Origin: an uncultured Gammaproteobacteria bacterium
GTDB taxonomy: Bacteria; Patescibacteriota; Microgenomatia; CAZETR01
DNA length: 64,000 nt
Assembly: GCA_964514545.1 (NCBI GenBank)
Contig: CAZETR010000033.1
Span: 1,954 to 65,953, forward strand
Direction of reading: 5' to 3'
In this document: positions 1 through 64,000 of the stretch, piece after piece
How positions within the stretch are numbered: the first letter of the stretch is position 1
How the letters are laid out: the number at the start of each line of letters is the position of its first letter
Translations under genes and position numbers: made by a program
The notes under the pieces: generated by a model
What the model was told of the DNA's origin: nothing
The model's input: only the letters and a program-made list of their open reading frames with translations
Database searches by the model: none

Positions 1-1
1 C

Positions 2-256
2 GAGTTTATAAAACGAGCCCTAACATTCCCAAACCAGTTCGTTATCCAAAAAAAAGTTAGGCAGTTAACCAAAAGGTTCACATTTACCGAAGCTGACGAT
101 CCCAGAACCATCAAAGAGGCGGAGATGTATATGCGTATTTCCCCCTTCTTTACCAAAGACGGGATTGCTACCATCGGTGTAACTGCTCGCGAAACCCCTG
201 CCGTGCACGGAGCCAAAGACGCTATTCAGATACCTGTTGTCTTTGAAAGACAATAA
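2..256 (+). CDS. 3' end of an unidentified CDS (partial, enters from upstream of window)
   Basis: Open frame from position 2 to TAA at 254-256 (…PFFTKDGIATIGVTARETPAVHGAKDAIQIPVVFERQ*); no family recognised. Confidence 0.3.
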   Translation, partial: EFIKRALTFPNQFVIQKKVRQLTKRFTFTEADDPRTIKEAEMYMRISPFFTKDGIATIGVTARETPAVHGAKDAIQIPVVFERQ

Positions 257-794
257 TATGTTAAACACCATAATTCTCATTAGACATGGGGAAACTGAGG
301 CAAATAAAGAAAATCCTTCCCGGGGTCTTACTTCACGCGGTCGTAAGCAGGTCATCAAGACAGCAATTGCTATTCAAAAGTCAATCGTTGGACCCTGCAA
401 GATAATTTCCACATCTACCCAAAGAGCCAGAGAGTCTTCTCGAGTTATCTCAGAAAGACTCAACATCCCGATTGCGGCAGAATTCGAGAATCTAAGAGTA
501 GAAAACATCCAAGAAATTGGGACTAAGAGAAACTATAAGGATCTAACCGCGCTCTACTTCCATCTTTTTTCTGAGAGTAAGCTACCCAAAATCATTCCTA
601 CTCCTCTCGAAATGGCCAAAAGATTTCTGCTTGCCATCAGCTCGTTGGTGGAAAATCCCTTCACCATAATTGTGGTAGGACACAGCGCTGCGCTAGAATC
701 CTTTGCCAACTATCAAACTAAATACTTGCCAACGCAAAAAATTAAAGGAGAACTTAAATACGGCCAGTTCGTTATTCTCAAAAAACGTTTATAA
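237..794 (+). CDS. histidine phosphatase superfamily protein (phosphoglycerate-mutase-like)
   Basis: N-terminal 'LIRHGETEAN' RHG catalytic motif typical of branch-1 histidine phosphatases; alternative start at 258 (MLNTII…). Confidence 0.6.
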   Translation: MSLKDNNMLNTIILIRHGETEANKENPSRGLTSRGRKQVIKTAIAIQKSIVGPCKIISTSTQRARESSRVISERLNIPIAAEFENLRVENIQEIGTKRNYKDLTALYFHLFSESKLPKIIPTPLEMAKRFLLAISSLVENPFTIIVVGHSAALESFANYQTKYLPTQKIKGELKYGQFVILKKRL

Positions 795-801
795 TAAAAT
801 C

Positions 802-2037
802 ATGACAAACACTCAGACACTCAAAGGTTTTCGGGATTTTTTGCCCGAGACCATGGCAATCAGAAATAAAGTAATTAGCACCTTAAAAGGGGTGTTTGAG
901 TCCTATGGCTTCTCCGAAATCCAAACACCGACCCTCGAATACGCCGAAGTGCTTCAGGGGAAATACGGCGAGGAAGCTGAGAAACTCATGTATCTGTTTG
1001 CAGATCCCGGCAAACGCATGGTCGGTCTCAAATATGACCTGACCGTCCCTCTAGCCCGCGTCATGGCCCAATATCCACAACTTCCCTTGCCCTTCAAACG
1101 CTACCAAATTCAGCCAGCCTTCCGAGCCGAAAATACCCAAAAAGGGCGCTACCGGGAATTTTACCAGTGCGATATCGACACAGTCGGAACTACCTCCCCC
1201 ATTGCTGACGCCGAAATATTAGCCGTCATCTCCGACGCGCTAACAGGGCTAAACTTTACTAAGTTCACTATTCGCGTCAACTCCCGCCGGATTCTTTTTA
1301 ATCTCATCGAGAAATCAGGTGTTGCTAAGGAAAAGGCCTCAACTGTAATCCAATCCATTGACAAACTTGACAAGAAAACAAAAGAAGAAGTGGAGAAAGA
1401 ATTATCCGAAAAAGGACTATCTCTATCTCAAATCTCAAATCTTTTTTCGGTCATCGACTCAACGCGACCCGATAGCGCTCTGCAAAACACTATCAACGTC
1501 GCTAGCAAAATGGGCGCTAAAAATATCCAGTTTAGTCCATCCCTCGCCCGGGGATTGAACTACTACACCGGGGCAATATTTGAAACTGTAGTTTCCCAAC
1601 CCAAAATCGGCTCTATCACCGGCGGAGGCAGGTACGACAACCTTATTCAACAGCTCGGCGGACCGGATCTGCCCGCAGTCGGCACCACTATTGGCCTGGA
1701 CCGAATTTGCGATGTGATCGAAGAGTTAAAACTCTGGCCAGACTTACCCGCTTCGCCCGCCAAGGTTTTAGTCACAATTTTCTCGCCGGAATTACTTGAC
1801 AAGTCTCTATCGCTATCTCTTTCTCTCCGTTCTAGTGACATTCCTACCGAACTCTTCCCGGAACCAAATGTCAAGCTCGACAAGCAGCTCAAATACGCCT
1901 CGCAAAAAGGTATTCCCTTCGTTGCCATTCTGGGACCGGAAGAGGCAGTCAAGGATTCAGTGACTCTAAAAAACATGCAGACCGGGGAACAAAAACAAAT
2001 TCGCGCTAAAGAATTGAACAAACAAACCCTCTCTTAA
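802..2037 (+). CDS. hisS: histidyl-tRNA synthetase
   Basis: Class II aaRS motifs (…FRDFLP…, …QCDID…, GGGRYD) and C-terminal anticodon-binding domain; ORF-track start 703 is an in-frame upstream extension, MTNTQTLKGFRDFLP at 802 is the likely start. Confidence 0.9.
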   Translation: MTNTQTLKGFRDFLPETMAIRNKVISTLKGVFESYGFSEIQTPTLEYAEVLQGKYGEEAEKLMYLFADPGKRMVGLKYDLTVPLARVMAQYPQLPLPFKRYQIQPAFRAENTQKGRYREFYQCDIDTVGTTSPIADAEILAVISDALTGLNFTKFTIRVNSRRILFNLIEKSGVAKEKASTVIQSIDKLDKKTKEEVEKELSEKGLSLSQISNLFSVIDSTRPDSALQNTINVASKMGAKNIQFSPSLARGLNYYTGAIFETVVSQPKIGSITGGGRYDNLIQQLGGPDLPAVGTTIGLDRICDVIEELKLWPDLPASPAKVLVTIFSPELLDKSLSLSLSLRSSDIPTELFPEPNVKLDKQLKYASQKGIPFVAILGPEEAVKDSVTLKNMQTGEQKQIRAKELNKQTLS

Positions 2038-2050
2038 CCTCTTCGTCGAT

Positions 2051-2080
2051 TGTATATCATATACTAATATATGATATACA
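2051..2080. repeat. 30-bp perfect palindrome TGTATATCATATA-CTAA-TATATGATATACA (copy 1 of 4)
   Basis: 13-bp inverted arms with 4-bp spacer read directly; lies in convergent gap between hisS and ORF 2103-2774. Confidence 0.9.
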
Positions 2081-2102
2081 GGTCCGCAGATTTCTGTCTG
2101 CT

Positions 2103-2774
2103 TTACTTCAATAAATCTCCATCATCAACACCGCCACGATTTCCCACAACAGGCCGAGTCGCCCGGGTAAAGGCGGCTACAATTTTCTCGAAAGACATAC
2201 AATCAGCCGCTGCCTCGAGAACTGCCTGCCACCTTGAGACGTCGTGCTCGGAATATTCGTCCGGCAACGGATATCTGATCTCAAGCCTGACACTACGTCC
2301 CATTCGGCTCTTACCCCTTTTCCTTTTATTAGCAATCGTAATCCCCGCATACTCAATCGATACACTCCAAAAATCTTCGATTGTCGTGTATTTGTAAATA
2401 AGAACCTGAAGCCCTCCATACCACACCGCCGCCTTAACTTGCTCCGGGGATAGTCGACCCATATTTTCAATGTCAGCAACAACCCTAAACTGGCCATCTG
2501 CCAGCTCCCAATAAACGGCACTTCTTCCTTTCATCTGTTCAACATTCTGACCAATAAAGAACAACGACGCGGGTAAATCGGTCACAAATCCTCTAACGCC
2601 AAATTCAGCATCTGGCATATCCCAACTTTCATGCGTAAGTCTTAACCGCTCAAGGTATTCCTCAATCATTAGGCTGAATTCCGGATCAAACTCGACCTCC
2701 CGATGAGATCTGTCTGCAAATGAACCTCCATGTCCAACACTACCTCCTGCTTCGACTCCTCCACTTATCGCCAT
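2103..2774 (-). CDS. hypothetical protein (223 aa), no recognisable domain
   Basis: Long ORF, locally elevated GC, immediately adjacent to palindrome copy 1. Confidence 0.4.
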   Translation of the reverse strand: MAISGGVEAGGSVGHGGSFADRSHREVEFDPEFSLMIEEYLERLRLTHESWDMPDAEFGVRGFVTDLPASLFFIGQNVEQMKGRSAVYWELADGQFRVVADIENMGRLSPEQVKAAVWYGGLQVLIYKYTTIEDFWSVSIEYAGITIANKRKRGKSRMGRSVRLEIRYPLPDEYSEHDVSRWQAVLEAAADCMSFEKIVAAFTRATRPVVGNRGGVDDGDLLK

Positions 2775-2859
2775 ATGTTTATATTTGGCCGATATTATGC
2801 CCAGATGGACATTGTGTCAAGCACCAGAAAAATACCCATGAGTAGTGTAAGCTAAAAGT

Positions 2860-3783
2860 GTGTCTCCCCGCACCAAGTCTTATCTTATGCTCCTGGTTGT
2901 AGCGGCAATTTGGGGAATTGCCGGGCCGGTAATTAAATACACCCTGCAGTTTCTTTCTCCGGCCACCTTTCTCACCTACCGCTATCTTTTAACCAGCGCG
3001 GCTCTCATTCCGATTCTTCTCGAGAGCCATCCCCGAATAATCCAAACCATAAAAAGGTTCACAAAAACTGAACGGTTGACCATAATTTTTCTAGGGCTAA
3101 TAGGATCTATAGGTCAAATTGGGCTTATTTTTTGGGGGTTTAGTCTGACTTCGTCCCTTGATGGAACTCTAATCGCCGCCACTTCTCCGATCCTTGTCGC
3201 CATTGCCGGACATTTCATGTTGAAAGACCACGTGACACTACGGGAAAAAATGGGACTGGTAATTGCCACACTCGGAACAGTGGTTGTTGTTATCCAACCG
3301 CTCATCCAATCCGGCAAGTTGTTCAGCGGTAGTTTCCTCGGTAATTTGCTCATCCTGGGAGGAAATCTCTGCTGGACAATAGAAGTCATCCTTTCCAAAA
3401 AGTTCCTCCGTCGTGATATCTCTCCGCTTTTCCTCACCACTTCGTCGTTTGCAATCGGCCTAATCGCTCTGTCAATCTTCGCAATTCTCCACCCCTCCTC
3501 TTCCTCCATTCTAAATCAAGTTCTTGCTATTCCTTTCTCGGCGCATCTGGCCGTTTGGTATATGGCCTTCTTTTCAGGCGCCCTAGCTTACCTTCTTTAC
3601 CAAACCGCCCAAAAATCCATCGAGACCTCGGAAGCTGACCTGTTTAACTATTTAGCTCCTGTTTTTGCCATTCCCCTCTCCTACCTCTGGCTCAAAGAGC
3701 CAATTACGAGCACTTTTGCAATCGGGGCAGTTGCAATCGCTCTCGGAGTCGCTAGCGCAGAATTTAAGAAACAGAGAGTTTAG
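2860..3783 (+). CDS. DMT/EamA-family transporter (10-TM)
   Basis: Two repeated 5-TM halves, hydrophobic profile and EamA-like composition. Confidence 0.65.
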
Positions 3784-4675
3784 TTGCCGTCTCCTGAAGT
3801 ACATCCTCCAAACCACCTTCTAAAATTCGATCAAGCTTGTGCCAACTCACACCAATCCTGTGATCCGTCAACCTGTTCTGGGGAAAATTATAAGTCCGGA
3901 TCTTCTCAGCTCTCATGCTCCTGCCGATCTTGGATCGTTGATCCTTGATGTTTGATAATTTCTTTTCCTGTTCGATTTCCCAAAGCTGGCTGCGAAGTAG
4001 ATCGAGAGCAATCTTGCGATTCTGCTCCTGGGAGCGCTCCATGCGACATGAAATTACAATTCCAGTCGGTTTATGTCTTAATCTCACGGCCGTTGAGACC
4101 TTGTTTACATTCTGACCGCCATGTCCTCCGGCCCGAGAGAATTCCCACTCCAACTCGTCAGGTCTAATCGCGATTTCGGTCTCCGGCACCTCCGGCAAAA
4201 CCACCACCGAAGCCGTGGAAGTGTGGATTCTGCCCTGTGCTTCTGTTTCCGGAACTCTCTGAACCCGATGCACCCCAGTCTCGAATTGCAACAAATCAAA
4301 TGTGCCCTTGCCTGATACTCGAATTACTCCCTCACCAATCTCGCTCACCTTAAATCCCGAAATATTGGCAAACCTGGTATACATCCGGAGTAAATCCTCC
4401 GCCCATATTTTCCCCTCGTCTCCACCCACCGCCCCCCTAACCTCAATTATCGCCGTATTAAATCTCTCCGTACTTTCCAGCTGGTCTGCGCCTGAAGTGG
4501 TCTGGCTAAGCTTCGATATCGCCTCAATCAAGCTACTTTTCTGTGCGTTAAGTTTCACCAAGTCCTCGGCCGCCATCGCGGACAGAGACAAGTCAGTTAA
4601 AAGTTGATTTGTTTGCATGATCTCTTCCTCAAGCCGAGCCAACTCCCCTTCTAGATATTTCTTCGTCTCATCCAT
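3764..4675 (-). CDS. prfA: peptide chain release factor 1
   Basis: GGQ motif ([11 protein letters not shown]), RF1-type tripeptide region '[17 protein letters not shown]' (PxT-like, not SPF). Confidence 0.8.
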
Positions 4676-4698
4676 AAATCCTGGCTTACCTTAATCGC

Positions 4699-5058
4699 TT
4701 AGTTAACTTGTTTATCTTGTTTAACTTCGGCCTTTTCTTCCTTCTTCACCCTTTCAATCATCTCCCGCAAAGTCTTGGGCTTGGCTGCCTCAATTGCCTC
4801 CTCCCGCTGTTTCTTAATCAGTTTCTTCATTTTTTTCTTTACAATCACCCGTCCCACAGCGGCTCTCTGCTTTTGGGCAAATTTCTCGACCCTTCCCAAG
4901 GTGTCCACAAACCTCATCTCGCCGGTAAAAAACGGATGACAAGCCGCGCATATCTCCACCTTGATCTCGGGTTTAGTCGAGCCCGTGACAAATGTGTTCC
5001 CGCAAGCACAAGTGACAGTCGCCTGATAATATTGAGGGTGAATTCCTGTCTTCATCAT
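4699..5058 (-). CDS. rpmE: 50S ribosomal protein L31 with Lys-rich C-terminal extension
   Basis: [10 protein letters not shown]…CxCG…CxxCHPFFTG zinc-ribbon signature. Confidence 0.8.
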
Positions 5059-5734
5059 GCCAATTGTACCAAAAACAAAACCTGATCACCAGCAGTGGAT
5101 CACTCTAGCAACTTGTTTCGCTGTTTTTCTAACCAGCAACTGGTTTCGGGTCGTACTGAATTTCCACCCCGAACTCACATTTTTTCTCCTGGGGCTAAAC
5201 CTATTTTTTTCGTGGATTCTTACTCGGAGTAGTGTAAGAAAGAGAACTGTTCTGGCCTCAATTGCTCTATTTTCCCTCCTGTGCCTATTTTTGATCATAA
5301 AATTTCCCGACTCCACCCTGTGGCAGCAAACTCCAGAAGAGACCCAACTCATTAACCAAAGACGATCATTCTATCCAACTCAAATCGGAAAAATTTACCA
5401 GAACAAAGCTTCGCTAATCACTTTTAAGCTGGAACGAAACCTCTTTAACTCGCTGGACACTAACCTCTACTTCTTCGCCGGTCACCCCCGGGAAAGACTA
5501 GGAATAGCGGAGTTTGAAAAATTCTCTTTTGTGCTTTTGCCATTCTTTGTACTCGGGCTAATTAAAATCATAAATACAAAACCTTCTCAGTTACTCGTCC
5601 TTGTCTTCGTTGCCGCTATCAGTTCAAGCCTACTTGACCCGGCTGCAAAATCCGGACCGCTCCCATTTTTTCCGGTAATAAGTTCCATTATCTCGATCGG
5701 GTTTGCTAGGGTCTTTAAGGTTGACCAACTATGA
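5057..5734 (+). CDS. hypothetical multi-pass membrane protein
   Basis: Hydrophobic segments; translationally coupled (4-nt overlap) to downstream GT-C glycosyltransferase. Confidence 0.4.
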
Positions 5735-7395
5735 CCTTACTCCAAAAAACCATCATCGCTTTAATTTTGCTCCTTGCCGCGTTTATCAGGCTTGTAAATC
5801 TAAACCAGGTTCCACCGGGAGTTTACGCCGATACCGCAGCCCACGGCTACAACGCCTACTCCCTACTCAAAACAGGCAGGGACGAATACGGGAAACGTTT
5901 TCCTGTTTTCCTGCGCAGTTTTGGAACGTATTCTTCGCCGCTCTACGCGTATCTAACTGTAATCCCTGTAGCCATTTTTGGTCTTAACGCTTTTTCGACC
6001 AACCTGGTTTCCGCTCTCTCGGGTACACTGCTTTGCCTGATCACGTTTCTCATTCTCTACAACCCAGAGCAAAGCCAGTCTTTCCTAAAATCCACTCTAG
6101 CCACTCTGGTAATTGCACTCTCGCCTTGGTCAATTTTTGCCAGTCGCGGAGCATTCGAACCGAACTTGGGACTCTTTCTGCTATCAGTTGTAATCTTATG
6201 GCTTAAAAAAGCCGTCAACTCCCAACATTGGCTGATGTCAGCTGCGGCTATCGCGGGAGTATCCGGATACGCCTACCACGCGCAGCGCATTGTGTCTCCG
6301 CTTTTACTTTTTGTCTTTGTTATCACCCAAAGGTCCCTTCTTAGAAAGAAAAAGTCAATCGTTTTTCTATCGCTGCTTATCCTCATAATTATCCAGCTTC
6401 CCCAGCTCCTGCTTTCAAATACCAAAGGCGCCAACGTCAGACTAAGAGGCCAAAGTTATGCGGGGAAGATTCTCACCTCAACTTACAACCAAAACCCAAT
6501 TATCAATCTCTCGCTTCGAGGGTACGTTCTAGCGCGGGAATTTACCAGTCAGTACACGGCCTACTTGTCGCCGCGTAATCTATTCTTTGATCCGGACCCA
6601 GACAGACAAAGGTCAATCCCTGAACTAAGTGTGTTTTATCCGTGGATGATAATTTTTCTCTTTCTTGGCTTCAAAAGGTTTGGCGAATCCCGAGACGCAA
6701 CAAGAAACATCCTCGTAATTACTCTTTTGCTGGGACCCATAGCCGGGTCGCTAGTCTCCGACCCATTCTCAACTCTACGCGCACTCCCGGTTTTTTGGAT
6801 TATCTCTATTGCCATCTCTCTGGGTATTTGGGATCTTTTAACTAAACTCAAACTCGTTCCGGCAATTGTGTCCGGATGCGCACTTTTAATTATCTCAGCC
6901 AGTTCTATTTACAGCCATTATTTCGTGCTCCTGCCCAGTGAGCGGGCTATTGACTGGGGTTACGGTTATCAACTGCTTGCCCGGGAAATTAAAAGCCGGG
7001 CAAACACGAAGTTTGTTATCGACACATCTCGCGGCCAGCCTCCCCATATGCTCCTGGCCTTTTATCTACGTTACGATCCGCTAAAAATGCAGGCCGATTA
7101 CGGACCGAGGGTGCTAGATAATTACTACAACCGGGTTGACTTTGATCGCCATTACATTTTAGGCAATATCGAAACACGACCAATCAATTGGGAAAAGGAC
7201 ATATACACAGAACAAGTATTGGTAGGCGACAAACTGGCTATCTCACCAACTCAAGCCACTGAACATAAACTAACAAAAATCCTCGAGTTCAAAGATAAAA
7301 CCGGAGAAACACTACTGGTTGGGTACGAGACAAACCCCGGAGAAAAGTGCAAACTTCCTACAAGCGAACCGCAGTGCCGGGTTTATTCTTACTGA
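5731..7395 (+). CDS. GT-C fold glycosyltransferase (PMT/ArnT-like, family 39/83) membrane protein
   Basis: N-terminal 'LVNLNQVPPGVYADTAAHGYNAYSLLKTGRDEYG' loop-1 motif typical of PMT_2/ArnT enzymes, 10+ TM helices, soluble C-terminal domain. Confidence 0.65.
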   Translation: MTLLQKTIIALILLLAAFIRLVNLNQVPPGVYADTAAHGYNAYSLLKTGRDEYGKRFPVFLRSFGTYSSPLYAYLTVIPVAIFGLNAFSTNLVSALSGTLLCLITFLILYNPEQSQSFLKSTLATLVIALSPWSIFASRGAFEPNLGLFLLSVVILWLKKAVNSQHWLMSAAAIAGVSGYAYHAQRIVSPLLLFVFVITQRSLLRKKKSIVFLSLLILIIIQLPQLLLSNTKGANVRLRGQSYAGKILTSTYNQNPIINLSLRGYVLAREFTSQYTAYLSPRNLFFDPDPDRQRSIPELSVFYPWMIIFLFLGFKRFGESRDATRNILVITLLLGPIAGSLVSDPFSTLRALPVFWIISIAISLGIWDLLTKLKLVPAIVSGCALLIISASSIYSHYFVLLPSERAIDWGYGYQLLAREIKSRANTKFVIDTSRGQPPHMLLAFYLRYDPLKMQADYGPRVLDNYYNRVDFDRHYILGNIETRPINWEKDIYTEQVLVGDKLAISPTQATEHKLTKILEFKDKTGETLLVGYETNPGEKCKLPTSEPQCRVYSY

Positions 7396-8570
7396 GCCTC
7401 CTCCAAAAGAGCCGAAACCGTTTTTCCAATCCCATCCCGCCAGACTTCTAAATTGATCTTGTCTCCCACTTTATGACCTGAAATTATCTTGGCCAAGCTA
7501 CTCTCATCGTCACCGACGCGAGTTCCATCAATCTTGATAATTATATCCCCTTCTGCAATTCCCGCTTTATCGGCCGGCGAACCCGAGACAACCTCCTGCA
7601 CAAATGCCCCCTGTGGAATCTCGTTTAAAATCGCGGTCTTGCGGTCGACAATCCGATACTTAACTCCCAAAAAGGGGCGGGAGAACTTACCCGTATTATT
7701 AAAATTTGCGATCGATTCGCGAACTAAGTTGATCGGCAGAGCAAAACCTACATTCTGGGCCTGGGAAGCAACTGCTGCGTTGACACCAATCACCTCGCCG
7801 GAACTATTTAAAAGCGGCCCCCCGCTATTTCCCGGGTTAATCGCGGCGTCGGTCTGGATCACATTATCCAGCCTCTCAGCGTCGCCAAACGGATCACCAG
7901 CAGTAATTCCCCGCCCGAGACCGGAGATAACTCCGGTAGTCACGGTGTTTCTAAACTCTCCCAGCGCGGTCCCTATTGCCACGACAAATTGACCCACTTT
8001 AAGCTTACTCGAATCTCCCAGGACAACGGGTTTTAACCCCATCGCGTTAATCTTGATAATTGCCAGGTCGTTTGCCGGATCCCGGTAAATCTTCTGCACC
8101 TCAAATGCCTTGTCGCCACTTAGAAACACTTGATACTTAGAGCTTGTATCCGAAACTACGTGTTTGTTCGTCACAATCAGTCCGTCTGCGCTCACAATAA
8201 ACCCAGTACCTATATCCTGCTCCATCTTTTGGTCCTGACCACGACTAGGCATCCGCGGCACCCCAAAGAAATCGCTAAACGGATCAGAACCGCCAAACAA
8301 ATCGGTGGCTCTTTGAGTTCTCTTAATTCCTACAGTGACAACAGACGGTGACGCTTTATCGACAACGTCTATGACGACAGACTCCTCTGAAAGTACCCTC
8401 CTCGTCTCTCCGGGGAGCGCAGTCTGAGCTACTTTTCTCGGAAACCATCTGTCCAGGAGTCTGTACCCCAGTACCCGGTCACCTATAGCCCCACCCAGAA
8501 TAGCTCCTGCCAGAACCACAACGCCGGAGACCCAAATCAAAATATTCTTTCGCTGGAACTTTATATCCAT
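7389..8570 (-). CDS. HtrA/DegP-family serine protease with PDZ domain
   Basis: Trypsin-like catalytic region 'GNSGGPLLNSSGEVIGVN', N-terminal TM, C-terminal PDZ. Confidence 0.8.
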   Translation of the reverse strand: MDIKFQRKNILIWVSGVVVLAGAILGGAIGDRVLGYRLLDRWFPRKVAQTALPGETRRVLSEESVVIDVVDKASPSVVTVGIKRTQRATDLFGGSDPFSDFFGVPRMPSRGQDQKMEQDIGTGFIVSADGLIVTNKHVVSDTSSKYQVFLSGDKAFEVQKIYRDPANDLAIIKINAMGLKPVVLGDSSKLKVGQFVVAIGTALGEFRNTVTTGVISGLGRGITAGDPFGDAERLDNVIQTDAAINPGNSGGPLLNSSGEVIGVNAAVASQAQNVGFALPINLVRESIANFNNTGKFSRPFLGVKYRIVDRKTAILNEIPQGAFVQEVVSGSPADKAGIAEGDIIIKIDGTRVGDDESSLAKIISGHKVGDKINLEVWRDGIGKTVSALLEEAQ

Positions 8571-8572
8571 AC

Positions 8573-9796
8573 TTAACCGGGAAATAATTCTATCGCTTTG
8601 TCCAGTTGTAAATCAACCTTCACGTCTTTGCTGCTTTGAACTGTAACATCAGGCTCAACTCCAACCTTATCAATCCACTTCCCCGAAGGCAAAAGCCACC
8701 TGGCAATCGTTACGTGCAATCCCGACCCTCCGGGCAAATCCTCCGGCTGTTGAACGGTTCCTTTCCCAAACGTCTTGACTCCCACAAGTTGGGCCCTGTG
8801 ATTATCCCGTAGTGCTCCAGCTAAAATCTCGGCCGCTGAAGCACTGCCCTCGTTTACCAACACTACCAGGGGTTCGCTTAAAAGCCTCCCTTTTCGATTA
8901 ACCTCTAAAGTCTTATTCTCCTCACTGTTGCGATTCTCTTGCTTAACCACGATGCCTGATCCCAGAAACTCCGATGCCATGTAGACCGCTCCATCGAGGT
9001 AACCACCGGGGTTATTGCGCAAATCCAAAACAACCGGCATCGTCCCCCCCAAAGAAAGTTCCTCCTGCTTTATCTGATCTACAGCCTTATTCCATTCCTC
9101 ATCTGTCCTTCCGCCAAATTTTGTTAGCTTAAATACTGCCACTCGTCCACCACCCTGCCGTGGCTTAAACGTCAATTCCACACTCTTGACCAGAATTGTA
9201 TCCCGCCTGAGAGCAACTTCTCTGGGTTTTTCCTCCTCACTTCTAAAGATCTTGAGCACCACTTCACTTCCCTTGGGACCCCGAATGAGTGAAACTGCTT
9301 CCGGAAGAGAAATTGTGTCTGTGCTTTTATCCACTCCTGCTTTCTCATCGCGAATGTTAATGATCAGATCTCCAGACTTAATCCCCGCCCTATCCGCCGG
9401 CGAGCCGCTCAATGGAGAAATAACGGCCAATTGTTTGTCTTTATAGCCCAACTGAATCCCCACTCCTTCAAACGACCCTCCTAAGTCGTCCTTTGACTGA
9501 CGATTTTCCTGGGGTGGCAAAAAAACAGTGTAGGGATCGCCAAGTGACGAGACCATCCCGGAAATCGCCCCGTATACCATTTTTGCCGGATCAATGGCTT
9601 TGGGGTCGACATAAATAGCGCTCACCCTATCCCAAACTTTCCAAAAAAGAGACAGGTCTGCTTCATTTCGCCTCCCCACCTCTCGTCGTCCTAATCCGGA
9701 TCGCGCCTGTCCCAACCCAAATCCGACCAAAAATAACATTACTGCTATCGAAAATCTAATCAAACTCCTCGAAGTAGGTAACTTATTAAATCGCAT
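8573..9796 (-). CDS. C-terminal processing peptidase (S41, CtpA-like) with PDZ domain
   Basis: PDZ followed by S41 core '…VVLVNEGSASAAEILAGAL…'. Confidence 0.8.
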   Translation of the reverse strand: MRFNKLPTSRSLIRFSIAVMLFLVGFGLGQARSGLGRREVGRRNEADLSLFWKVWDRVSAIYVDPKAIDPAKMVYGAISGMVSSLGDPYTVFLPPQENRQSKDDLGGSFEGVGIQLGYKDKQLAVISPLSGSPADRAGIKSGDLIINIRDEKAGVDKSTDTISLPEAVSLIRGPKGSEVVLKIFRSEEEKPREVALRRDTILVKSVELTFKPRQGGGRVAVFKLTKFGGRTDEEWNKAVDQIKQEELSLGGTMPVVLDLRNNPGGYLDGAVYMASEFLGSGIVVKQENRNSEENKTLEVNRKGRLLSEPLVVLVNEGSASAAEILAGALRDNHRAQLVGVKTFGKGTVQQPEDLPGGSGLHVTIARWLLPSGKWIDKVGVEPDVTVQSSKDVKVDLQLDKAIELFPG

Positions 9797-9841
9797 GTCT
9801 TAAAGCATACCGCACCCAACCCAACCTGTCACGAAGAAAAA

Positions 9842-10081
9842 CTACACACCGCTGACAAAAGGCAACATCGCGAGATGCCTAGCTCTCTTGATAGCCACAG
9901 CCACACGCCTCTGGTGTTTGGAACACACGCCGCTTAGATCCCCGCCCAATATTTTGGCCCGCTCGGAAATCAGCCTTCCCAAAACATCAGTATCTTTATA
10001 GCTAGGCACAGTTCCACTGTCGCAGTATGTACACTTGCGGTTTCTAACCAGTATCCTTTTTTTCTTTTTTTGTGGAATCAT
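9842..10081 (-). CDS. rpsR: 30S ribosomal protein S18
   Basis: …CTYC…KDTDVLGRLISERAKI…HLAMLPF signature; part of rpsF-ssb-rpsR operon. Confidence 0.9.
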   Translation of the reverse strand: MIPQKKKKRILVRNRKCTYCDSGTVPSYKDTDVLGRLISERAKILGGDLSGVCSKHQRRVAVAIKRARHLAMLPFVSGV

Positions 10082-10111
10082 GTTTGCCTTTTGAATATTG
10101 AGTTTTGAGTT

Positions 10112-10684
10112 TTAGAACGGGATATCCTCCGGCTCAACCCCTTGGCTATCTCCAACCGGAGCCACAACTTCCTCCTCGGCCTTTGCCTTCACAGCCCGAG
10201 ACTTCTTAGCTTTAACTACAGGTGCCGCTTCAACTTGGGCCTCTTCAACTGCAGGAGCTACTACTTCGGCAACTGATGGGGCAATCGGAGCCATTTGAGC
10301 CGATCCCCCTTCGTCCGCAACATACCCACCTCCCGCGTCTTCCGCCCGTTTGTTGTCCAGAATCACCATATCGTCTATCACGATCTCCGTTGCCTGGCGT
10401 TGAGCTCCATCCGTACCAGTCCAGCTTCTGGTCGAAAGTCTTCCCTCGACATATACCCTTCTTCCTTTAAACAGAAGCTGGGAACACAGCTCGGCTAGCT
10501 TATTCCAGGCAACGATCCGGTGAAATTCAGTTTCCTCCCTCTTTTCACCTGAATCAGTGGTCCATGACCTATTAGTAGCCAACCCCATAGTACAAACGGC
10601 CGTTCCCTGGGGCGTGTATCTAAGCTCGGGGTCCCGAGTCAGATTACCAATGAGCATTACTTTGTTTAGCGATCTACTTGACAT
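10112..10684 (-). CDS. ssb: single-stranded DNA-binding protein
   Basis: OB-fold N-terminus (NKVMLIGNLTRDPELRYTPQG), Gly/Ala-rich linker and C-terminal acidic tail ending DIPF. Confidence 0.9.
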   Translation of the reverse strand: MSSRSLNKVMLIGNLTRDPELRYTPQGTAVCTMGLATNRSWTTDSGEKREETEFHRIVAWNKLAELCSQLLFKGRRVYVEGRLSTRSWTGTDGAQRQATEIVIDDMVILDNKRAEDAGGGYVADEGGSAQMAPIAPSVAEVVAPAVEEAQVEAAPVVKAKKSRAVKAKAEEEVVAPVGDSQGVEPEDIPF

Positions 10685-11024
10685 CTGTGTCTTTCTTTTC
10701 GGTGCTATTAATTACTTTTCTATTTCTCACCCTTCTGGGCTTGGACTTATCCGCCTTTACTAGTAAATATCTTAGCATACCTTCTTCAATTTTTACCCGG
10801 CGCTCTATCCTGCCAACCTCACCCGCCGGCATTGACAACTCTAAGTAATGATATACCCCCTCGCTTATTTTTTGGATAGGGTAAGCAAGAGATCTTTTAC
10901 CCCACTCCTCCTTTTTACTTAATTTTCCCTTAGCCTGAAGCACCAACTTATCTATCTCTTCGATTATTTTGGCAGCCGCTCCCGACGTAGGAGAAAACAC
11001 CAAGGTTAATTCGTAATCAGTCAT
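10674..11024 (-). CDS. rpsF: 30S ribosomal protein S6
   Basis: MTDYELTLVFSP… S6 N-terminus; operon context. Confidence 0.85.
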   Translation of the reverse strand: MTDYELTLVFSPTSGAAAKIIEEIDKLVLQAKGKLSKKEEWGKRSLAYPIQKISEGVYHYLELSMPAGEVGRIERRVKIEEGMLRYLLVKADKSKPRRVRNRKVINSTEKKDTDVK

Positions 11025-11105
11025 AAATTTTCCCTTCTGGGTCTAGATTTTAACAAAACAGCCACCCTAACTCAAGCCTGAAACACAAAAGGCCGCATTT
11101 GCGAT

Positions 11106-11711
11106 CTAATATCTCTCGCCTCTCGGCTTTTCTACGAACGGATGAAGAATAGCCACCTCATCGGGCTTATTCTTGTGCAAGTACAAAATTTTATCGATGT
11201 AGTGGCCCAGATCTGCATAGAAATGGGTAAATCTAAGATCAATGTCATCGTTTGTCATCACCGTATCCCCGGCCGAATCTGCAGGATGGATAAATGTTGA
11301 CTTGGCGTGAACAATTACATTTCCCACGTTAAATAGCTTCCAAAATAGACTCGGTGCGTATGTTTTTACTTTGACTGTATCGTCCCACCCCAAGCTTCGC
11401 ATCCCCGTCGAAAATGGCGTGGTCGCCTCAAACCTGACAATCCGCCTGTCGGTAATATAAAACATGTTTCTCCCCTGCATCAAAAATATAGCCCAAATCC
11501 CCAATGCCCAAACAACGAGTCCTAAAAGAACTCCCAAAGAAACAACCCCAGCGTGTCCGGATCCCAAAAAGGAAAAACCGGCAATAATTGCCGCCCCCAG
11601 GCCCAGAACCTTTACGGTTCCAGGAACCAGAGCCACTGCGTGTTGGAGCCCGTGGAACAGAACCTTTTCTCCTTCCTGCTGGCCGGAGAACTTGTGCGGG
11701 GTATTGACCAC
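11106..11711 (-). CDS. hypothetical membrane protein (2 TM + cytoplasmic PH-like region)
   Basis: Hydrophobic core flanked by soluble segments; no motif. Confidence 0.4.
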   Translation of the reverse strand: MVNTPHKFSGQQEGEKVLFHGLQHAVALVPGTVKVLGLGAAIIAGFSFLGSGHAGVVSLGVLLGLVVWALGIWAIFLMQGRNMFYITDRRIVRFEATTPFSTGMRSLGWDDTVKVKTYAPSLFWKLFNVGNVIVHAKSTFIHPADSAGDTVMTNDDIDLRFTHFYADLGHYIDKILYLHKNKPDEVAILHPFVEKPRGERY

Positions 11712-11720
11712 AGGTGAATT

Positions 11721-12860
11721 CTACACCCCGACCTTAAACTCAACAACATCTCCCTCCCGCATCACATACTCCCGTCCTTCGACTCGGACCCGACCCAGCT
11801 CTCTCGCCTTTTGCCATCCTCCCAGAGAAATAAAATCCTCAAATGATACAACTTCCGCTTTAATAAAATGTTTTTCAAAATCGGTATGAATCACTCCCGC
11901 GGCCTGGGGAGCTTTCATGTCTTTTTTAATTGTCCACGCACGAACCTCAAACACCCCTTGCCCTTCCGAAGCTTTAGCGGAGGAGGGAGCAGTTAGAAAG
12001 GTCTGTAAACCCAGCAGTGAAAATGCTGATTGAATAAGTCGTTCCAATCCCGATCTCTCCTGTCCTAACTGGTTTAAATATTCCCTCTGCTCGCTCGCGG
12101 ATAGTTCAGAGAGCTCCGACTCAACCTTGGCGCACACTACAACTACACTTTCGGGCGAAACTCCCAACTCGCTGGCCTTTTCAGCCGTAAGTCCATTCGT
12201 CGCTGTCGAACTTAACTGGGATTCTTCGACATTTAAAACATAAATAGCCGGCTTGGTAGTTAATAAAGGTAAACTTCGTTTCCAATCAGCAAGTCTTTCC
12301 GGCACTTCCACTTCCGCGGCCCTTTGGCCTGCCTCAAGCTTAGACACCATACCCTGCAGTAGAGTCGTGAGCAGCTCTGAATCGGGGTTTGATTTATCTT
12401 TCTTGATTCCATCGAGTAACTTCCCGGCAACGTCAAGATCCGCGAGCTTTAACTCCGTTTCGACTGTCACCAGATCCGCCCGGGGATTTTCACTCCCCGC
12501 CCGAATCACGTTCGGATCATCAAAAGCCCGAATCACGTGCGCAATCGCATCTACCTCCCGAATATGAGATAAAAATTTGTTCCCCAAACCCTCTCCTTTG
12601 CTGGCCCCTGCTACGAGTCCTGCAATATCTACGAAGCGCACAGTCGCCTGAACCTCCGGCGGCAAACGATTCAACTTTCCCGCTTCCCTAACGACCGCGG
12701 CCAGCATTTCCAGCCTCTCGTCCGGCACACCCACCACCCCAATATTCGGTTCAATTGTGGCAAAAGGGTAATTTGCCGCCAACGCCTGCTGCTTCTTAAG
12801 AAGCGCGTTAAAAAGCATCGACTTGCCAACATTCGGGAGACCTACTATTCCTATTTCCAT
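11721..12860 (-). CDS. ychF: ribosome-binding ATPase YchF (Obg-family GTPase with TGS domain)
   Basis: P-loop 'GIVGLPNVGKSMLFNAL', G4 region, C-terminal TGS domain. Confidence 0.85.
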   Translation of the reverse strand: MEIGIVGLPNVGKSMLFNALLKKQQALAANYPFATIEPNIGVVGVPDERLEMLAAVVREAGKLNRLPPEVQATVRFVDIAGLVAGASKGEGLGNKFLSHIREVDAIAHVIRAFDDPNVIRAGSENPRADLVTVETELKLADLDVAGKLLDGIKKDKSNPDSELLTTLLQGMVSKLEAGQRAAEVEVPERLADWKRSLPLLTTKPAIYVLNVEESQLSSTATNGLTAEKASELGVSPESVVVVCAKVESELSELSASEQREYLNQLGQERSGLERLIQSAFSLLGLQTFLTAPSSAKASEGQGVFEVRAWTIKKDMKAPQAAGVIHTDFEKHFIKAEVVSFEDFISLGGWQKARELGRVRVEGREYVMREGDVVEFKVGV

Positions 12861-12881
12861 AGCCAGATTTTATCATCCTCT

Positions 12882-13394
12882 CTATATAAACAAAGCAATC
12901 AATATCCCGTCGTATCCAGAACGCATGTATCCGTAATCTTTAGGTTGACTGCCAATGAATTCCGTTATCCTTTTCGTTGCCTCATTAAATACCTCCCTAT
13001 AAGAAACCGAGTAGGGTGCAAAGTAATCAATTATCTTTCCATTCTTTAATTTAAATCTATACATCTGATACCCTCTCATGCCGGGACCAGTCGTCCGAGC
13101 CCTTCTCACACCCCACTCTGTGATATCTGACACCCCCATTTCAACTTGTTTATGAAAAAACATCCATAAGTTTACAAACTTAAAACCATCTTTTTGCTTC
13201 AAATCAATCCTCATAAATAAAAACGTGACGAGTAGCTTCAAAAAACCACTAATGACTACCAACGAAAACACCAAACTCGCTAAGGACCATGATTCTCGAA
13301 GCAGTGAAAACAAGAGTAGGACTAGTATTCCGACCAGCAAAATTCCAAACCCCCAAACCACATACCTTGTAAATCTGTCTGGATAAATATACAT
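12882..13394 (-). CDS. hypothetical membrane protein
   Basis: Two N-terminal TM helices; no motif. Confidence 0.35.
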   Translation of the reverse strand: MYIYPDRFTRYVVWGFGILLVGILVLLLFSLLRESWSLASLVFSLVVISGFLKLLVTFLFMRIDLKQKDGFKFVNLWMFFHKQVEMGVSDITEWGVRRARTTGPGMRGYQMYRFKLKNGKIIDYFAPYSVSYREVFNEATKRITEFIGSQPKDYGYMRSGYDGILIALFI

Positions 13395-14024
13395 GTACCA
13401 ATGTTATCACTAATTAGAAATTGGCGTAAAATTAACTTTCGGAAGTCTAAACTTTAGTTTAAATTCAAAAAGTGTGTCTGTGACTTGGCCATCCCTATCT
13501 GTAGTCCCACTGACTTTCTCCTCTCTTTTTGTCATCGCTCAAGTACAAAACATGAGGCAGATTCGTCAGCAGAGCCTGTCTCATTTTTTTATCGCTCTCC
13601 ACAAATCGATTTTACCACCTCACGTTCACTAATTTCGCAAACCCCGCATTTAAGTGAGAGTATACGTTTGGCCTGGAAATTCCCGTATCTTGTGCCACCT
13701 CATCTATAACCCCCAGGTCCATGTAGCTACAAATGCACTGCCATTGTCTGACAGTAACTCCAGCTCTAAATGCAATCGTTTCCGCCACTTCATACGACGC
13801 TGACTCTCCAACCTTTCAACTACTTCAGGAAACAGAGCTTCGTATCGGCCTTCGTGGTAAAACTTTATTTTGAGTTCTTCCATACGGGAAATCTAATGAA
13901 TTCAAGTAGATAACTAGAGGATATTAATACGAATCCGGGATAGTTGCTTGATATAATTATGTCAAAATAATGACGATTTAGAGTCTAAAATTAAATCATC
14001 ACTCAATTTCTCTTCCCTTTACAG

Positions 14025-14738
14025 CTAATACTCCTCCACTTCCCAAGTTTTCTCTAAAAATTGCAGCCTGTTCTGGGCCGCCACCTTAAGTATCAAGTGC
14101 ACATCAGGAAATACTTTTGACAAGTCCTTTACTTCTGACTTGCTCATCCAAAGATTCCTACCACCTTCAAATTCCTTAACCAGCTGTCCTTTGACTTTTT
14201 CAGCCACAATCACGTAAAAATATTTGTCTTCGAGGAGCGCTCCATTCTTGTTATCGATTTTGTGCTCGATTCCCACCAACCGCACTTCCCCTTCCAACCC
14301 GGTTTCTTCGTTCAATTCCCTTAGCGCTGCTTCCAAAACCCTCTCTCCCCACTTGATCTTACCGCTAACAAATCCATGATACCCAAAATATGGCTGCTTT
14401 AACCGCTCTTGGAATAAATACTCTACCGTCCCTCCAACAATTCGTCGAGGAATTACCAACACCGCTGTTTTGGGCTGACGCTCGATCTTTCGGTTATCGG
14501 TATCCATTCTGTTTGCCAGCTCCTTACCGGCAGCCGTCAACCCATATCCAAGCGGTGTTTTCTCGACAAACCCCAACTCCACCAATCGCCGGAGATGAAA
14601 ACTAAAGTGATCATTCTCCAGACCCATCAAGTTAAGCTGGGAAAACCGGGCAACGGGCATAAACAGAAGTTTGCGTAAAATCTCGGCCTGAACCGGATGG
14701 ATCTCAAAATCAGTGTTCATGAAGCCAAGTATACCCAT
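14025..14738 (-). CDS. winged-HTH / NUDIX hydrolase fusion protein
   Basis: N-terminal wHTH (…FHLRRLVELGFVEK…) and C-terminal Nudix box 'GKIKWGERVLEAALRELNEETGLEGE'. Confidence 0.6.
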   Translation of the reverse strand: MGILGFMNTDFEIHPVQAEILRKLLFMPVARFSQLNLMGLENDHFSFHLRRLVELGFVEKTPLGYGLTAAGKELANRMDTDNRKIERQPKTAVLVIPRRIVGGTVEYLFQERLKQPYFGYHGFVSGKIKWGERVLEAALRELNEETGLEGEVRLVGIEHKIDNKNGALLEDKYFYVIVAEKVKGQLVKEFEGGRNLWMSKSEVKDLSKVFPDVHLILKVAAQNRLQFLEKTWEVEEY

Positions 14739-14807
14739 ACCCGCCTAGAAGTCTAGTAAAGACCACTTCACCATCCAAAAACAAGGGTTTGTTCCACAGG
14801 AGGAATT

Positions 14808-17777
14808 CTATTTCAAAACCTTAAACTTGGCCTTGCTCCTGGCAGTTCCGTTCGCATTCGTTACTGATACATACCCAGTCGTGGCCCCACGCGGAACCTG
14901 AACGGTTATCGACCTGTCATTTACAATTATTGTCTTTGCTTGATCCAAATTCATGATAACCATAACAGGTCCGTGTCTGAACCCAGATCCAACTATCTTA
15001 ATCTCCGCTCCTGGTTTTGCGCTGTTGGGAACAAAACCATCAATCACCGGCTGAACGGGTGGAGTTGAAGTAATCGTTGTTGCCGGGGACGGACCGGGAG
15101 TTAACATTCGAGTAGGTGAAGGAACTGGAGGCGTAAGGACAACTGTTGGTGTCGGGACTACAGAAACAAGAGGAGTTGGCGTAGAAACAGGAGGAATATA
15201 GTCAAACGGCTTATAGTAGATTAATACCCTGCCTCGGTTTAAGTCGGGAATGTATAAATTATCATCTTCATCGAAAACTGCTGAATATGGCTGAGAATAA
15301 AAATCCCTCAACTTGTAATCAGGGTTAATGCTCGTTTTAAGCGTCTGGACCGGATCAGTATAAAGTCCGGGGAAGGGGGGCCAGGTTCCCCAGACATTGT
15401 AACCTATCGCCATCTGATTTCTGGAATTAAACGCCGGCTTCCACGCTGCGACTTTCGGCGAGACCAGAGTCGCGTCAGGCCCCATTAGTGCTCTATCCGT
15501 AATCCCGTCGAACATGTTTTTATCAAACATCAGGATTCTCTTATTGCCGTGAAATTCCAATGAATTGTCATTTACCCACACATTTCCCAATCTATCCAGA
15601 GTAACCCCCCCAGGTTTGCAAACCGTGTTTGTAGCAGCCCCAGTCGGTTCTGCAGTCCCTGAGTAATTATTAAGCGCCGGATCCCTGTTACAGGAGGCGT
15701 CTGTTGCATTTGCCTGCCCGAGAATCACATCGACAACCGGGCTTGTCAACGGATCACGAACCCTAATCACTCTATGCGTATTATCCGAAGCCTGAGTTAG
15801 CCACAGATATTTACCGTCGGATGTTACATCTATACCCCAAAAATCATCATTAAAACCCCATTTTATTTCTCCCCCACCAAGAACAGGTAACGGCCTTTCG
15901 GAAGAGATAACTCCACGAGTAACCGGCTGAGCTCCGCTAACCAACGGTAGGTCATAAACATCTACTGTCGATTTTCTAACTACGAACATGTGGTTGCTGT
16001 CAGCCGTAATCATTCCAATCCCCCACGGGTCCCTATCTTCAAAACCGCTTATTCCTGCATATCCGTTCGCCGGCTGACCACTGGAAAGAGTTTTCGCATC
16101 GTTCCAAAACAATAATCTGTAAGAATCAGCGACAATAAATTGATTATTTTTAACCATAACCGCATGAGGAGAATCAAGCCCTTTATTGCTACGATAATTT
16201 AACCCTTCCGGAGGAGAAAACAACTTCTTGTCAGCCGAATAAATAAATCCGGGGTGAATTGTGGGGATCGGAGCCGGAAATCTCCACACGTCCTGCCAAG
16301 ACGAAGAGGCAGACACAAAGATATTGCCATCGGTGTCAAACCCAAAGGAACCATACGCTTCACACATATTTGAAGAGCAATTACCGTCCTTGTCGGGATT
16401 AACACATTGTAAGTTGGGCGTAACCGACCCACACTGAAGATTCTGCTGCAACGAATCCTTAAACAACACCTTATCAACTGCAGTTCCTTCTCTGTTCCAA
16501 TGAGTCAACATCTGGTTAAACCTCTCCAAAATCCACACCCCATCACCGGATGGATCAAACTCAATGGAAAGCGGACCCTTTATCCCGGTCCCGAAAGTTG
16601 ACGAAGCTGACATGCCGCTTGTAAACGGAGGCTTAAATATTGTTATTCTCCCGGTATTCTCGAGTTCGTGACCTTTTTCTACCACATACAAGTCCCCCTC
16701 CGGACTAAATCTAACGGCAGCCGGCTCATTCATCTGGTTCAGGCCAGTACCCCGGGTTCTGGTCGAAAAGCGCTGCTGCCCAAGTACCAAATCCGCGGTC
16801 TTTGATATCTCTCCAGAGTCGTTTACAGGAAATCTCAATACCCGATGGTTTGAAGAGTCGGCCACCCACAAGTTACCCGTTTTATCAATCTCAACACCTG
16901 CCTGAAAGCTATCCTGAAATGCTTGATTAAATCCCATACACAAAGTGCCTGACGTCGGCGAAGCGTCTCCACCGCCTCCGTTACACTCGTTTCCGGTAAA
17001 ATCATTTTGTCCCCACACTTCATCTGCAACAGTATCTGTAGTAAATGGAGAGTTAAACTTTAAAACTCTATTGTTATAAAAGTCAGGAACGAACAGATTA
17101 CCATTTGAATCAACCGCCATGCTGGCTGACGAACCACCCTCGAGCGGACTGGGCAAGACACCGGGTAACAAACAAAGAGACCCAGAAGAGGCCTTTTTCC
17201 TAGCCGGATAATATTCGTTATTACTATCCCCGTTGCACGCCGAGTAGCCATAAAGGCCCGGTTGGCCTAGCACCAAATCAGCGGGCTTTTTATCAATCAG
17301 TTGGCATTTGGAATCTTCACATTCAGAATTGCTGGTGCAGTTTCTGAGAACCCCATTCTTATTACAAGTTCCCAGATAGGAATGCCCCAATATTCTATTA
17401 TTGCCACCGTCATAAACGTAAATTCTATTTGGCTTGACTGACCTATCGACAACAACTCCGCCTGGGTTAAACAACTTAAAGGGAGCTACTTCGTTTATGG
17501 CCATCTGGTTAAAATCAATCTGGCCAATGACTACGTCGGCCCACAAATCTCCTGGTTTACCCCTCTCGACCGAAGATAAGGCAACAGAAGAAGCGCTAGC
17601 CTTAAGCTCTCTTTTTTTCTTTACAGCATGCGCACCAAATCCCACGCCAACTACGAGAAGCAGCATCAATGCGGGAACAAGATATTTCTTCGAGTTTGAG
17701 AACCAGTTAAATAGCCGGTCGGGAAACTTTGAGGAAGATTGAACCAAAACTTGACCGTCGTTATCTATCTCCACCAT
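14808..17777 (-). CDS. large secreted/surface protein with NHL (β-propeller) repeats and C-terminal IPT/TIG domain
   Basis: N-terminal TM/signal, repeated 'NNRVLKFN / NHRVLRFP' NHL motifs, Pro/Thr-rich linker, C-terminal Ig-like 'PVIDGFVPNSAKPGAEIKIVGSGF…'. Confidence 0.6.
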   Translation of the reverse strand: MVEIDNDGQVLVQSSSKFPDRLFNWFSNSKKYLVPALMLLLVVGVGFGAHAVKKKRELKASASSVALSSVERGKPGDLWADVVIGQIDFNQMAINEVAPFKLFNPGGVVVDRSVKPNRIYVYDGGNNRILGHSYLGTCNKNGVLRNCTSNSECEDSKCQLIDKKPADLVLGQPGLYGYSACNGDSNNEYYPARKKASSGSLCLLPGVLPSPLEGGSSASMAVDSNGNLFVPDFYNNRVLKFNSPFTTDTVADEVWGQNDFTGNECNGGGGDASPTSGTLCMGFNQAFQDSFQAGVEIDKTGNLWVADSSNHRVLRFPVNDSGEISKTADLVLGQQRFSTRTRGTGLNQMNEPAAVRFSPEGDLYVVEKGHELENTGRITIFKPPFTSGMSASSTFGTGIKGPLSIEFDPSGDGVWILERFNQMLTHWNREGTAVDKVLFKDSLQQNLQCGSVTPNLQCVNPDKDGNCSSNMCEAYGSFGFDTDGNIFVSASSSWQDVWRFPAPIPTIHPGFIYSADKKLFSPPEGLNYRSNKGLDSPHAVMVKNNQFIVADSYRLLFWNDAKTLSSGQPANGYAGISGFEDRDPWGIGMITADSNHMFVVRKSTVDVYDLPLVSGAQPVTRGVISSERPLPVLGGGEIKWGFNDDFWGIDVTSDGKYLWLTQASDNTHRVIRVRDPLTSPVVDVILGQANATDASCNRDPALNNYSGTAEPTGAATNTVCKPGGVTLDRLGNVWVNDNSLEFHGNKRILMFDKNMFDGITDRALMGPDATLVSPKVAAWKPAFNSRNQMAIGYNVWGTWPPFPGLYTDPVQTLKTSINPDYKLRDFYSQPYSAVFDEDDNLYIPDLNRGRVLIYYKPFDYIPPVSTPTPLVSVVPTPTVVLTPPVPSPTRMLTPGPSPATTITSTPPVQPVIDGFVPNSAKPGAEIKIVGSGFRHGPVMVIMNLDQAKTIIVNDRSITVQVPRGATTGYVSVTNANGTARSKAKFKVLK

Positions 17778-17816
17778 CCCATGGTACAGCCAACTCGCTC
17801 AAATTTGCAACTACAC

Positions 17817-18998
17817 TCAAAGTGCAACTGCTCCCAGTTTTGACTTTGCTAAAATCCGCAGTGAAATTAACAAACAAGTGAAAACTACCAAACTTCCAAA
17901 CAGAAACGGCGCCGGAATAGCTATTGTCGCCACAATTCCGCCGGCAATTGGTCCAAATATCATTCCCAAACTGACATAGGACGAATTAACTCCCAATATC
18001 TCACCCTGGCTTTTGGCATCGACCTCTTTGGACAAAAGGGATGAGATAACCGGAGCCACAAAACCATTTACCAGCGAATGAAGCAGAGAAACTGTAATAA
18101 ACCAAGCGAAGCTCCGGGAGAAAAAGAGGAGGGCAAACGAAACCACGCCGAAAGACAGGGATAAACTTAACGTTTTTCGATCTCCAAATTTTTTAGTAAT
18201 CCTGGGGATAATCAGAAGCTGCGAAACCAGCCCCATAATTCCAAACACGGTAAAGCTCTCCGATATCTGGGTTGGGGAAAGATGCAACACGCGAACGGAA
18301 ACAGGCTGGTAGGCAAAGATAAATAACGAAAAGGCAAATGAATAAAGCAGCGAAACTAGTAAGGTCATGCCGACATTTTTATCGACAACTGCCCGGGCCA
18401 ATTTCCGCAGATCAATTAGCTGGCCATGCGCAACCTGGCCTATATTTTTATTAGTCTCGGGCAGAATAAACCAAGTCAATAGAATTGCAATAAACGTCAT
18501 ACTGGCTGCGACCAAAAACGGTACTGAAAGACCAAATCCCAAAGTCAAAGCTGAAATCGCCGGACCGAAAATAAATCCGAACCCGAACGAGGCCCCGATT
18601 ATTCCAAATCCGCGGGCCCGATCCTTGTGCTCAGTCGTATCGGAAATAACCGCCGAGGCCACAGGAATATTGCCGGCAGTAATCCCGTCCAATGCCCGGG
18701 CCAAAAAGAGAAAAACTGCGCTCGGGGCAAACGCCATCATTAGAAAGGAAATCATGGTTCCGGCCAGCGAGATGAGAAGCAATGGTTTTCGCCCATACTG
18801 GTCCGACAACCTGCCGATAAGTGGGGTTGCCAGGAATTGAAACAGAGAGAAAGTCGCAAACAGTAACCCGTTTTGAAAATCGTTTAGCCCAAACTTACGG
18901 GAATATGAATAAAGAATAGGGATGATAATCCCATATCCCAAGGCATTTACAATCGCAATGACAGATACGGCCAGTAGACTCTTGTTGTTTTTAAACAC
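17817..18998 (-). CDS. MFS transporter
   Basis: 12 TM profile with MFS loop motif 'GRLSDQYGRKPLL'. Confidence 0.75.
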   Translation of the reverse strand: MFKNNKSLLAVSVIAIVNALGYGIIIPILYSYSRKFGLNDFQNGLLFATFSLFQFLATPLIGRLSDQYGRKPLLLISLAGTMISFLMMAFAPSAVFLFLARALDGITAGNIPVASAVISDTTEHKDRARGFGIIGASFGFGFIFGPAISALTLGFGLSVPFLVAASMTFIAILLTWFILPETNKNIGQVAHGQLIDLRKLARAVVDKNVGMTLLVSLLYSFAFSLFIFAYQPVSVRVLHLSPTQISESFTVFGIMGLVSQLLIIPRITKKFGDRKTLSLSLSFGVVSFALLFFSRSFAWFITVSLLHSLVNGFVAPVISSLLSKEVDAKSQGEILGVNSSYVSLGMIFGPIAGGIVATIAIPAPFLFGSLVVFTCLLISLRILAKSKLGAVAL

Positions 18999-19097
18999 AA
19001 TCTCCTATGTTAACTCAAGCACAAACCAGCTGTCTACCCCAAAGACGGCAAAAATCCCGCCCAAAGGCGGGATTTTTAACTCCTTAAATTCAAGTCT

Positions 19098-19334
19098 TTA
19101 CATTGCAGGAGCTGCCGGCGCTGCCGGAGTCTCCATAACTTCTGTCGCTGTTTCACACATCTTGGCAACATCCTCCATCGAAGGAACTGGCTGACCCACG
19201 TGCTTTTCACCAAAGTGGGCGTTGACTGCATCCTGAGTCATCATGGCCTTAAAAGCTGCCACGGCTGCCGGTTGATCTGCTGCATCGACAAACATGTCAT
19301 CTCCGCAGGTACAAGTCATTTTAAATTTCTTCAT
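19098..19334 (-). CDS. small Cys-containing protein, DUF1059-like (putative metal-binding)
   Basis: MKKFKMTCTCGDD… pattern and size resemble DUF1059 family; intermediate GC. Confidence 0.35.
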   Translation of the reverse strand: MKKFKMTCTCGDDMFVDAADQPAAVAAFKAMMTQDAVNAHFGEKHVGQPVPSMEDVAKMCETATEVMETPAAPAAPAM

Positions 19335-19408
19335 TCAATTTCACCCCCTCTCAGTTTTGAAACTGATCCCAGTCTACGCTAAAACAAGTCCTCATTCAAC
19401 CACAAAAA

Positions 19409-19434
19409 GCCCCGGCTGGAAAACCAGCCGGGGC
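19409..19434 (-). terminator. rho-independent terminator (11-bp GC stem, AAAA loop, T5 tail on minus strand)
   Basis: GCCCCGGCTGG-AAAA-CCAGCCGGGGC perfect hairpin; minus-strand reading is followed by CTTTTTGTGG; immediately downstream of minus-strand gene 19611-20726. Confidence 0.8.
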
Positions 19435-19610
19435 CGGGGGTCTGCTCTGGAAACCAGGCAAACCCGCGATTTTAGAGATCCTTCTCCAATTGCCGGACAG
19501 GAACTACCCCGCGCGGCGGCAAATACGCCGCGAGGATGGCCCCGCCGACAGTGAAAATGAGCAGCGGTACCAAGATAGCTAAAACCACCAGATTCATGGG
19601 GTTTAGCCTA

Positions 19611-20726
19611 CTAGGGCGCGGGGGCTGTCGGGGTGACAGTAATGATAGCCCCAGGGAACATCACCTGAAGCACCGCCCGGACCACCTCCGGATCTTGGCC
19701 TGTAGTTGCTGAGAAAATCGTCCTCAAGACTTTCGCCTGGGACTCCGCATCGAGTTCGGCTTGCTGTCGACCGAACGCGGACTGCGTTGCCTCAATACTC
19801 TGACGCAGTTGCAGATTTTCTTGCTGCTGCTGGAGGCGCTCCCCTTCCAAACGCTCTTTCTCCACTTCGGACTGCGCCGCAGACTGACTATCACGGTAGG
19901 CCTGATCGCCAATTTCGACCCCGCGGATGAACACCGCGAGGATTTCAATCGGCTGACCGGCGACGGCCTTATCGATAATGCCTTTATAGATATCCGCCAG
20001 GCGAGCGCGCCCATCGGCAGACAAGATGTCATTCTGAGTCAATCCCGAACTCATCGCCCGGGCCGCACGCAGCGGCGATCCGATGAAAATCTGGGTTGCC
20101 GCGTCAGCAGAGGCCATCTCCCACAAGGCCTTGGCCGTATCATCGGTGTAAACGAATCTGAAAGACACGTCCACGTCCACGTTCGCACCGACCGGGTTGT
20201 CGTTAACTGACGCGCCCGTTAGCGTAGTTTCACACTTAAAACTGGCGCAAGCATCGGGATTGGTCAGCAGATCGGGGCGCAGAGTTCTGTAGCGGAGGAC
20301 GCCTGCAGGAAACAACAGTGTCTGTGAAACATCAATGTTGTACGTCCCCTGACTCAGAATCCGGTACTTCGTCTGGCTTTCGCGGTAAACCGCAACCAAG
20401 CCAGTCTGCACCACTGCCGCAGGAACCAGGAGAACCCAGGATTGGGCAATCTCCCGGTATTGGCCAGACGGAAGAATCTGGCCCTTGTAGAGGCCGAACT
20501 GTCCCTGCGGGACGTCTGCGATCGGCTCAACGATATCTTGGGACCCGACCGAATCGCCCGGCCGGAACAGTTGGGTGTAGGGATCCTGCTCGTTGCCTGG
20601 CGTGAACTGCTGATTGGGCGTGTAGCCGATCTCACCCGTTTGCACAACCTGGGGCCCGCCCGCACAGGACGACGCCAAAAGCGAGAGTAATACAAGCAGC
20701 GCAAACACGATCGATTTCCTGCTCAT
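19611..20726 (-). CDS. lipoprotein with SPFH/band-7 (prohibitin-like) domain
   Basis: Lipobox signal (LLASSCAGG), C-terminal SPFH-like region and coiled-coil (…EKERLEGERLQQQQENLQL…); high-GC island. Confidence 0.55.
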   Translation of the reverse strand: MSRKSIVFALLVLLSLLASSCAGGPQVVQTGEIGYTPNQQFTPGNEQDPYTQLFRPGDSVGSQDIVEPIADVPQGQFGLYKGQILPSGQYREIAQSWVLLVPAAVVQTGLVAVYRESQTKYRILSQGTYNIDVSQTLLFPAGVLRYRTLRPDLLTNPDACASFKCETTLTGASVNDNPVGANVDVDVSFRFVYTDDTAKALWEMASADAATQIFIGSPLRAARAMSSGLTQNDILSADGRARLADIYKGIIDKAVAGQPIEILAVFIRGVEIGDQAYRDSQSAAQSEVEKERLEGERLQQQQENLQLRQSIEATQSAFGRQQAELDAESQAKVLRTIFSATTGQDPEVVRAVLQVMFPGAIITVTPTAPAP

Positions 20727-21104
20727 TCCACATCCTCCATGATGTTGTTCAAGTAATTGCTGAAAAATCGATAGTCTTTCCGACGCAATCGCTCGATAAA
20801 TCTCCTCCGTTTCTTTGAAGAAATAGTAGTCAGCAATTCATTCAAGCTGCCATTCTAAGCACAAGTTATTTATGCCAAAATTGGCAGCCTGAAAGTATAA
20901 ATTGGATTTCAAAGTGCAACGATAGAGTTGACAGCACATCGACAAGATATGCGGTCAATATATCGGGCAATCCGGGTGCCAGGTCTCTACCAGCCGCGGT
21001 TTCCCGCAACTGTCAGAATACCCGACACCCGTTTTTTCAGTCAGAGGATTGCTCCCCCAGCCGGATTGCCGTGTTGTTACTTGAGATTCAAACTGGGAAC
21101 GATG

Positions 21105-22286
21105 TTACGCAGCGCGCATGATCTCGACAAGCTGGGCGGACAGCTTGTTCTCCGCCTCATGCAGTTCGCCACGACCGCGCTCGACTTCCTGACGCGCCTT
21201 TCGGTTGGCGGCGGCCGCATCGCCCAGCGCCTTCATGAGCGTCTCACCGCTCGTAACAATGGCATCAGCCATCCGATTGAGGGTCTCGACACGCAAGGCC
21301 ATCTGGCCCAGGAGCTGGGAACTTTGAGCGATCATCTGCTCATAGGCTTCCGCAGAGTCCACCGCTTGTTTGTTCATGAAGTCAATGCCCGTCTGGAGAG
21401 CGAGTTGGGCAATTTCGGCTTGCAGGGCATCGAGCTGCAGAACGACGTCGGTCTTCCACTGCGGAATGCCCATCTCCAAGAAATCGCCCAGGCCAAGCGC
21501 CACAATCGCATTGGCATTGCGCTGGCCGAGAAACCGACGCTCGTTCATGTTGCCCATGTGAATGTACGCCGGCAGCGACCCGAGCCGCTTGATGAGCAAC
21601 GGGCTGATGCCTTCGAGCCGTTCACGCTCGCCGCTGTCCACGGCCAACTTGAGGGCTTCGAGGCGATCGGTCAGCAGGTCCTTCAAGTCCTCCATGCCCG
21701 CACACAGATACAACAACTTATCCGTGCGCCCGTCGGCCTCTTCGGCCAACTGGCCATCGCGGACCACGGCCTCGATCACCAGATCGTACTGCCGCTGCAG
21801 AATGTCAATGTCCTTCTGCATCACCGCGAGGACGGTCTGAAACTGCTGGAGCGCTTCGCGGATCTCCTCGGAGATCGCGCGCACCCAGTTGACGACTTCG
21901 CGCGCCTTCGCCTTGCCCTGTGCGACTTTCTCGACAAAGCGCTGGTCAACTTTCGGCAACCTGCCGTTGACTTCGCGCATCTTGCGCGTGGCGCCCTGCA
22001 CGCCCTGGCTGACAACACCACCGTCGCGCATCTTCATGTTTTCGAGCATGGCATCCAAGCCGGGCGTCTGCTGAACATCGAAACCCTTGATCATCTCGAT
22101 GAAGAACGTGACACCGAAGTTGGAGTCCTCGAGCGCTTTCAACGCCCAGGCCTTGACTTCATCGCGCTTTCCTTGAGACAAGAGAGCACGCGCAGAGAAC
22201 TGAGGGCCGGGCGTAGTGACAGCGGCTTGGACGACTGGGACAAGTTGCTGTGAAGCAGCGGTCGGAAGGGGTAACGTGGTAGTCAT
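21105..22286 (-). CDS. TelA-like (toxic-anion-resistance / YaaN family) coiled-coil protein
   Basis: ~390 aa all-helical coiled-coil protein with TelA-like layout and C-terminal 'IPQWK…' region comparable to B. subtilis YaaN; neighbour is XpaC-like as in Bacillus xpaC-yaaN. Confidence 0.5.
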   Translation of the reverse strand: MTTTLPLPTAASQQLVPVVQAAVTTPGPQFSARALLSQGKRDEVKAWALKALEDSNFGVTFFIEMIKGFDVQQTPGLDAMLENMKMRDGGVVSQGVQGATRKMREVNGRLPKVDQRFVEKVAQGKAKAREVVNWVRAISEEIREALQQFQTVLAVMQKDIDILQRQYDLVIEAVVRDGQLAEEADGRTDKLLYLCAGMEDLKDLLTDRLEALKLAVDSGERERLEGISPLLIKRLGSLPAYIHMGNMNERRFLGQRNANAIVALGLGDFLEMGIPQWKTDVVLQLDALQAEIAQLALQTGIDFMNKQAVDSAEAYEQMIAQSSQLLGQMALRVETLNRMADAIVTSGETLMKALGDAAAANRKARQEVERGRGELHEAENKLSAQLVEIMRAA

Positions 22287-22345
22287 GCTTATTCTCCTTA
22301 TCTGACTAAGTCTGAACGTTGGAACGAGGAATATTGCTCGCTATT

Positions 22346-23458
22346 TTACTGAATAGCGGTCTTGATGGCCTCAAACACGTCGCGCTTGGGTTCGCCCACT
22401 GACTGGGGATTCGCCACGAGCCACGGAACGTCAGTGTCGCCCGGCTTGGCAGCGATGCCGCCGGCTGCAGTTCGCATACCGTACTGGCTCCAACCGAGAG
22501 CTTGCAACGTTTCATCCGTGCCAAAGATTTCGACGAGACGGTCCCCATTCTCTGTCAGACTGCCAAGCACGTGATCCGTGCTCACAGTCCACTCGGGGTA
22601 AATTCCGACGATCAGGTTGCCGTCGGACTCGCGCCGCGACTGTGGCAACTTGTTGCGCCAGCCTAGGTAGAGCGACTCAGAGCTAGCAGCCAACGGGATC
22701 GAGCCACTCTGGTAGACATAATCCTCGAACCACTCAGGACTAGACTCGGCCTGCCGAGGTTGCATAGCCCAGTTGGCTACCAGATTCGGAAGTACCGTAG
22801 GCAGGCCATTCAGATCGCACACGAGGCCGCCTTCGACACCGCCCGGCATCTGGTAATTGCAGAGCAAGAACAGGTGTTGTAAGCCACCGCTGCTTTTGGC
22901 CGGGTTAGTGTAACGGATATTCACTCGGCCAGGAATGGGCACGCCGATGTCCACCCACGCCTCCTGACTATTCATCGCCTCGATCACCGGCGCCATTTTC
23001 ATGTAGTAGGCGCCGTTCTTCCCATAGACGATGCCGCTGTCCAAAAGCGGTTGGAGAAACAGATCCCGACGGGTATAAAACAGGCCGTAGGTGCGAAAGA
23101 TTGTGTCGTGTTTTCGGACAAGCCCCGGTTTGGCGGTAGTGAAATCTTCGTACCCGCTTGCCGACCCCGGCCAGATACAATCAATGCCGGTCAGATCCTT
23201 GTCCTTCATCTCGAAGGTTCCGACGCTGATCGACTCCACATCGATATTGTAGTCAGCCAGTAGGTATTCCTTCACTTTCGCGTCGCGCAGGAAGACCTGG
23301 CCACCGAGGCAGGTAACCTTCATCGCCGGCCCGAGCGTGGGCGTCGGCGTCGGCAGGTTGGACTTTGCCTGACCCGCCAGCGAAAACGCGATGATAAGGA
23401 ACGTGGCAACGACGACAAGAACGCCAAGTCCGATAAGGAGACGTTTGTTCATGTTCAT
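22346..23458 (-). CDS. membrane-anchored periplasmic-binding-protein-like protein (paralogous to N-terminal half of the vWA protein)
   Basis: N-terminal TM then Pro/Thr linker; shared pattern with ORF 24131-25723 N-domain (K..L.D.GI…DV.W..S……RTY). Confidence 0.4.
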   Translation of the reverse strand: MNMNKRLLIGLGVLVVVATFLIIAFSLAGQAKSNLPTPTPTLGPAMKVTCLGGQVFLRDAKVKEYLLADYNIDVESISVGTFEMKDKDLTGIDCIWPGSASGYEDFTTAKPGLVRKHDTIFRTYGLFYTRRDLFLQPLLDSGIVYGKNGAYYMKMAPVIEAMNSQEAWVDIGVPIPGRVNIRYTNPAKSSGGLQHLFLLCNYQMPGGVEGGLVCDLNGLPTVLPNLVANWAMQPRQAESSPEWFEDYVYQSGSIPLAASSESLYLGWRNKLPQSRRESDGNLIVGIYPEWTVSTDHVLGSLTENGDRLVEIFGTDETLQALGWSQYGMRTAAGGIAAKPGDTDVPWLVANPQSVGEPKRDVFEAIKTAIQ

Positions 23459-24111
23459 GGCTTACTCCTCTCCGAGTCTTCGATGATGCTCCGAAGTAAT
23501 TCCGCAGCCCGCCCCGCCTTTGAGGTTGTGGTGGCAAGCTGTCGGAGCAAATTCAATTCGCTTTCGGCCGCGAGCAGCTTGCGCGCCCGGCCTTCGTCAA
23601 TACCGACTTCCAGAGCTTCAAGCGCTGTTTCCGTCTCCGGAATGTGCTGAGTTTCCAACTCCGTCATCAACGCGGCCATCTGGGAACGACTCAACGTTAC
23701 TTCACCGGTGAGCACACCCAGAACGGTCAGAAAACTATCTGAAAGCTTTTCCAGCCGCCGCACGTGAGTACCAATACCGGTGAGATCGCGCGTAACGAGC
23801 TTGGCAGCCATGCGAGCGATGTGAACCGCAATCGCCTGCAGCGCATCCTTCAATTTCGGTGAGCGCTGACTTTCAGCGATACGCTTGATTTGCGTTGCAA
23901 TCCGAGCCGTCCGCCCCAACGATTCCTCCAACGCGATGACGTCATCGGACTTGCGTAGAAACAGAAAGTACGTAACCAGCAGGCCAGCGGACGGGACAAG
24001 CCCAACCGCAACCCGAATGATTGGCGCACCGTATGGAAACAGAAATGCTGTGGCAACCATCGCGATGAGTGCTGCAGCCACAGCTAGAGAGTCAAGGATC
24101 TTTTGATTCAT
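23455..24111 (-). CDS. XpaC-like (5-bromo-4-chloroindolyl phosphate hydrolysis family) membrane protein
   Basis: Two N-terminal TM helices followed by helical cytoplasmic domain, ~210 aa, 4-nt overlap with downstream gene; classic partner of TelA/YaaN. Confidence 0.4.
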   Translation of the reverse strand: MNQKILDSLAVAAALIAMVATAFLFPYGAPIIRVAVGLVPSAGLLVTYFLFLRKSDDVIALEESLGRTARIATQIKRIAESQRSPKLKDALQAIAVHIARMAAKLVTRDLTGIGTHVRRLEKLSDSFLTVLGVLTGEVTLSRSQMAALMTELETQHIPETETALEALEVGIDEGRARKLLAAESELNLLRQLATTTSKAGRAAELLRSIIEDSERSKP

Positions 24112-24130
24112 GCAACACTCTCCTTGGCAA

Positions 24131-25723
24131 CTAATTGTTGCCCTTGAACAGGCGGAAGCACTTCACAAGCGCCTCCTGCCCGCCGCGGCCGTCACAGACC
24201 GCGCCGTGCGTGTAGTCGGCGATTTCTTTCATCGCCCCTTCGCTGGCAGAGCCGAAAAGGATCGTGTAGATGGGCACATTGCTTTGATCACCCTCGTAAG
24301 TCCTCTTCAGAGAGCCAAACGACGTGCCGACCGCGTTGTGCTCACCGTCGGTCAGAAGAATAACTGCCGGAAGCTGTCCAGGCTGAGCGCCCGTCGAAAC
24401 AATCTCCACCGCTCGTTGGGCGCATCCATAGATGTTGGTTCCGCCGGCAAGTTGCTGATTCTCAACGCTTGACAGGAGCGAGGCAAACTGCACAGAATCA
24501 TTGCCTTGAATTGAATACTCAGCCAGAACATTCTCGGCAAAAGCAAGCACGTAAGTGGTGTCGCCGCCTGACGCCTGCAAGAGGTACTGCGCCGCCAGGG
24601 TTTGATCCAGCAGGAGTTTCATCGCCGCCCTGAGTTGAGTCTCACCAGTCCCCTGCATGCTACCGGAGTAGTCAAGGCAAAAGACTGTGAACGACGGCTT
24701 GCGTAAAACAGTCTGGTACATATCGAGGGCGCGGGCAATTATCGTGTCTTTTGGCAATTCGATCAGCGCAAACTCGGTTTGCGCATCGATGCCCCACGCC
24801 GGATTGAAAACGCTCGGATCGGGATTCTCCACCCGCATACCGACGCGCCCTGTCCGGAACCCGAGAGACTGCAGTTTGGCACGCACGTCGTCACTGGTGA
24901 GGTATTCGGCCAGTTGTTTGAACTGGGCCTGCTTTTCCTCACTGGCGCCCGACACCCACCCAAGCTGGTAGTTCTGCATGCCGACAGCGTTGCTGACGTA
25001 AAAGACCGTCATCGGCGCCGCACCCTTGCCGACCAGTTCTTGATTGGTCGCGATGAGCATGCTTTCCGGCAGCACTATAGCGTTGTATTGCCCGCCACCG
25101 GAAGTGCGGTCCGCCACGAATGCAGCTTTGAGGTCGCTCGCGTTGCTGGCAGTCCGGCTCACCGCGGATAGAATCGTCCGCAGCGCGTCGACATCACCGC
25201 CCGTCGCCTGCCACAAGGCAAGGTAGAAATTGGCGCCGGCATCGTCCTGCGACGCACTCGGCATGGCCAGCTTGACCTTGCCCGCATTGATCGCAGCAAT
25301 GATGTCATTGACCGTGATGCCCGTCTGAGAATTCCAGCCAAGTTCACTGACCAGACCGGGATCCATGGCGAACACCACGTAGGTGCGCATCACCGAGGTC
25401 TTATCCCGGACAAGGCTTCCCGGCAACCAGATCGGTGAGGCCGCCCAGAAGACATCCACGTCACCGGGGTTCTGTGCCGTATACGCCAGGACCTTAAGTT
25501 TGACCTCAACAGAGCCCAGATAGCGTGTAGATACCGCAACTCCGGTCTTTTCAGTGAACGCTTTGAAAATGCCAGCGTCCTCGAGAAGCTTCACCTCACT
25601 CGCCGCATTGATGCGCAGAGAGCTCGGATCAGCCGGCGGAGTGACATTGGGCAACAAATCAGGCCCGCACGCCACGACAGCCAGATACAGTAGTACGACG
25701 GGAAACAGACATAACCGCTTCAT
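24131..25723 (-). CDS. lipoprotein with N-terminal PBP-like domain and C-terminal von Willebrand factor A (vWA) domain
   Basis: Lipobox (LAVVACG), MIDAS motif 'DYSGSM', second vWA motif '…LLTDGEHN…'. Confidence 0.7.
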   Translation of the reverse strand: MKRLCLFPVVLLYLAVVACGPDLLPNVTPPADPSSLRINAASEVKLLEDAGIFKAFTEKTGVAVSTRYLGSVEVKLKVLAYTAQNPGDVDVFWAASPIWLPGSLVRDKTSVMRTYVVFAMDPGLVSELGWNSQTGITVNDIIAAINAGKVKLAMPSASQDDAGANFYLALWQATGGDVDALRTILSAVSRTASNASDLKAAFVADRTSGGGQYNAIVLPESMLIATNQELVGKGAAPMTVFYVSNAVGMQNYQLGWVSGASEEKQAQFKQLAEYLTSDDVRAKLQSLGFRTGRVGMRVENPDPSVFNPAWGIDAQTEFALIELPKDTIIARALDMYQTVLRKPSFTVFCLDYSGSMQGTGETQLRAAMKLLLDQTLAAQYLLQASGGDTTYVLAFAENVLAEYSIQGNDSVQFASLLSSVENQQLAGGTNIYGCAQRAVEIVSTGAQPGQLPAVILLTDGEHNAVGTSFGSLKRTYEGDQSNVPIYTILFGSASEGAMKEIADYTHGAVCDGRGGQEALVKCFRLFKGNN

Positions 25724-25940
25724 GTAGCCTCCTTAACTATCTAATAGCTAATGGACCAGTAGGTAAGACTATTGCCAATATCTTCGGGAAATTTTCCCTC
25801 CTTTGAATCTCAAGTTGTTAAAGAGCTAATTAGGCTGTAACTCCACAAAAAAGCACCGCAAAAGTGGCGCTTGTTCTGTGAAGTTTACATCGGGCGCGAT
25901 TTTATCAGCTTCCAACCCCTAAGTCAAATCCTATGGGTTA

Positions 25941-26723
25941 CTATTTTCCTATCGCCATCCAGTTTACCTTGACCGAAGAGTTAACGCCAGCTTTATATAC
26001 GAATTGAGTATTAGATACGCTTCTAATTAAAACCGAAAATGGAGTTCCCGTCACCGAGATAGGAGTCGCAAGTACAACGGGAGCTGATGTGTATGGCTGG
26101 CTAAAGATCACCGTTCCCTTGCCAGTAGCGTCTGATGTAGAAACACCGAAAAGCAGAGTGTTACCTGATTCAACATTTAGGGCTAAGGGTCCTGTTGCTC
26201 CGGTTGCTCCAATAGATCCAGTAGCCCCTGTCGGCCCTACCGGACCTGCAACTCCAATCGGCCCGGTCACACCGGTTGTCCCCAACAGACCTGTCGCCCC
26301 GGTTGCTCCATCTGCCCCCGCCACTCCCGTCGGTCCCGTAGTTCCCATATATCCGGCAATTCCCGAGAATCCAGTATAACCGAACAGTCCTGTGAAGCCG
26401 GTATATCCAGCCTGCCCGGACGGTCCTGTCGGTCCGGTTGTTCCAGTGGGTCCAGTGCGACCCGCAAAACCGGAAGCACCCGTGTAGCCGGCCATCCCGG
26501 TTGGTCCGGTAGCGCCCGTTAACCCAGTCGGGCCGGTTTTACCCGCTGACCCAGACATACCCGTAAATCCAGCCGGACCGGACGGACCCGTAGGACCGGT
26601 CGCTCCAGTCGGACCTGTAATTCCTGAGGAACCAGTAAAACCAGCCTGCTGAGCCAAAGCAACTCTCGCAAAAACACCAATTCCCAACACTCCGAATACT
26701 AAAACTATAATTAAGCGCTTCAT
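25941..26723 (-). CDS. secreted collagen-like triple-helix repeat protein ((G-X-T)n, BclA-like) with ~80-aa C-terminal globular domain
   Basis: Signal peptide, ~50 uninterrupted Gly-X-Thr/Pro triplets ([19 protein letters not shown]…), non-repetitive C-terminus. Confidence 0.75.
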
Positions 26724-26868
26724 TTAAACCAATTCTTTCACTTGAATGTATTACGCTCTAAGTTACCTGTCAAGTAGTATCGACCTCCTGCCAAAGAGCA
26801 ACTATCTAAACTCCGTTCCGAGATTCTTAACCACATTGACCCCGTAATGAAGGTGCTCAAACTAACTT

Positions 26869-28293
26869 CTATTTTATCTTTACATTAGGTCCTTGATCCG
26901 AATCATGAACTTCGTATCCCAATTTCTCTATTTCACCTCTTAATTTATCCGCCTGGGCCCAATCCTTGGCTTGTCTCGCCTTCTCTCGCCTCGCAACCAA
27001 CACAGCTACTTCTTCTGAGATTTGGGATTTGGGATTTGGGATTTGGGATAAGCGCAAGCCCAGCACCTCATCCCAACTCATCAGCAGGTCCCATTTATCC
27101 CGATCCGGCAACATGCTCTTTCCCATCTCCCATACCACTGCCATCGCCTGGGGCATATTCAGGTCATCCTCGACGGCCAAACGAAACCTATTTGTAAATT
27201 TGTCAACCAGTTTGGTTTTTGAGTCTGACACTATTTTTCTTATATCCGCATTTTCCCTCCAACCCTGCACCAACGTGACTAGCCTAACTCGGGCATTTCT
27301 GGCCGCGTCCAGAGATTCAAACGTCATATTTAACTGATCCCGGTAATGAGCGGTCAGGTAAAGATAGCGCAAGTCCAACGGATCGTAGCCCCTTTGCACT
27401 AAATCTTGAAGGGTATAAAAGTTTGCGGTACTCTTGGCCATCTTTTTACCGTTCACTAGAATAAACGCTCCGTGAACCCAATACTTCACAAACGGCTTGC
27501 CTGTCGCGGCCTCCGACTGGGCAATCTCATTGGGATGGTGGGTAGAGCGCAAATCCTCTCCACCCACGTGCAGATCAAAAGACTCACCCAAATATTTCAT
27601 GCTCATAGCCGAGCACTCGATATGCCATCCCGGAAACCCCAACCCCCAGGGACTATCCCACTCCATTTGTCGCTTAGCCAGCCCCGAGCTTGCCGAAGGA
27701 CTAAACTTCCACAGCGCAAAATCCCGTGGGTTTCGCTTCTCGGGATTTACCTCGACCCTCGCGCCCTCCCGAATCTCATCCAGTGTCGAAAGCTCACCGT
27801 AATCCGGAAATTTGGAGGTGTCAAAGTACACCCCGTCGCGGGTTTTATAAGCATAGCCCTTTTCCTCGAGTTTCTTTACCAGCTCAATTTGCTCATCTGT
27901 GTGGTCCGTGGCCTTGGCAAACAAGCGCGGTTGAATGAGATTCAACTCCCCAAAATCCTTGAGAAACGCCTGAGTATAAAATTCCGCAATATCCCAAACC
28001 GTCTTCCCTTCTCTTTTAGCTGACTCCTCCATCCGGTCGTGGCCTGTATCAGAATCTCCCAAATTATCCCCAGTCAAGTGTCCCACGTCAGTCAGATTCA
28101 TAATATAGTCAACCTCGTATCCGAAAAACTTCAGAGCCCGAATCAGTAAATCCCCCAAAGTGTAGGTACGGAAATTGCCGATGTGGGCAAAGGAGTAAAC
28201 AGTCGGTCCGCAGGTGTATATGCCAACCTTGCCTGGATTAATCGGCGCAAATTCTTCCAGCTTTCGTGTCAAAGAGTTAAACAATCTCATCAC
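26869..28293 (-). CDS. cysS: cysteinyl-tRNA synthetase
   Basis: Class I motifs: 'CGPTVYSFAHIGN' (HIGH region), 'KMAKS' (KMSKS); contains in-frame heptamer-repeat insertion (…SQIPNPKSQIS…). Confidence 0.9.
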   Translation of the reverse strand: MMRLFNSLTRKLEEFAPINPGKVGIYTCGPTVYSFAHIGNFRTYTLGDLLIRALKFFGYEVDYIMNLTDVGHLTGDNLGDSDTGHDRMEESAKREGKTVWDIAEFYTQAFLKDFGELNLIQPRLFAKATDHTDEQIELVKKLEEKGYAYKTRDGVYFDTSKFPDYGELSTLDEIREGARVEVNPEKRNPRDFALWKFSPSASSGLAKRQMEWDSPWGLGFPGWHIECSAMSMKYLGESFDLHVGGEDLRSTHHPNEIAQSEAATGKPFVKYWVHGAFILVNGKKMAKSTANFYTLQDLVQRGYDPLDLRYLYLTAHYRDQLNMTFESLDAARNARVRLVTLVQGWRENADIRKIVSDSKTKLVDKFTNRFRLAVEDDLNMPQAMAVVWEMGKSMLPDRDKWDLLMSWDEVLGLRLSQIPNPKSQISEEVAVLVARREKARQAKDWAQADKLRGEIEKLGYEVHDSDQGPNVKIK

Positions 28294-28314
28294 GCTAATA
28301 ATACCTTAAAAATC

Positions 28315-28794
28315 CTAAAGCATGCGCGAACCCATCATTCCCTGCCTTCGCTCCCCTGTTCCCCCGTCTCTTAACTCCGCAAGCACAATCCCCATTCGCG
28401 CAAGTTCCCTCACGTCACCCAGCCACTCCCAAACCCTAAATCTATCGTCGTATAATTTATCCAGAGCCACCAATCCCTTTCCGCTTCCTGCCTCACGTCT
28501 GGTTGCACAAACCCTGCCTTCGTTAAGCGCAACGTCATCAAGCAAAAATTCCCAGAGCCCGCCGTCCTTCAATAATCCTCTGATCTCCGCATACACTCTC
28601 TTATTTGCGACCAGTCCCTCCCACATCGCTCTCCCTTGAACTTTCCTCGATTTTTCAACGGAGAAACCCGGCTGCCTTCTTTGGTTAATCAACATCTCAA
28701 ACGCTTGCCTTTCACCGTCACTCAAGCCCACCTTCCGGGCAAATTCCGCGAATAATTCCAGTGGATCCGGCCATTCCTCCTGAATTGCAAACAT
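28315..28794 (-). CDS. hypothetical protein
   Basis: ORF only; somewhat GC-rich. Confidence 0.3.
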   Translation of the reverse strand: MFAIQEEWPDPLELFAEFARKVGLSDGERQAFEMLINQRRQPGFSVEKSRKVQGRAMWEGLVANKRVYAEIRGLLKDGGLWEFLLDDVALNEGRVCATRREAGSGKGLVALDKLYDDRFRVWEWLGDVRELARMGIVLAELRDGGTGERRQGMMGSRML

Positions 28795-28827
28795 ATTGCC
28801 CTTTTATACTCCCAATATACAAAAACT

Positions 28828-29247
28828 TCAACCACTCGCTCCCCGCTGTCTCTCAGCTGCAGTCTGCGCTCTTTGGACCGGTAATGGCCTAGCTTCCTTT
28901 TTCTTCCTTTCCATCAACTTAAATTGCTCTACCTTGTTCTCCTCTGCCTTTTTCTCCTGCACGTTTTTTTCGGGTTTCTTGGGCTGGGCAGAAACCATCT
29001 GGAATAGGCGCTGGCTCACTAAATAAGTTTTCGCCGCTGTATCAGCCTCGTCCTGTTGTTTCATCTGGGCAATCTGAGCTTGGGACTGGCCTGCCTGCCC
29101 TTGTTCGGCCGAGCCTTGCTCGCCGGATACTTGAGCCTTTGCTATCTCGGCCACTTTCTTGACCTCACCCACAACGGGTCGAACCGTCTGCGCTACGGCC
29201 GCAGTCAGGTTTTCAAATGAATCGGTGAAAGTCTTCTGTTGAGACAT
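28828..29247 (-). CDS. hypothetical low-complexity (Gln/Ala/Lys-rich) protein
   Basis: ORF only. Confidence 0.3.
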   Translation of the reverse strand: MSQQKTFTDSFENLTAAVAQTVRPVVGEVKKVAEIAKAQVSGEQGSAEQGQAGQSQAQIAQMKQQDEADTAAKTYLVSQRLFQMVSAQPKKPEKNVQEKKAEENKVEQFKLMERKKKEARPLPVQRAQTAAERQRGASG

Positions 29248-29322
29248 ACTAGAAAAGTAAGTTAAGAGTCAAAATGAAAAGTCAAAATTTTTTATATTTG
29301 ATCTTTAATCTTTAATCTTTCT

Positions 29323-30021
29323 TTAGTACTCCATTCTCCCCTCCATGGCCCGAGAGAGAGTAACGTCGTCGGCATACTCGATATCAGCCCCCACCGGAAG
29401 TCCACGGGCAAGCCGAGTCACCCGCGGGAGATTTAAGATTTGCTTGCCCTGAACAATGTCGGAGGGAGATTTAAGATTTGAGATTTGACCGCTGATATAC
29501 ATGGCTGTTGCTTCCCCTTCCATGTTTGAATTTAACGCCAATATTACCTCACTTATTGGGATTTGGGAATTGGGATTTGCTTGCCCCTCGAAGTCCTGAG
29601 CTTCCGATGGACGAAGTAGGGGGATTTTGAGCCGAACTATTAGTTCGGCGATGTGTATCTCATCCGGTCCGATGTTATTCAAGGGTGAAATCGATCCATG
29701 CAGAACATGATACACGCCCTTAAACACCCCGGACCGCTCCACCGCAAATAAGTCCAAGGGTTGCTCCACAACACAAATTACCCCTTTCTCGCGACTTGGA
29801 TCAGAACAAATCGGACAGGGATCGTTTTCAGAGACGTTGAGGCAAATGGAGCATAAAACCGTATGCTTCTTTAAATTTCCCAGAGCTTCGGCAAATTGGT
29901 CCAGGTGATCCTGGGGAACATGAAGTAAGTAGTAAGTTAACCTCTGCGCCGACTTGGGCCCAATCCCCGGCAATCTCTCAAAGGCCTCAATAAGTCTCGC
30001 AAGGGGTCTGGCAATCTGCAT
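29323..30021 (-). CDS. recR: recombination protein RecR
   Basis: HhH N-terminus, C4 zinc finger (CSICLN…CPIC), Toprim region; two repeat-derived insertions. Confidence 0.85.
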   Translation of the reverse strand: MQIARPLARLIEAFERLPGIGPKSAQRLTYYLLHVPQDHLDQFAEALGNLKKHTVLCSICLNVSENDPCPICSDPSREKGVICVVEQPLDLFAVERSGVFKGVYHVLHGSISPLNNIGPDEIHIAELIVRLKIPLLRPSEAQDFEGQANPNSQIPISEVILALNSNMEGEATAMYISGQISNLKSPSDIVQGKQILNLPRVTRLARGLPVGADIEYADDVTLSRAMEGRMEY

Positions 30022-30096
30022 CGCTCTTTATATTACCAAAAAATCCGTTCCCGTAGATCACCAATTCAAATTTTAAATTGTAAATTGTAAATTCGG

Positions 30097-30384
30097 CTAT
30101 TGTCCTCCTCCGCGCATTAGTCCCCCGAGACCCCCGCTCATCTCCTGAAGTTTCTTTGCGGCCAGCTCCTGCGATTTCCGAATCGCCTCATTTAAAACAT
30201 CGTTTAGAATCTGGTTTGAAATCCCCTGAATTGAGAGTTCCTTGATCTTTTGATCCCCACTCATAACGACCTTTACTCTATCCCGATCCACCACCACCTC
30301 TTCACCAGCCAAAGCCTGCTGCATCGCCATCGCCTGCTGACGCAGCTTGTTTAAGTCCCCCAGTTTTTGCAACGGATTTATCAC
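30097..30384 (-). CDS. ybaB: nucleoid-associated protein YbaB/EbfC
   Basis: ~95 aa, 'MINPLQKLGDLNKLRQQAMAMQQ…' family signature; dnaX-ybaB-recR synteny. Confidence 0.8.
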   Translation of the reverse strand: MINPLQKLGDLNKLRQQAMAMQQALAGEEVVVDRDRVKVVMSGDQKIKELSIQGISNQILNDVLNEAIRKSQELAAKKLQEMSGGLGGLMRGGGQ

Positions 30385-30401
30385 GACAACTTATTCTACC
30401 A

Positions 30402-30797
30402 TCAAAGAGGTAAATTAGAACTCGCAGTTGCCCCGAGCGGATTCACCCCCTCAAACAATCCATAATGTCTCAGTACGGAAATCGCCTCCTCTGTCTTGAC
30501 CCTGCGATTCTCTCTTCTCCCCAAGACCACTTCTAGAGCTTCAATCTTAAACCCTCTTTTCTCCAGTTTTGGCGCTCCCGTTACTCTGTTCGCTGGAAAC
30601 CTAAAATAAAACCTTACCCCTTCGGGCAACTCCAGCTCAATAAATAACTCTGCATATAGCCGGGATAACTCCACATATGCCCTGACCGGATCACCATCAT
30701 CTTCTCTGGTTAATCTGCGAACTATATAAGGAGTAAGTCTTTCTCTTAATGTCTCCGCGCCAGTCTTCGAAACCGGCCGAGCTACTCTTTCTACCAT
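30402..30797 (-). CDS. hypothetical protein
   Basis: ORF only. Confidence 0.3.
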   Translation of the reverse strand: MVERVARPVSKTGAETLRERLTPYIVRRLTREDDGDPVRAYVELSRLYAELFIELELPEGVRFYFRFPANRVTGAPKLEKRGFKIEALEVVLGRRENRRVKTEEAISVLRHYGLFEGVNPLGATASSNLPL

Positions 30798-30837
30798 GAC
30801 CAGCCATATTTTAGTCTGAATCCTATTTTTTCAACAG

Positions 30838-32430
30838 TCAAATCGCCTCCACTCCAAAAATCTCCTCCGCGGCCTTTAGAATCTCATCATCTATCTGCTT
30901 TCCACTAATATTCTCCTCTATTGCGGTATCGGGTTTCATCAGCCTTTGTGGTCCAGTGCCCAATCGATAGGTTATCCGCATCGGCACACCCAACAAGGAC
31001 TCAATCGATTCTTCGATTATCCGCCGACATTTGTCGGTCTCCAGCCTCTCTTTATGGAATTTATAAAATACCTCCAGTTCCAAATTATTTCCGCGCACTT
31101 CAAGTGGCCGAGACGATCGAAGCAGTGCCTCAACAGAATGATTTTTGGGCCTAATTGCCTGCAGAATCTCTTTCCATCTAGTCTCAACCTCACCGATAGA
31201 TATCTTGGCAGAAGAGTCGGAGGGGACAGACTGACCAGAACTATCTGGGCCACCAGCTAAATCGATCTCGCGAGCATCATTTGTCGAATTTGCCGGATTT
31301 GGAGTATCGTTGGTATTCGTCTGCTGGTCTTTCTTCGACTTAGACTCTTTACTCTCGCCTACTCCAGCTCCACACCACTCAACCACCATAAGTTCCAAGG
31401 GAAGTGACACAATAATCGCATCTTTCAATTCCCTTCCAGCCTGATCAAAAACCCTGGCCAGCCCGAGCAGGTCTGAAGTACCGGCACCCTTTAATTCTTT
31501 AGCCTCCTGGACCCCCGGTATTCCGGATTTTGCCAGGATAGCCTTTCTTAACTCTTCCAAGCCCCGTTCCAAAAATACCCGCGCCGATATTCCGGCCTCA
31601 ACCACAGCCTCTACTTCAGCCATTGCCCTTTCCAGATCTCTGGCAACCAAGTGCTGTATCAGCCGAACAGGTTCTCCCTCTTCTTGCCGGCTAAGAAACT
31701 TTGCTACGTGTGTATCGTCCAGATCCGGACCGAAAACCGCCAACTGCTCCAGGACCTTAACCGCATCACGAAAACTGCCGCCGGCATCCCTGGCAATCTG
31801 CTCCAGTGCTTCCTCGCTAATCTTTATCTTCTCCGATTTGACTACCTTAGCTAGTTTACCAACCACTTCCTTACTATTTGCCCGGCGAAAGATAACCCGT
31901 GTTGCGCGTGAAACAATCGTGCCAATTACCTTGTGGGCTTCTGTGGTACACAGTACAAAAATTGCATGAGCCGGCGGTTCCTCCAGAGTTTTTAAAAGCG
32001 CGTTTGAAGCCTCGGTCGTGAGCATGTGGCACTCGTCGACAATGTAGACCTTAAACGGCAAAGCGACTGGGGACAACTTAATTTTTTCCCTCAATTCCCG
32101 AACGTCATCTATTCCGCGGTTTGAAGCCGCGTCAATTTCGATTACATCCATGGCAGATCCGTTATCAATTGCTCTACAGGCATCGCATTCACCGCACGGT
32201 TCTTCCAAACCACCCCCACTCCTGATTGCCTTTCGATTCTTCTCACAATTAACCACCTTAGCCAGAATCCTGGCAGCTGAGGTCTTCCCAATTCCCCGCG
32301 GACCTGTAAAAAGAAACGCGTGCGGAATCTTTCCGAATGCGAGCAAGCCTACAAAAAAATCCCTAACTTCGACTACATCAAGATCGGTAAATCTCTGGGG
32401 ACGGTATTTTAGATACAATGCTTGGTCCAT
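30838..32430 (-). CDS. dnaX: DNA polymerase III subunit gamma/tau
   Basis: AAA+ clamp-loader: Walker A 'GPRGIGKTS', zinc module 'CGECDACRAI', SRC/sensor motifs. Confidence 0.9.
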   Translation of the reverse strand: MDQALYLKYRPQRFTDLDVVEVRDFFVGLLAFGKIPHAFLFTGPRGIGKTSAARILAKVVNCEKNRKAIRSGGGLEEPCGECDACRAIDNGSAMDVIEIDAASNRGIDDVRELREKIKLSPVALPFKVYIVDECHMLTTEASNALLKTLEEPPAHAIFVLCTTEAHKVIGTIVSRATRVIFRRANSKEVVGKLAKVVKSEKIKISEEALEQIARDAGGSFRDAVKVLEQLAVFGPDLDDTHVAKFLSRQEEGEPVRLIQHLVARDLERAMAEVEAVVEAGISARVFLERGLEELRKAILAKSGIPGVQEAKELKGAGTSDLLGLARVFDQAGRELKDAIIVSLPLELMVVEWCGAGVGESKESKSKKDQQTNTNDTPNPANSTNDAREIDLAGGPDSSGQSVPSDSSAKISIGEVETRWKEILQAIRPKNHSVEALLRSSRPLEVRGNNLELEVFYKFHKERLETDKCRRIIEESIESLLGVPMRITYRLGTGPQRLMKPDTAIEENISGKQIDDEILKAAEEIFGVEAI

Positions 32431-32530
32431 CTCGTCCCACCATAGCAGAAACTTAACCTATCATGTCAAGACTCAGGCGGAACAGAGAAGTTAGAAGTTA
32501 AAATGCGAAAGGCAAAATTGAATTTTGAAT

Positions 32531-32935
32531 TTACTCGGGATGGTGTTTTCCCAACAAATGCAGAGTTCCATGCTCGACCAGTTCAGCCAAAATCTCATCC
32601 AGCATCCGGCTTCTTTTCTTGGCCCACTCCTTAACCTGAGGAAAAGAAATAACAATGTCGCCTAATCGTAAGATCCCATCCGGACCAGTTCCTTTTCCTA
32701 CTTTTGACTCTTCAAGAGTAAAAGACAACACGTCGGTCGTCTTGTCCAATCCCCTGTACTGCTTATTCAACCCCCGCATTTTGCGATCACCGACGATTGC
32801 TACACTCACCTCCACTACCCCCAAATCACTAACCCGATTAGCTTTAAGCGTTCTGCGAACAACTTCCCGAATCAGCTTCCGATTTGCGGGATATCTGGAT
32901 TCAGCGGTAACCAAAACATTTATCATCTCAAACAC
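32531..32935 (-). CDS. ybeY: endoribonuclease YbeY (rRNA maturation)
   Basis: '…TDVLSF…LGDIVIS…' and C-terminal His-rich 'HGTLHLLGKHH' metal site. Confidence 0.75.
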   Translation of the reverse strand: MFEMINVLVTAESRYPANRKLIREVVRRTLKANRVSDLGVVEVSVAIVGDRKMRGLNKQYRGLDKTTDVLSFTLEESKVGKGTGPDGILRLGDIVISFPQVKEWAKKRSRMLDEILAELVEHGTLHLLGKHHPE

Positions 32936-33386
32936 CCAGCACTTTCTTTACCGCAATTGAGATTCTTCCCCCGTCAGCGCTAGCTCCGGCCTTCTCCCGC
33001 ACCAAGCCAATCACCCGACCCATATCCCGCATCCCGACCGCGCCAGTCGCACCAATTGCCTCCCTAACCCAAATTTCCAGCTGGTCATCCGACACCTGTT
33101 GAGGCAAATAGCCGGATAGAATGTCCATCTCAGCCTTTTCTTTATCCGCCAAATCAGGCCTGGACTCACGATAGGCATCGATACTTTCCTTCCTCTGTTT
33201 GACCCCTTTGCCAAGTACGGCAATTACCTCCGCCTCACCAAGCTCCCTTTGCAACTCAATCCGGCGATAATTCGCAGCCGAAAGTAACATCCGTAAAACG
33301 GAAGTCCTCAGTTCCTCCCGCGCCAGCTGCGCCGCCCTCAAATCTGCCTGAATCTTCTCAAGGAGCACTGATTTGATATTTGACAT
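32928..33386 (-). CDS. GatB/YqeY-domain protein
   Basis: Family-typical size and conserved rpsU-yqeY arrangement. Confidence 0.65.
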   Translation of the reverse strand: MSNIKSVLLEKIQADLRAAQLAREELRTSVLRMLLSAANYRRIELQRELGEAEVIAVLGKGVKQRKESIDAYRESRPDLADKEKAEMDILSGYLPQQVSDDQLEIWVREAIGATGAVGMRDMGRVIGLVREKAGASADGGRISIAVKKVLGV

Positions 33387-33424
33387 TTTTGAAATTTGTG
33401 ACTTGGGATTTGGGGCTTGTCGAC

Positions 33425-33607
33425 CTACCCTCTTCTTTTCATTCCCCGCTGCATCCGTTTTTTCTCGTAACGAACACGGGAGGGCTTTTGGTAAAACTCG
33501 CGCTTTTTCAGCTCATTGATAATATCATCAGCCAGCACCTTCTTGCGAAATGCTGCTATAAGCTTATCATCGCTATCTCCTGGTTTTTTTTTGACTACTG
33601 TAGCCAT
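33425..33607 (-). CDS. rpsU: 30S ribosomal protein S21
   Basis: 60-aa basic protein, …YEKKRMQRGMKRR C-terminus. Confidence 0.85.
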   Translation of the reverse strand: MATVVKKKPGDSDDKLIAAFRKKVLADDIINELKKREFYQKPSRVRYEKKRMQRGMKRRG

Positions 33608-33660
33608 TAAACACCTCCTTTGTAAAATTTAAAAGTTAAAAGGCAAAATTAATTGAAAAT

Positions 33661-34017
33661 TTACACGGATCTATTCTTGTCAACAGATCCGAGTATGTGG
33701 ATGTGCAAATGGTTGGAAACAAAAGTTGCTGATCCTCCGTTTATGGCCAGCCTATATGATTCCGAAAGGCCTTTATCCGCAATCATCCGGCGGGAAACTA
33801 TAAGCAGCCGAATTAAATAATCTGGATTTGCCGAAACAAATTCAACTCCGTGACTCTTCGCAACCACCAACAAATGCGTTGGCGCTTTGGGACTAATGTC
33901 ATGAATCACGAGACAATCATTGTCCTCGTATTCCTGATTATTCGCCGATATTTGGCCTGAAATTATCTTGCAAAAAACGCAATCCACACTGGGTGTGGAC
34001 ATCGCAAACACCCCCAA
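33661..34017 (-). CDS. HIT-family nucleotide hydrolase
   Basis: Histidine triad 'HLHIHILG' and N-terminal 'CVFCKI' motif. Confidence 0.8.
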   Translation of the reverse strand: MGVFAMSTPSVDCVFCKIISGQISANNQEYEDNDCLVIHDISPKAPTHLLVVAKSHGVEFVSANPDYLIRLLIVSRRMIADKGLSESYRLAINGGSATFVSNHLHIHILGSVDKNRSV

Positions 34018-34088
34018 TTCTTATTTCTAATATCACCAATTGTACCACTGTAGAAATTTTATTTAAATCCCCAAAATCATTTCTTTTC

Positions 34089-34113
34089 TATATCATATAT
34101 TAGTATATGATAT
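34089..34113. repeat. AT-rich palindrome copy 2 (TATATCATATATTAGTATATGATAT)
   Basis: Same 13-bp arms as copy 1 in inverted centre orientation; 3' of TrpR-like gene, ~70 bp upstream of HIT gene. Confidence 0.9.
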
Positions 34114-34118
34114 GTGAA

Positions 34119-34589
34119 TTACTTTAGATTCGACTTCAGGCTCCTTTTTTTTGTTTCTTTGGTGAAAGGTTCGACAAATGTATATTTACGAAAGGTCTGT
34201 CTATTTAATCGACCCAGGACTTCCTCGAGTATATCCCCAAGCCTCTCAGATTGCTCTGTACTCCTTGCCACCCTCTCTCGTTGACTAATATGGACAAATG
34301 CCTGAGCCAGCTTGGGCCCTGCTTCACGATGCTCAATTCTCAAACGCCACACAGTCATTGCCGACAACCCCAAACCGGTACAAATCTGAGAATCGGGGTA
34401 GTCCTTCGCAATCAAATAATGAGCCACCAGTCTTTTGGCCAACATTATCCGCTCTGTCCTCGTTAGGATTATCTGCAAAAATTCTGAAAGAATTCTGTCC
34501 TTGGCTGATCCAACCAGAGCTGCGTCAAAGCTCCCAATCAGTGCCGCCTCGAGTTCCCGCCCCAAATCTTTCTTAGAAATATGAGTCAC
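34119..34589 (-). CDS. TrpR/YerC-YecD-like helix-turn-helix DNA-binding protein (GTG start)
   Basis: '…ERIMLAKRLV…YPDSQICTGLGLSAMTVWRL…' resembles Trp-repressor-like HTH; gene bracketed by palindrome copies 2 and 3. Confidence 0.5.
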   Translation of the reverse strand: MTHISKKDLGRELEAALIGSFDAALVGSAKDRILSEFLQIILTRTERIMLAKRLVAHYLIAKDYPDSQICTGLGLSAMTVWRLRIEHREAGPKLAQAFVHISQRERVARSTEQSERLGDILEEVLGRLNRQTFRKYTFVEPFTKETKKRSLKSNLK

Positions 34590-34596
34590 TAAAAAA

Positions 34597-34625
34597 GTAT
34601 ATCATATACTAATATATGATATACA
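34597..34625. promoter_or_regulatory. AT-rich palindrome copy 3, 8 nt upstream of the GTG start of the TrpR-like gene (candidate autoregulatory operator)
   Basis: GTATATCATATACTAATATATGATATACA read directly; overlaps expected RBS/promoter of 34119-34589. Confidence 0.6.
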
Positions 34626-34706
34626 AGGACATTATACTTCCGGGGATGTTTAACCAATAATCAATTAAAGCCTGCAACTAGGATTATTTAGGGTCTTTTA
34701 CTGGAT

Positions 34707-36413
34707 TTATTGGAGGTCATTTTTAGCCTTTTTTACATCTACCAGCTTAGATTCAGGCTCCCCTCTTCTTTTCCATTCTACCTGGGTACCGGTCTTGGTA
34801 GACACGACCAGCCGAACCGGAATTCCGATTAGGTCCGCGTCGGCGAATTTCTCGCCGGCCGAGACATCCTCTCTGTCATCCCACACCACGTCGATACCCG
34901 CCTTTACCAATTGGTCGTAAACTGACTTCGCTTGTTCACTCACCCCGATATTAATCAGGTGTGCCCGAAACGGCGCAACAATCTCCGGCCACAAAATCCC
35001 CTTATCGTCGTGCTGGGCTTCAACGATTGCAGCCAACGTCCTACCAATCCCGATGCCATAGCATCCCATGTAGTACGGTTTTGCTGATCCATCCTCGTCC
35101 ATAAAAGTTGCCCCTTTCATAAGCCTGGTATAGTGATAACCAAGCTGAAAGATGTTACCCACTTCAATCCCGGTCTTCTGGGTCATCTTTTGACCCAAAT
35201 CACTAATATATCCCGCCTTCGCCAGAGCGATATCGCCCTCGATGTCCGGTACATAATCGCGGTCAATATTGATATTAACCGCATCTCGGTTCAGTTTGTT
35301 CGCTCCTCCGTACGCATTTCTAACAGTCCGAAGAGAAATGTCTCCGACAATCATGGCTTTTCCCTTAAGCCCCACCGGACAAATAAATCCCGGCTCGCTC
35401 CCAATGCTACGAATCTCTTCCGCCGTCGCGTGCCGTAAGCTAATCGAGCCTGTCACTTGAGCCAGTTTGACTTCGTTGACTTCCAAATCCCCTCGGATCA
35501 CCGCCAGAATCAATCTGCCTTTCTCGTCCACCATCATCAAATCCTTAATTTGCTGCCACATGGGAAGACCGTGCAATTTGACTCCGTCCTCCATAGTAGT
35601 TCCCCGAACAGCATCCACAACCGCGTATTCCTTAATCGGCTCGTCTAAATTCTTCTCGTCTCTTTGAAACTTGGCCACCTCTTCATGGGCACAGTACGAC
35701 CCGTCGGGGGTCACTAAAAACTTACTCTCCCCCGCTTCCGACTCGACCACGAACTCATGACAATACTCCCCGCCGATATATCCATTGTCCGCCTCAACGA
35801 TATAAGTTTTGAGGCCCAGTCTTTCAAATATCCGGGTGTAAGTCTGCTCCATCAGCTTATAAGTTCTTTTAAACTCTTCTTCATTCCGATCAAACGAGTA
35901 GGCATCCTTCATTACAAACTCCCGCACCCGAAGTAGCCCTCCCCGTGCCCGCAACTCATCCCGAAACTTCAGTGAAAATTGATAAATATTAAAGGGCAGA
36001 TCACGGTAAGAAATCTGGAATTTACGCACCACGTCCACAAACATTTCCTCCGCCGTCCCTCCCAGAGCAAACTCGGCCTCCCGTCGGTCCTTGACTTTCA
36101 TCAGTTCAAACCCCGCGGTATTTGTTCTGTTAGTTTCCTTCCACAGCTCCAGAGGGTGTAAAACCGGAACTGACATTTCCTGGGCCCCGGCTCTATCCAT
36201 CTCTTCACGAACAACCTGCATAATCCTATCGTGGACGCGAAACCCCAAAGGCAAAAACGAGTACCTGCCGGCCGCAATCTCCCGAATAAACCCAGCCCGA
36301 TAGAGTAGCGTAGTCGATGTGTTTACGGCCCCCCTCTGGGCTTCTTTAACTGTTTTGCCAAACAACTGTGAGTAACGCATATAGTAAGTATATCTGAATT
36401 TAAAAGGAATCAA
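34707..36413 (-). CDS. proS: prolyl-tRNA synthetase (bacterial type with editing domain)
   Basis: Class II motifs and INS editing domain; N-terminus MRYSQLFGKT… matches bacterial ProRS. Confidence 0.9.
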   Translation of the reverse strand: MIPFKFRYTYYMRYSQLFGKTVKEAQRGAVNTSTTLLYRAGFIREIAAGRYSFLPLGFRVHDRIMQVVREEMDRAGAQEMSVPVLHPLELWKETNRTNTAGFELMKVKDRREAEFALGGTAEEMFVDVVRKFQISYRDLPFNIYQFSLKFRDELRARGGLLRVREFVMKDAYSFDRNEEEFKRTYKLMEQTYTRIFERLGLKTYIVEADNGYIGGEYCHEFVVESEAGESKFLVTPDGSYCAHEEVAKFQRDEKNLDEPIKEYAVVDAVRGTTMEDGVKLHGLPMWQQIKDLMMVDEKGRLILAVIRGDLEVNEVKLAQVTGSISLRHATAEEIRSIGSEPGFICPVGLKGKAMIVGDISLRTVRNAYGGANKLNRDAVNINIDRDYVPDIEGDIALAKAGYISDLGQKMTQKTGIEVGNIFQLGYHYTRLMKGATFMDEDGSAKPYYMGCYGIGIGRTLAAIVEAQHDDKGILWPEIVAPFRAHLINIGVSEQAKSVYDQLVKAGIDVVWDDREDVSAGEKFADADLIGIPVRLVVSTKTGTQVEWKRRGEPESKLVDVKKAKNDLQ

Positions 36414-37335
36414 AATAATTTCCTAGTTCACGGGCTTTGTCAAAAGCCGCAATCACCCCAGCCCGAACAACCCCATTTAAGTTATTATTCTCAAACGCCA
36501 TCATGGCAGCTTCGGTGGTACCACCTTTAGATGTCACGGCCAATCTAAGTGAATCCAACTCCCTCTCCGACTGATCCAGTAACGTAGCTCCACCAATCAA
36601 AGTTTCTTTCACCAATTTCTTCGCTCGCTCGTAATCTATGCCCAGCTCCACGGCAACTTCGACCATCGACTCGGCAAACCTAAAGAAATATGCCGGCCCA
36701 GAACCGGATATCGCCGTTACGGCATCAATTTCCCGGTCGCTAGAAACAAATACCTCCACTCCCAAACGGTTCAGAAGAAAGGCTAGTTGTTTCGCCTGCC
36801 CTACAGTAACCTCATCACTTACGGTCCACCCAAAAACACCTCGCCCAACTGACACAGGGGTGTTTGGCATGACCCGGGCCACTGCCTGATTTATATTTCC
36901 AATCCATTTCTTGATAGTCGCAATTCTGACCCCGGCCGCAAAAGATACCAAAAGCTTTCCTTCAAGCGAAACCTCCTTCTCTCTCCAACTCTCCAACTCT
37001 TCCTTTAACTGCTTCTGCTTAAGCCCCAGAAATACAACGTCACAGTCGGAAACAAGATCGATATTGGTCTTAGCAATCTGGATCTTACCGGCTAATCCTA
37101 CCTTCAAAACCTTCTCAAGTGTGTTCTCCTTGGTCCTGTTACAAACAAATATCTCGTTTTTTCCAAGAACTTGACTTGTAACTAATCCCTTCACCAGTGC
37201 GACACCAATACTACCCAATCCCACGATCCCAATGCGACCAATTTCAGCCGATCCTTGTTCATATTCAAATTGTGTATTTACCTCGTTCATCACAAAAAAC
37301 CTCGTCTCTACCCGACACAATAAAGTATCGAGCAA
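36400..37335 (-). CDS. proC: pyrroline-5-carboxylate reductase
   Basis: Rossmann 'IGIVGLGSIGVAL', C-terminal dimerisation motif '…SKGGTTEAAM…'; 14-nt overlap with proS. Confidence 0.8.
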   Translation of the reverse strand: MLDTLLCRVETRFFVMNEVNTQFEYEQGSAEIGRIGIVGLGSIGVALVKGLVTSQVLGKNEIFVCNRTKENTLEKVLKVGLAGKIQIAKTNIDLVSDCDVVFLGLKQKQLKEELESWREKEVSLEGKLLVSFAAGVRIATIKKWIGNINQAVARVMPNTPVSVGRGVFGWTVSDEVTVGQAKQLAFLLNRLGVEVFVSSDREIDAVTAISGSGPAYFFRFAESMVEVAVELGIDYERAKKLVKETLIGGATLLDQSERELDSLRLAVTSKGGTTEAAMMAFENNNLNGVVRAGVIAAFDKARELGNYFDSF

Positions 37336-37612
37336 GGACGAGGTCTTCGTGTACCACCCTGCTTTTGTTCAAGTATCACTACTTGAGCCTTATTAGCTGA
37401 CTCCGTTTCCGACATCAGCGTCCATGTTTATCCGGTTTGGCTTCCGACCAGCTTATCCTTTAACAGCTTCGCTGGGAGCTTTTTTACCCTACTGGGTTGG
37501 AGTTGGGAACTCCAAAGCTAAAAATATTATAGCAAAACAGCAAAAAATAATCAACTCTCTTATCTCAATAACTAAAACCCCTACAACACTCTGGCTGTCA
37601 ACGCACCGTACT

Positions 37613-38731
37613 TTAATACAATTTTGCTCCTGTAAAAAGACGCAGTAAATCACGAGCTGTAATTAAAATTATCAATGCTATTAAAACTACCATTCCGACA
37701 GTGTGGAGCCATCTTTCAAACCGCGGCACGACCCGCCTTCCAAAAATGGCCTCAATAATAATGAATAGCAATCGGCCTCCATCCAAAGCCGGAATCGGCA
37801 TAATGTTTAAAACCGCCAGGTTAACTGACAATATCCCCACCAATTGCAGTAAATTTAGAAATCCGGTTTTGGCAACTTCACGAGTCACCTCAAAAATTCC
37901 CACCGGGCCGGAAATATCCTGCGGCACCCGGCCAAAGCGGACCAACTCAAATATCAGTTTGCCAAACCCCGACAAAACCATCCTCGTCCAACCGAACGCC
38001 TCGCCTACTCCATAGTAACCCGCACGGAAGGGCATCTGCCACCAGGGAAAAAACTTGGGAACAACTTGTGAGATCGCCACTCCGAGCGGCCCCTCCCCCT
38101 GCGGAGGACTGGTCCTGGGAGTCATCCTGATGGCAATCTTTTCTCCACTTTTTCTCTCTATCTCTATCTCGATCTCACGGCCGTTTGCCTGCTTTGTCGC
38201 CTGAATAAATTCATCGCTCCTACTAATCAGCTTGTCGAAAACCTCCGAGCCCGAAATCACAAACTTGAAATTCGTAACCTTGTCCCCTTCTTTGAGTCCA
38301 GCTGTCTCCGCAGGAGAATTCTTTGCAATCCCAACCACAAAGACATTGTCTGTCTTTGTCGGAATTCCAAGTTTGGCATAGAGAAAAGTAAACACCCCAA
38401 TTGCCAAGAGAAAATTCATAGCAACACCAGCCACAATTACCGAAGCCCGGGTTAACTTGGATTTAGCAAAAAATGCCCTATCCTTCAAATCTTGATTAAT
38501 GTCACCGTCCTGGTCATCTTCTCCCAACAGCTTCACAAACCCACCAATCGGTAACGCGTTTATGGAAAAAACTGTCTCGCCAATCTTTCGTCCCCAAATC
38601 CGCGGAGGCAAACCAAATCCAAATTCCTCAACACCGATTCCAGCTCTTTTGGCCATTAAAAAATGTCCCAGCTCGTGTATTAATACCAAAACCGAGAGCA
38701 CGGCTAAAAAGATGAGAATTGAAAATATCAT
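37613..38731 (-). CDS. rseP: RIP site-2 metalloprotease RseP (M50) with PDZ domain
   Basis: HEXXH 'HELGHFLMA', PDZ, C-terminal LDG motif. Confidence 0.8.
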   Translation of the reverse strand: MIFSILIFLAVLSVLVLIHELGHFLMAKRAGIGVEEFGFGLPPRIWGRKIGETVFSINALPIGGFVKLLGEDDQDGDINQDLKDRAFFAKSKLTRASVIVAGVAMNFLLAIGVFTFLYAKLGIPTKTDNVFVVGIAKNSPAETAGLKEGDKVTNFKFVISGSEVFDKLISRSDEFIQATKQANGREIEIEIERKSGEKIAIRMTPRTSPPQGEGPLGVAISQVVPKFFPWWQMPFRAGYYGVGEAFGWTRMVLSGFGKLIFELVRFGRVPQDISGPVGIFEVTREVAKTGFLNLLQLVGILSVNLAVLNIMPIPALDGGRLLFIIIEAIFGRRVVPRFERWLHTVGMVVLIALIILITARDLLRLFTGAKLY

Positions 38732-38772
38732 TTATCTGTATCCGAGGTTTTTGTGATTTGAGATTTGGCTAA

Positions 38773-39342
38773 TTACACCGTGACCAGTTCTTCCTCCTTT
38801 TTCTTCCCCAGCTCCTCAATTCGAAAAACGCACCGGTCAGTTTCCTCCTGTAGTTGCTTTTCTACCCTGACTTGGTCATCCTCGGTAATCTCTTTGGCTT
38901 CCTGGGCCCGTTTCAACTCCCCCATTTTGTCGTGCCTGATCTGGCGAATCGAAATCCGTGCAGCCTCTAACTTTTGATGCAAAAGTTTGACATATTCCTG
39001 CCGCCTCTCGGCCGAAAGCGAAGGAACTGCAATACGGATCAGCGAACCGTCTATAGTCGGATTTAACCCCACGTTTGCCTCAGCAATCCCCTTTCTGATA
39101 TCCCCAATAATCGATTCGTCCCAGGGCTGAATCGTAATCGTCTGCGGATCAGTAACATTAATTGATCCCACCTCCAAAACCCTAAGTTTCTGCGTCCCCC
39201 CATACGCCGGAACGATTATGTTTTCGACCAGTGCACTTGTCGCCCGGCCGGTCCTAATCCCCGCAATGTCCGATGCAAAGGAATCAACGCTCCTTTGCAT
39301 CCTTTGCTTTAATTCATCTAGTGAAAGTGAAAGCATTCGCAA
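38773..39342 (-). CDS. frr: ribosome recycling factor
   Basis: Full-length Frr signature (…IRTGRA…, …QIRHDKM…). Confidence 0.9.
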   Translation of the reverse strand: MRMLSLSLDELKQRMQRSVDSFASDIAGIRTGRATSALVENIIVPAYGGTQKLRVLEVGSINVTDPQTITIQPWDESIIGDIRKGIAEANVGLNPTIDGSLIRIAVPSLSAERRQEYVKLLHQKLEAARISIRQIRHDKMGELKRAQEAKEITEDDQVRVEKQLQEETDRCVFRIEELGKKKEEELVTV

Positions 39343-39364
39343 ACAAATTATACACTACCAGATT

Positions 39365-40513
39365 TTAGAAATCCCAGGTTAAAAGATATATATCGTGCCT
39401 GGTATCCTCCCCAGCCTTCAACATCTGGGCCTTCGAAATTAACTCCAAAGCCCTGACCCAAACTGGTTCATTTTTTTCGGCAATAGGCCAATAATTTTCC
39501 AGCGAATTTGCCACTAAAAATTGCAATTCAGGCGGTTGTTCTTGGGTATGCCGTACACCGACTACCGCAACTGCATGGTCAGCAAAAATCCTCATAAATA
39601 GGCCTCCTTTACGCTGCTCCATTAATTTTATTGCCTCCCCCCAGTTGAAATCCGCATGGACGTCAAACCCCTTTTCAGCCATATAGTCGAGCCACTTACC
39701 ACCGAAAGTCCTGTACCTCGTCCCCTCGCCTTGCGGAATTCGCTGCTGCATCTCTGTAATATCTACGGGTTTAATATCTGCCCCTTGGGCAAGAGCCGCT
39801 TGGGCTAAGTTATAGCTTGCATACAGCACGCATTCCACGCCGGTTTGCATCGTAACCCTGTCAAGCATTCGAATTTCCGGAAGAAAATGCCTGGTCACCT
39901 GAAAACTAGTTTCAGCCGCTTCAAAATCCTGAAGTTCGTCTACTCGCTTACTCAAGTCAGATAAATATGCTAATAATTGATCGAGCGATCTTCCCTCAAT
40001 CTCAGAAGGCGGAATTCCTAATGCAGTTGCCAACCGCACCGCCCGCATTGGATTAACCTTAGGCATACCCAGGCTAATCACATTAAGAATATCATCACCG
40101 CCAACGACTAGCTCCTTTGTCTCTTCAAAAATAATTCTGATTATTTCACTAGCCGGAGCAGTCTCTGGAAATTGATCTAGAATTCTAATCACATCTGCAA
40201 TTGACTGATCAGTGCTGCCAGCGACCTTCGGACCCGGAAGGTGGTCTATGCGAATCTGGGTGAGAAGATCAGAATCAGGATCCTGTTCCCGAACAAGCGC
40301 GATCAACTTAACAAGGGCATCGCTATCCCCCCTACCCATAATCCTATCTATAATCGACTTGAAATCAAATGTTCCAGCCCCGGTGTTCATTCTCTCTGGT
40401 TCACCCAATCCAGACAGCTTGATAAAAGTCCTTAACCCTAGTATTTCGTCCTCCCTGTTTGGCAAGACTGGCTTTTTAGAAGGTTGGAAATCTGTATGAT
40501 CTTCAGAATACAT
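39365..40513 (-). CDS. hypothetical protein with C-terminal papain-fold (C39-like) cysteine-peptidase signature, occupying the usual pyrH position
   Basis: C-terminal 'Q…GVECVLYASYNLAQAAL' (Cys) and 'ADHAVAVVGVRH' (His) with C39_2-like spacing; N-terminal ~200 aa unassigned. Confidence 0.35.
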   Translation of the reverse strand: MYSEDHTDFQPSKKPVLPNREDEILGLRTFIKLSGLGEPERMNTGAGTFDFKSIIDRIMGRGDSDALVKLIALVREQDPDSDLLTQIRIDHLPGPKVAGSTDQSIADVIRILDQFPETAPASEIIRIIFEETKELVVGGDDILNVISLGMPKVNPMRAVRLATALGIPPSEIEGRSLDQLLAYLSDLSKRVDELQDFEAAETSFQVTRHFLPEIRMLDRVTMQTGVECVLYASYNLAQAALAQGADIKPVDITEMQQRIPQGEGTRYRTFGGKWLDYMAEKGFDVHADFNWGEAIKLMEQRKGGLFMRIFADHAVAVVGVRHTQEQPPELQFLVANSLENYWPIAEKNEPVWVRALELISKAQMLKAGEDTRHDIYLLTWDF

Positions 40514-40526
40514 GGTTCAATTAATT

Positions 40527-40988
40527 CTACACTGCCAATCTCTTAAACTCCGCCACCACAATCTTCTCCCCCGTCTTTCCAGACACTTCCTTAACCAATT
40601 GATCAATGGTCTTTCCGGCATCACGAATATATGGTTGGCCCAATAGTTCCTCGACGCTTTGGGGATCCATCGAGGCTACTTGCTTGGCAATCTCTTCACC
40701 TAGAAGTTTGACCTCATCTAGTCGCGCCACAAAATCCGTCTCGGTACCGATTACGACCATTGCGCCGACCGTTCCAGTGTGGTGGAGGTACATAAATACC
40801 CGTCCGGATTTAACTTCCCGCTCCGCTGCCTTTTTCTCAGCCCTCTCAATTCCCTTCTGTTCCAAAATCTTCACGGCTTTGGCAAAATCTCCCCCCGTTT
40901 CCGTGAGGGCCCGCCGGCAGTCCATAATTCCTGCGCTGGTCTTTTCGCGAAGTTCCTTAATTTGATCAATGGTTACAGTCTTCTTCAT
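40527..40988 (-). CDS. tsf: elongation factor Ts (short form)
   Basis: N-terminal UBA-like 'IKELREKTSAGIMDCRRAL' EF-Ts signature. Confidence 0.8.
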   Translation of the reverse strand: MKKTVTIDQIKELREKTSAGIMDCRRALTETGGDFAKAVKILEQKGIERAEKKAAEREVKSGRVFMYLHHTGTVGAMVVIGTETDFVARLDEVKLLGEEIAKQVASMDPQSVEELLGQPYIRDAGKTIDQLVKEVSGKTGEKIVVAEFKRLAV

Positions 40989-41076
40989 GCGGATATCTTG
41001 CAGTATTAATCGGACTCGTCGAGTTGCATCAACTGTCCAGATTGGACATTTGAAATTGAGTGATTGTTGATTTGGT

Positions 41077-41874
41077 TTAGATTTCCTCGGGTTCGTCTAC
41101 AACTCCCTCAATCTTCTGCACCACTTTTTTCTTTTTTGCCTCGGCCTTGGCTGTCTTTTCTTCCGTCTTTGTTTTTGACTGCCGACCCTCCTCAACCGCC
41201 CCGGCAATCTCGTTTATGATTAGTTCAATCGACTTGACCGCATCATCGTTGGCCGGAATCACGTAGTCTATGCCCTCCGGATCGCCGTTGGAGTCGACTA
41301 TTCCAATAATCTTAATTCCCATTCTTTTGGCTTCGCGAATTGTTGTATCCTCCTTGTGGGTATCTACCACAAACACTGCCTTGGGCAACTCGGTCAACTG
41401 TGCCATCCCGCCAAAGAATCTCTCAAGCTTTGTAATTTCCCGATCCAGAAGCAGTTGTTCTTTCTTCGTAAATTCCTTAAGTTCTCCGGCCGCCCGCTTT
41501 GCCTTTAAATCGCATAGCCGGTCAACTCTTTTTTTCATCTGGGAAAAATTGGTAAATGACCCACCTAGCCACCTCTCGGTAACATACGCCGCACCGACTC
41601 TCTTCGCCGCCTCCTGAACCATCCCCGCCGCCTGTCTCTTGCATCCGACAAAGACAACGACTCCGCCACCGGCAACTAGGTCCCGGAGATATGCGCAAGC
41701 ATTATCCAATCCCTCTTTAGTCTTGACCAAATCAAATACATGCACCCCGTCCCTCTCAGTAAATATGTACTGTTCCATCTTGGGATTCCACCGTCTGGAT
41801 TGATGCCCAAAATGGCAACCGGCCTCAAGTAATTGTTTTAGTGTAACTGCCATATGTCCTCCTTGTACCGCCAC
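41077..41874 (-). CDS. rpsB: 30S ribosomal protein S2
   Basis: 'LLEAGCHFGHQSRRWNPKM' signature. Confidence 0.9.
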   Translation of the reverse strand: MAVQGGHMAVTLKQLLEAGCHFGHQSRRWNPKMEQYIFTERDGVHVFDLVKTKEGLDNACAYLRDLVAGGGVVVFVGCKRQAAGMVQEAAKRVGAAYVTERWLGGSFTNFSQMKKRVDRLCDLKAKRAAGELKEFTKKEQLLLDREITKLERFFGGMAQLTELPKAVFVVDTHKEDTTIREAKRMGIKIIGIVDSNGDPEGIDYVIPANDDAVKSIELIINEIAGAVEEGRQSKTKTEEKTAKAEAKKKKVVQKIEGVVDEPEEI

Positions 41875-41982
41875 TTGTCAGAAGTTATCAGGAGGATCCC
41901 AACAAGTGTGAGAATTAATTAATACGTAGTTTACCAAAGATCGATCCTGAGGTCAATTACAAAACACAGCCTGGTGCGGAAA

Positions 41983-42008
41983 TATATCATATACTAATAT
42001 ATGATATA
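41983..42008. promoter_or_regulatory. AT-rich palindrome copy 4, ~110 bp upstream of rpsB
   Basis: TATATCATATACTAATATATGATATA read directly. Confidence 0.6.
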
Positions 42009-42110
42009 TATTACTCTCTGGGTAACGCTCGTGGGGGTTTAGCCACTCCACAGTCGCATCTTCTAATTCCCTAGAACAAATGAAGACGCAACAAATTAGA
42101 CCTCTGACTA

Positions 42111-42842
42111 CTAACCAGGCGTAAACTTGACCATTTCACTCTCCCCGATTGCCAACGCAACAAACCCTCGATTTCTACCCAGCATCTGCTCATCTTTTCG
42201 CTTGGCCATATAGAGAAGGCCGTCTACCCTTTTTCTTAACTCATCGGCACTTTCGCTCCCGTCATCTATACTTGCACCAATGCTTACTGTGACCGATCCA
42301 AAGTCAGACGGCAATCTAGCCATTTCAGCCAGAGATTTGGCGCAAACCTCTCCAACCTGACGAACAACTTCAATTAACTCCTCCTCTGAAACATCGGGGA
42401 TCACCACCAAAAACTCCTCTCCACCATCCCTACCTATCACCCAACCGTCCGACAGAGAATTTAAAATCTCTGCAAGTGCCAACAAAACCTTATCACCATC
42501 TGGATGACCGTAAGTATCGTTCACCTGTTTAAAGTGATCGACGTCCATCAATATCACTCCCACTTTTGAGTTATGTCTTCTCTGCAGAGATAGAGCGTCC
42601 TCCAGCCACTCTCTTATTCCTGTTTGATTCAACAGACCAGTCAACCTATCAACCCTAGTCAATACCTCAATTTCCAAACGCTCCTCAACTAGAATTCTAG
42701 CAAACTCTTCTCTCAATAACGTCCCGTCCACGATTTTATCGTGCATTTCTCCATACCTTACGTCTAGCGCCTCACTATGCAATCGCGCTCTATCTGGAAG
42801 AGAAAGCCTAGGCTTCTCCCGCCTTTCTCCCGCCTCGCTCAT
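42111..42842 (-). CDS. GGDEF-domain diguanylate cyclase
   Basis: 'GGEEF' active site, upstream 'DVDHFKQVNDTYGH' motif. Confidence 0.8.
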   Translation of the reverse strand: MSEAGERREKPRLSLPDRARLHSEALDVRYGEMHDKIVDGTLLREEFARILVEERLEIEVLTRVDRLTGLLNQTGIREWLEDALSLQRRHNSKVGVILMDVDHFKQVNDTYGHPDGDKVLLALAEILNSLSDGWVIGRDGGEEFLVVIPDVSEEELIEVVRQVGEVCAKSLAEMARLPSDFGSVTVSIGASIDDGSESADELRKRVDGLLYMAKRKDEQMLGRNRGFVALAIGESEMVKFTPG

Positions 42843-43681
42843 TTCAGCACCTCCACCAAATTCTCAAACAAACTTACAACTGTTACCGGACCGACACCCC
42901 CGGGTACCGGGGTAATGAAACTGGCCTTCGGGGAAACAGAAGCAAAGTCAAAGTCGCCCTGCGGGGAACCCACGTCAATAGCAATTACGCCCCGCTCGCC
43001 TCGCCGAAGCCCGTCGGGCGAAGGAGGGTCTTTTACCATATCGCGGGTTATAAGACCCGGCCGACCTGTGGCGCTAATTACCACGTCGGCGGTCTTTAAT
43101 TTCTCGATGTCGAAATCCTCTCTGTCCATGCCGAAAACTATCATCTTCCCTCTTTTCTCTATCTCTATCTCAATTCTTCTCCCAACCGTTCCCTTATTCC
43201 CAACAACCGCCAGGCTGACAGGGACTGTCCTTGTCAATCGCATCGCCTCATCGAGAATCGCGATAACCGCCCGAACAGTAGCCGGTAAAAGGTAACTATC
43301 GGGGCGAAGACCATCGATATCCTTACGCGAATCAATCAATTCCACAATTTCCGATTCCAAATCACGAGTATCGGGAAGTAACGGAAGCTGAATCATGATA
43401 CCGTCAACCGTAAAACCAACATTTAACCGCAGGATTAAATCTCTTAAACCGGCCGGGTTGAACGAATTGGAAATAGGGGTGGAGACAAAATCTATTCCCA
43501 TCTCGCCCGCTTTCTTTTCCTTAATCCGAGTGTATATCCGGCTGGGCTCATGATTGGGATTATAGATACTCGTTAGTTTGGGTCTGCGCCCAAGTTTTTC
43601 GGTCAGCTTAACTACTCTATCTCTAACCTCTATCTCTATCTTATTCGCAAACTCTTTACCGTTAAAAACTATGGGGGCCAT
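42839..43681 (-). CDS. folD: bifunctional methylenetetrahydrofolate dehydrogenase/cyclohydrolase
   Basis: C-terminal 'TPVPGGVGPVTV' and overall FolD layout. Confidence 0.85.
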   Translation of the reverse strand: MAPIVFNGKEFANKIEIEVRDRVVKLTEKLGRRPKLTSIYNPNHEPSRIYTRIKEKKAGEMGIDFVSTPISNSFNPAGLRDLILRLNVGFTVDGIMIQLPLLPDTRDLESEIVELIDSRKDIDGLRPDSYLLPATVRAVIAILDEAMRLTRTVPVSLAVVGNKGTVGRRIEIEIEKRGKMIVFGMDREDFDIEKLKTADVVISATGRPGLITRDMVKDPPSPDGLRRGERGVIAIDVGSPQGDFDFASVSPKASFITPVPGGVGPVTVVSLFENLVEVLK

Positions 43682-43731
43682 CGTGGAAAGTCAAAAATTA
43701 AAAGGCAAAAGGCAAAATTTAAAGTAAAAAG

Positions 43732-45081
43732 TTAAAAGTCTGACGGAATCGGGAACTCTCTACACAGAGACAATACTTCCTTTCTCAACCGGACGACCGT
43801 CTCATCCTCAAAAATCTTAACTTTGAAACGCTTCCTGGCAGCTTGATCTTTTTCCTTATCTCCGCTTCCAATATCTGCGAATTTTGATTTGACATTGGAC
43901 ATCGCCAGATTTGTGATCGTATCGATCCACCCCGCAATTAACCTCATTTCTTTCTCCTTCATTCCGCGGGTTGTAATCGCCGGAGTCCCCAACCTTAATC
44001 CTGAAGGGTAGTAATTGCTCCGAGGATCATTGGGAATCGTTTGCCGATTGGCTACAACCCCCGCAGCTTCCAGAGCCCACGCGGCAGTCCAGCCATCTAT
44101 CTCTTTGTTTGAAAGGTCAATCCAGATCATGTGGTTTTCCGTCCCACCACCGATCAAGGTATAGTCTTTTTGTGATAACACTTCACAAATTGCTTGAGCA
44201 TTTGTAACTATCTGTTTCGCATAGATCTTAAATGCATCCGTCATCGCTTCATCCAGCGCTACAGCCACCCCGGCTACAGTCTCCATGTGCGGACCGCCCT
44301 GAAGTCCGGGAAAAACAGCTCTGTCTATTTTCTCCCCCAGCGCCGGATCTTTCTTGAGTCCCTTGTCAGTTACCATAACGATCGCCCCCCGCGGTCCCCG
44401 CAGAGTCTTGTGAGTTGTAGTCATAATTACATCCGCAAAAGGCACGGGTGAGGGATGAGCATTACCTGCAACCAAGCCCGCAATATGGGAAATGTCAGCT
44501 ACAAAATAAGCCCCGACCTTTTTAGCAACTTGGGCATATCTCTCCCATTTAAAAACCCTGGTATATCCAGTCCCGCCGGAAAAAATAATTTTGGGCTGGA
44601 ATTTCACCGCCTGACTCTCCAGGCTCTCCCAGTCAATCTCTCCATCGGCAGTCATGTAGTAATAAAAGGGCTTAAAAAATTTAGAAGTCACACTGGCCGT
44701 TTGTCCCATAGACAGGTGCCCCCCGTGAGACAAAAGCTGCGAAAGAATTACATCCCCCGGCTCGCAGATGGCCGAAAGGATGGCCAGATTCGCGGGTGAT
44801 CCGGAGTAGGGCTGAACATTGACATACGGCACGCCAAACAATTTCTTCGCCCTCTCCTGCGCCAGTCTTTCCAGTTTGTCTACCGCCTCGTTGCCCTGAT
44901 AGTATCTCTTGCCCGGGTACCCCTCGGCATACTTATTCATAAACACCGACCCGACCGCTTCCATCACCGCCCGGGATACATAGTTTTCCGAGGGAATCAT
45001 CTCCAAAACCTCCGATTGGCGTTTCTGCTCCAAGCCAATCAGTTCGCGGACATCCAAGTCATCTAAAATCTTTTTCACCAC
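43732..45081 (-). CDS. glyA: serine hydroxymethyltransferase
   Basis: 'LIPSENYVS', PLP site 'TTHKTLRGPRG'. Confidence 0.9.
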   Translation of the reverse strand: MVKKILDDLDVRELIGLEQKRQSEVLEMIPSENYVSRAVMEAVGSVFMNKYAEGYPGKRYYQGNEAVDKLERLAQERAKKLFGVPYVNVQPYSGSPANLAILSAICEPGDVILSQLLSHGGHLSMGQTASVTSKFFKPFYYYMTADGEIDWESLESQAVKFQPKIIFSGGTGYTRVFKWERYAQVAKKVGAYFVADISHIAGLVAGNAHPSPVPFADVIMTTTHKTLRGPRGAIVMVTDKGLKKDPALGEKIDRAVFPGLQGGPHMETVAGVAVALDEAMTDAFKIYAKQIVTNAQAICEVLSQKDYTLIGGGTENHMIWIDLSNKEIDGWTAAWALEAAGVVANRQTIPNDPRSNYYPSGLRLGTPAITTRGMKEKEMRLIAGWIDTITNLAMSNVKSKFADIGSGDKEKDQAARKRFKVKIFEDETVVRLRKEVLSLCREFPIPSDF

Positions 45082-45336
45082 GCCTGAATTCTAACATCGA
45101 CCGAGGTATTTTCCTACTCACCTCTAACCCGATCGTTCCCGTTCTTCATACTTAAAAGGCCAAATGCAACCAGCAATGTCACACCAGCGGCCTTAAAACC
45201 AAAAACTAAATCCGCCAACACCGCCGGCCCCACCAGTACAGCCAGGGAGACCAGCGCCTTCCTCAACCCTTCGGGCAAGAGCTCCCAGAAATTTACGTTT
45301 CGCAGTTTTGCTTCCGAATCGGCAGTCATGTATTTA

Positions 45337-46275
45337 TTATACCCTACCTGAAGCCAAAAGACCCGCCGACGTCTCGCCTTCCCGGCCCATCCGTGTGTCA
45401 ATAACTCCCAAACTTGCCCACTCGGCAAACATTTGAATCCTCATCGCCTCCAAATCCAACCCTTCTTCCCGCCGATGACCGTCAATTATCTCAACCACCC
45501 GCTGGAGGGTCAGCTCTCGTCCAAACAAGGGAACATTAATTCTATGAAATCTGGCTTTAATCTCGGCTTCTCCCAACAGTTTTCTGCGGGAGTCAGCTCC
45601 TGCTCCCAATATCTCTCTATATGCTTCATCCCCGGCCATCACCCCCACAATCGAGTCGTACATCTGAATCATTATTTCCCAGGGCTTATCAAAACCATCA
45701 AAGACAACCACTCTATCCCGAAACTGACCAACCAGCTTTAAATAGTTCTGTCTAATTTGCTGGTAAACTCCAAGCGGCGCCCGATCCCGGTAATTTCTCT
45801 TCATCATCATCCCCTCGGAAGCCCTAACTCTCATCATGGACTCTTCGGGTAACAGATCCGTGTAAAAAATTTTCGTCGGATAAGCGCCTATAAAGGGTTT
45901 TTGCACCGAAGCTAAGTAATCGTCACTGCCTGCCCCGTCTACAGACTGAATTGCCAGGGTCGACATCCAACTCCTATCACCCAATAGTATTCCGGTCGGA
46001 TTTTCCGCCATCCAAGGCAAAATCTCTTTATAAACCAATTCTGATCTCTGGGCGCTAAACATAAACAGGTTAGTTAGTCCATGCGGATGCGCCTCGTGCC
46101 ACTGCTCCTTGCCAAACATCATCTCCCGTATCATCATGCCGATCGGCGTCCCTCCAGGTTCAACCAAAGTTTTGACAGGCACACCAAAGGCTTTCTCCAA
46201 AAGCGGGGGCAAGAGTCCGTGCAGTGTGGTCTTGCCCACCCCCTCGGGTCCTTCGAGTGCGATGCTAATTGCCAT
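45337..46275 (-). CDS. tmk: thymidylate kinase-like protein with ~90-aa C-terminal extension
   Basis: P-loop 'LEGPEGVGKTT', 'EPGGT' dTMP-binding motif. Confidence 0.55.
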   Translation of the reverse strand: MAISIALEGPEGVGKTTLHGLLPPLLEKAFGVPVKTLVEPGGTPIGMMIREMMFGKEQWHEAHPHGLTNLFMFSAQRSELVYKEILPWMAENPTGILLGDRSWMSTLAIQSVDGAGSDDYLASVQKPFIGAYPTKIFYTDLLPEESMMRVRASEGMMMKRNYRDRAPLGVYQQIRQNYLKLVGQFRDRVVVFDGFDKPWEIMIQMYDSIVGVMAGDEAYREILGAGADSRRKLLGEAEIKARFHRINVPLFGRELTLQRVVEIIDGHRREEGLDLEAMRIQMFAEWASLGVIDTRMGREGETSAGLLASGRV

Positions 46276-46278
46276 AAT

Positions 46279-47844
46279 TTATGAATCTCTAAGCTGTAGA
46301 AATCTGAAGATGGGCGCATTGGCTTTCTTTAGAGCCAGTGCAAATTCACTGCTTGGAGAGCTGATGTCCGGATGCGCGTTGGGGCTAGCTCTCAGTTTAA
46401 GGAAATGAAATACATCCAACCCGCTTATCCGCATCGTTACTGGAATTAGAGACGCCCTAGAAACAAACAGAGGCCCAAAAACTCTCCCGTATTGGGGACC
46501 AATATCCTCTATCAAGTAATAACCTTGATTGTTCAGCTCAATCCCCTTTTGGTATAAGTCTGTAAGACCAAGTTCCCGATACAACCTCGGAGTGCTAAAC
46601 CCGTCGGGAATAAATTCACCAACTATATATGTTGCCAGCCTGTGCCTAACCATTTCAAAAAACGCACCCACCGACAGATTAAAGCCGGCCGTAATCTGGA
46701 CCATTTCCAATTCCGCCGGCGGTCTATCATGAATGGTAAAACCTTCGAAAATTCCCTGGATTGCAGTCTCAACGCTCTCCGGAGATAAAAATTGAACTTC
46801 TCGATAAACGCGGGTAAAATCCTGCTCACCGCCGTTTGCCAGAAAAGCCGCCAAAAACATCTCCTCAGCGTGCGGACTGCAATCCATCCATAAGAACTCT
46901 GATTTCTCGGAGAGAATCGGCCTACCAGCCCCTAAATCCAGCTGTTCACAAATTCTTCTCCTTCTCTCGGGCAACCCTTGGGTATACGGAGATGGCTCTA
47001 CACGTCGCATTAGTGTCGGCAGTCCCTCCCTGGCCAGATTTCGCAACCTAATGGCAATTTCAGCTGTTTCCGGAAACTCACTAGCAGCAAGTTTAGCTAT
47101 CCCCTCCCGAAGGGCCAATGCGCTATTTGGATGCATCGCAAGATGATTTAAAAAGCTGCCATTTGTAACCTGTCTCGCATCATCCAGCGAATGTGAGAGC
47201 GCCCTCCATCTAAACTGCCATTGCTTCTCTCCTTCCCGCCTGGTTAGGGATTCTAAGTAATGCTCAAGCCCTCTAAATGTCAGCTCTTTGTAAATGTCGT
47301 AAATTTCCTGGTTCACATTACCCAAAGTCTCACCAATACCAGCCCTAACAAGCTCATCAGGAATACGCCAATAATGTTCAGGAAAGACCCCTCCCCTGCT
47401 AGAAAAAGCCTCAAAAGCTCCATGTCTTAATGAGCAAATATCCCTCAAACCCGCTAAGACAGAAATCCCCTCCATGATAATTGGCGGATCCCCACCGAAT
47501 TCCCCAGGCCCGGCATTTACCTGTTCAATAATACTAGCATGCGACACTTCCTTCGAAGACCTAGCCGCCAAAGCGTAAAGCAGAAAAAACGCGCTGCTTG
47601 CACTTTCCTCCTCGCCTTCAACCTCGATTTTCTTTCCCCGCTCGGTCAGCACCATTCTTTGAAGTTCACTATAGGAAGTTGCGGTTCGATCCCCCAAGGC
47701 AACCACCCTCCCCCTCTCTTCTCTGGTAAGTGCCCCTTCCCGATCCAGGAAATCTACAAGAGGCCGATACTCCACAAGACTGGGGTCAGGAGTCCTTTCT
47801 CTCATAATTGACTCGGCCAGGTTCTCGCTTATTCTCTCCCCCAT
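46279..47844 (-). CDS. long ThyX-like protein (flavin-dependent thymidylate synthase domain in C-terminal half, unassigned N-terminal ~300 aa)
   Basis: 'H…P.E……FFEMVRHRLATY…STPRLY' (ThyX RHR motif region) and 'LKLRASPNAHPDIS' (cf. LRxDxHAQxEI); context between dcd and tmk. Confidence 0.45.
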   Translation of the reverse strand: MGERISENLAESIMRERTPDPSLVEYRPLVDFLDREGALTREERGRVVALGDRTATSYSELQRMVLTERGKKIEVEGEEESASSAFFLLYALAARSSKEVSHASIIEQVNAGPGEFGGDPPIIMEGISVLAGLRDICSLRHGAFEAFSSRGGVFPEHYWRIPDELVRAGIGETLGNVNQEIYDIYKELTFRGLEHYLESLTRREGEKQWQFRWRALSHSLDDARQVTNGSFLNHLAMHPNSALALREGIAKLAASEFPETAEIAIRLRNLAREGLPTLMRRVEPSPYTQGLPERRRRICEQLDLGAGRPILSEKSEFLWMDCSPHAEEMFLAAFLANGGEQDFTRVYREVQFLSPESVETAIQGIFEGFTIHDRPPAELEMVQITAGFNLSVGAFFEMVRHRLATYIVGEFIPDGFSTPRLYRELGLTDLYQKGIELNNQGYYLIEDIGPQYGRVFGPLFVSRASLIPVTMRISGLDVFHFLKLRASPNAHPDISSPSSEFALALKKANAPIFRFLQLRDS

Positions 47845-48446
47845 ATACTATTTAAATTAGAACTAACGGTACCCTTCTGGCCCTGATAGTGGCTTTTGAC
47901 CTTCTTGTGACCATAGGGATATTGAGCCGGGCTAGTCATCTGGATAAAACTGATTTGACAAATCTTCATGCCTTTGTAGAGGGCAATCGGTAAATTTGAG
48001 AGGTTGGAAATCTCAAGCGTCAACTGACCCTCAAACCCCGGATCGACATAACCGGCTGTGGAGTGAATTACAATCCCGATCCGCCCCAAACTGCTTTTTC
48101 CCTCCAGCCGGGCCACAAGATCAACCGGAATTCTGACCCATTCAATTGTCGTTCCCAAGACAAATTCCCGCGGGTGAATGATCAATGGCTCGTCCCTCTT
48201 AATTTCTATCCGTTTCATTAAACGCTTTTGATCTTTCCTGGTGTCGATGAGCGACTGGCTGTGAGAATCGAATATTAAAAAATCAGAGCCTAAGTGAAGA
48301 TCCACGGAAGAGGGCTGGACGCAATTGTCCCGAAACGGCTTAACCTGAAGCCTCTTTTCTCGATCTTTATCTCTAACTCTCTGCCTAATGTCCCTGTCCG
48401 ACAATACCATCCCGAAATTTATAGTAAACAATATGCAATGAAGCAA
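47829..48446 (-). CDS. dcd: dCTP deaminase
   Basis: N-terminal 'LSDRDIRQ…' and 'VDLHLG' β-clasp motifs of Dcd/Dut superfamily. Confidence 0.8.
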   Translation of the reverse strand: MLHCILFTINFGMVLSDRDIRQRVRDKDREKRLQVKPFRDNCVQPSSVDLHLGSDFLIFDSHSQSLIDTRKDQKRLMKRIEIKRDEPLIIHPREFVLGTTIEWVRIPVDLVARLEGKSSLGRIGIVIHSTAGYVDPGFEGQLTLEISNLSNLPIALYKGMKICQISFIQMTSPAQYPYGHKKVKSHYQGQKGTVSSNLNSIWGRE

Positions 48447-48491
48447 CTAGATCTTTTAGTATCTTTCCGATTTATCGACTTTACACCCTAG

Positions 48492-49370
48492 CTAAAACTG
48501 TAGAATAAATAGGTTTCCTGAAGGTACCCCAACAGTCTTTTCACCCTGCTTTGCATACCTTACAACAGGCATTCTAGTCGGTTCCCGCAGATCTTTAAAC
48601 AAAAAACTAAAGAAGTCATCTATCCCGCCCTGGTCTGCCACCCCAGCATCCAAATCCTCTATCGCTCGAGCTAGTCCATTGGCAAAAACTCTGTTGGAAT
48701 GTAACTTCCAGGCCATAGAATTTACGAACCGAACATCGGCTAGCCTGGGAATTTGATATTTAACTAACTCTTGGGGACGAGCCACAATTGCCGCCACTTT
48801 TAGCGAAGTCACTACTCCCGTTATTAAATCCTGGGACCTCACCACGTCTCCCTCTTCGGTTGTTACTACTCGAGCAGATTCGACTCTTTTTTCCGCTCCC
48901 ATTAACATTCCCATAAATAGCAATTCCTCGAGATCATTCCAGTGATAATTTACCGGCTCCGGCCACTCCCAAGCTCCATTCTGCAAATATACTGGAGCTT
49001 CCATCGACTGGTTTACACAACCACGGTAGACAAAATAAGCTGCCCTTAGAACTCTTAAAGCAATTTTATCCAACCCTGATGATCTGTGATGTTCCTCCAC
49101 TGCATCCAAGAGCTTTAGCGGCAAAAGTCTGACTGGAACATAATCGTTAACAAAAAGAAGGCGTCTCTCTTTATCGCCCTTCTTGCCATCTAGCCCCACG
49201 TCGATTAACTCCTCTACGCTAAACTCCCCTCCAGACTCCAATAGCTCTTCCCGAGAGGACCAACGTACTAAATCAAGAAACCTCATAATACTAATAGTAA
49301 GATGCCTTTTATCACAGCAAAAAGGACTTGTCAAACAAATCAATTGCAAACAAGAGACCCTATAGTACAA
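48492..49370 (-). CDS. hypothetical protein
   Basis: ORF only (likely start at internal MRFLDL…). Confidence 0.3.
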   Translation of the reverse strand: MYYRVSCLQLICLTSPFCCDKRHLTISIMRFLDLVRWSSREELLESGGEFSVEELIDVGLDGKKGDKERRLLFVNDYVPVRLLPLKLLDAVEEHHRSSGLDKIALRVLRAAYFVYRGCVNQSMEAPVYLQNGAWEWPEPVNYHWNDLEELLFMGMLMGAEKRVESARVVTTEEGDVVRSQDLITGVVTSLKVAAIVARPQELVKYQIPRLADVRFVNSMAWKLHSNRVFANGLARAIEDLDAGVADQGGIDDFFSFLFKDLREPTRMPVVRYAKQGEKTVGVPSGNLFILQF

Positions 49371-49373
49371 AGG

Positions 49374-49610
49374 TTATAAACTTTCTACGAGCTTCCCTCT
49401 ACCCCATGTCAATCTGATATCATCCGTAATACTAAACGTCCAGCTACCCTCTAGTTTCTTGTGTAACTCATGGTTGTCTAACCTGGTGTCATTCGTATTT
49501 CTTCTAAACCACAACACCCGTTGCTCGACGACCTCTTTTAATTCGGGAGAGTCCTGGAGCAGAATTTTTAGATTGCCCTGATACTTTTTGGCGTACTTTA
49601 CTTTTAACAT
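49374..49610 (-). CDS. RelE/ParE (YoeB-like) type II toxin
   Basis: 'MLKVKYAKKYQGNLKIL…' N-terminus and '…NHELHKKLEGSWTFSITDDIRLTW' C-terminal toxin motif. Confidence 0.6.
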   Translation of the reverse strand: MLKVKYAKKYQGNLKILLQDSPELKEVVEQRVLWFRRNTNDTRLDNHELHKKLEGSWTFSITDDIRLTWGRGKLVESL

Positions 49611-49884
49611 TCTCGGGGAAAGGGTGACTCAAAACAAAATCAGTGAAAGAACCCTTACCGTCCCATTCTACGACATTACCAGCTGCCGCCTCCTGCTCTG
49701 AACGCAACACCTCTTCTTCAAATTCTGGGGTAAATCCGTTTCGAGTTAACCTATCATCCAGCCACCACCGCAAAGCATCACGGATAAGTTCGCTGACACC
49801 CGTATAATGATATCTCTTAGCCCGCTTCTTTGCCTGGTCATACAAACCCCTGGGCATGGAAATATTTACGGTTATCGTATCCAT
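49504..49884 (-). CDS. ribbon-helix-helix (ParD/CopG-like) antitoxin, 3' end overlaps toxin by 107 nt (possible indel/extension)
   Basis: N-terminal 'TITVNISMPRGLYDQAKKRAKRYHYTGVSELIRDALRWWL' RHH signature; directly upstream of toxin. Confidence 0.55.
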   Translation of the reverse strand: MDTITVNISMPRGLYDQAKKRAKRYHYTGVSELIRDALRWWLDDRLTRNGFTPEFEEEVLRSEQEAAAGNVVEWDGKGSFTDFVLSHPFPENVKSKVRQKVSGQSKNSAPGLSRIKRGRRATGVVV

Positions 49885-49974
49885 ACAAACATTGTATGGT
49901 ACGCCTCAACAAAAATCAACAAGCAACAGACTATAAAACCAGAGCAGCAATTTAAGCCAAATTCCAAGCGGAAC

Positions 49975-50304
49975 TTATGAAACTCGATCCCGGCTCCTAG
50001 CTAGCCAAAACGAGTCACCGCTATCACCGAGACTTGCCAGGTAATCGGCCACTTCAACGGCTTGTTCTTCAGTCCCCAATATGTAAATATCTGTCCTTTC
50101 CCATGGAGCCAATGGCGTATCACGCTCTGTCACGCAAACTATATCCTGTCCGGAAACACCAGCTGAATCATGAAGTTCCGGAACCATGGTCTTCAACAAC
50201 TCAAACACATCGTCGACTGGTCTCCCGACAGTATAAGCGACAAACCCCCGCCACTCTTCCTCCGAAGGTGGCGTGCGGACTAAACCCTTCACCGACTGCC
50301 ACAA
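49975..50304 (-). CDS. hypothetical protein (possibly 5'-truncated / frameshifted with ORF 50201-50407)
   Basis: Two overlapping minus-strand ORFs in different frames. Confidence 0.25.
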   Translation of the reverse strand: MWQSVKGLVRTPPSEEEWRGFVAYTVGRPVDDVFELLKTMVPELHDSAGVSGQDIVCVTERDTPLAPWERTDIYILGTEEQAVEVADYLASLGDSGDSFWLARSRDRVS

Positions 50305-50495
50305 GAACTCTCTCTTCCTCTAATTTCTTTAAAGACGAAACAACCGCTAGATATCGCTCTCCCATCCCTTGATTTGAGCCAATCTCCACTTCAATCTCTG
50401 TTGTCATAAACCCATCATACTCCTTGATGTCAAGAAACCTAATCTGACCCTTTCCATTTAAGAAAGTTTCCCTGCGCGATTAGTTTTCCAAACCG

Positions 50496-51692
50496 CTACG
50501 AACTTATCCTAGGTCTTCCTTCTACGGTCACATACGGAAAGGGTATCCCTTGCTCCTCAGCCTTGCTCGAAACAGACCGAAAAAACTCTTCACTCAAAAC
50601 CCGTCTCTCCCCATCTAATTTTTGGTTCACCCAGTCAAGATAGGCTTTGCAATCTCTCACTTGGCTAACAATTTCAGGACCTGCTAAAATCCTCGCGCTT
50701 TCTATTTCCGTGCGAATAAAATCAAGAATCCCCAGGGTTGATGCAATCTTTCCTTTCCATTTGTCCGTTTCTGCTTCAAGTAACTCTTCAGCCAAAATCA
50801 CATTTAATTCACCCGGGGACGTTGTAAAACCGCTTCGTGCAGCTTTAACAACCGATCTGCCCGCCCTAGAATGGAATCCGCTTGGGTCAAGATCATAGCC
50901 ATATCTACTTCCCAAATCATCCATTTCTAGTTGATACTTCCTCGCTCTTAATATCATTTTGTCTCTCTCGAGAAGCACGGGGCTCTCGAATCTCCCAATT
51001 TGGCCTTCTGAATTCAAGTTCCCAAGCCGCAGGCCCATCTCCTTCGCCAAAAGCACCCACTTCGTGGCTGGAAAAGTCATCTCCGGACTCCGACGACTTG
51101 CTACAACGATGGAACCAACTGCCTCATTTTGAAAAACAACGTAAGACCCAAGAGGGTCTACGTCGCACTCCACCAGACCTGAAATAATTTTTAACAATGG
51201 CATTTCTGTAGTCTCTCGAAGAACCGAGTCCAATGGAAGCCTCCTGTTAATAGTCAAAACCTGCGCATCAGATGTCTCAGCCTTCAATGAGCCCCTTAAA
51301 CGATCCACAAATCTCGAAAACTCCTTGTTAGTGTTAGGAAGAGAATCAGCAAGAAGTCGGTCGAAATCGGCATACAGCACGAGGTCAGTCCCCATTTTAC
51401 CAGCCTCAACAATTGCTCTTAGATGATTGTTCTCGACAGAATTTGAAGACAATTGCTCTCCACTATTCTCAAACACTACTCTAATACCAGCCTTCTCCAA
51501 TACCTGAACTATCCAATCCCTACCCTCCATTGCCAAACTTAAACTCACTACAAAACCATCAAAGTGAGAAGCTAACTTGCGAAATGGGTTATTACCCTGA
51601 AAAAAAGCGCCTATCCACTCACCTTTCGGATCATGAAAAGTGGCCCCTAGCGCAATCGATGGACTCCTTTTACCCATAGCTATATATACCAT
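50496..51692 (-). CDS. hypothetical protein (398 aa)
   Basis: ORF only. Confidence 0.35.
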   Translation of the reverse strand: MVYIAMGKRSPSIALGATFHDPKGEWIGAFFQGNNPFRKLASHFDGFVVSLSLAMEGRDWIVQVLEKAGIRVVFENSGEQLSSNSVENNHLRAIVEAGKMGTDLVLYADFDRLLADSLPNTNKEFSRFVDRLRGSLKAETSDAQVLTINRRLPLDSVLRETTEMPLLKIISGLVECDVDPLGSYVVFQNEAVGSIVVASRRSPEMTFPATKWVLLAKEMGLRLGNLNSEGQIGRFESPVLLERDKMILRARKYQLEMDDLGSRYGYDLDPSGFHSRAGRSVVKAARSGFTTSPGELNVILAEELLEAETDKWKGKIASTLGILDFIRTEIESARILAGPEIVSQVRDCKAYLDWVNQKLDGERRVLSEEFFRSVSSKAEEQGIPFPYVTVEGRPRISS

Positions 51693-51740
51693 GCCAACAA
51701 GTAATATTCAAAAAGGGGGATACCGCTTTACTTCGTCAAC

Positions 51741-52163
51741 TTAACTCACGTTCAGGAAAATGTGCCTATGGGAAGGAATTAATTTGTCCGGCGGCTTGAA
51801 TAAAAACTTTCGTTCAGCATTTTCTTTAATTGCCTCACGGTTCACCATAACAGAATAAACGATGTGAACCACATGCCCCCGAGATTCTTTTAGATCCTCA
51901 TCTAGGCGCAAAAATCTTGGGCTCTTCCCGTTAGTTTCCAGACCGACCTCTTCTCTCGCAATTCTTTCTATACATTCATGGACAGCTTCACCAACCAATA
52001 AAAACCCTCCCGGAATATGCCAATATCCGAGATAAGGTTCGCTCTGCCTAATAAAATACAGCACCGCCCCGTCTTCGTTCTTGATCCACAAATCAATAGC
52101 AATTCTGGGAGCCAGCTTAAAAGATCTTAAAAACTCCTTCATTGATAGTTTCTTTGGAATCAT
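51741..52163 (-). CDS. NUDIX hydrolase
   Basis: Nudix box 'GGFLLVGEAVHECIERIAREEVGLE'. Confidence 0.7.
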   Translation of the reverse strand: MIPKKLSMKEFLRSFKLAPRIAIDLWIKNEDGAVLYFIRQSEPYLGYWHIPGGFLLVGEAVHECIERIAREEVGLETNGKSPRFLRLDEDLKESRGHVVHIVYSVMVNREAIKENAERKFLFKPPDKLIPSHRHIFLNVS

Positions 52164-54322
52164 GTTTGTTTCGGTTTAGCCGCGCCCTCCGTAGCCCTTG
52201 GCGTTGGGCGGGTCCAACTGGCAAAATCGCACTTGGGGTAGCTGGAGCAGCCGTAAAACGACTTGCCTGTGCGGGTTTTCTTAATGATTATATCCCCTCC
52301 GTCCTTGGGGCACTTCACTCCCTCGACGACCTGCACATAATTGGCCTTGTATTTACACTCCGGAAAACGGGAGCAGGAGAGGAATTTGCCAAACTTGCCC
52401 AACCTGATAACGATATCCCCGACCTTGCAATCCGGGCACTTCTCCCCTGTGGCTTCAGTTTCTACCGCAACTCTCTCGGCCACCTCCCCGACCGCCGTCA
52501 ATTTCTCGGAAAACGGAATATAAAACTCCTTTATTACCTTCTCCCAATCTAAGTTCCCGTTGGCAATTGAATCCAGCTCGTCCTCCATCTTGGCCGTAAA
52601 CTGATAATCAACAATATTGGGGAAATACTCGACTAAAAAGTCATTCACCGCAAATCCCAGCACTGTAGGTTTAAGTCTCCTGGCCTCCCGTTCCACATAT
52701 TGCCTGTCGACAATGGTCGTAATGGTCGGGGCGTATGTAGAAGGCCTACCGATCCCCAGCTCCTCGAGAGCTTTGATCAGTGAAGCTTCATTAAACCGTG
52801 CCGGCGGTTGGGTAAACTTCTGTTCGCTTTTAATCTCGCTTTTATTCAGCTCCTCGCCCTGGATTAGTTCAGGCAACCGTTGGTCGTCTACTGTGTTTTC
52901 GTCAATACCGTTTTGATCATTTAAGTTTCGGACTTTATTGGGATTTGAGATTTGGAATTTGGGATTTGTTTGATACAGTCGGCTCCACCCGGCAAACTTC
53001 ATTACCTCTCCCTTGGTTTCGAGGATATACACATGTTTCGCCCCCTCGGCACTTACCCGAACCGTTGTCTGATCAACAACGGCCTCCGCCATTTGGGTTG
53101 CCATAAATCTATTCCAAATTAGTTCGTAGAGCTTCCGGCCTTCATGCTCAACGTTTATTCTGGCAGGATCTGTGGGCCTAATAGCCTCATGCGCCTCCTG
53201 GGCAACTTTGGATTTAGTCTTGTAAAATCTGGGCGCGGAAAGAGCGTATTCCGGACCAAACTCCTTTTCAATTACAACCTTTGCGGCCGTAACCGCCTCC
53301 ATCGCCATATTCGTCGAATCCGTGCGATGATAGGTAATCAGTCCCTCTTCATATAAAGACTGGGCTATCTGCATTATCCTTTTAGCCGTCATTCCCATTT
53401 TGTTTGAAGCAATTTGCTGGAGGGTTGATGTCGTAAACGGCGGCGGCGGAGTTCGCCTGAGCTCCTTTTTCTCAATCGCTACAACCTGATACCCCGCCTC
53501 TTCCAACTCAGATACCGCATCCTGAGCCTCTGCCCCGTTTGTAATTTTTATTTTCGCCCCGTCTCTTTCAACCAAGGTAACCCAAAACATTTCGAGATTT
53601 GACATTTGAGATTTGTCATTTGTCATTCGCGCAAGCAACGCTTGAATCGCCCAGTATTCCTCAGGTACAAACTTCTCTATCTCCCTCTCCTTCTCCACAA
53701 TCAACCGCACTGCGACCGACTGCACCCGACCCGCGGAAAGTCCCCGCCTGACCTTGCGCCACAGAAGAGGCGAAAGCTTATAGCCCACCAGCCGATCCAA
53801 AGCTCTTCTGGCCTGCTGAGCGTTAACCAGGGGCATATCGATAGTTCGCGGATGTTTAAAAGACTCCAAAATTGCGTGCTCGGTAATCTCATGAAACACA
53901 ATCCTACTAAATAAGGATTGAGGATTGAGAATTGAGAATTGACGATGAGGTTTGAGATTTGAAGTTAGAGGACCGACATCTGACTTCGACAATCTACCCT
54001 CAGGATCAGTCTTCTTCCTTCGATCTTCGGTCTTCAGTAATTGCGAAATGTGCCATGCAATGGCCTCTCCCTCCCGATCAGGGTCCGTCGCCAAAAATAT
54101 TGCAGCTGATTCTTTGGCAATTTTCTTTAATTCATTAACCCTCTCATCTTTTTTCTCAATTACCACATAGTCCATCTTTACCCCCCCGTTCACACTTACC
54201 CCAATCTTCTTCTTCGGCAAATCCCGAACATGTCCCATGGTCGCCTCCACCCGGAAAGTTGCATCCAGGTACTTTGACAGCGTGCGAGCTTTAGTTGGAC
54301 TTTCAACAATAACTAAATTCAT
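52160..54322 (-). CDS. topA: DNA topoisomerase I with C-terminal zinc ribbons
   Basis: Toprim N-terminus (MNLVIVESPTKA), active-site region 'GLITYHRTDS', C4 zinc ribbons; contains several repeat-derived in-frame insertions. Confidence 0.9.
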   Translation of the reverse strand: MNLVIVESPTKARTLSKYLDATFRVEATMGHVRDLPKKKIGVSVNGGVKMDYVVIEKKDERVNELKKIAKESAAIFLATDPDREGEAIAWHISQLLKTEDRRKKTDPEGRLSKSDVGPLTSNLKPHRQFSILNPQSLFSRIVFHEITEHAILESFKHPRTIDMPLVNAQQARRALDRLVGYKLSPLLWRKVRRGLSAGRVQSVAVRLIVEKEREIEKFVPEEYWAIQALLARMTNDKSQMSNLEMFWVTLVERDGAKIKITNGAEAQDAVSELEEAGYQVVAIEKKELRRTPPPPFTTSTLQQIASNKMGMTAKRIMQIAQSLYEEGLITYHRTDSTNMAMEAVTAAKVVIEKEFGPEYALSAPRFYKTKSKVAQEAHEAIRPTDPARINVEHEGRKLYELIWNRFMATQMAEAVVDQTTVRVSAEGAKHVYILETKGEVMKFAGWSRLYQTNPKFQISNPNKVRNLNDQNGIDENTVDDQRLPELIQGEELNKSEIKSEQKFTQPPARFNEASLIKALEELGIGRPSTYAPTITTIVDRQYVEREARRLKPTVLGFAVNDFLVEYFPNIVDYQFTAKMEDELDSIANGNLDWEKVIKEFYIPFSEKLTAVGEVAERVAVETEATGEKCPDCKVGDIVIRLGKFGKFLSCSRFPECKYKANYVQVVEGVKCPKDGGDIIIKKTRTGKSFYGCSSYPKCDFASWTRPTPRATEGAAKPKQT

Positions 54323-54327
54323 AACTT

Positions 54328-55236
54328 TTACCGAATTGAGTATTTATCATCCAGCTTAATAATTTTGTTTGCAAGCTCTAGTATTGTAACCGTCGCCGTC
54401 AAATCTGCAGTACTTAAACCCGTTTCCCTAACCAAAGAGTCCAAGTCTTTTCCCTCATTTAAAATCGCCGCTAAAATCTTTACCTGCATCTCATTTTCGC
54501 CTAAACTTCGGACCTCCTCAAGAGTCAAATATTTACCATTCTCCCGATCAACTTTAATACCCAATACATCAAAAATATCATCTACTTGAGAGACAACTCG
54601 AGCTCCATTTTTTATTAAATAATTCACCCCCTCGGAAAGGGAACTGGTTACCGGGCCGGGAACTGCCATTACCTCGCGACCGTACTCCGCAGCAAACCCC
54701 GCAGTAATCAAACTACCGCTATTTGCCGCGGCCTCAGTGACTAATACCGCCTGACTCATCCCGGCCACAATTCGATTTCTTTGCGGAAACGTCCAATCCT
54801 GGGGAACAACCCCCGTATCATACTCCGCCAGAATCACTCCTCCTTCCAAGACCCGATTCGCGGTATTTTCGCGGCTGGTTCCAAAGATAGTATCCAGCCC
54901 GCCGGCCCAAACTCCAACAGTAAAACCGCCCGAGTCAACTGCCGCCCGATGAGCCACTTCATCGACTCCATACATCAAACCCGAGACAATTGTAACCCCA
55001 AACGCACACAATTTACTAACCAAATCCACAGTCACTTGCCTGCCGTAAGAAGTAATTTGCCTCGTACCGACAACAGCCAACACCCGCCCGCTCGCAAGTT
55101 GACCAAAACGCTCTATATTCGATTCGCTCCCCAGTAGATAAAACTTCACCGGCCTGTCCCTTACCTCGAGTAAGAGCGGAGGGTACAAGTTGTCATTAGG
55201 TACTACTTCGACCATCTGGAAATTTCTAGGAATCAT
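54328..55236 (-). CDS. dprA: DNA processing protein DprA (Smf)
   Basis: Rossmann-like DprA core 'SGLMYGVDEVAHRAAV…GGLD'. Confidence 0.85.
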   Translation of the reverse strand: MIPRNFQMVEVVPNDNLYPPLLLEVRDRPVKFYLLGSESNIERFGQLASGRVLAVVGTRQITSYGRQVTVDLVSKLCAFGVTIVSGLMYGVDEVAHRAAVDSGGFTVGVWAGGLDTIFGTSRENTANRVLEGGVILAEYDTGVVPQDWTFPQRNRIVAGMSQAVLVTEAAANSGSLITAGFAAEYGREVMAVPGPVTSSLSEGVNYLIKNGARVVSQVDDIFDVLGIKVDRENGKYLTLEEVRSLGENEMQVKILAAILNEGKDLDSLVRETGLSTADLTATVTILELANKIIKLDDKYSIR

Positions 55237-55311
55237 GAATGCTATTAGTCAAATTAGTCTAATTGGAACTATTGGTCAAATTTGTAGTATTTGTCGGATT
55301 TGTCTGATTAC

Positions 55312-57114
55312 TTATTCCCCCACCCCGCTTAACGTCGAATAGTTATAATTATCCTCAACCCCAAAGTACGCTGCCAGCACTCGGCGCGCCACCGGCGCCG
55401 CCACTTTGGATCCTTCCCCGGCTCCTTCAACCAAAACCGTGATAGACACCGGGCCACGCCCATGTTCTGCCGCAACTTGCTTCTCCACAAACGCCGTCAG
55501 CCAAGCGTGCGTCCTGTTTTTCACCTCTCCGTACTCGGCCGTCCCGGTCTTACAAGCTATCGCAATTCTTTCCTTTTGGCTGGGAAACTCAAACAGCGGG
55601 AAAGCAGTTCCCCCCGTCTCGCACGCTCCGTACATGCCTGATTTTACCAGATCTAGATTTTCGCGGGAGATAGCCAGCTCCTGACACGAGGAAGCTTTGT
55701 CGCCCTGATTATTTACAATTTTCGGCCTGCACAATTTGCCCCCTGTTGCAATTACCCCAGTCATCCGATTGATCTGCAAAGGGGTCGTCAACAAATTTCC
55801 CTGACCTATAGCCATAATTACCGAATCTCCCAGAAACCAATTTTCCCCCCTTTCCCTCTGTTTCCAGATTGGATCCGGAACTAGTCCCGCGGCCTCCCCC
55901 GGCAAGTCAATCCGCGTCTCCCTGCCCAGACCGAACTTTCTGGACCAGTCGGCTAATCTATCCACCCCCAACAATTCACCCAACCGATAGAAAAACGTGT
56001 CCGTGGATCTGGTTATAGCCCTCACAACGCCGATCTGCCCCTCGGTTCGGCCATATTGAGTAAAATACCAGTTGGAGAATCTCTGTTGTAAAGTGCCCAA
56101 AGTAACAAATCCCTTATCATCAAATCTGTAATCCCTATCTATTACTTTGCTCTCCAAACCGGCAATCGCCGAGACAATTTTAAAAGTCGACCCCGGCGGA
56201 TAGGTACCCGCAATTGCGCGATTAAACAAAGGGCGGTCAGGATCAGCAAAAACCTGCTGTAACTTTTCTGTGCCTCTTGCGTCTGTTACCTCACGCGAGA
56301 AATCAAACTGATCCGGATCAAAGCCCGGCGAGGAGACCAGAGCCAAAATAGCTCCGTTTTCGGGATTTTCTACCACCACCGCCCCTTTTCGCCCAGACAG
56401 AGCCGCCATCGCCGCCTCCTGAAGATTAAAATCTAGAGACAACACCAAATCCTTTCCGTCAACCGGGTCGCGTTTACCCACCTCACGAACCACCAATCCT
56501 GTCGTATCCACCTCAAGTAATCTGGCCCCATCCTGCCCCCTTAAAAGCCGATCATACTCCTCCTCTATTCCGCCGCGCCCGACAATATCCCCGGGAGTAA
56601 ATCCTCCCGACTTCACCTCCTCGCTCGCTACCTCACCCAAATAACCCAACAGGTGAGACGTGGCCAAACCCCCGGTATATTCCCGGCCAATCTCCTCAAC
56701 TAGCTCCAAATCCGCTCCCTGAGCCATCCGTCCCAACGCCTCCTGCCTGGTAATTGTCCTGAATCGATTGCCTTCGTTTGCCCCACCCGGTTTACTGGAA
56801 ATTATAATCCTGTAAACGGGTTTATTTAACGCCAGGGGGTTTCTATCCTTATCAAAGATAACACCGCGGGCCGCCTTTATTGGCACGACCCGAAGTCGGT
56901 TCTCCTCTGACATTCTTCTATAAGTCGGGCCAAACAATACCATGAGCCAAATAAGCCTGACTAAAACAACGCTAAGCCCGGAAAAAAGCAAAATAAGAAA
57001 TATCGCCTGCGTCCACCCCCGTCCAGACAACTTGACCTCCCCCTTTTTCCCACCCGAGGGCCCCAATCCGGAGGTCAGCTGATCACTAAAACCAAGCCCG
57101 AGCTTATCGGGCAT
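55312..57114 (-). CDS. mrdA: penicillin-binding protein 2 (elongasome transpeptidase)
   Basis: N-terminal TM, dimerisation domain, transpeptidase motifs 'STFK', 'SxN', 'KTGTA'. Confidence 0.85.
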   Translation of the reverse strand: MPDKLGLGFSDQLTSGLGPSGGKKGEVKLSGRGWTQAIFLILLFSGLSVVLVRLIWLMVLFGPTYRRMSEENRLRVVPIKAARGVIFDKDRNPLALNKPVYRIIISSKPGGANEGNRFRTITRQEALGRMAQGADLELVEEIGREYTGGLATSHLLGYLGEVASEEVKSGGFTPGDIVGRGGIEEEYDRLLRGQDGARLLEVDTTGLVVREVGKRDPVDGKDLVLSLDFNLQEAAMAALSGRKGAVVVENPENGAILALVSSPGFDPDQFDFSREVTDARGTEKLQQVFADPDRPLFNRAIAGTYPPGSTFKIVSAIAGLESKVIDRDYRFDDKGFVTLGTLQQRFSNWYFTQYGRTEGQIGVVRAITRSTDTFFYRLGELLGVDRLADWSRKFGLGRETRIDLPGEAAGLVPDPIWKQRERGENWFLGDSVIMAIGQGNLLTTPLQINRMTGVIATGGKLCRPKIVNNQGDKASSCQELAISRENLDLVKSGMYGACETGGTAFPLFEFPSQKERIAIACKTGTAEYGEVKNRTHAWLTAFVEKQVAAEHGRGPVSITVLVEGAGEGSKVAAPVARRVLAAYFGVEDNYNYSTLSGVGE

Positions 57115-57478
57115 TTAAACTCCTTACCACAGAAATAAATATTGCCAAAAATAACATCTGTCCCAAATTTAAATGCGAAACAGTTATTGAGTAAGCCCAA
57201 ATTACCCCAATTCCAAAAAGGGCAAAACCCCACCAGGAATCCAATGATAGACGCCGATTGATTAAAAAAAACAAGCCCGTGAACCCTAAGAAAAATAGGG
57301 AGCTAGTCCAATACGCGCTCCCCAAGAATAAATCCCTCAGGATTCCCAGAAAAAAAGCCATCCGGATAAGGCGAAACGTCGGTTCCCGTCGGGACAACAG
57401 CATTAGAACCGCCAAGGCTCCGGGTATACGAAAGCTAACTTCCACCACTAAACCCATAAGGGCGAGAATCAAAACCAT
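57104..57478 (-). CDS. mreD: rod shape-determining protein MreD (putative)
   Basis: Small polytopic membrane protein between mreC and mrdA. Confidence 0.45.
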   Translation of the reverse strand: MVLILALMGLVVEVSFRIPGALAVLMLLSRREPTFRLIRMAFFLGILRDLFLGSAYWTSSLFFLGFTGLFFLINRRLSLDSWWGFALFGIGVIWAYSITVSHLNLGQMLFLAIFISVVRSLNAR

Positions 57479-57480
57479 AT

Positions 57481-58245
57481 CTAAATGATAATAAAAACTG
57501 GCTGAGGAAATGCCAAATCACTCGCTAACTTAACATCTCCCTCCTGATAAATCCCGCCGGGTCCCTGAAATACCCGACCGAGATTTCCAATCAAAAGTCC
57601 GGACGGCTCGCCGGATATTCCGGCTGAAACAATCAAATCACCTTCCGCTATTTTGTCTTTGCGCAAAACCTTAATAAGACGAGCTTGTCCCGCAAGTCCG
57701 GTTAAAAGCCCGTCCGCCCTCCGCCCTCCGCTTATTGCACCACGAACCAGCACCGCCAGACGAAATTGAGCACTTGTCGGCATAGCAACCCGCGCCGAAT
57801 GGTCAAAAACCCCTACTACCCTCCCCACGATCAGATTTTCCCGAACTACGACCTGGCCGACGGCCACTTGATCATTGGAACCTTTGTCGATCCAGGCCAC
57901 GCCGGTCGCTTCCCCCACAATCTGCGCCAGCACCTTTTGCCGGGATACGGTCTCCGTAATTTTTTGCTGGGCCAAAAGCAACTTGTTGTCTTCCGTCAGC
58001 TTTCCGATCTGCGCAATTTGCGCCCTAGCTCGTGCCAAATCCAAACGTAATTGCGAAATCTCCGCATCGCGTCTCGTCAGCTGGACTCTTGCTCCCCAAA
58101 TTATTTTTCTGACTGGCAATGTCAAACTATCGGCTATGTTAGTAAAAATCTCCAAATTTGGCCCGGCGAGCACAAGCACAAGACTCACAACCGCAAGTAT
58201 TCCCAAAAGCTTGTAATCTTTCATTCGACTTGGATCGTCGTTCAT
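57481..58245 (-). CDS. mreC: rod shape-determining protein MreC
   Basis: N-terminal TM, coiled coil, β-rich C-domain; mreBCD synteny. Confidence 0.7.
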   Translation of the reverse strand: MNDDPSRMKDYKLLGILAVVSLVLVLAGPNLEIFTNIADSLTLPVRKIIWGARVQLTRRDAEISQLRLDLARARAQIAQIGKLTEDNKLLLAQQKITETVSRQKVLAQIVGEATGVAWIDKGSNDQVAVGQVVVRENLIVGRVVGVFDHSARVAMPTSAQFRLAVLVRGAISGGRRADGLLTGLAGQARLIKVLRKDKIAEGDLIVSAGISGEPSGLLIGNLGRVFQGPGGIYQEGDVKLASDLAFPQPVFIII

Positions 58246-58311
58246 TTGGCTAATTGGTCAAACTGGCAGGATTAGACTGATTTGGCATTTGAAATTATCT
58301 GATTGGTTGAT

Positions 58312-59442
58312 TTACCTCAGTCCTCCCGTGACCCTAACCCTCTTTAAAAAAGCTTCATCGTCCCAACATTTTCCGCACCCGATGACCACACACGATTGGG
58401 GCAAATCAGCAGTCCAAACCGGAAGCTTGGACTCCTCGGCCACAACGCTGTCAAGCCCGGTCAAAAGAGCCCCGCCACCGGTAAGAACCACTCCTTTCTC
58501 CACAATATCGGAAACGAGCTCCGGCGGTGTAGCTTCAACTATATCCTGGATTAAGGTCACAATTTCCCGAACCACCGGGGATATCGCCTCACGCACTTCA
58601 GCCTCCAAAATTTTAAGCGACATCGGCAGTCCCGTTTCCAAACTTCTCCCCCGCACAACCATGGCCCTTTCCCGCTTTGGCTCCTTCTCCCCAAGCCCTT
58701 CCATCGAGTCCAAACGAAACCGTGAAGTTTTTTCAGTCGCACTCCCGATCGCAATTTTTACCTCTTCCGCCGTCTGATCCCCCAAAAGTAAAGAGTGCTT
58801 AAGCCGCAGGTAATTAACTACAGCCATATCCATTGCCTCCCCAGCACTAAGAATAGATCTGTGAATTACTATTCCGCCCAGTGAAATAACCGCAGCTTCG
58901 GTCCTCCCCGCCCCAATAGTTACGACCAAGGCTCCGTTTGATTCCTCCACCGGGATCCCGGCCCCGATGGCCGCAGCCATAGGCTGTTCTATTAAATAGG
59001 TCTTTCTGGCTCCGGCCGACATGACTACTTCCTGAACGGCCCTTCTTTCGACCTCAGTTACTCCGGAAGGGATGGACACTACGACCCGGGGACGGGGAAT
59101 TTTGGGAATCACCTGCCCTCCCAGATGTACCTGCCGGATAAAAGCCGACGCCATGGCTAAAGTTGCGTCAAAGTCGGCAATCACTCCCCCTACAATCGGC
59201 CTCACTGCCTCGATTAAGGCCGGAGTTTTGCCAATCATTTTTTTGGCCTCCGTTCCCATGGAAAGAACCTGTTTGGTTTTCCGGTGCCTGGCCACAACCG
59301 AGGGTTCACGAACAACAACTCCTTTTCCCTGCACGTAGACCTGCGTGTTCGCCGTCCCCAAGTCAAGTCCAAGATCATAAGAGAAGAGAGAGAAGAAGGA
59401 GTCAAACATATAGGGCAAATATACACTAGCTCTCAGCACCAC
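58312..59442 (-). CDS. mreB: rod shape-determining protein MreB
   Basis: Actin-fold motifs 'GLDLGTANT', '…VTIGAGRTE…'. Confidence 0.9.
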   Translation of the reverse strand: MVLRASVYLPYMFDSFFSLFSYDLGLDLGTANTQVYVQGKGVVVREPSVVARHRKTKQVLSMGTEAKKMIGKTPALIEAVRPIVGGVIADFDATLAMASAFIRQVHLGGQVIPKIPRPRVVVSIPSGVTEVERRAVQEVVMSAGARKTYLIEQPMAAAIGAGIPVEESNGALVVTIGAGRTEAAVISLGGIVIHRSILSAGEAMDMAVVNYLRLKHSLLLGDQTAEEVKIAIGSATEKTSRFRLDSMEGLGEKEPKRERAMVVRGRSLETGLPMSLKILEAEVREAISPVVREIVTLIQDIVEATPPELVSDIVEKGVVLTGGGALLTGLDSVVAEESKLPVWTADLPQSCVVIGCGKCWDDEAFLKRVRVTGGLR

Positions 59443-59900
59443 AAAACACCCAATTTAACCAATCTGTTAAAATGGGCGCTCTAAATTAATCAGTTACAAT
59501 TGTGGAATCAAAGATTAACATCTGGGGTAAACCAGGCTACCTCTTGCCCGACGGAGAAATGTGCCAGGCATGCTGCGTCGGCGGCTGGGTTCCTGAACTT
59601 GATAAACTTCCCAACAATCCTTGCCGCTTTCAGTGCAAAAACGGCTGTTCTCTCCACAATCAAGGAGGACAACCGAATCGCTGCCAAAGCTACCATTGCT
59701 CAACAGACACAAACCCAAACAGATTGGCACATTTTATCCATATCGCTCTTGTCCTTTCCCTGGTCACCCAAACAGAAGCAAGTTCCGCATTCGGCACACT
59801 TCCTCCACCACAAATCGTTGAAGACATTCCCGAAGCTTATAGGTCAGAGGCTGATATCGTAAACTATCTACTAAAACAAAAACAGCCTAGATAAGGTAAA

Positions 59901-60290
59901 ATGCTTACCATGAACTCTATATCCGTTGTCATTATCCCAAGTTGGGAAAAGCGAGACGAAGAAAAAAAACCGTACTACCAAGCAGTCTATACTCGATTCA
60001 ACGACGAAAAAATCAGTGTCGGCTTTGCTCCAAATCGAGGAGTATTCATCAAGATGCTCGGCTTAATTATCAGGCAGGAGAAAAGTTATGTATTTTTAGT
60101 AGGACCTGAAGCAACCCCCCAGGATAGAAGAGAAATAAACGAATTATTAGTAAGGGCTAATTTCGATCCGAGATTAACATTTGAACTAACAGAAATTCTA
60201 AACCCGGATACACCGTTGGGAGAGCAACTAAAAGAAATTTACAGAAGAATGTCTCGCGAGACAGAGCTACCGAATAGATTAGAGAGATGA
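59901..60290 (+). CDS. hypothetical protein
   Basis: ORF only. Confidence 0.3.
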   Translation: MLTMNSISVVIIPSWEKRDEEKKPYYQAVYTRFNDEKISVGFAPNRGVFIKMLGLIIRQEKSYVFLVGPEATPQDRREINELLVRANFDPRLTFELTEILNPDTPLGEQLKEIYRRMSRETELPNRLER

Positions 60291-60315
60291 GGCTAACGCC
60301 CGTCATTTCTGCCAC

Positions 60316-60819
60316 ATGCCAAATAACACCAAAGATAGTCAAGTATACATCGTTGATGACGACACATTGGGCACTAGAAACAGGTACAAAGTTGCTAAAA
60401 CATTGAGAGAGAGAGGAGTTCCCGCCACCGTCATAGGTTCCTTCACTGAACTTAAAAGGCTATTCAAAGCCAATGCAATCAACCCAAATGCCCTTTTTGT
60501 AATGGATTCAACACTGATTGAACCGGGTCACCTTTATGATTTTTACGACACAGTGCCATGGCTAGTCACCGAAGGAAAAATTAAACCCAGTCAAATAATG
60601 CCCGCATCAAGCGCGCAAGGGGGTTTCGAAATGAACGACAGCCTCAGAGCATGGTTCGAAGTAAAATTCGGCTATATTGCCCCTCTGGAGCAGCAAAATC
60701 TGGCCATTACCGGCCTCACGGGGGACCCTGTCGAATTAGCAAAGTCAATTATCAATTATCTCGAGAGGATGGTCACCCCCACTGAAGGACAGGTCGAGGG
60801 AGAATCAACTAGATGGTAA
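60316..60819 (+). CDS. hypothetical protein
   Basis: ORF only. Confidence 0.3.
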   Translation: MPNNTKDSQVYIVDDDTLGTRNRYKVAKTLRERGVPATVIGSFTELKRLFKANAINPNALFVMDSTLIEPGHLYDFYDTVPWLVTEGKIKPSQIMPASSAQGGFEMNDSLRAWFEVKFGYIAPLEQQNLAITGLTGDPVELAKSIINYLERMVTPTEGQVEGESTRW

Positions 60820-60828
60820 ACTTAACAG

Positions 60829-62967
60829 ATGGATATAATTCGGCAGAAAAACATCCATTCAGTCGTATTTGTTCTCGTCTTTTTAACCATCCCCATTATT
60901 GCCACCCCACTCAACTCCGAGCTTTTCGAATTCAATAAAATAGTCATTTTATATACACTAACGACTATTGCAGTTGGAGCCTGGATCGCCAGGATGATTT
61001 GGGAAAAGCGAATTATCATCAAACGCACCCCGTTTGATATTCCCCTGCTCCTCTTTCTCGCCTCGCAGATCCTCTCAACCATTTTCTCCATCGACCTTCA
61101 CACCTCAATCTTCGGCTACTATTCCAGGTTTAACGGCGGACTTCTTTCGACAATCTGTTATCTGCTGCTTTATTGGGCATTCGTCAGCAATATAGATGCA
61201 AGGCAAGCCAAAGCTATTTTAAAAACCACCCTTTGGACCGCCGCCTTCGTCGCTATCTGGGGAATTCTGGAGCACTTTGGCCACTCGCCCAGCTGTCTAA
61301 TTATTACAGGCAAGTTCAACGCCGAGTGTTGGGTCCAGGACGTGCAAAACAGAGTGTTCGCTACCCTGGGGCAACCGAATTGGCTGGCAGCTTACCTGGT
61401 TGTGCTTATCTTTATTCCAGTCTCAGAAACAATAGCAAATATTAAAAATCAAAGATCGAAAATACAAATAAAAAACTTAAATATAACTATCCTTGCCAAT
61501 TTAGCTATCTCGCTTCTTTTATTCGCCTGCCTGTTATTTACCAAGTCGAGATCTGGAATTCTGGCTTTCGCCATCTCATCGCTCGCCTACTGGACTCTTC
61601 TAATCATCAAGACCAGAGACGCAAAATTTCTAGTCAAACCATTTTTGGTATTTAATATTTCATTTTTAATTTTAGTCGCAACGTTTGGCACTCCCTGGAC
61701 ACCATCACTTGAAAGCTATCTAAAATCCCGATCCCAATCCCCGATTACATCCAAGCCTCAACCAGCCGACTTACTTATATCCGAATCGGGCGATATCAGA
61801 AAAGTTGTCTGGAAAGGAGCCATTAACCTGTGGAAACTAAAGCCTGTTTTTGGCTCCGGGGTCGAAACCTTTGCCTATGCCTATTACTGGACCCGACCGC
61901 CAGAACACAATCTCCTTTCCGAGTGGGACTTTGTCTATAACAAAGCGCATAACCAGTATCTTAATCTGGCCGCAACCAGCGGAAGCATCGGTTTACTAAC
62001 TTACATTTTGGTGATAGGGACGGCTGTTCTTATATTCCTCAAGCCACAGGCCACAAGCTCCAATGATTTGGGATTTCTGCCCGCGGCTCTGGCTGCCGGA
62101 TGGTTTAGTATTTTAATTACCAACTTTTTCGGCTTTTCGGTCGTGCCGGTGGACCTGCTCTTTTTTCTCCTGCCCGCCATTGCAACCGTAATCCAAGCTC
62201 AATCACCCGACCCCAATTATCAAACTCAATTCTCCCGTCTTCAACAGGGCTTCGACGGGGAACCAAATCTCAAATCTCAAATCTCTATCCCGCAAGTCAC
62301 CGGCCTCGCATTTATCTCTATCTCAACTCTCTATCTTCTCATCTCAATCGGACGTTACTGGTTTTCTGATTTTCACTACGCCAAATCAGTTACTTTTTCC
62401 AAAACAGTCCTGACCCTCCCCGACGCATTTGATGAAATCAGAAACGCCATTCGTCTAAACCATAGCGAACCGATTATGCTCGACCGCCTATCCTCAATTT
62501 CCACCGATATCGCCGGCGCCACCAAAAACAACGCGTCCATTTCCGCGCAAATGAAAGACCTGGCAGTGGCTGCCAGCGACGAAGCAATAAGACTTTCCCC
62601 TTACAATTTAACGCTTCTCCAAAACCGGGCAGCTAACCTAAACTCGCTCACATCGCTCGATCCGTCCCTTTTCCCCCAATCCGTCGCGGCTCTCCAAGCG
62701 GCAATCAATATCTCACCCAGCTTCCCCAAGTTCTACTACAACCTGGGTGTAATCTACAGCCAAAAAGGAATTTTTGATCCCGCGATAGAAAATCTAAAAA
62801 AAGCCTATCAACTTAAGCCCAACTACCAAGAACCGCTTTTGGCGCTTGCCCAGATTTATGATAAAGAAAAGGACCAAAAAACTGCCCTTGAATATTACCG
62901 AAAGCTTCTCGAAATAAACCCCTCCAATCCGATAGCGAAACAAAAACTAGGCCTGCCCGCTAATTGA
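60829..62967 (+). CDS. O-antigen ligase/polymerase-like (Wzy_C) membrane protein with C-terminal TPR repeats
   Basis: ~10 TM helices with large periplasmic loop, C-terminal TPR-like 'YNLGVIYSQKG…AYQLKPNYQE…'. Confidence 0.55.
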   Translation: MDIIRQKNIHSVVFVLVFLTIPIIATPLNSELFEFNKIVILYTLTTIAVGAWIARMIWEKRIIIKRTPFDIPLLLFLASQILSTIFSIDLHTSIFGYYSRFNGGLLSTICYLLLYWAFVSNIDARQAKAILKTTLWTAAFVAIWGILEHFGHSPSCLIITGKFNAECWVQDVQNRVFATLGQPNWLAAYLVVLIFIPVSETIANIKNQRSKIQIKNLNITILANLAISLLLFACLLFTKSRSGILAFAISSLAYWTLLIIKTRDAKFLVKPFLVFNISFLILVATFGTPWTPSLESYLKSRSQSPITSKPQPADLLISESGDIRKVVWKGAINLWKLKPVFGSGVETFAYAYYWTRPPEHNLLSEWDFVYNKAHNQYLNLAATSGSIGLLTYILVIGTAVLIFLKPQATSSNDLGFLPAALAAGWFSILITNFFGFSVVPVDLLFFLLPAIATVIQAQSPDPNYQTQFSRLQQGFDGEPNLKSQISIPQVTGLAFISISTLYLLISIGRYWFSDFHYAKSVTFSKTVLTLPDAFDEIRNAIRLNHSEPIMLDRLSSISTDIAGATKNNASISAQMKDLAVAASDEAIRLSPYNLTLLQNRAANLNSLTSLDPSLFPQSVAALQAAINISPSFPKFYYNLGVIYSQKGIFDPAIENLKKAYQLKPNYQEPLLALAQIYDKEKDQKTALEYYRKLLEINPSNPIAKQKLGLPAN

Positions 62968-62985
62968 CAGGGTTCAACCCTGTCA
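62965..62985. repeat. REP-like palindrome TGACAGGGTT-C-AACCCTGTCA (copy 1), overlapping the stop codon of the upstream gene
   Basis: Perfect 10-1-10 palindrome read directly. Confidence 0.85.
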
Positions 62986-62998
62986 GTCAAAATCACAG

Positions 62999-63686
62999 AG
63001 TGCCTTCAAAGAACACAATCAAGAACTATCTCCCCGAACACTACTATCACGCCTATAACCGAGGTGTCGAGAAACGCGACATTTTCATGGACGACCAAGA
63101 TTACCGAGTATTTCTATCCCTTATAAGACATCTCCTCACGCCAAAAACGGGTAGCTACTCCCACCCAATAACAGCCGTGACAGGGTTGAACCCTGTCAGA
63201 ATGCGGCAAATAGGCAATATCTCATCTGAAGTACAACTAGTAAGCTACTGCCTCATGCCAAACCATTTCCATTTATTAATCTGGCAAAAGACTCCCCTTG
63301 GCATGAAGAAATTGATACAAAAGCTTTGTACAAGTTACTCTATGTATTTCAATAAAAAATACTCTCGAGTCGGTCACTTGTTTCAGGGAATATACAAAGC
63401 TGTAAATATTGAAGGCGACAGCTATCTTCTCCACCTCTCAAGATACATCCACCTCAATCCGACCGACGTCGAAATAGACTACAAAACCTATCCCTATTCA
63501 AGTTATAAATATTTTCTTTCAGAAAAACCTCCGGTATGGCTTTATCCAAACCACATTCTTGAATACTTCAAACAAACGTCACCAATTAAGCCCATCGCAG
63601 AGGAGAAATTCAATTCCTACAAATCATTTGTCGAGGATTATTCCGAAGACTCGCGCAACATACTTCAAAATTATTGCGTTGATTAG
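62999..63686 (+). mobile_element. Y1 HuH transposase, REP-associated tyrosine transposase (RAYT)/IS200-like TnpA
   Basis: 'YHAYNRGVEKRDIF', HuH motif 'YCLMPNHFHLLIW', catalytic Tyr region 'YKAVNIEGDSYLLHLSRYIHLNP'; ORF-track TTG start at 62964 lies inside the REP, GTG at 62999 more plausible. Confidence 0.7.
63178..63198. repeat. REP-like palindrome copy 2 (TGACAGGGTT-G-AACCCTGTCA) located inside the transposase coding sequence, in frame
   Basis: Read directly; encodes …TAVTGLNPVRM…. Confidence 0.85.
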
Positions 63687-63692
63687 CCCCAA

Positions 63693-63711
63693 GACAGGGT
63701 TCAACCCTGTC
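63693..63711. repeat. REP-like palindrome copy 3 (GACAGGGTT-C-AACCCTGTC) just 3' of transposase stop
   Basis: Read directly. Confidence 0.85.
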
Positions 63712-63758
63712 ACTCTATCAAGCGCTCCACTTGGCATATAAGCTGGTAAAATACACTC

Positions 63759-64000
63759 ATGACACAAATCGTGAAGGTGCCGGCCGAGGTGTTGCGAAAT
63801 CCGGCCAAAAAAGTCGAAGGGGTTGACAAGAAAGTGTTAGGTATTATCGAGGAAATGCGAACTGCCCTACTGGCCCAAAAAAACCCTGAAGGCGTGGGGC
63901 TGGCCGCCCCGCAGATTGGCATTTCCCTGCGCATTTTTTTTATCCGCCCCTTCACGGAAGGAAGCAAAGCCAAACCGGAACCAAAACTGTTTATTAATCC
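63759..64000 (+). CDS. def: peptide deformylase (5' part, runs off window)
   Basis: ATG at 63759; motif 1 'EGVGLAAPQIG'; no stop before window end. Confidence 0.8.
   Translation, partial: MTQIVKVPAEVLRNPAKKVEGVDKKVLGIIEEMRTALLAQKNPEGVGLAAPQIGISLRIFFIRPFTEGSKAKPEPKLFIN

Follow-up and report, generated by a model that had tools for sequence, protein, structure and literature searches.

The rpsB-tsf-frr gene cluster

The DNA analysed here, termed the window, is a 64-kb stretch that carries on its minus strand the gene order rpsB, a short tsf, an open reading frame of 382 amino acids (ORFX) and frr. These genes are part of a longer minus-strand series, which runs from a GGDEF gene through rpsB, tsf, ORFX and frr to an M50/RseP protease gene and to proC and proS. 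The named genes of the cluster were confirmed by Pfam and NCBIfam, and the order rpsB-tsf-ORF-frr, initially read from the sequence by itself, is borne out by the open reading frame calls and by these family assignments. The features of the cluster are as follows.

42111-42842, minus strand: GGDEF gene (open reading frame list and Pfam/NCBIfam)
41956-41928, minus strand: promoter-like site upstream of rpsB
41077-41874, minus strand: rpsB, first gene of the cluster (Ribosomal_S2, E=4e-83; TIGR01011)
40527-40988, minus strand: tsf, encoding a short EF-Ts of 153 aa, upstream neighbour of ORFX (TIGR00116, 109 bits against a cut-off of 104)
39365-40513, minus strand: ORFX, encoding a two-domain protein of 382 aa (open reading frame with an ATG start)
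39343-39364, minus strand: spacer between ORFX and frr (read from the sequence)
38773-39342, minus strand: frr, ribosome recycling factor, downstream neighbour of ORFX (RRF, E=5e-49; TIGR00496)
37613-38731, minus strand: M50/RseP protease gene

Spacing within the cluster is tight, with 13 bp between the tsf stop codon and the ATG of ORFX and 22 bp between the ORFX stop codon and frr, and no terminator-like site was found among tsf, ORFX and frr on the minus strand. Because of the short gaps and the absent terminator, co-transcription of ORFX with the two translation factor genes is plausible, as had been proposed. The spacer between ORFX and frr holds the sequence TGTATAAT (39354-39347), which resembles an extended -10 element and lies 5 nt before the TTG of frr. 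ORFX has a GC content of 0.47 and a composition like that of the surrounding genome. Neither flanking repeats nor the signature of a mobile element were found around the gene, and it has no further copy or paralogue either in the window or in the relatives' loci described below.

The absence of pyrH

A tblastn search of the 64-kb window with the Escherichia coli PyrH sequence detected no pyrH (best E=0.17). A profile of 59 sequences, consisting of 58 PyrH sequences from control loci and the E. coli query, was also run against the open reading frames of the window with filters off. Its best match was to an unrelated reading frame (E=0.037, 8 bits), and ORFX was not matched at all. The E. coli query is validated by a positive control, a set of 80 non-CPR rpsB loci in 60 of which it recovered pyrH; 55 of these 80 loci display the canonical order S2-Ts-PyrH-RRF. 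The control set was obtained by an S2 search of genome contigs and consists of distant bacteria, with at most 52% identity to S2. The claim that pyrH is missing both from the position between tsf and frr and from the entire window is therefore sustained by tblastn and by the PyrH profile. A search of the literature on pyrH and UMP kinase in CPR and Patescibacteria yielded nothing relevant. Whether these organisms have a UMP kinase would be the weightier question for CPR nucleotide metabolism.

Related Microgenomates loci

The best named relatives of the ribosome recycling factor encoded in the window are from Gottesmanbacteria, Woesebacteria and a 'Microgenomates group bacterium', with 59-63% identity, and by this sequence relationship the window belongs to the CPR Microgenomates group. 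Comparison was made with the surroundings of frr in five relatives, comprising nine loci with DNA and one gene table without DNA. In all nine Microgenomates loci tsf is followed directly by frr, and neither pyrH nor ORFX is present. The loci with this order are L087/L088, a 3.8-kb JGI contig, L089/L090, L094-L096 and L097/L098, and the relatives include Gottesmanbacteria GW2011_GWA1_48_13 and Microgenomates GW2011_GWC1_39_7b. Following frr are zero to two variable hypothetical genes and then the M50 protease gene. These hypothetical genes show no homology to ORFX, and pyrH was not found within 5-6 kb of frr in the relatives' loci.

In the nearest relative, locus L087, the genes are collinear with those of the window over a stretch that runs from topA to glyA-folD-rpsB-tsf-frr-M50-proS-HIT-YqeY-YbeY-dnaX. 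Identities to the window are 70% for S2, 75% for EF-Ts, 69% for RRF, 62% for M50 and 62% for ProS. ORFX is absent from this locus, where tsf and frr are separated by a spacer of 44 bp, and the ends of this spacer, as judged by eye, resemble the tsf-proximal and frr-proximal spacers that flank ORFX in the window.

The most fitting reading of ORFX is that it was inserted between tsf and frr, in the spacer of a cluster without pyrH at this site in the relatives examined, because tsf is followed directly by frr, without pyrH or ORFX, in all nine of their loci. The direction of the event, i.e. insertion here as opposed to loss in all relatives, is deduced by parsimony over the nine relatives. The original prediction, by comparison, had ORFX occupying a pyrH slot and thus replacing the kinase gene. 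Judging from the nine related loci, such a slot does not exist in this lineage. Nor is ORFX conserved at the same operon position in related CPR genomes (absent in nine of nine loci). Gene-order logic taken from model bacteria thus fails in Microgenomates, where the cluster is rpsB-tsf-frr-rseP and where an apparent replacement is a mere insertion; the chief value of the finding is corrective.

The ORFX family

ORFX has no family match in Pfam (E<=1), NCBIfam, PADLOC or PHROGs, and its homologues give nothing usable either. Five family clusters are present in a collection of 5.8 billion sequences (90% clusters), and profile scoring of every protein among 1.84 billion 50% representatives gave 23 family representatives. 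Every cluster that was looked up is a singleton. A profile search of genome contigs with the family alignment showed no relative, and a metagenome search added one new fragment only. Full-length members are nearly all 330-450 aa in length and have the same two-part architecture. No signal peptide or membrane segment was detected in ORFX, where the maximum Kyte-Doolittle mean over 19 residues is 1.14. By these sequence searches the ORFX family is very small, previously undescribed and confined to CPR-like genomes. It could qualify as a new family in MEROPS or Pfam and modestly extends the list of proteins specific to CPR; with neither a substrate nor a conserved partner to go with it, it opens no larger question.

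The C-terminal papain-fold domain

The C-terminal domain of ORFX is approximately 175 aa in length and contains a predicted tetrad of Gln223, Cys228, His313 and Asn(Asp)336. Its features are listed below, with conservation among 17 C-terminal domains of the family.

39365-39892, minus strand: predicted C-terminal papain-fold catalytic domain, residues 208-382 and the stop codon (pLDDT mostly 85-98)
39845-39847, minus strand: Gln223 codon CAA, predicted oxyanion-hole Gln, five residues before Cys228 (Gln in 17/17)
39830-39832, minus strand: Cys228 codon TGC, predicted nucleophile (Cys in 17/17)
39575-39577, minus strand: His313 codon CAT, predicted general base in the motif DHAVAVVG (His in 17/17)
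39506-39508, minus strand: Asn336 codon AAT, predicted third catalytic residue in the motif VANS (Asn in 13/17, Asp in 4/17)

The motifs Q...ECVLYASYNL, which contains Gln223 and Cys228, and DHAVAVVGV, which contains His313, are present just as they had been quoted. Only four columns are invariant among the 17 domains, where the mean column identity is 36%, and three of the four are Gln223, Cys228 and His313; on the strength of the alignment, the Cys/His motifs are therefore far above chance. Cys228 is also the sole cysteine of ORFX.

An AlphaFold2 model of ORFX, built on 20 sequences, has a pLDDT of 86.3 and a pTM of 0.83. In it, helix 228-242 has Cys228 at its N-terminus, strand 313-322 begins with His313, and Asn336 comes immediately after the neighbouring strand (330-335). 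In the model, Cys228, His313 and Asn336 are placed as they are in papain. When the model was compared with the PDB by Foldseek, ranks 1-36 among the top 50 matches examined were all papain-like enzymes. The best of these is staphopain, with a probability of 1.00, although the E-value of 6.9e-3 is weak and the TM-score of 0.54 on target length is modest. Other PDB matches include procathepsin H, ananain, cathepsins S, L and V, phytochelatin synthase and UfSP1. The top fold matches in BFVD are papain-like as well, and consist of an AvrRpt2-like protease (E=4.4e-4), a Gordonia phage endolysin and Peptidase C1.

Comparisons by sequence profile give fainter signals. In an hhalign comparison with papain, GGL..DHAVAVVG..VANS..YW of ORFX is aligned with GGI..DHAVAAVG..IKNSWGTGW, such that His313 corresponds to papain His159 and Asn336 to papain Asn175; the alignment covers 34 columns around the His/Asn motif only, with a pairwise E-value of 0.0076 and a probability of 5%. 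Sequence profiles gave no significant match to characterised peptidases, and the best PDB match, dionain-1 (E=0.68), also has its His aligned with His313.

Taken with the topology of the AlphaFold model and the 36 top Foldseek matches, all of them papain-like, the conservation of the Q-C-H-N/D tetrad indicates that a papain-fold Cys/His enzyme of clan-CA-like type makes up the C-terminal half, a reading supported at the fold level only. The protein had been described as a C39-like papain-fold peptidase: the papain fold stands on the tetrad, the model and Foldseek, but the assignment to C39 specifically does not, as there is no HMM match to it and no C39 domain among the top 50 fold matches. 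Since the papain fold also includes acyltransferases, amidases, deamidases and transglutaminases, ORFX is termed a peptidase by presumption, and it is conceivable that it has the activity of an amidase, acyltransferase or deamidase instead.

The N-terminal helical domain

39893-40513, minus strand: N-terminal domain, residues 1-207, predicted all-alpha, and strongly acidic (AlphaFold secondary structure and pI)

The N-terminal domain has a pI of 4.5 in ORFX and of 4.0-5.0 in all homologues. The motif E23-x2-G26-x-R28-x-F30...G35...P39 is conserved, as is an 'RLAxxLGI' helix. In the model, a long helix (177-206) joins this domain to the catalytic domain, and the fixed packing of the two domains would be compatible with a part in substrate selection or in latency. 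No significant relatives of the domain were found in Pfam, NCBIfam or PDB sequences, nor outside the ORFX family among 1.84 billion proteins. The region of about 200 aa at the N-terminus thus remains without assignment, as had been stated from the outset. Profile searches of PDB sequences with alignments of the full-length protein, the C-domain and the N-domain gave noise-level matches only.

A DNA-binding helix-turn-helix at residues ~140-190 was considered on the basis of weak matches to the NrtR winged helix-turn-helix and to RpoN. It was rejected because the domain is strongly acidic (pI 4.0-5.0) and the NrtR and RpoN matches are not significant.

Neighbourhoods of the homologues

Seven distinct gene contexts are available for the ORFX family, and no neighbour recurs among them.

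The window: tsf - ORFX - frr
L004: PRTase_3 - ORFX homologue - ychF, with a gap of 3 bp to ychF
L091: NUDIX ... 90-aa open reading frame, PIN - ORFX homologue
L092: ORFX homologue convergent with a tyrosine recombinase
L093: ORFX homologue divergent from an unannotated gene of 255 aa, with a Memo gene beyond
L001-L003: PNPOx - ORFX homologue, convergent with ruvX and a sortase gene
L099: ORFX homologue between divergent coaD/tsaD and a convergent VanW gene

In five of the seven contexts the next gene downstream lies on the opposite strand, and the family gene is often a transcription unit of its own. Translation genes adjoin it in two contexts out of seven. As a rough estimate, more than one-tenth of the genes in small CPR genomes serve translation, and since three translation genes are found among approximately 14 neighbour slots, the number of such neighbours is near the chance expectation. 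A dedicated role of ORFX in translation is not supported by these gene orders, because the neighbours differ in all seven contexts. The proposal that ORFX is a lineage-specific protein associated with the ribosome or with translation accordingly finds no backing, as the gene is absent from the operon in relatives and is found in six other, unrelated neighbourhoods.

Two of the contexts, L004 and L091, share with the window a NUDIX gene (14025-14738 in the window) and other homologues of the genes that flank ychF there. In the window this region also holds ychF itself (11721-12860) and the gene at 11106-11711. The shared homologues give a thin hint that the ychF region might be an older home of the ORFX-family gene.

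Possible functions of ORFX

In all, it is probable that ORFX is a soluble papain-fold cysteine hydrolase of a tiny, CPR-like family, which was inserted between tsf and frr and did not replace pyrH. The protein is probably cytoplasmic. The gene would have been inserted in the tsf-frr spacer and would now ride on transcription of the rpsB-tsf-frr operon, as an accessory gene that landed there by chance and that neither replaces UMP kinase nor serves as a dedicated translation factor. In the proposed mechanism, Cys228 would attack a protein or peptide inside the cell at a peptide or isopeptide bond, with His313, oriented by Asn336, acting as the base and Gln223 forming the oxyanion hole. The acidic N-domain may select a substrate, probably a basic one, or may keep the enzyme latent in the manner of a prodomain.

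A different possibility, although an unlikely one, is that ORFX is a cysteine protease of biological conflict or an effector (toxin-like, defensive, or directed against the host of an episymbiont) that moves among variable regions and is held latent by its N-domain. The family is patchy and very rare, with all clusters singletons, and its gene has a different position in every genome. In some loci the neighbours are those of variable regions, i.e. the tyrosine recombinase, PRTase_3 and NUDIX genes, and in L091 the PIN-domain gene is preceded by the 90-aa reading frame, perhaps as a toxin-antitoxin pair. The best viral fold match is also to an effector-type protease, the AvrRpt2-like one. However, no PADLOC defence model or PHROG family is matched, neither a signal peptide nor a recognisable domain for secretion or toxin delivery was found, and the family has no immunity gene or other conserved partner. 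The GC content of 0.47 matches that of the surrounding genome, no flanking repeats or mobile-element signature were found, and the recombinase of L092 could be a housekeeping Xer.

That ORFX might be a translation-linked protease, which processes or degrades a ribosomal protein or factor and whose acidic N-domain docks on a basic ribosomal protein, is distinctly improbable. The model for such a role is Prp, which trims the N-terminal extension of L27. The tight packing with tsf and frr (gaps of 13 and 22 bp and no terminator) would suit it, as would the acidity of the N-domain in all members and the L004 homologue that ends 3 bp before ychF, the gene of a ribosome-associated ATPase. Yet in nine of nine related loci the rpsB-tsf-frr cluster does not contain the gene, and five of the seven contexts have no adjacent translation gene (PNPOx/RuvX, PIN, integrase, Memo and coaD/VanW are found instead). 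Three translation neighbours in about 14 slots are close to chance, and the extreme rarity of the family (23 clusters) is poorly suited to a core process. It is more doubtful still that ORFX represents a new clan-CA family whose N-domain targets a basic translation component, such that the placements beside tsf/frr and ychF reflect a real role in processing or turnover. If true, this would mean that a ribosomal protein or factor is processed or turned over in this way in a few ultra-small CPR bacteria.

That ORFX is a true C39 or C39_2 bacteriocin-processing peptidase, which cleaves double-glycine leaders, is very improbable. The Q-x4-C motif and the Cys/His/Asn(Asp) arrangement are of the general C39 type, a G-x-G-x-PE motif is conserved near the N-terminus of the family members themselves, and in L004 the ORFX homologue has a C39_2-TPR gene at a distance of 2.5 kb. 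In the sole direct comparison, hhalign set QTFNNC of the L004 Peptidase_C39_2 protein against QTGVEC of ORFX, but the match is not significant (probability 0.2%). The HMMs Peptidase_C39 (PF03412) and C39_2 (PF13529), by which the original prediction could be checked, match neither ORFX nor any of 20 family members, even at E<=5. No C39 domain is among the top 50 PDB fold matches. No ABC exporter lies beside the family gene in the window, L001-L004, L091-L093 or L099, and no context has an adjacent leader-peptide gene.

The notion that ORFX is a functional substitute for UMP kinase at an ancestral pyrH position, for which there speak solely the tsf-frr position and the absence of pyrH from the window, is almost certainly wrong and effectively refuted, as the protein has a papain-like fold and is homologous neither to UMP kinase nor to the amino-acid-kinase fold, a nucleotide-binding motif was not detected in it, and relatives have neither pyrH nor ORFX at the site, so that nothing was displaced.

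Comparison with known systems

ORFX and PyrH have in common the position between tsf and frr only, with no similarity in sequence or fold; homology to UMP kinase, looked for by tblastn and the PyrH profile, is lacking. The likeness to Prp is likewise positional only, in that a gene for a cysteine protease stands within a cluster of translation genes. Prp is a ribosomal-processing cysteine protease encoded between rplU and rpmA; it differs in fold, has a Cys-His dyad and keeps a conserved position beside the gene of its substrate. ORFX, unlike Prp, has no match to Pfam Peptidase_Prp, and its position varies among homologues and relatives. With the C39 and C39_2 peptidases ORFX shares the papain fold, the Gln...Cys...His...Asp/Asn arrangement and a small domain, and the Gln/Cys/His/Asp-Asn feature is clan-wide, not specific to C39.

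The closest parallels are seen with clan-CA peptidases (staphopain, C47; cathepsins, ananain and papain, C1; the AvrRpt2-like protease, C70), which ORFX resembles in having a compact catalytic domain of ~170 aa. In HMM searches, Peptidase C1 (PF00112) was matched below threshold by one of 20 family members (E=0.069). As in papain, Cys is predicted at the N-terminus of a helix, an oxyanion-hole Gln precedes it, and His and Asn/Asp are on adjacent strands; DHAVAVVG...VANS of ORFX parallels DHAVAAVG...KNSW of papain. There are differences as well. The His-to-Asn spacing is 23 residues in ORFX and 16 residues in papain. ORFX has no signal peptide and, with its single Cys, no disulfides, unlike papain-like clan-CA peptidases, and in place of a prodomain of the cathepsin or staphopain type it carries the acidic helical N-domain of ~207 aa.

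Variable genes around the rpsB-tsf-frr cluster

The predicted cysteine hydrolase gene situated between tsf and frr (ORFX) is not the only gene by which this cluster differs from that of the nearest relative, whose locus (L087) is otherwise collinear. Two further genes are found on the minus strand:

42111–42842 (−), GGDEF diguanylate cyclase gene in the folD-rpsB interval; it overlaps the stop codon of folD
36400–37335 (−), proC (pyrroline-5-carboxylate reductase), flanked by the M50 protease gene and proS; it overlaps the start of proS

L087 has no gene at the folD-rpsB position; with the GGDEF gene, the cluster that harbours ORFX has a second lineage-specific insertion. At the position of proC, L087 displays instead three small unannotated open reading frames.

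Differing unannotated genes also occur around the cluster in other Microgenomates (L089, L094, L097 and L098). In this set the frr-M50 interval has genes of 180, 68, 302 + 247 or 496 aa, and the folD-rpsB interval contains one gene of 304 aa. None of the variable genes around the cluster in these four loci is related to ORFX. This part of the genome looks like an insertion hotspot for lineage-specific genes.

The closest ORFX homologue with a resolved gene context is on a separate contig, L004, which also encodes:

L004 1030–2046, Peptidase_C39_2 with TPR
L004 3758–4555, PRTase_3 (ComF-like phosphoribosyltransferase), directly upstream of the ORFX homologue

A putative promoter element before frr

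The spacer between ORFX and frr contains an extended −10-like element:

39347–39354 (−), TGTATAAT, 5 nt ahead of the frr TTG start

Transcription from this element could yield a near-leaderless frr mRNA. Judged by eye, a similar stretch also precedes frr in L087.

The thymidylate kinase region

Another difference from L087 is in the length of thymidylate kinase, which is 312 aa in the window and 210 aa in the relative. The Pfam domain is confined to residues 7–193 of the longer protein, which therefore has a C-terminal extension. The region is arranged as follows:

45337–46275 (−), thymidylate kinase, 312 aa
46279–47844, 521-aa gene with no Pfam match, after thymidylate kinase
47829–48446, dcd, following both

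Composition and strand asymmetry

The GC content is 0.54–0.60 at positions 19000–26800, as opposed to about 0.47 in the rest of the window. This island may have been horizontally acquired. Its products are an SPFH/Band_7 protein, a weak TelA-like match, two unknowns, a solute-binding protein with VWA, and a collagen-triple-helix-repeat protein.

The GC skew is negative in all 1-kb bins of the window (1–64000) and accumulates to −13 across the 64 kb; the minus strand carries nearly all genes. The same one-strand G/C disparity has been reported in Microgenomates of order UBA1400 (Chazhemtobacterium Ch65, Collierbacteria and Beckwithbacteria) and was read there as pointing to mostly unidirectional replication (PMC7143001).

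Follow-up and report, generated by a model that had tools for sequence, protein, structure and literature searches.

The window, that is, the whole stretch of 64,000 nucleotides that was analysed, carries tandem arrays of degenerate heptanucleotides both between and within its genes. In the SHMT-FolD spacer the array consists of the sense-strand heptads GACTTTT AACTTTT TACTTTA AATTTTG CCTTTTG CCTTTTA ATTTTTG ACTTTCC, which cover the SHMT stop codon (43732-43734) and stop just short of the FolD ATG (43681). The copy of this tract in Logan contig L081 is identical. The intergenic tracts are as follows.

43682..43739, minus strand: SHMT-FolD spacer, eight in-register heptads (lag-7 identity 0.68, P = 0.0005)
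10082..10113, minus strand: (AAAACTC)n between ssb and rpsR, with the S18 ATG 9 nt downstream (P = 0.002; gene calls by Pfam)
29251..29323, minus strand: spacer between RecR and a hypothetical gene, from TRF and lag scan (period-7 P = 0.0015)
30065..30095, minus strand: (ACAATTT)x3.7 abutting the YbaB stop, with the RecR ATG 43 nt further on (lag-7 identity 0.83, P = 0.0005)
32486..32532, minus strand: heptads abutting the YbeY stop, with the DnaX ATG ~58 nt further on (P = 0.0005)
33388..33420, minus strand: CCCCAAATCCCAAGTCACAAAT heptads in the rpsU-yqeY spacer, ending 8 nt before the YqeY ATG (lag-7 identity 0.69, P = 0.0005)
33621..33660, minus strand: T-rich heptads directly after the HIT-protein stop, with the exact 12-mer AAAGGCAAAATT within (period-7 P = 0.005)
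38741..38768, minus strand: CCAAATC TCAAATC ACAAAAA heptads that follow the RRF stop by 4 nt, with the RseP ATG 20 nt further on (period-7 P = 0.0125)
41041..41076, minus strand: degenerate tract rich in CAAAT, abutting the S2 stop, with the EF-Ts ATG ~52 nt further on (period-7 P = 0.07)
55237..55311, minus strand: period-9 array across the entire PBP2-DprA spacer (lag-9 identity 0.64, P = 0.0005)
58246..58311, minus strand: MreB-MreC spacer, rich in CAAAT/CCAAT at a mixture of 7-9 nt spacings, not significant singly, with GATTTGGCATTTG at 58279

In the tract at 29251..29323 the RecR stop is directly followed by (AAAGATT)x4 and then by T-rich heptads (TTTTGAC TTTTCA TTTTGAC and onward) up to the next ATG. 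The heptads after YbeY read ATTCAAA ATTCAAT TTTGCCT TTCGCAT TTTAACT TCTAACT and contain an exact copy of AAAGGCAAAATT (plus strand), a 12-mer that is found with similar flanks in three spacers, each time just 3' of a stop codon. The tract at 33621..33660 is followed by AAAGGAGG and then by the ATG of S21, the ORF of which (33425-33607) adjoins the rpsU-yqeY spacer. The period-9 array is comprised of the sense units CAAATCCGA, CAAATACTA, CAAATTTGA, CCAATAGTT, CCAATTAGA, CTAATTTGA, and CTAATAGCA. CAAAT is a constant core, around which the remainder of the unit and also the period, 7 or 9 nt, are variable, and a second, T-rich family (GNCTTTT) is present in positions equivalent to those of the CAAAT-type arrays. 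Read on the plus strand, the units of the window include GATTTGR, AAATTGT, and AAAAGKC.

The sequence-only reading had stated that the same repeat family invades coding regions, and sense-strand CAAATCY is indeed present in RecR, TopA, CysRS, HisRS, and a Wzy/TPR gene, in the arrays listed below.

1417..1445, plus strand: (CTATCT)2(CAAATCT)2.6 in the HisRS gene, with CAAATCT on the sense strand
27014..27052, minus strand: perfect (CCAAATC)x4.4 in CysRS (TRF 100% matches, lag scan)
29430..29489, minus strand: two TCAAATC/TTAAATC arrays in RecR, encoding the loop insertion GQISNLKSPSDIVQGKQILNLP
29555..29579, minus strand: CAAATCC CAATTCC CAAATCC array in RecR, encoding ..ANPNSQIP.., a second loop insertion
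52942..52968, minus strand: CAAATCC CAAATTC CAAATCT CAAATC array in TopA, in a ~24-aa insertion (PKFQISNPNK...) relative to homologs
53587..53627, minus strand: CAAATGA/CAAATCT/CAAATGT array in TopA with a 14-nt higher order, coinciding with a 6-aa insertion (NDKSQM)
53912..53962, minus strand: TCAATTC/TCAATCC array in TopA, in a 34-aa insertion
62262..62288, plus strand: perfect (CAAATCT)x3 in the Wzy_C/TPR gene, in an interdomain linker, with CAAATCT on the sense strand

The CysRS array encodes SQIPNPKSQIS, a variable linker preceding the anticodon-binding domain, and its plus (template) strand reads as a G3N4 x4 motif. The arrays in RecR and TopA coincide exactly with lineage-specific loop insertions relative to solved or homologous proteins; GQISNLKSPSDIVQGKQILNLP is missing from the solved RecR structures. 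In TopA of the related contigs L083/L084, the loop matching 53587..53627 has a heptamer array of its own and the loop matching 53912..53962 has a CAAATCC/CAAGCCC array. Only 3 arrays were found among 77 SHMT orthologs, and these resemble ordinary coding sequence.

Periodicity in the window and in related genomes

TRF returned 20 period-7 rows for the window, compared with a mean of 1.27 and a maximum of 7 in 30 block-wise dinucleotide shuffles. The lag scan found 13 arrays at period 7 and 0, 5, 1, 7, and 1 arrays at periods 5, 6, 8, 9, and 10, respectively, and the motif GATTTGRGATTTG, with at most two mismatches allowed, has 38 matches in the window where 7.3 are expected (null maximum 14). 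Ten intergenic spacers had been listed by the sequence-only reading as degenerate tandem repeats, a description that holds beyond chance (20 period-7 arrays against 1.3 after shuffling), and the enrichment over shuffled sequence on which that reading had made its claim depend is present. Seven nucleotides is the best period in 8 of these 10 spacers, with P <= 0.0125 in 7 of the 8, and 55237-55311 is the period-9 array; the unit of 5-6 or 10 nt that had been described is in fact one of 7 nt, and of 9 nt in one spacer. Taken singly, spacers 41041-41076 and 58246-58311 show no significant periodicity. Among gaps of at least 24 nt in the window, 9 of 37 are significant for periodicity; for the minus strand the count is 9 of 28, with 7 of the 9 from this repeat family and 3 further gaps marginal. 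The statement that nearly every minus-strand spacer is filled by such repeats was too strong, as they occupy 7-10 of the 28, and the share of gaps between genes that is filled by 7-base units is about one third.

The heptamer pattern is real and lineage-wide. The source organism is a Patescibacterium resembling Microgenomates, and the nearest relatives of the window are Patescibacteria/Microgenomates MAGs. In 80 related Patescibacteria loci 157 period-7 arrays were found compared with 13.2 in shuffles, with periods 5 and 10 at background level; these arrays concentrate in co-directional spacers. Loci labelled Microgenomates contain 44 period-7 arrays compared with 7 at period 6 and 8 at period 8. 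No period-7 excess is seen in the loci labelled Parcubacteria, and a 50-kb stretch of E. coli contains zero period-7 arrays. Rather than being specific to this genome, as had been proposed, varied heptamer units are common across Microgenomates-type Patescibacteria, and units of the CAAATC type are found again in the closest relatives (L001, L083/L084, L043, and L080). The best matches have 65% (genome scan) and 64% (metagenome scan) amino-acid identity, the next relative in the RecR homolog search stands at 66%, and ten window proteins are singleton clusters. In 7 other genomes (AATTAGA)n ends 1-11 nt before an ATG, and L042 contains four copies of a ~90-nt heptad-periodic upstream element that has relatives in L040 and L044. 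The presence of AAAGGCAAAATT in three spacers and of (AATTAGA)n near starts in 7 genomes hints at dispersal or function for some arrays.

Placement, orientation, and turnover of the arrays

The repeats had been described as lying immediately 5' of each downstream start. This is the case for about half of the arrays, whereas the other half adjoin the upstream stop. An array is found just upstream of the start of S18, YqeY, FolD, DprA, MreC, and the hypothetical gene at 28828-29247, but not of RecR, DnaX, EF-Ts, or S21; the arrays at 30065-30095, 32486-32532, 33621-33660, 38741-38768, and 41041-41076 start from the upstream stop, leaving 20-58 nt up to the following start codon. Array density in co-directional spacers is three times that in divergent or convergent spacers (P = 7e-5). 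Arrays also cluster close to stop and start codons, the start part of this enrichment being weakened by crude longest-ORF start calls, which partly confound it, since stop triplets in every frame are common in arrays.

In 11 of the 12 intergenic tracts the sense strand has less G than C (G 3-14%), whereas the other spacers have G > C. In the pooled loci the sense strand of intergenic arrays has A > T in 45 cases versus 17, and the arrays of the pooled AT-rich relatives show no C>G bias. The 11-mer CAAATCTCAAA is present at 7 separate loci and lies on the sense strand every time. Outside arrays CAAATC occurs 16 times on sense strands compared with 55 times for GATTTG, indicating that the arrays were not amplified from the commonest seeds; seed abundance was rejected as the cause of the CAAATC orientation, since sense strands outside arrays contain its reverse complement 3.4 times as often. 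Neutral slippage predicts neither the G<C nor the A>T sense bias in non-coding DNA. The non-uniform placement in co-directional spacers and at stop and start codons likewise speaks against a slippage origin, as does the non-random make-up of the units, seen in the recurrence of CAAATCTCAAA and, in the nearest relatives, of CAAATC-type units.

Neighbouring units of one array share 86% identity, whereas consensus units compared between arrays share 60%, against 53% for the null. Between contigs L012 and L014 (~87% identity over aligned blocks), the flanks of one thymidylate-synthase-like loop are nearly identical, yet the loop holds (AAATTAA)n in one and (AAAGTTC)n in the other, at unequal lengths. 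L083 and L084 have identical sequences and are uninformative on turnover. In a comparison of 10,377 nt with a second strain (contigs of sample ERR3478687), each of the 5 differences falls inside a heptamer tract or no more than 2 nt away from one; these tracts account for 3.4% of the bases compared (P = 4e-8 for the clustering). Three of them are SNPs in the RecR array region 29430..29489 (29435, 29444, and 29473). A SNP at 30073 toggles the third unit of the 30065..30095 array between AAAATTT and ACAATTT, and three of the SNPs in total switch one unit between the forms TCAAATC and TTAAATC or the forms ACAATTT and AAAATTT. In strain contig L092 a 1-nt indel at 29277 brings back the 7-nt register. 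The short same-species Logan contigs show these SNPs and the one 1-nt indel only, with no change of whole-unit copy number.

Several other classes of element were considered for the tracts. Promoters or intrinsic terminators were rejected, as scan counts over 28-45.5 kb equal those of shuffles, and REP/MITE-like palindromic elements were rejected because hairpins are no better than in shuffles and the palindromes of the window are different sequences. G-quadruplex heptamers (at least four G3 runs with short loops) were rejected as well, since only 27019-27049 qualifies and the other arrays have 0-3 GGG runs. CtsR-like and IHF-like operators were dropped after inspection by eye, their spacing and consensus being unfit. 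No Rfam covariance model matched the window at the gathering score, and a tRNA scan of the window found nothing.

Origin of the arrays

The tracts are probably slippage-generated heptanucleotide simple-sequence repeats that have been filtered by selection, with one spacer holding a 9-nt derivative, a reading to which we give a probability of roughly 0.6. Replication slippage or mis-realignment would amplify and homogenise short units locally, point mutation would degrade the arrays, and the arrays would survive only where tolerated, namely in transcribed co-directional spacers, at gene ends, and in surface loops or linkers of proteins, where three heptads translate into seven hydrophilic residues, for example PNPKSQI or QISNLKS. 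Selection would then filter orientation and composition, giving a G-poor, A- or T-rich sense strand and therefore unstructured, SD-free mRNA linkers and flexible insertions in proteins. We infer slippage as the molecular cause from the local homogeneity of the arrays and from its proposal in the literature (PMC4679880), and selection is the likely origin of the orientation bias. Any benefit to SD-independent initiation would be a secondary, non-sequence-specific effect of composition.

From their sequence, the tracts are free of Shine-Dalgarno motifs, G-poor, and unstructured, which makes them compatible with a possible role as standby sites or SD-independent leaders. As an explanation for the arrays themselves, a leader or standby site of A/U/C-rich, G-poor, unstructured RNA, which would be selected for letting the 30S subunit load or re-initiate (e.g. 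via S1) in a lineage with little use of Shine-Dalgarno pairing and for which repetition would be the cheapest route, is rather unlikely. RNA folding of eight spacers gave no structure beyond that of shuffles (MFE 0 to -14 kcal/mol, z-scores 0 to +1.4), and pooled leaders with arrays are less structured than those without (MFE -2.96 compared with -5.55 kcal/mol, P = 8e-5). The enrichment of arrays in co-directional (operon-internal) spacers and beside starts, the G-poor sense strands, the (AATTAGA)n arrays 1-11 nt before ATG in 7 genomes, and the equal role put forward for TAACTGA repeats (MacGregor 2015, PMC4679880) point the same way. SD cores precede only ~12% of the pooled-locus genes and few in the window; however, their frequency is alike without and with arrays (12% and 10%), and since they are rare before all genes the arrays do not replace an otherwise used SD. 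Half of the window arrays lie at the stop-codon end, 20-58 nt from the start, most SD-less genes have no array, units are also found within genes, where initiation is not needed, and the start-proximal enrichment carries the confounding described above.

It is unlikely that the heptad arrays form a maintained, transcription-oriented system in which a lineage-specific factor (a ribosomal or RNA-binding protein, or a property of the polymerase) reads or writes the 7-nt register. Such a system would provide self-renewing SD-free leaders and linkers, with CAAATCY here and AATTAGA elsewhere, and loop insertions would be a side effect at recurrent hot spots. More doubtful still are arrayed binding sites for a sequence-specific RNA-binding (cold-shock, KH, or S1-type) or DNA-binding (nucleoid or regulatory) protein that would read the 7-nt register through the core CAAAT. 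The constancy of this core despite the variable remainder and period, the sense-strand occurrence of CAAATCTCAAA at all 7 loci, and the unit families common to the nearest relatives would fit, but the units diverge strongly between arrays (60% identity against the null of 53%), the GNCTTTT family holds equivalent positions, many copies lie within essential genes, and the window encodes no candidate binding protein. The unit also changes freely between close strains and orthologous sites, which argues against the strict form of the RNA-binding-protein motif suggested earlier, as the exact unit is unconserved.

Rho-loading (rut-like) sites, in which unstructured C>G stretches just past stop codons would cause Rho-dependent attenuation or polarity, are highly improbable. 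The excess of sense C over G that 11 of the 12 tracts have, the reverse of the composition elsewhere in the genome, their lack of structure, the many tracts that start at a stop codon, and the lack of enrichment of intrinsic-terminator-like sites are what such sites would show. The arrays of AT-rich relatives are without C>G bias, however, most tracts (28-75 nt, the majority 28-60 nt) fall short of the ~70-80 nt that is usual for a rut site, tracts lie inside the conserved operons rpsB-tsf, mreB-mreC, rpsU-yqeY, and glyA-folD, where termination would be costly, and there is no rho gene within the window. There is similarly little chance that the tracts are small dispersed intergenic elements, mobile or recombining and comparable to the small dispersed repeats of cyanobacteria, and not arrays born in place. 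AAAGGCAAAATT with its similar flanks just after three stops, the four ~90-nt copies in L042 with their relatives in L040 and L044, and a Y1/IS200-like transposase with flanking palindromes in the window would agree with this, but most arrays have private units and share no flanks, the tracts are without terminal inverted repeats or hairpins, and the palindromes beside the Y1 transposase are unrelated to the heptamers in sequence. Chance low complexity of AT-rich spacers, to which the 2 of 10 listed spacers that are not significant singly might be attributed, is refuted by the 12- to 16-fold enrichment of period 7 over composition-preserving shuffles, with periods 5 and 10 unenriched.

Comparison with known repeat systems and implications

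A/U-rich or CA-rich SD-independent translational enhancers (S1-dependent leaders) are defined by experiment. The arrays resemble them as G-poor, unstructured sequence 5' of SD-less starts, but their position relative to the start is inconsistent.

As reported through later papers, heptanucleotides are the most abundant class of long simple-sequence repeats (LSSRs) in most prokaryote genomes, and slippage has been proposed for them (Mrázek, Guo and Shah 2007, via PMC4679880 and PMC4692102). As far as that survey is described there, the arrays share with LSSRs the over-representation of tandem 7-nt units over other lengths, a mostly intergenic location, and a patchy phylogenetic distribution. 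Among the head-to-tail units of 5-11 nt that define the class, the unit here is 7 nt by TRF and lag scan, it dominates the excess over composition in the window and in the 80 loci, and the arrays are unstable relative to their flanks, as seen in the strain differences and in the differing units at the orthologous loop. In contrast to LSSRs as so described, the window arrays are short (2.5-8 units), degenerate, and A/T-rich, are often found within essential genes even though 7 is not divisible by 3, and belong to a candidate-phyla-radiation lineage that, as far as could be found, lies outside the survey.

Cyanobacterial STRR heptamers (CCCCAGT, TTGGTCA, and CAACAGT) and the G-rich heptamers GGGGA(T/C)T of Nostoc and GGGAATC of Xanthomonas (Rehm 2015, PMC4692102) are likewise intergenic arrays that differ in length and sequence between close relatives, and the GGGATTT unit of the window (plus strand) resembles GGGGATT and GGGAATC. 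No tandem copies of the STRR1-3 units (checked on either strand), GGGAATC, GGGGATT, or TAACTGA were found in the window. Unlike for STRR, the host is not a cyanobacterium, and unlike in the G-rich heptamers four G3 runs are found only at 27014-27052, on the template strand of a gene. A role in translation was put forward, though not tested, for the TAACTGA repeats of marine Beggiatoaceae (MacGregor 2015, PMC4679880). These are also low-copy heptamer direct repeats in SD-poor spacers, some of them within ORFs and ribosomal-protein operons, but a single unit dominates there, always in forward orientation and directly preceding starts, whereas the window has many units, with about half of the arrays adjoining SD-less starts and the other half adjoining stops; TAACTGATAACTGA was not found in the window. 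Borg tandem repeats (Schoelmerich 2023, PMC9879509) are similarly fast-evolving, A-enriched on the coding strand, and present in spacers and ORFs, but their units are longer, perfect, and multiples of 3 within ORFs, compared with degenerate 7-nt units on a bacterial chromosome.

With these precedents (heptamer simple-sequence repeats, STRR, TAACTGA, and Borg repeats), current understanding is not overturned, although heptamer arrays have apparently gone unreported so far for the candidate-phyla radiation. If the pattern is general in Microgenomates genomes, the arrays would mark gene boundaries and loop insertions and could mislead ORF callers. As fast-evolving markers they are potentially usable for strain typing in metagenomes, and they offer a natural test case for translation starts within the operons of an SD-poor lineage and a concrete DNA-level source for the many protein insertions that are lineage-specific in the candidate-phyla radiation.

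Period-7 arrays in spacers and protein genes

TRF returned 20 period-7 rows in the window, whereas 30 dinucleotide shuffles that kept local composition averaged 1.27 and never exceeded 7, and a lag scan found 13 arrays of period 7 and 0, 5, 1, 7, and 1 arrays of periods 5, 6, 8, 9, and 10, respectively. Chance is excluded as the source of the arrays. The tract in the glyA-folD spacer illustrates the pattern:

43682-43739, minus strand: spacer between SHMT and FolD, eight in-register heptads that run across the SHMT stop codon up to the FolD ATG

The sequence-only reading had listed ten spacers as built from ATTTG/CAAAT-rich tandem repeats. TRF against shuffles and the lag scan confirm that these spacers consist of degenerate tandem repeats, although the repeating unit proves to be 7 nt long, with a best period of 7 in eight of the ten; spacer 55237-55311 has a clean 9-nt period around an invariant CAAAT core, and the periodicity of 41041-41076 and 58246-58311 is individually non-significant. 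That nearly every spacer is so built was an overstatement, as the shuffle test is passed by 9 of the 37 gaps that measure 24 nt or more, and 7 of 28 minus-strand gaps have significant arrays of this repeat family, with three marginal. The proposed position immediately 5' of each downstream start applies to about half of the arrays, whereas the other half begin at the upstream stop. The arrays at 30065, 32486, 33621, 38741, and 41041 begin at the upstream stop codon with the next start 20–58 nt away, and the canonical AAAGGAGG-ATG of S21 stands after one stop-abutting array.

The same repeat family does occur inside coding regions, as had been noted, with arrays in RecR, TopA, CysRS, HisRS, and Wzy/TPR. 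Both array regions of RecR match loop insertions (..ANPNSQIP.. and ..QISNLKSP..) that are missing from solved RecR proteins, and the TopA arrays at 52942, 53587, and 53912 fall at insertions of ~24, 6, and 34 residues compared with four homologs. The TopA of sequences L083/L084 is 54% identical and has CAAATCC/CAAGCCC and CAAGAWC arrays of its own, placed at two of these loops. The CysRS and HisRS arrays lie within variable linkers without net insertion, and the highly constrained SHMT is nearly free of arrays (three weak cases in 77 orthologs).

Strand orientation and other repeats in the window

The units fall into an A-rich family, reading YCAAATC, ACAATTT, or AAAACTC on the sense strand, and a T-rich family, reading GNCTTTT or AACTTTT, both of which are G-poor. 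On the sense strand, C outnumbers G in all eight coding arrays of the window and in 11 of its 12 intergenic tracts; minus-strand spacers that lack arrays show the reverse (G 228 vs C 142), and the coding sense strands contain 28% G. In the plus-strand genes HisRS and Wzy/TPR the arrays read CAAATCT on the plus strand, and orientation therefore tracks transcription and not the chromosome strand. Outside arrays the sense strand holds 55 GATTTG vs 16 CAAATC, and the orientation of the arrays opposes these background word frequencies.

Several other repeats were observed. Hexamer (TCTCTA)n arrays lie within five genes (1417, 38156, 43157, 43615, and 62313) and, unlike the heptamers, which track gene orientation, always read TCTCTA on the plus strand irrespective of gene strand; in minus-strand genes the sense reads GATAGA, coding for IEIE or DRDR. 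The spacer 5' of an S41 peptidase gene (9797-9841) contains a G-rich repeat of period ~5–6 nt (sense GGTTGGGTTGGGTG), opposite in composition to the heptamer family. A perfect (GATTTGG)x4.4 array at 27019-27049, on the CysRS template strand, has four GGG runs with 4-nt loops and is a canonical G-quadruplex motif. Two palindromes are also present:

Palindromes in the window
2053-2077, 34089-34113, 34598-34622, 41983-42007: AT-only palindrome of ~25 nt, TATATCATATA-(3-4 nt)-TATATGATATA, dispersed over these four intergenic sites
62965-62985, 63178-63198, 63693-63713: 21-nt palindrome TGACAGGGTT(C/G)AACCCTGTCA, two copies flanking a Y1 (IS200-like) transposase gene (62964-63686) and one within it

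Two copies of the AT-only palindrome stand on either side of an unknown 156-aa gene (34119-34589), and TTTTTT comes next on the sense strand after the copy at 34598-34622; this palindrome may act as an operator or as a terminator with an AT stem. The arrangement of the Y1 transposase gene and its palindromes resembles a RAYT/REP or IS200 element, and the 21-nt palindrome has no sequence relationship to the heptamers.

Host lineage, distribution, and turnover

The window has a G+C content of 47% and strong strand skew, with most genes between 7.4 and 59.4 kb on the minus strand.

Housekeeping operons in the window, assigned by Pfam
rpsF-ssb-rpsR
recR-ybaB-dnaX
rpsU-yqeY-ybeY
rpsB-tsf-frr-rseP
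glyA-folD
topA-dprA-PBP2-mreC-mreB

No tRNA genes or Rfam matches were found in the window. SHMT, TopA, and RecR have their nearest relatives in Patescibacteria MAGs of Microgenomates type, the best of which, a Candidatus Amesbacteria MAG, shares just 64–66% amino-acid identity, which places the host in an isolated lineage of the candidate phyla radiation. An identical RecR is encoded on a 69-kb NCBI contig. The interval between tsf and frr, usually occupied by pyrH, holds a 382-aa protein without a Pfam match (39365-40513), and EF-Ts is unusually short (153 aa). A GC-rich island at ~19600-25900 (55–57% G+C vs 44–50% elsewhere in the window), adjoined by a collagen-triple-helix-repeat protein (25941-26723), encodes a solute-binding/VWA protein among mostly unknown proteins. 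The genes of the island carry strong Shine-Dalgarno (SD) motifs, heptamer arrays are absent, and the island was probably acquired horizontally.

Period-7 arrays are a lineage-wide phenomenon. The pooled set of 80 Patescibacteria loci around SHMT (1.22 Mb) contains 157, against 13.2 in block shuffles, with periods 6, 8, and 9 slightly elevated and periods 5 and 10 at background; a 50-kb stretch of E. coli contains none. Loci labelled Microgenomates have 44 period-7 arrays vs 7 of period 6 and 8 of period 8, and the period-7 excess is absent from loci labelled Parcubacteria. Density in the pooled loci is 65 per 100 kb of spacers vs 7 per 100 kb of coding sequence, and co-directional spacers exceed divergent or convergent ones threefold (P = 7e-5). 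Random placement would put ~6.2 arrays at most 10 nt from a stop codon and as many that close to a start codon; the observed counts are 17 and 15, the latter inflated by longest-ORF start calls. Units vary by genome (AATTAGA, AATTTCT, AAGTATT, CAAATCN, and others). Sense strands favour A over T in both intergenic (45 vs 17) and coding arrays (69 vs 8), a bias that persists among units lacking stops in either orientation (21 vs 0).

Adjacent units within one array are 86% identical and consensus units of different arrays 60%, with a null of 53%. Sequences L012 and L014, with ~87% identity over aligned blocks, have near-identical flanks around one thymidylate-synthase-like loop, where one carries an (AAATTAA)n array and the other an (AAAGTTC)n array of different length. 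Same-species contigs were available from two sequencing runs. Those of ERR3478687 differ from the window at five positions in 10,377 nt compared, all in or at most 2 nt from heptamer tracts (3.4% of those bases; P = 4e-8); three are SNPs toggling one unit (TCAAATC/TTAAATC or ACAATTT/AAAATTT) and one is a 1-nt indel with the 7-nt register restored. Contigs of ERR4904393 show no change across the arrays covered.

Proposed origin and possible roles of the arrays

The best-supported account, with a probability of about 0.6, is that the arrays are heptanucleotide simple-sequence repeats, locally made, fast-evolving, kept where tolerated, and filtered by selection. Local processes, slippage being the simplest, would create units and keep them alike, and the arrays would change far faster than their flanks and persist solely at tolerant sites. 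Selection may filter orientation and composition, leaving the sense strand G-poor and A- or T-rich, and would leave a hydrophilic, stop-free reading in proteins. As cited in PMC4679880 and PMC4692102, Mrázek (2007) found heptanucleotides to be the most abundant class of long simple-sequence repeats in most prokaryote genomes and proposed slippage as their origin.

An adaptive role for the arrays, as a leader or standby site for SD-independent initiation, is possible but unlikely. RNA folding of the array spacers indicated essentially no structure (z-scores 0 to +1.4), and array-bearing leaders fold more weakly (MFE −2.96 vs −5.55 kcal/mol, P = 8e-5) because of their composition. Promoter-like and terminator-like sites showed no enrichment. 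Among genes of the pooled loci that have a real spacer 5' of them, ~12% are preceded by an SD core, as are 10% of those with arrays, so that the lineage is SD-poor irrespective of arrays; in the window, SD cores are scarce outside the GC-rich island. The arrays would thus serve well as unstructured linkers.

Shared words give hints that certain arrays may be functional or dispersed. The 11-mer CAAATCTCAAA recurs at 7 loci, on the sense strand every time, the exact 12-mer AAAGGCAAAATT in three post-stop spacers, and TTAGAAATT at most 12 nt from starts in 7 genomes. A dispersed, heptad-periodic upstream element of ~90 nt (...TTGGGATTTAGGGATTGATTAGGGTAATTAGAGCAATTAGAAATTAGAAATT..) ends 1–11 nt before start codons.

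Copies of the ~90-nt upstream element
L042 (four copies, one genome): 13782-13806, 14334-14354, 17701-17721, 19590-19610
L040 (related copy, other Microgenomates): 1793-1818
L044 (related copy, other Microgenomates): 2188-2208

A binding protein that reads the 7-nt register is improbable. Dispersed small elements, to which the shared words might point, are very improbable, as are rut-like Rho-loading sites.

Closest in kind to these repeats are the cyanobacterial STRR and the G-rich heptamers of Xanthomonas and Nostoc (PMC4692102) and the Beggiatoaceae TAACTGA repeats, which lie 5' of SD-less starts (PMC4679880); none of these units occurs in tandem in the window. Borg tandem repeats (PMC9879509) likewise are A-rich on the sense strand, turn over rapidly, and give rise to disordered protein segments. 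Full-text literature searches returned no report of such heptamer repeats in Patescibacteria. The window arrays join an already known repeat kind, and two of their features are notable: they cluster at gene boundaries, and they often invade essential proteins in frame, at loops that recur.

Follow-up and report, generated by a model that had tools for sequence, protein, structure and literature searches.

A probable REPtron in Patescibacteria: a RAYT-like Y1 HUH gene bracketed by a REP-like palindrome that also lies in frame within it

The end of the 64,000-nucleotide stretch of DNA analysed here (the window) probably holds a REPtron that belongs to a Patescibacteria-specific clade of class-2 Y1 HUH enzymes: a vertically inherited enzyme gene in a fixed chromosomal place, surrounded by its cognate REPs, with one further REP copy in frame within a loop of the encoded protein and with all of these copies evolving in concert. 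The host is a tiny uncultured Patescibacteria bacterium and the gene is domesticated-transposase-like, with the closest protein match in the database being only 61% identical.

The palindrome (T)GACAGGGTT[C/G]AACCCTGTC(A) is present three times in the window (Table 1). Searching with the pattern GACAGGGTTSAACCCTGTC gave exactly three matches, even when up to three mismatches were allowed (62966-62984, 63179-63197 and 63693-63711), against a chance expectation of 0.03 matches (mean of shuffles) and with none of 100 shuffled sequences reaching three; the presence of three copies within 750 bp, as described in an earlier note on this DNA, is thus confirmed, and elsewhere in the window (62.7 kb) no further copies were found. 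Copies 1 and 2 are perfect 21-nt palindromes (TGACAGGGTT[C/G]AACCCTGTCA) and copy 3 comprises 19 nt; with G instead of C as its central base, copy 2 is the reverse complement of the other two. On single-strand folding all three form hairpins of 8–10 bp, with dG values of -8 to -13 kcal/mol as DNA (z about -5) and of -13 to -20 kcal/mol as RNA. The foot of the palindrome reads TGAC / GTCA on both sides, and the canonical 5' GT[AG]G foot is absent. The imperfect palindrome at 43216-43236 was discounted as a fourth copy, given its location within an ORF and a fold no more stable than that of shuffled sequence (z -0.57). A search against Rfam returned nothing relevant, with the sole match being sub-threshold and a chance match.

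Each copy has a distinct relation to the genes around it. Copy 1 supplies the TGA stop codon (62965-62967) of the upstream Wzy_C/TPR gene and, together with the preceding T, reads TTGACA (62964-62969), the consensus -35 hexamer. The earlier note had this copy overlapping both that stop codon and the start of the transposase: the former stands, whilst the TTG at 62964 is the start of the mechanical ORF only. Homologs begin with MPSRN, which aligns to VPSKN of the window protein, and the GTG at 63000 is the likely start codon by this comparison; with this start, copy 1 lies 5' of the gene rather than inside it. Copy 2 is read as GTG ACA GGG TTG AAC CCT GTC, encoding V-T-G-L-N-P-V in the peptide context (V)TGLNPV(R), and copy 3 begins 7 nt after the TAG stop codon (63684-63686), so that both placements agree with those first described.

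Table 1. Features of the locus, with positions counted from the first nucleotide of the window.
Feature	Position	Strand	Remarks
Wzy_C (O-antigen ligase-like) gene with C-terminal TPR repeats	60829..62967	+	Pfam Wzy_C 1.1e-17 plus TPR families
REP copy 1, TGACAGGGTTCAACCCTGTCA	62965..62985	.	Arms of 10 bp around a central C; located in the 32 nt that separate the Wzy stop from the likely GTG start
RAYT-like class-2 Y1 HUH gene	63000..63686	+	228 aa from the inferred GTG; mechanical ORF 62964-63686
REP copy 2, TGACAGGGTTGAACCCTGTCA	63178..63198	.	G centre, inverted; in frame in the RAYT-like gene ("site 1")
Linker after the Tyr helix, TDVEIDYKT ("site 2")	63462..63488	+	Palindrome-free here; second in-frame REP (LTGxxPV) in many homologs
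REP copy 3, GACAGGGTTCAACCCTGTC	63693..63711	.	9-bp arms, C centre; between the RAYT-like gene and def
Peptide deformylase (def) gene, start	63760..64000, runs off the window	+	Putative assignment, by reading the translation

Motifs, profile match and predicted fold together place the encoded protein within the class-2 Y1 HUH enzyme family as a RAYT / TnpA_REP-like member. The HuH motif NHFH (63261-63272; residues 100-103) is located on a strand spanning residues 101-108 in the AlphaFold model (pLDDT 82), whilst the catalytic tyrosine Y161 (codon TAC, 63444-63446) is part of the motif YIHLNP and lies within helix 152-163; NHFH and Y161 are invariant in the homolog alignment, and FQ and SS motifs are present as well. 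The match to Pfam Y1_Tnp (PF01797) passes the curated cut-off (42.7 bits against 23; E 7e-11), which bears out the family membership proposed earlier, and covers only residues 88-163 because the N-terminal part is interrupted by the site-1 loop. This loop, residues 59-89 between helix A and strand 2, is modelled with a pLDDT of about 75. The best PDB match of the model is 4er8, the E. coli TnpA_REP bound to REP, followed by the TnpA proteins of ISDra2 and IS608 (fold matches 4er8, 2xo6 and 2a6m); a sequence-profile search of the PDB gave marginal ISDra2 matches only. As for the REP-RAYT arrangement that had been proposed, the Y1 HUH enzyme, the bracketing of its gene and the dispersal of the palindrome in related genomes all hold, but the protein scores 31.3 bits against the NCBIfam equivalog NF047646 (REP_Tyr_transpos), below the curated cut-off of 80, and the palindrome is without the GTAG foot. 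No HTH or DnaA-like C-terminal domain was detected by Pfam at E <= 0.01, and no tnpB was found near the gene.

Survey of 79 usable homolog loci showed that palindromes around and inside the gene are widespread. With hairpins detected as perfect stems of at least 7 bp, a criterion that makes the counts conservative and partly dependent on the way in which copies were identified, flanking hairpins were present upstream in 50 of 76 loci and downstream in 56 of 77, compared to 10.8% of background windows. In 25 of 68 loci the palindrome from the locus's own flank recurs inside the gene, as against 47 of 4556 cross-locus pairs (1%), and the 33 internal matches are all confined to two places, 16-33 codons ahead of HuH and 9-14 codons past the catalytic Tyr. 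The distance from strand 1 to HuH ranges between 45 and 87 aa across homologs, including minimal insert-free forms, whilst the HuH-to-Tyr distance is constant at about 61 aa and contains no internal REP match. Up to four copies are found within 750 bp at fixed positions in this clade. Sites 1 and 2 are not always in one codon phase (an arrangement under which recombination would give an in-frame deletion), with this being rejected as a general rule by L145, where a single palindrome encodes QGQAL at site 1 and TRPGL at site 2, read as different phases.

The earlier note had suggested that the internal copy could be a REP insertion that this particular gene tolerated. It is true that REPs of this family do enter coding DNA and that the internal copy is a perfect 21-nt inverted match to copy 1; however, homologs of 50-63% identity, including those in the syntenic loci L206 and L207, carry a palindrome at identical codons, within the loop that joins helix A to strand 2 (NTG ACA GGG xx xx CCT GTC AGR, within HP..TGxxPVRxRP), and strict TGxxPV is kept at site 1 by 73 of the 120 best homologs. 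The segment is thus conserved rather than newly inserted, with the same codons in all close homologs, conservation in homologs being what the earlier note itself had named as counting against a REP insertion, and since palindromes recur in this loop across the family the internal copy is a family-wide feature; a recent one-off insertion is an account to which we attach next to no credence. At site 2, the window linker is probably a decayed REP relic: on visual reading, the DNA of the corresponding stretch in L207 is still similar to a REP of the TGSDPV type.

The sequence of the palindrome varies widely among the 79 loci, whereas internal and flanking copies agree within a locus in the 25 of 68 loci given above. 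The apex is TTCAA/TTGAA in all three copies of the window and TTACA/TGTAA in all three copies of syntenic L206, whilst in L209 three copies share one imperfection, CCTTGTCA. At the protein level, the dipeptides of sites 1 and 2 are identical in 29 of 49 proteins, compared to 4.2 when shuffled, and in each of the seven sister pairs that differ at site 1, site 2 differs also. The copies in and around the gene, as far as these comparisons reach, evolve in concert and match the current REP variant of their genome. Candidate processes that could keep the copies alike are RAYT-mediated replacement, short-tract gene conversion and selection for recognition.

These comparisons also bear on whether TGxxPV could be a protein-level motif with an incidental DNA palindrome, or the palindrome the operator of a double-strand DNA regulator or a terminator. 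In the closest clade the T, G, P and V residues together with the flanking HP and RxRP are indeed kept despite palindrome decay. Against a purely protein-level role, the sequence also occurs in non-coding copies on either side of the gene, and the middle residues change radically (FN, SD, PG, II, LH) with pairing kept or reshaped at several sites at once. Whilst the palindrome is intact the codons read NTG ACA GGG xx xx CCT GTC A with frozen synonymous sites, and in L002, where it has been lost, the codons have drifted; in 69 of 72 cases PV is followed by a residue whose codon family begins with A. Other clades present entirely different palindromes and peptides in the same two loops. In case of a terminator, no T-run follows any copy and the terminator/promoter scan was not above shuffles. 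We therefore regard this group of explanations as scarcely credible.

The position of the gene is also conserved. The order Wzy/TPR - gene - def holds in the window, L206 and L207: Pep_deformylase is encoded directly downstream of these two closest homologs, and in L207 the RAYT homolog is preceded by a Wzy/TPR ortholog with 39% identity across the C-terminus. The order gyrB - gene - holB is common to L208 and L209, and such conserved synteny in two separate sets of loci points to vertical inheritance. In L206, L208 and L209 it is the RAYT gene itself whose TGA stop is supplied by a palindrome. An autonomous IS200/IS605-type element, moving as a unit with the flanking palindromes as its left and right end hairpins, would share the Y1 HUH fold, has IS608 and ISDra2 TnpA among the structure matches and would place hairpins just outside both gene ends, as found here. 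Such an element appears very improbable, though: the protein displays class 2 motifs (NHFH, Y---NP) rather than those of class 1 (DH[VI]H, Y---Q; PMC6006769) and comprises 228 aa instead of about 150, tnpB is missing from the vicinity, deeply diverged loci retain their chromosomal neighbours, the flanking copies are not in one fixed orientation to each other across loci, and one palindrome is found at both ends in place of distinct left and right ends.

Outside the immediate locus the palindrome is dispersed at low density. Homolog loci contain 12 distal copies in 430 kb (about 1 per 36 kb), as against 1 in 2150 kb of cross-locus control, and several copies are located on separate contigs of the same MAGs; among the at least 120 contig matches listed, Ktedonobacterales/Chloroflexia doublets are dominant. 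Dispersal, as judged by these matches, is a property of related loci and genomes, with tens rather than hundreds of copies per Mb. Of 32 dispersed copies, 19 lie inside long ORFs, 16 of these in the TGxxPV frame (frame bias 16 to 2), and the host genes include those for LepA, RecJ, a class-I aaRS, PheT, MgsA, TsaD and TatD, as well as holB in L208.

By analogy to E. coli TnpA_REP and the TnpA proteins of IS608 and ISDra2, the enzyme would bind the hairpin on single-stranded DNA and cut and rejoin at its foot. The 21-nt unit corresponds to seven codons and presents one frame closed by TGA and another that is open and gives the loop-friendly peptide TGxxPV, so that copying into coding DNA, or replacement within it, would keep the frame. 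Copies may hence accumulate beside and inside the enzyme's own gene, with selection sparing those inside it only in two tolerant loops: the one between helix A and strand 2 (site 1), which appears to be a permissive surface loop of variable length, and the linker after the catalytic Tyr, both of which host the cognate REP in many lineages.

Rather than arising from such tolerated copying, the intragenic copy (and the upstream copy) might act as a cis-regulatory handle that limits expression of the gene, through protein bound to the promoter-overlapping palindrome, a hairpin that impedes translation or attracts RNases, or self-targeting on single-stranded DNA. The perfect hairpins, the frozen synonymous sites, the retention of the same codons over deep divergence, the manner in which the internal copy tracks the flank copies and the stability of the RNA hairpin are all consistent with this. 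In addition, 10 of 11 related loci have TTGACA in the upstream copy, at a distance of 34-40 nt from the start codon, and in the window this copy could serve as the -35 box of TTGACA-18 nt-CAAAAT, which ends 6 nt before the GTG. In many insertion sequences the transposase promoter lies in the terminal repeat, making autoregulation possible. Loss of either internal site is nevertheless seen: the window, L206 and L207 no longer have a site-2 palindrome, the site-1 codons of L002 have drifted, and both sites are empty in minimal forms. Furthermore, the promoter scan gave 2 matches where 1.9 are expected from shuffles, in L206 only 4 nt separate the end of the hairpin from the ATG, at odds with the -35 model, and the same palindrome is found in frame in unrelated housekeeping genes, so that tolerance alone explains its presence. 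A regulatory role for the copies is therefore rather unlikely in our estimation, and the REPtron with copies tolerated in permissive loops remains the reading that we prefer.

A distinctly doubtful extension of the REPtron reading is that the in-frame copies are not passengers, but protected master or reference REPs or self-recognition sites. Were this the case, the substrate would lie inside the gene for the enzyme that recognises it: enzyme specificity and REP sequence would be physically linked and could switch variant together, and the pair could reseed the dispersed, largely protein-coding REPs of these reduced genomes or sense and limit enzyme dosage.

REP copying and REP-RAYT co-evolution are puzzling even in E. 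coli, and this clade provides an unusually clean natural experiment, given a minimal 21-nt unit, fixed positions and repeated concerted variant switches across many lineages. Essential proteins of streamlined Patescibacteria carry in-frame copies, and a 2.1-like Y1 subclass reported to be REP-free can have cognate REPs, which widens the field in which REP-RAYT systems may be sought. For annotation, ORF callers carry such genes too far in the 5' direction, across the upstream palindrome, and a TGxxPV heptapeptide in a CPR protein can derive from a repeat.

The system to which the locus is most readily compared is the REPtron, reportedly a RAYT / TnpA_REP gene with flanking REPs, as in E. coli YafM (structure 4er8). 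Common to both are the Y1 HUH fold (4er8 being the best structure match), the class-2 Y---NP tyrosine motif, a stable chromosomal position of the kind described for RAYTs, here seen as conserved synteny, and a gene bracketed by its cognate hairpin, with this hairpin dispersed elsewhere (here in related genomes). The window protein differs in being only 12% identical to 4er8 and below the NCBIfam RAYT cut-off, and its palindrome is a perfect 21-nt "double-foot" form (TGAC...GTCA) lacking the GTAG foot; moreover, intragenic copies are numerous, the hosts belong to the phylum Patescibacteria and copy density is low in this clade, compared to hundreds of copies in E. coli or Pseudomonas.

Rickettsia palindromic elements are said to be in-frame palindromic repeats within functional housekeeping genes. 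They resemble the present palindrome in their in-frame occurrence in such genes and in stop donation (here TGA), and differ in a length of 100-150 bp as against 21 nt (7 codons), whilst the present palindrome has a cognate Y1 enzyme gene, inside which it also occurs, and shows the 16 to 2 frame preference. The donation of stop codons to neighbouring ORFs by the termini of palindromic repeats has been described previously (Di Nocera 2013, PMC3733652).

The Y---NP tyrosine motif defines class 2 (Quentin 2018, PMC6006769). IS200/IS605 TnpA proteins belong to subclass 1.1, with DH[VI]H and Y[IV]ENQ motifs, about 150 aa and multi-copy IS (PMC6006769); they share the catalytic fold and, presumably, hairpin recognition on single-stranded DNA with the window protein, whereas their class 1 motifs, short protein, multi-copy mobility as a unit and distinct left and right ends are all absent here. 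Lack of the GT[AG]G foot is also known from subclasses 2.6 and 3 (PMC6006769). Whilst the earlier note held a REP inside a RAYT coding sequence to be unusual, there is precedent in subclass 2.4, where double-foot type REPs occur in frame within tnpAREP in a peripheral variable region (Quentin, Siguier, Chandler, Fichant 2018, PMC6006769). Members of this subclass, from Cyanobacteria and Bacteroidetes, exhibit NH[IFV]H / WQ / YIxNNP motifs and insertions between HuH and Tyr (strand 3 to helix C; PMC6006769). The window gene is similar in hosting cognate double-foot REPs in a peripheral variable region with the frame unbroken, yet differs in its motifs (NHFH / FQ / YIHLNP) and, together with its homologs, in the two insertion sites, which lie before HuH and after Tyr, with the HuH-Tyr spacing invariant.

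Subclass 2.1 (Bertels group 1 and most TIRYTs of Di Nocera 2013) is characterised by NH[YF]H, FQ, Y[IV]HLNP, SS after the Tyr and a median length of 238 aa (PMC6006769), and all key motifs of the window protein match this published table, an assignment judged from motifs only. The subclass has been reported to be without REPs, with some members having long terminal inverted repeats (GGGGWSAS; PMC6006769, PMC3733652), and to possess a DnaA-like / HTH C-terminal domain (PMC6006769); in contrast, the present gene has clear hairpin REPs around and inside it and no such domain by Pfam. Relative to the intragenic REPs already known, the phylum, the occurrence in a subclass reported to be REP-free, the insertion sites and the clear concerted evolution are new.

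The palindrome GACAGGGTTSAACCCTGTC matches the window at three positions when up to three mismatches are tolerated (62966–62984, 63179–63197 and 63693–63711), exactly the three copies around and within the transposase gene that the earlier note had described; the chance expectation from dinucleotide-preserving shuffles is 0.03 matches on average, none of 100 shuffles reaches three and the remaining 62.7 kb of the window holds no additional copy. Copies 1 and 2 read TGACAGGGTT[C/G]AACCCTGTCA, with copy 2 being the inverted version as its centre base is complementary to that of the other copies. Folded as single-strand DNA the copies form hairpins of −8 to −13 kcal/mol (z about −5), and as RNA of −13 to −20 kcal/mol. 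Copy 2 is in frame within the transposase, as had been claimed, with the codons GTG ACA GGG TTG AAC CCT GTC (VTGLNPV), and the placement of copy 3, 7 nt past the TAG stop, was also correct. Copy 1 indeed contains the TGA of the upstream gene, which encodes Wzy_C and TPR repeats (Pfam), but its supposed overlap with the transposase start does not hold: the ORF list places this start at TTG 62964, yet homologs begin with MPSRN, which aligns with VPSKN in the window, and hence GTG 63000 is the likely start and copy 1 falls in a 32-nt intergenic gap. Gene callers have over-extended the N-termini of many homologs (P0005, P0009, P0037, P0072, P0098) through the upstream palindrome, yielding spurious leader peptides of the LTGSDPV type, and the same over-extension explains TTG 62964. 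An imperfect related palindrome, TGACAGGGACTGTCCTTGTCA, lies at 43216–43236 within overlapping ORFs (42777–43295, +; 42839–43681, −); its folding does not exceed that of shuffles (z −0.57), and it is probably a chance occurrence or a decayed relic.

Palindrome copies, internal sites of the homologs and in-frame copies (copies 1–3 in window positions; L-numbers are fetched loci or contig pieces)
Feature	Position	Description	Basis
Copy 1	62965–62985	perfect 21-nt palindrome	sequence reading and pattern search
Copy 2	63178–63198	perfect 21-nt palindrome, inverted, in frame	sequence reading and pattern search
Copy 3	63693–63711	9-bp arms, 3' of TAG stop	sequence reading and pattern search
Site 1	16–33 codons before HuH	20 internal matches	
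Site 2	9–14 codons after catalytic Tyr	13 internal matches	
In-frame perfect 21-nt palindromes	L029:6805, L077:4563, L118:2432, L066:4682, L050:4832, L091:333, L012:3828; holB L208:11411–11431		

The window protein matches Pfam Y1_Tnp at 7e-11, which bears out its assignment as a Y1 transposase. Its proposed RAYT identity is supported by structure and motifs but not by the NCBIfam model REP_Tyr_transpos, where it scores 31 bits against a cut-off of 80. The closest PDB match of an AlphaFold model (27-sequence alignment, mean pLDDT 82) is 4er8, E. coli TnpA_REP with a REP hairpin, followed by the ISDra2 and IS608 TnpA proteins; in this model site 1 is the loop from helix 44–58 to strand 90–97 and site 2 the loop after helix 152–163. 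The protein carries the motifs NHFH (HuH), FQ, YIHLNP (catalytic Tyr) and SS. Y---NP is the mark of class 2, TnpA_REP-like proteins (Quentin et al. 2018, PMC6006769), and judged by motifs the set is that of TnpA_Y1 subclass 2.1 (NH[YF]H / FQ / Y[IV]HLNP / SS / about 238 aa), for which its authors found no REPs (PMC6006769). The protein has more than 8000 relatives, the top one at 61% identity, and all named ones are from Patescibacteria (Shapirobacteria, WWE3, "Patescibacteria group").

We fetched 80 metagenomic and several assembly loci of homologs, of which 79 were usable. Perfect flank hairpins of at least 7 bp within about 150 nt of the gene are present upstream in 50/76 and downstream in 56/77 loci, against only 10.8% of 2397 background windows. 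The palindromes are very diverse between loci (e.g. TGACAGGG.., CAAGGCCAGGCCTTG, TTCCCAC..GTGGGAA or a 27-nt core AATCTTACGAGGCTAAGCCTCGTAAGATT); even so, the locus's own flank palindrome recurs within the gene (up to 2 mismatches) in 25 of 68 loci, compared with 47/4556 cross-locus pairs. Sites 1 and 2 account for all 33 internal matches, with none in the rest of the gene. Strand 1 and HuH are separated by 45–87 residues and the site 2 linker spans 10–30 residues, the HuH-to-Tyr distance is constant at about 61 residues, and minimal forms without any insert exist (L191, L130, L195). Inverted doublets among the internal copies mirror flank doublets (L173, L197, L162). One Blackburnbacteria locus (MHCB01000038.1, L018:5884–6617) carries four perfect copies: upstream, site 1, site 2 and downstream. 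Its homolog is split by tblastn into two overlapping pieces starting at 5917 and 6285, by our arithmetic in different frames; a frameshifted pseudogene is possible, as is an assembly error.

The earlier note had considered the internal copy a possible insertion tolerated by this gene. In an alignment of 26 homologs (50–63% identity), the site 1 segment is kept as HP..(V/L)TGxxPVRxRP, which contradicts a one-off insertion into the window gene; going by this alignment, the internal copy is not private to it. Many homologs exhibit a second LTGxxPV directly after YIHLNP, and the upstream palindrome yields the same type of peptide in ORFs over-called at the N-terminus. The middle dipeptide of TGxxPV co-varies within one protein (SD/SD/SD, PG/PG/PG, II/II/II, LH/LH, SR/SR), its variants matching those of the palindrome apex (TCNGA, CCNGG, ATTAT etc.): sites 1 and 2 share the dipeptide in 29/49 proteins, where 10,000 shuffles give a mean of 4.2 and a maximum of 14. 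When disjoint nearest-neighbour pairs differ at site 1, site 2 differs too in 7/7 (PG/PG vs SR/PR, LH/LH vs SR/SR and CN/CN vs SD/SD, for example). Intact sites follow the codons NTG ACA GGG xxx xxx CCT GTC A.. and keep their synonymous positions fixed, whereas adjacent codons drift; at site 1 of L002, where the palindrome is lost, the codons are now ACT GGT TTT AAA CCA ACA. At site 2 the residue before TGxxPV is L, V or M (NTG) in 65/72 cases, and that after PV has an A-initial codon family in 69/72. A purely protein-level motif is contradicted, since synonymous positions are frozen only with the palindrome intact; judging from codon usage, the constraint at the TGxxPV sites is one acting on nucleic acid.

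The orthologous loci reveal concerted change. The two closest homologs, L206 and L207, are directly followed by peptide deformylase, as in the window, and L207 has a Wzy/TPR ortholog upstream (39% identity). The upstream, site 1 and downstream copies of L206 all exhibit the apex TTACA/TGTAA instead of the window's TTCAA/TTGAA, whilst in L207 a stem change from AGGG/CCCT to AAGG/CCTT is complete downstream and has gone halfway in the remaining two copies. L208 and L209 have the order gyrB – gene – holB in common, and the three copies of L209 share one imperfection, CCTTGTCA: on this sequence evidence their agreement is beyond mere structural conservation. Neighbourhoods fixed across such divergence speak against an actively hopping IS and for a domesticated, vertically inherited gene; an autonomous IS200-type element is contradicted, among other results by this conserved order. 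In L206 (738–740), L208 and L209 the RAYT gene itself is terminated by the TGA at the palindrome foot, and in the window this TGA serves the Wzy gene as its stop; GTAG REPs providing TAG stops are a parallel. A more distant homolog, P0098 (52% identity), also adjoins a Wzy_C/TPR gene but in reversed order, RAYT first; this adjacency in L001 (10001–13228) and the window (60829–63686) may be coincidental or may go back to an old association.

In 430 kb of homolog loci, 12 copies lie more than 300 nt away from the gene, against 1 in 2150 kb for a mismatched-palindrome control: dispersal is real but sparse, in the range of tens per Mb. Genome contigs were scanned with TGACAGGG-N5-CCCTGTCA, and the matches listed include single Patescibacteria MAGs whose several copies are spread over different contigs; the window gene has no homolog near these dispersed copies. 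Also among the matches listed, 19/32 dispersed copies lie within long open frames, 16 reading (L/V/M)TGxxPV, 2 DRxxPC and 1 ambiguous; the third frame of the 21-nt repeat is closed by TGA, and the preference of 16 vs 2 corresponds to a binomial p of about 7e-4 (our arithmetic). Housekeeping host genes confirmed by Pfam are LepA, RecJ, class-I tRNA synthetase, PheT, MgsA, TsaD and TatD. The LepA and RecJ copies (L029, L077) come from the same assembly as RAYT locus L209 and have the same TCTCG apex, and holB of L208 carries a copy reading VTGFNPV that its L209 ortholog lacks. As the repeat is tolerated in frame in other genes, the RAYT-internal copy represents a special case, enriched locally, of a repeat 21 nt (7 codons) long. 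Several MAG records labelled "uncultured Gammaproteobacteria" (L209, L029, L077; CAYNJY, CAYIWI, CAYSOR and others) bear the Patescibacteria-type gene, 53–55% identical to the window protein, and palindrome; this label may be wrong. Ktedonobacterales and Chloroflexia MAGs contain very many inverted doublets, TGACAGGG-GCAAG-CCCTGTCA / ...CTTGC..., about 60–78 bp apart (among the matches listed: L014, L021, L023, L030, L032, L035, L043, L044, L092, L122 and many others), which resemble REPINs and share their 8-bp stem with the Patescibacteria palindrome; the window protein has no homolog within those 8-kb pieces.

TnpA_REP and the IS608/ISDra2 TnpA proteins bind hairpins on single-stranded DNA, cutting and rejoining at the foot. 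By analogy, the window-type enzyme would recognise the palindrome hairpin and make or replace copies, by preference near its own gene; selection would spare only those in two tolerant loops, and ongoing replacement or short-tract conversion would keep them equal to the current variant. Observed are the anatomy, positional specificity, concerted evolution, nucleic-acid constraint, conserved neighbourhoods that point to vertical inheritance, sparse dispersal and in-frame copies elsewhere, whereas the enzyme-driven copying is inferred from this biochemistry; we consider the reading as a whole quite probable. The main rival, namely that copies are retained because they regulate the gene, appears unlikely: the upstream copy does start with TTGACA in 10/11 related loci, 34–40 nt ahead of the start codon, and TTGACA-18 nt-CAAAAT in the window ends 6 nt ahead of GTG, but a promoter scan did not exceed shuffles, L206 is at odds with this arrangement, some lineages do without one or the other internal site, and unrelated genes carry this repeat too. 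TTGACA occurs at the upstream palindrome (window 62964–62993; L002, L004, L018, L126, L140, L207–L209) irrespective of pairing by the extra T, and in other clades (L183, L173) TATAAT directly follows the hairpin in several loci; the upstream palindrome may double as the −35 box or spacer of the gene promoter, possibly with a leaderless mRNA.

REPs flanking RAYT genes (REPtrons) are a classical arrangement. The earlier note had regarded an intragenic REP as unusual, but in-frame REPs within tnpAREP, mostly between HuH and Tyr, are already published as "a unique feature of subclass 2.4", with hosts in Cyanobacteria and Bacteroidetes (PMC6006769). Overall, the observation of the earlier note is confirmed and its interpretation partly supported. 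Intragenic REPs, stop codons from REP termini and Rickettsia palindromic elements inserted in frame have likewise been described (PMC3733652); no publication dealing with REP-RAYT systems of the Candidate Phyla Radiation came to light in our literature search. Compared with subclass 2.4, the window clade uses different insertion loops, two conserved ones located before HuH and after Tyr. New aspects are these loops, the phylum (Patescibacteria), the presence of REPs with a protein that is 2.1-like by motifs, a subclass reported without them, quantitative evidence that flank and internal copies evolve in concert, and a minimal 7-codon unit with strong frame preference.
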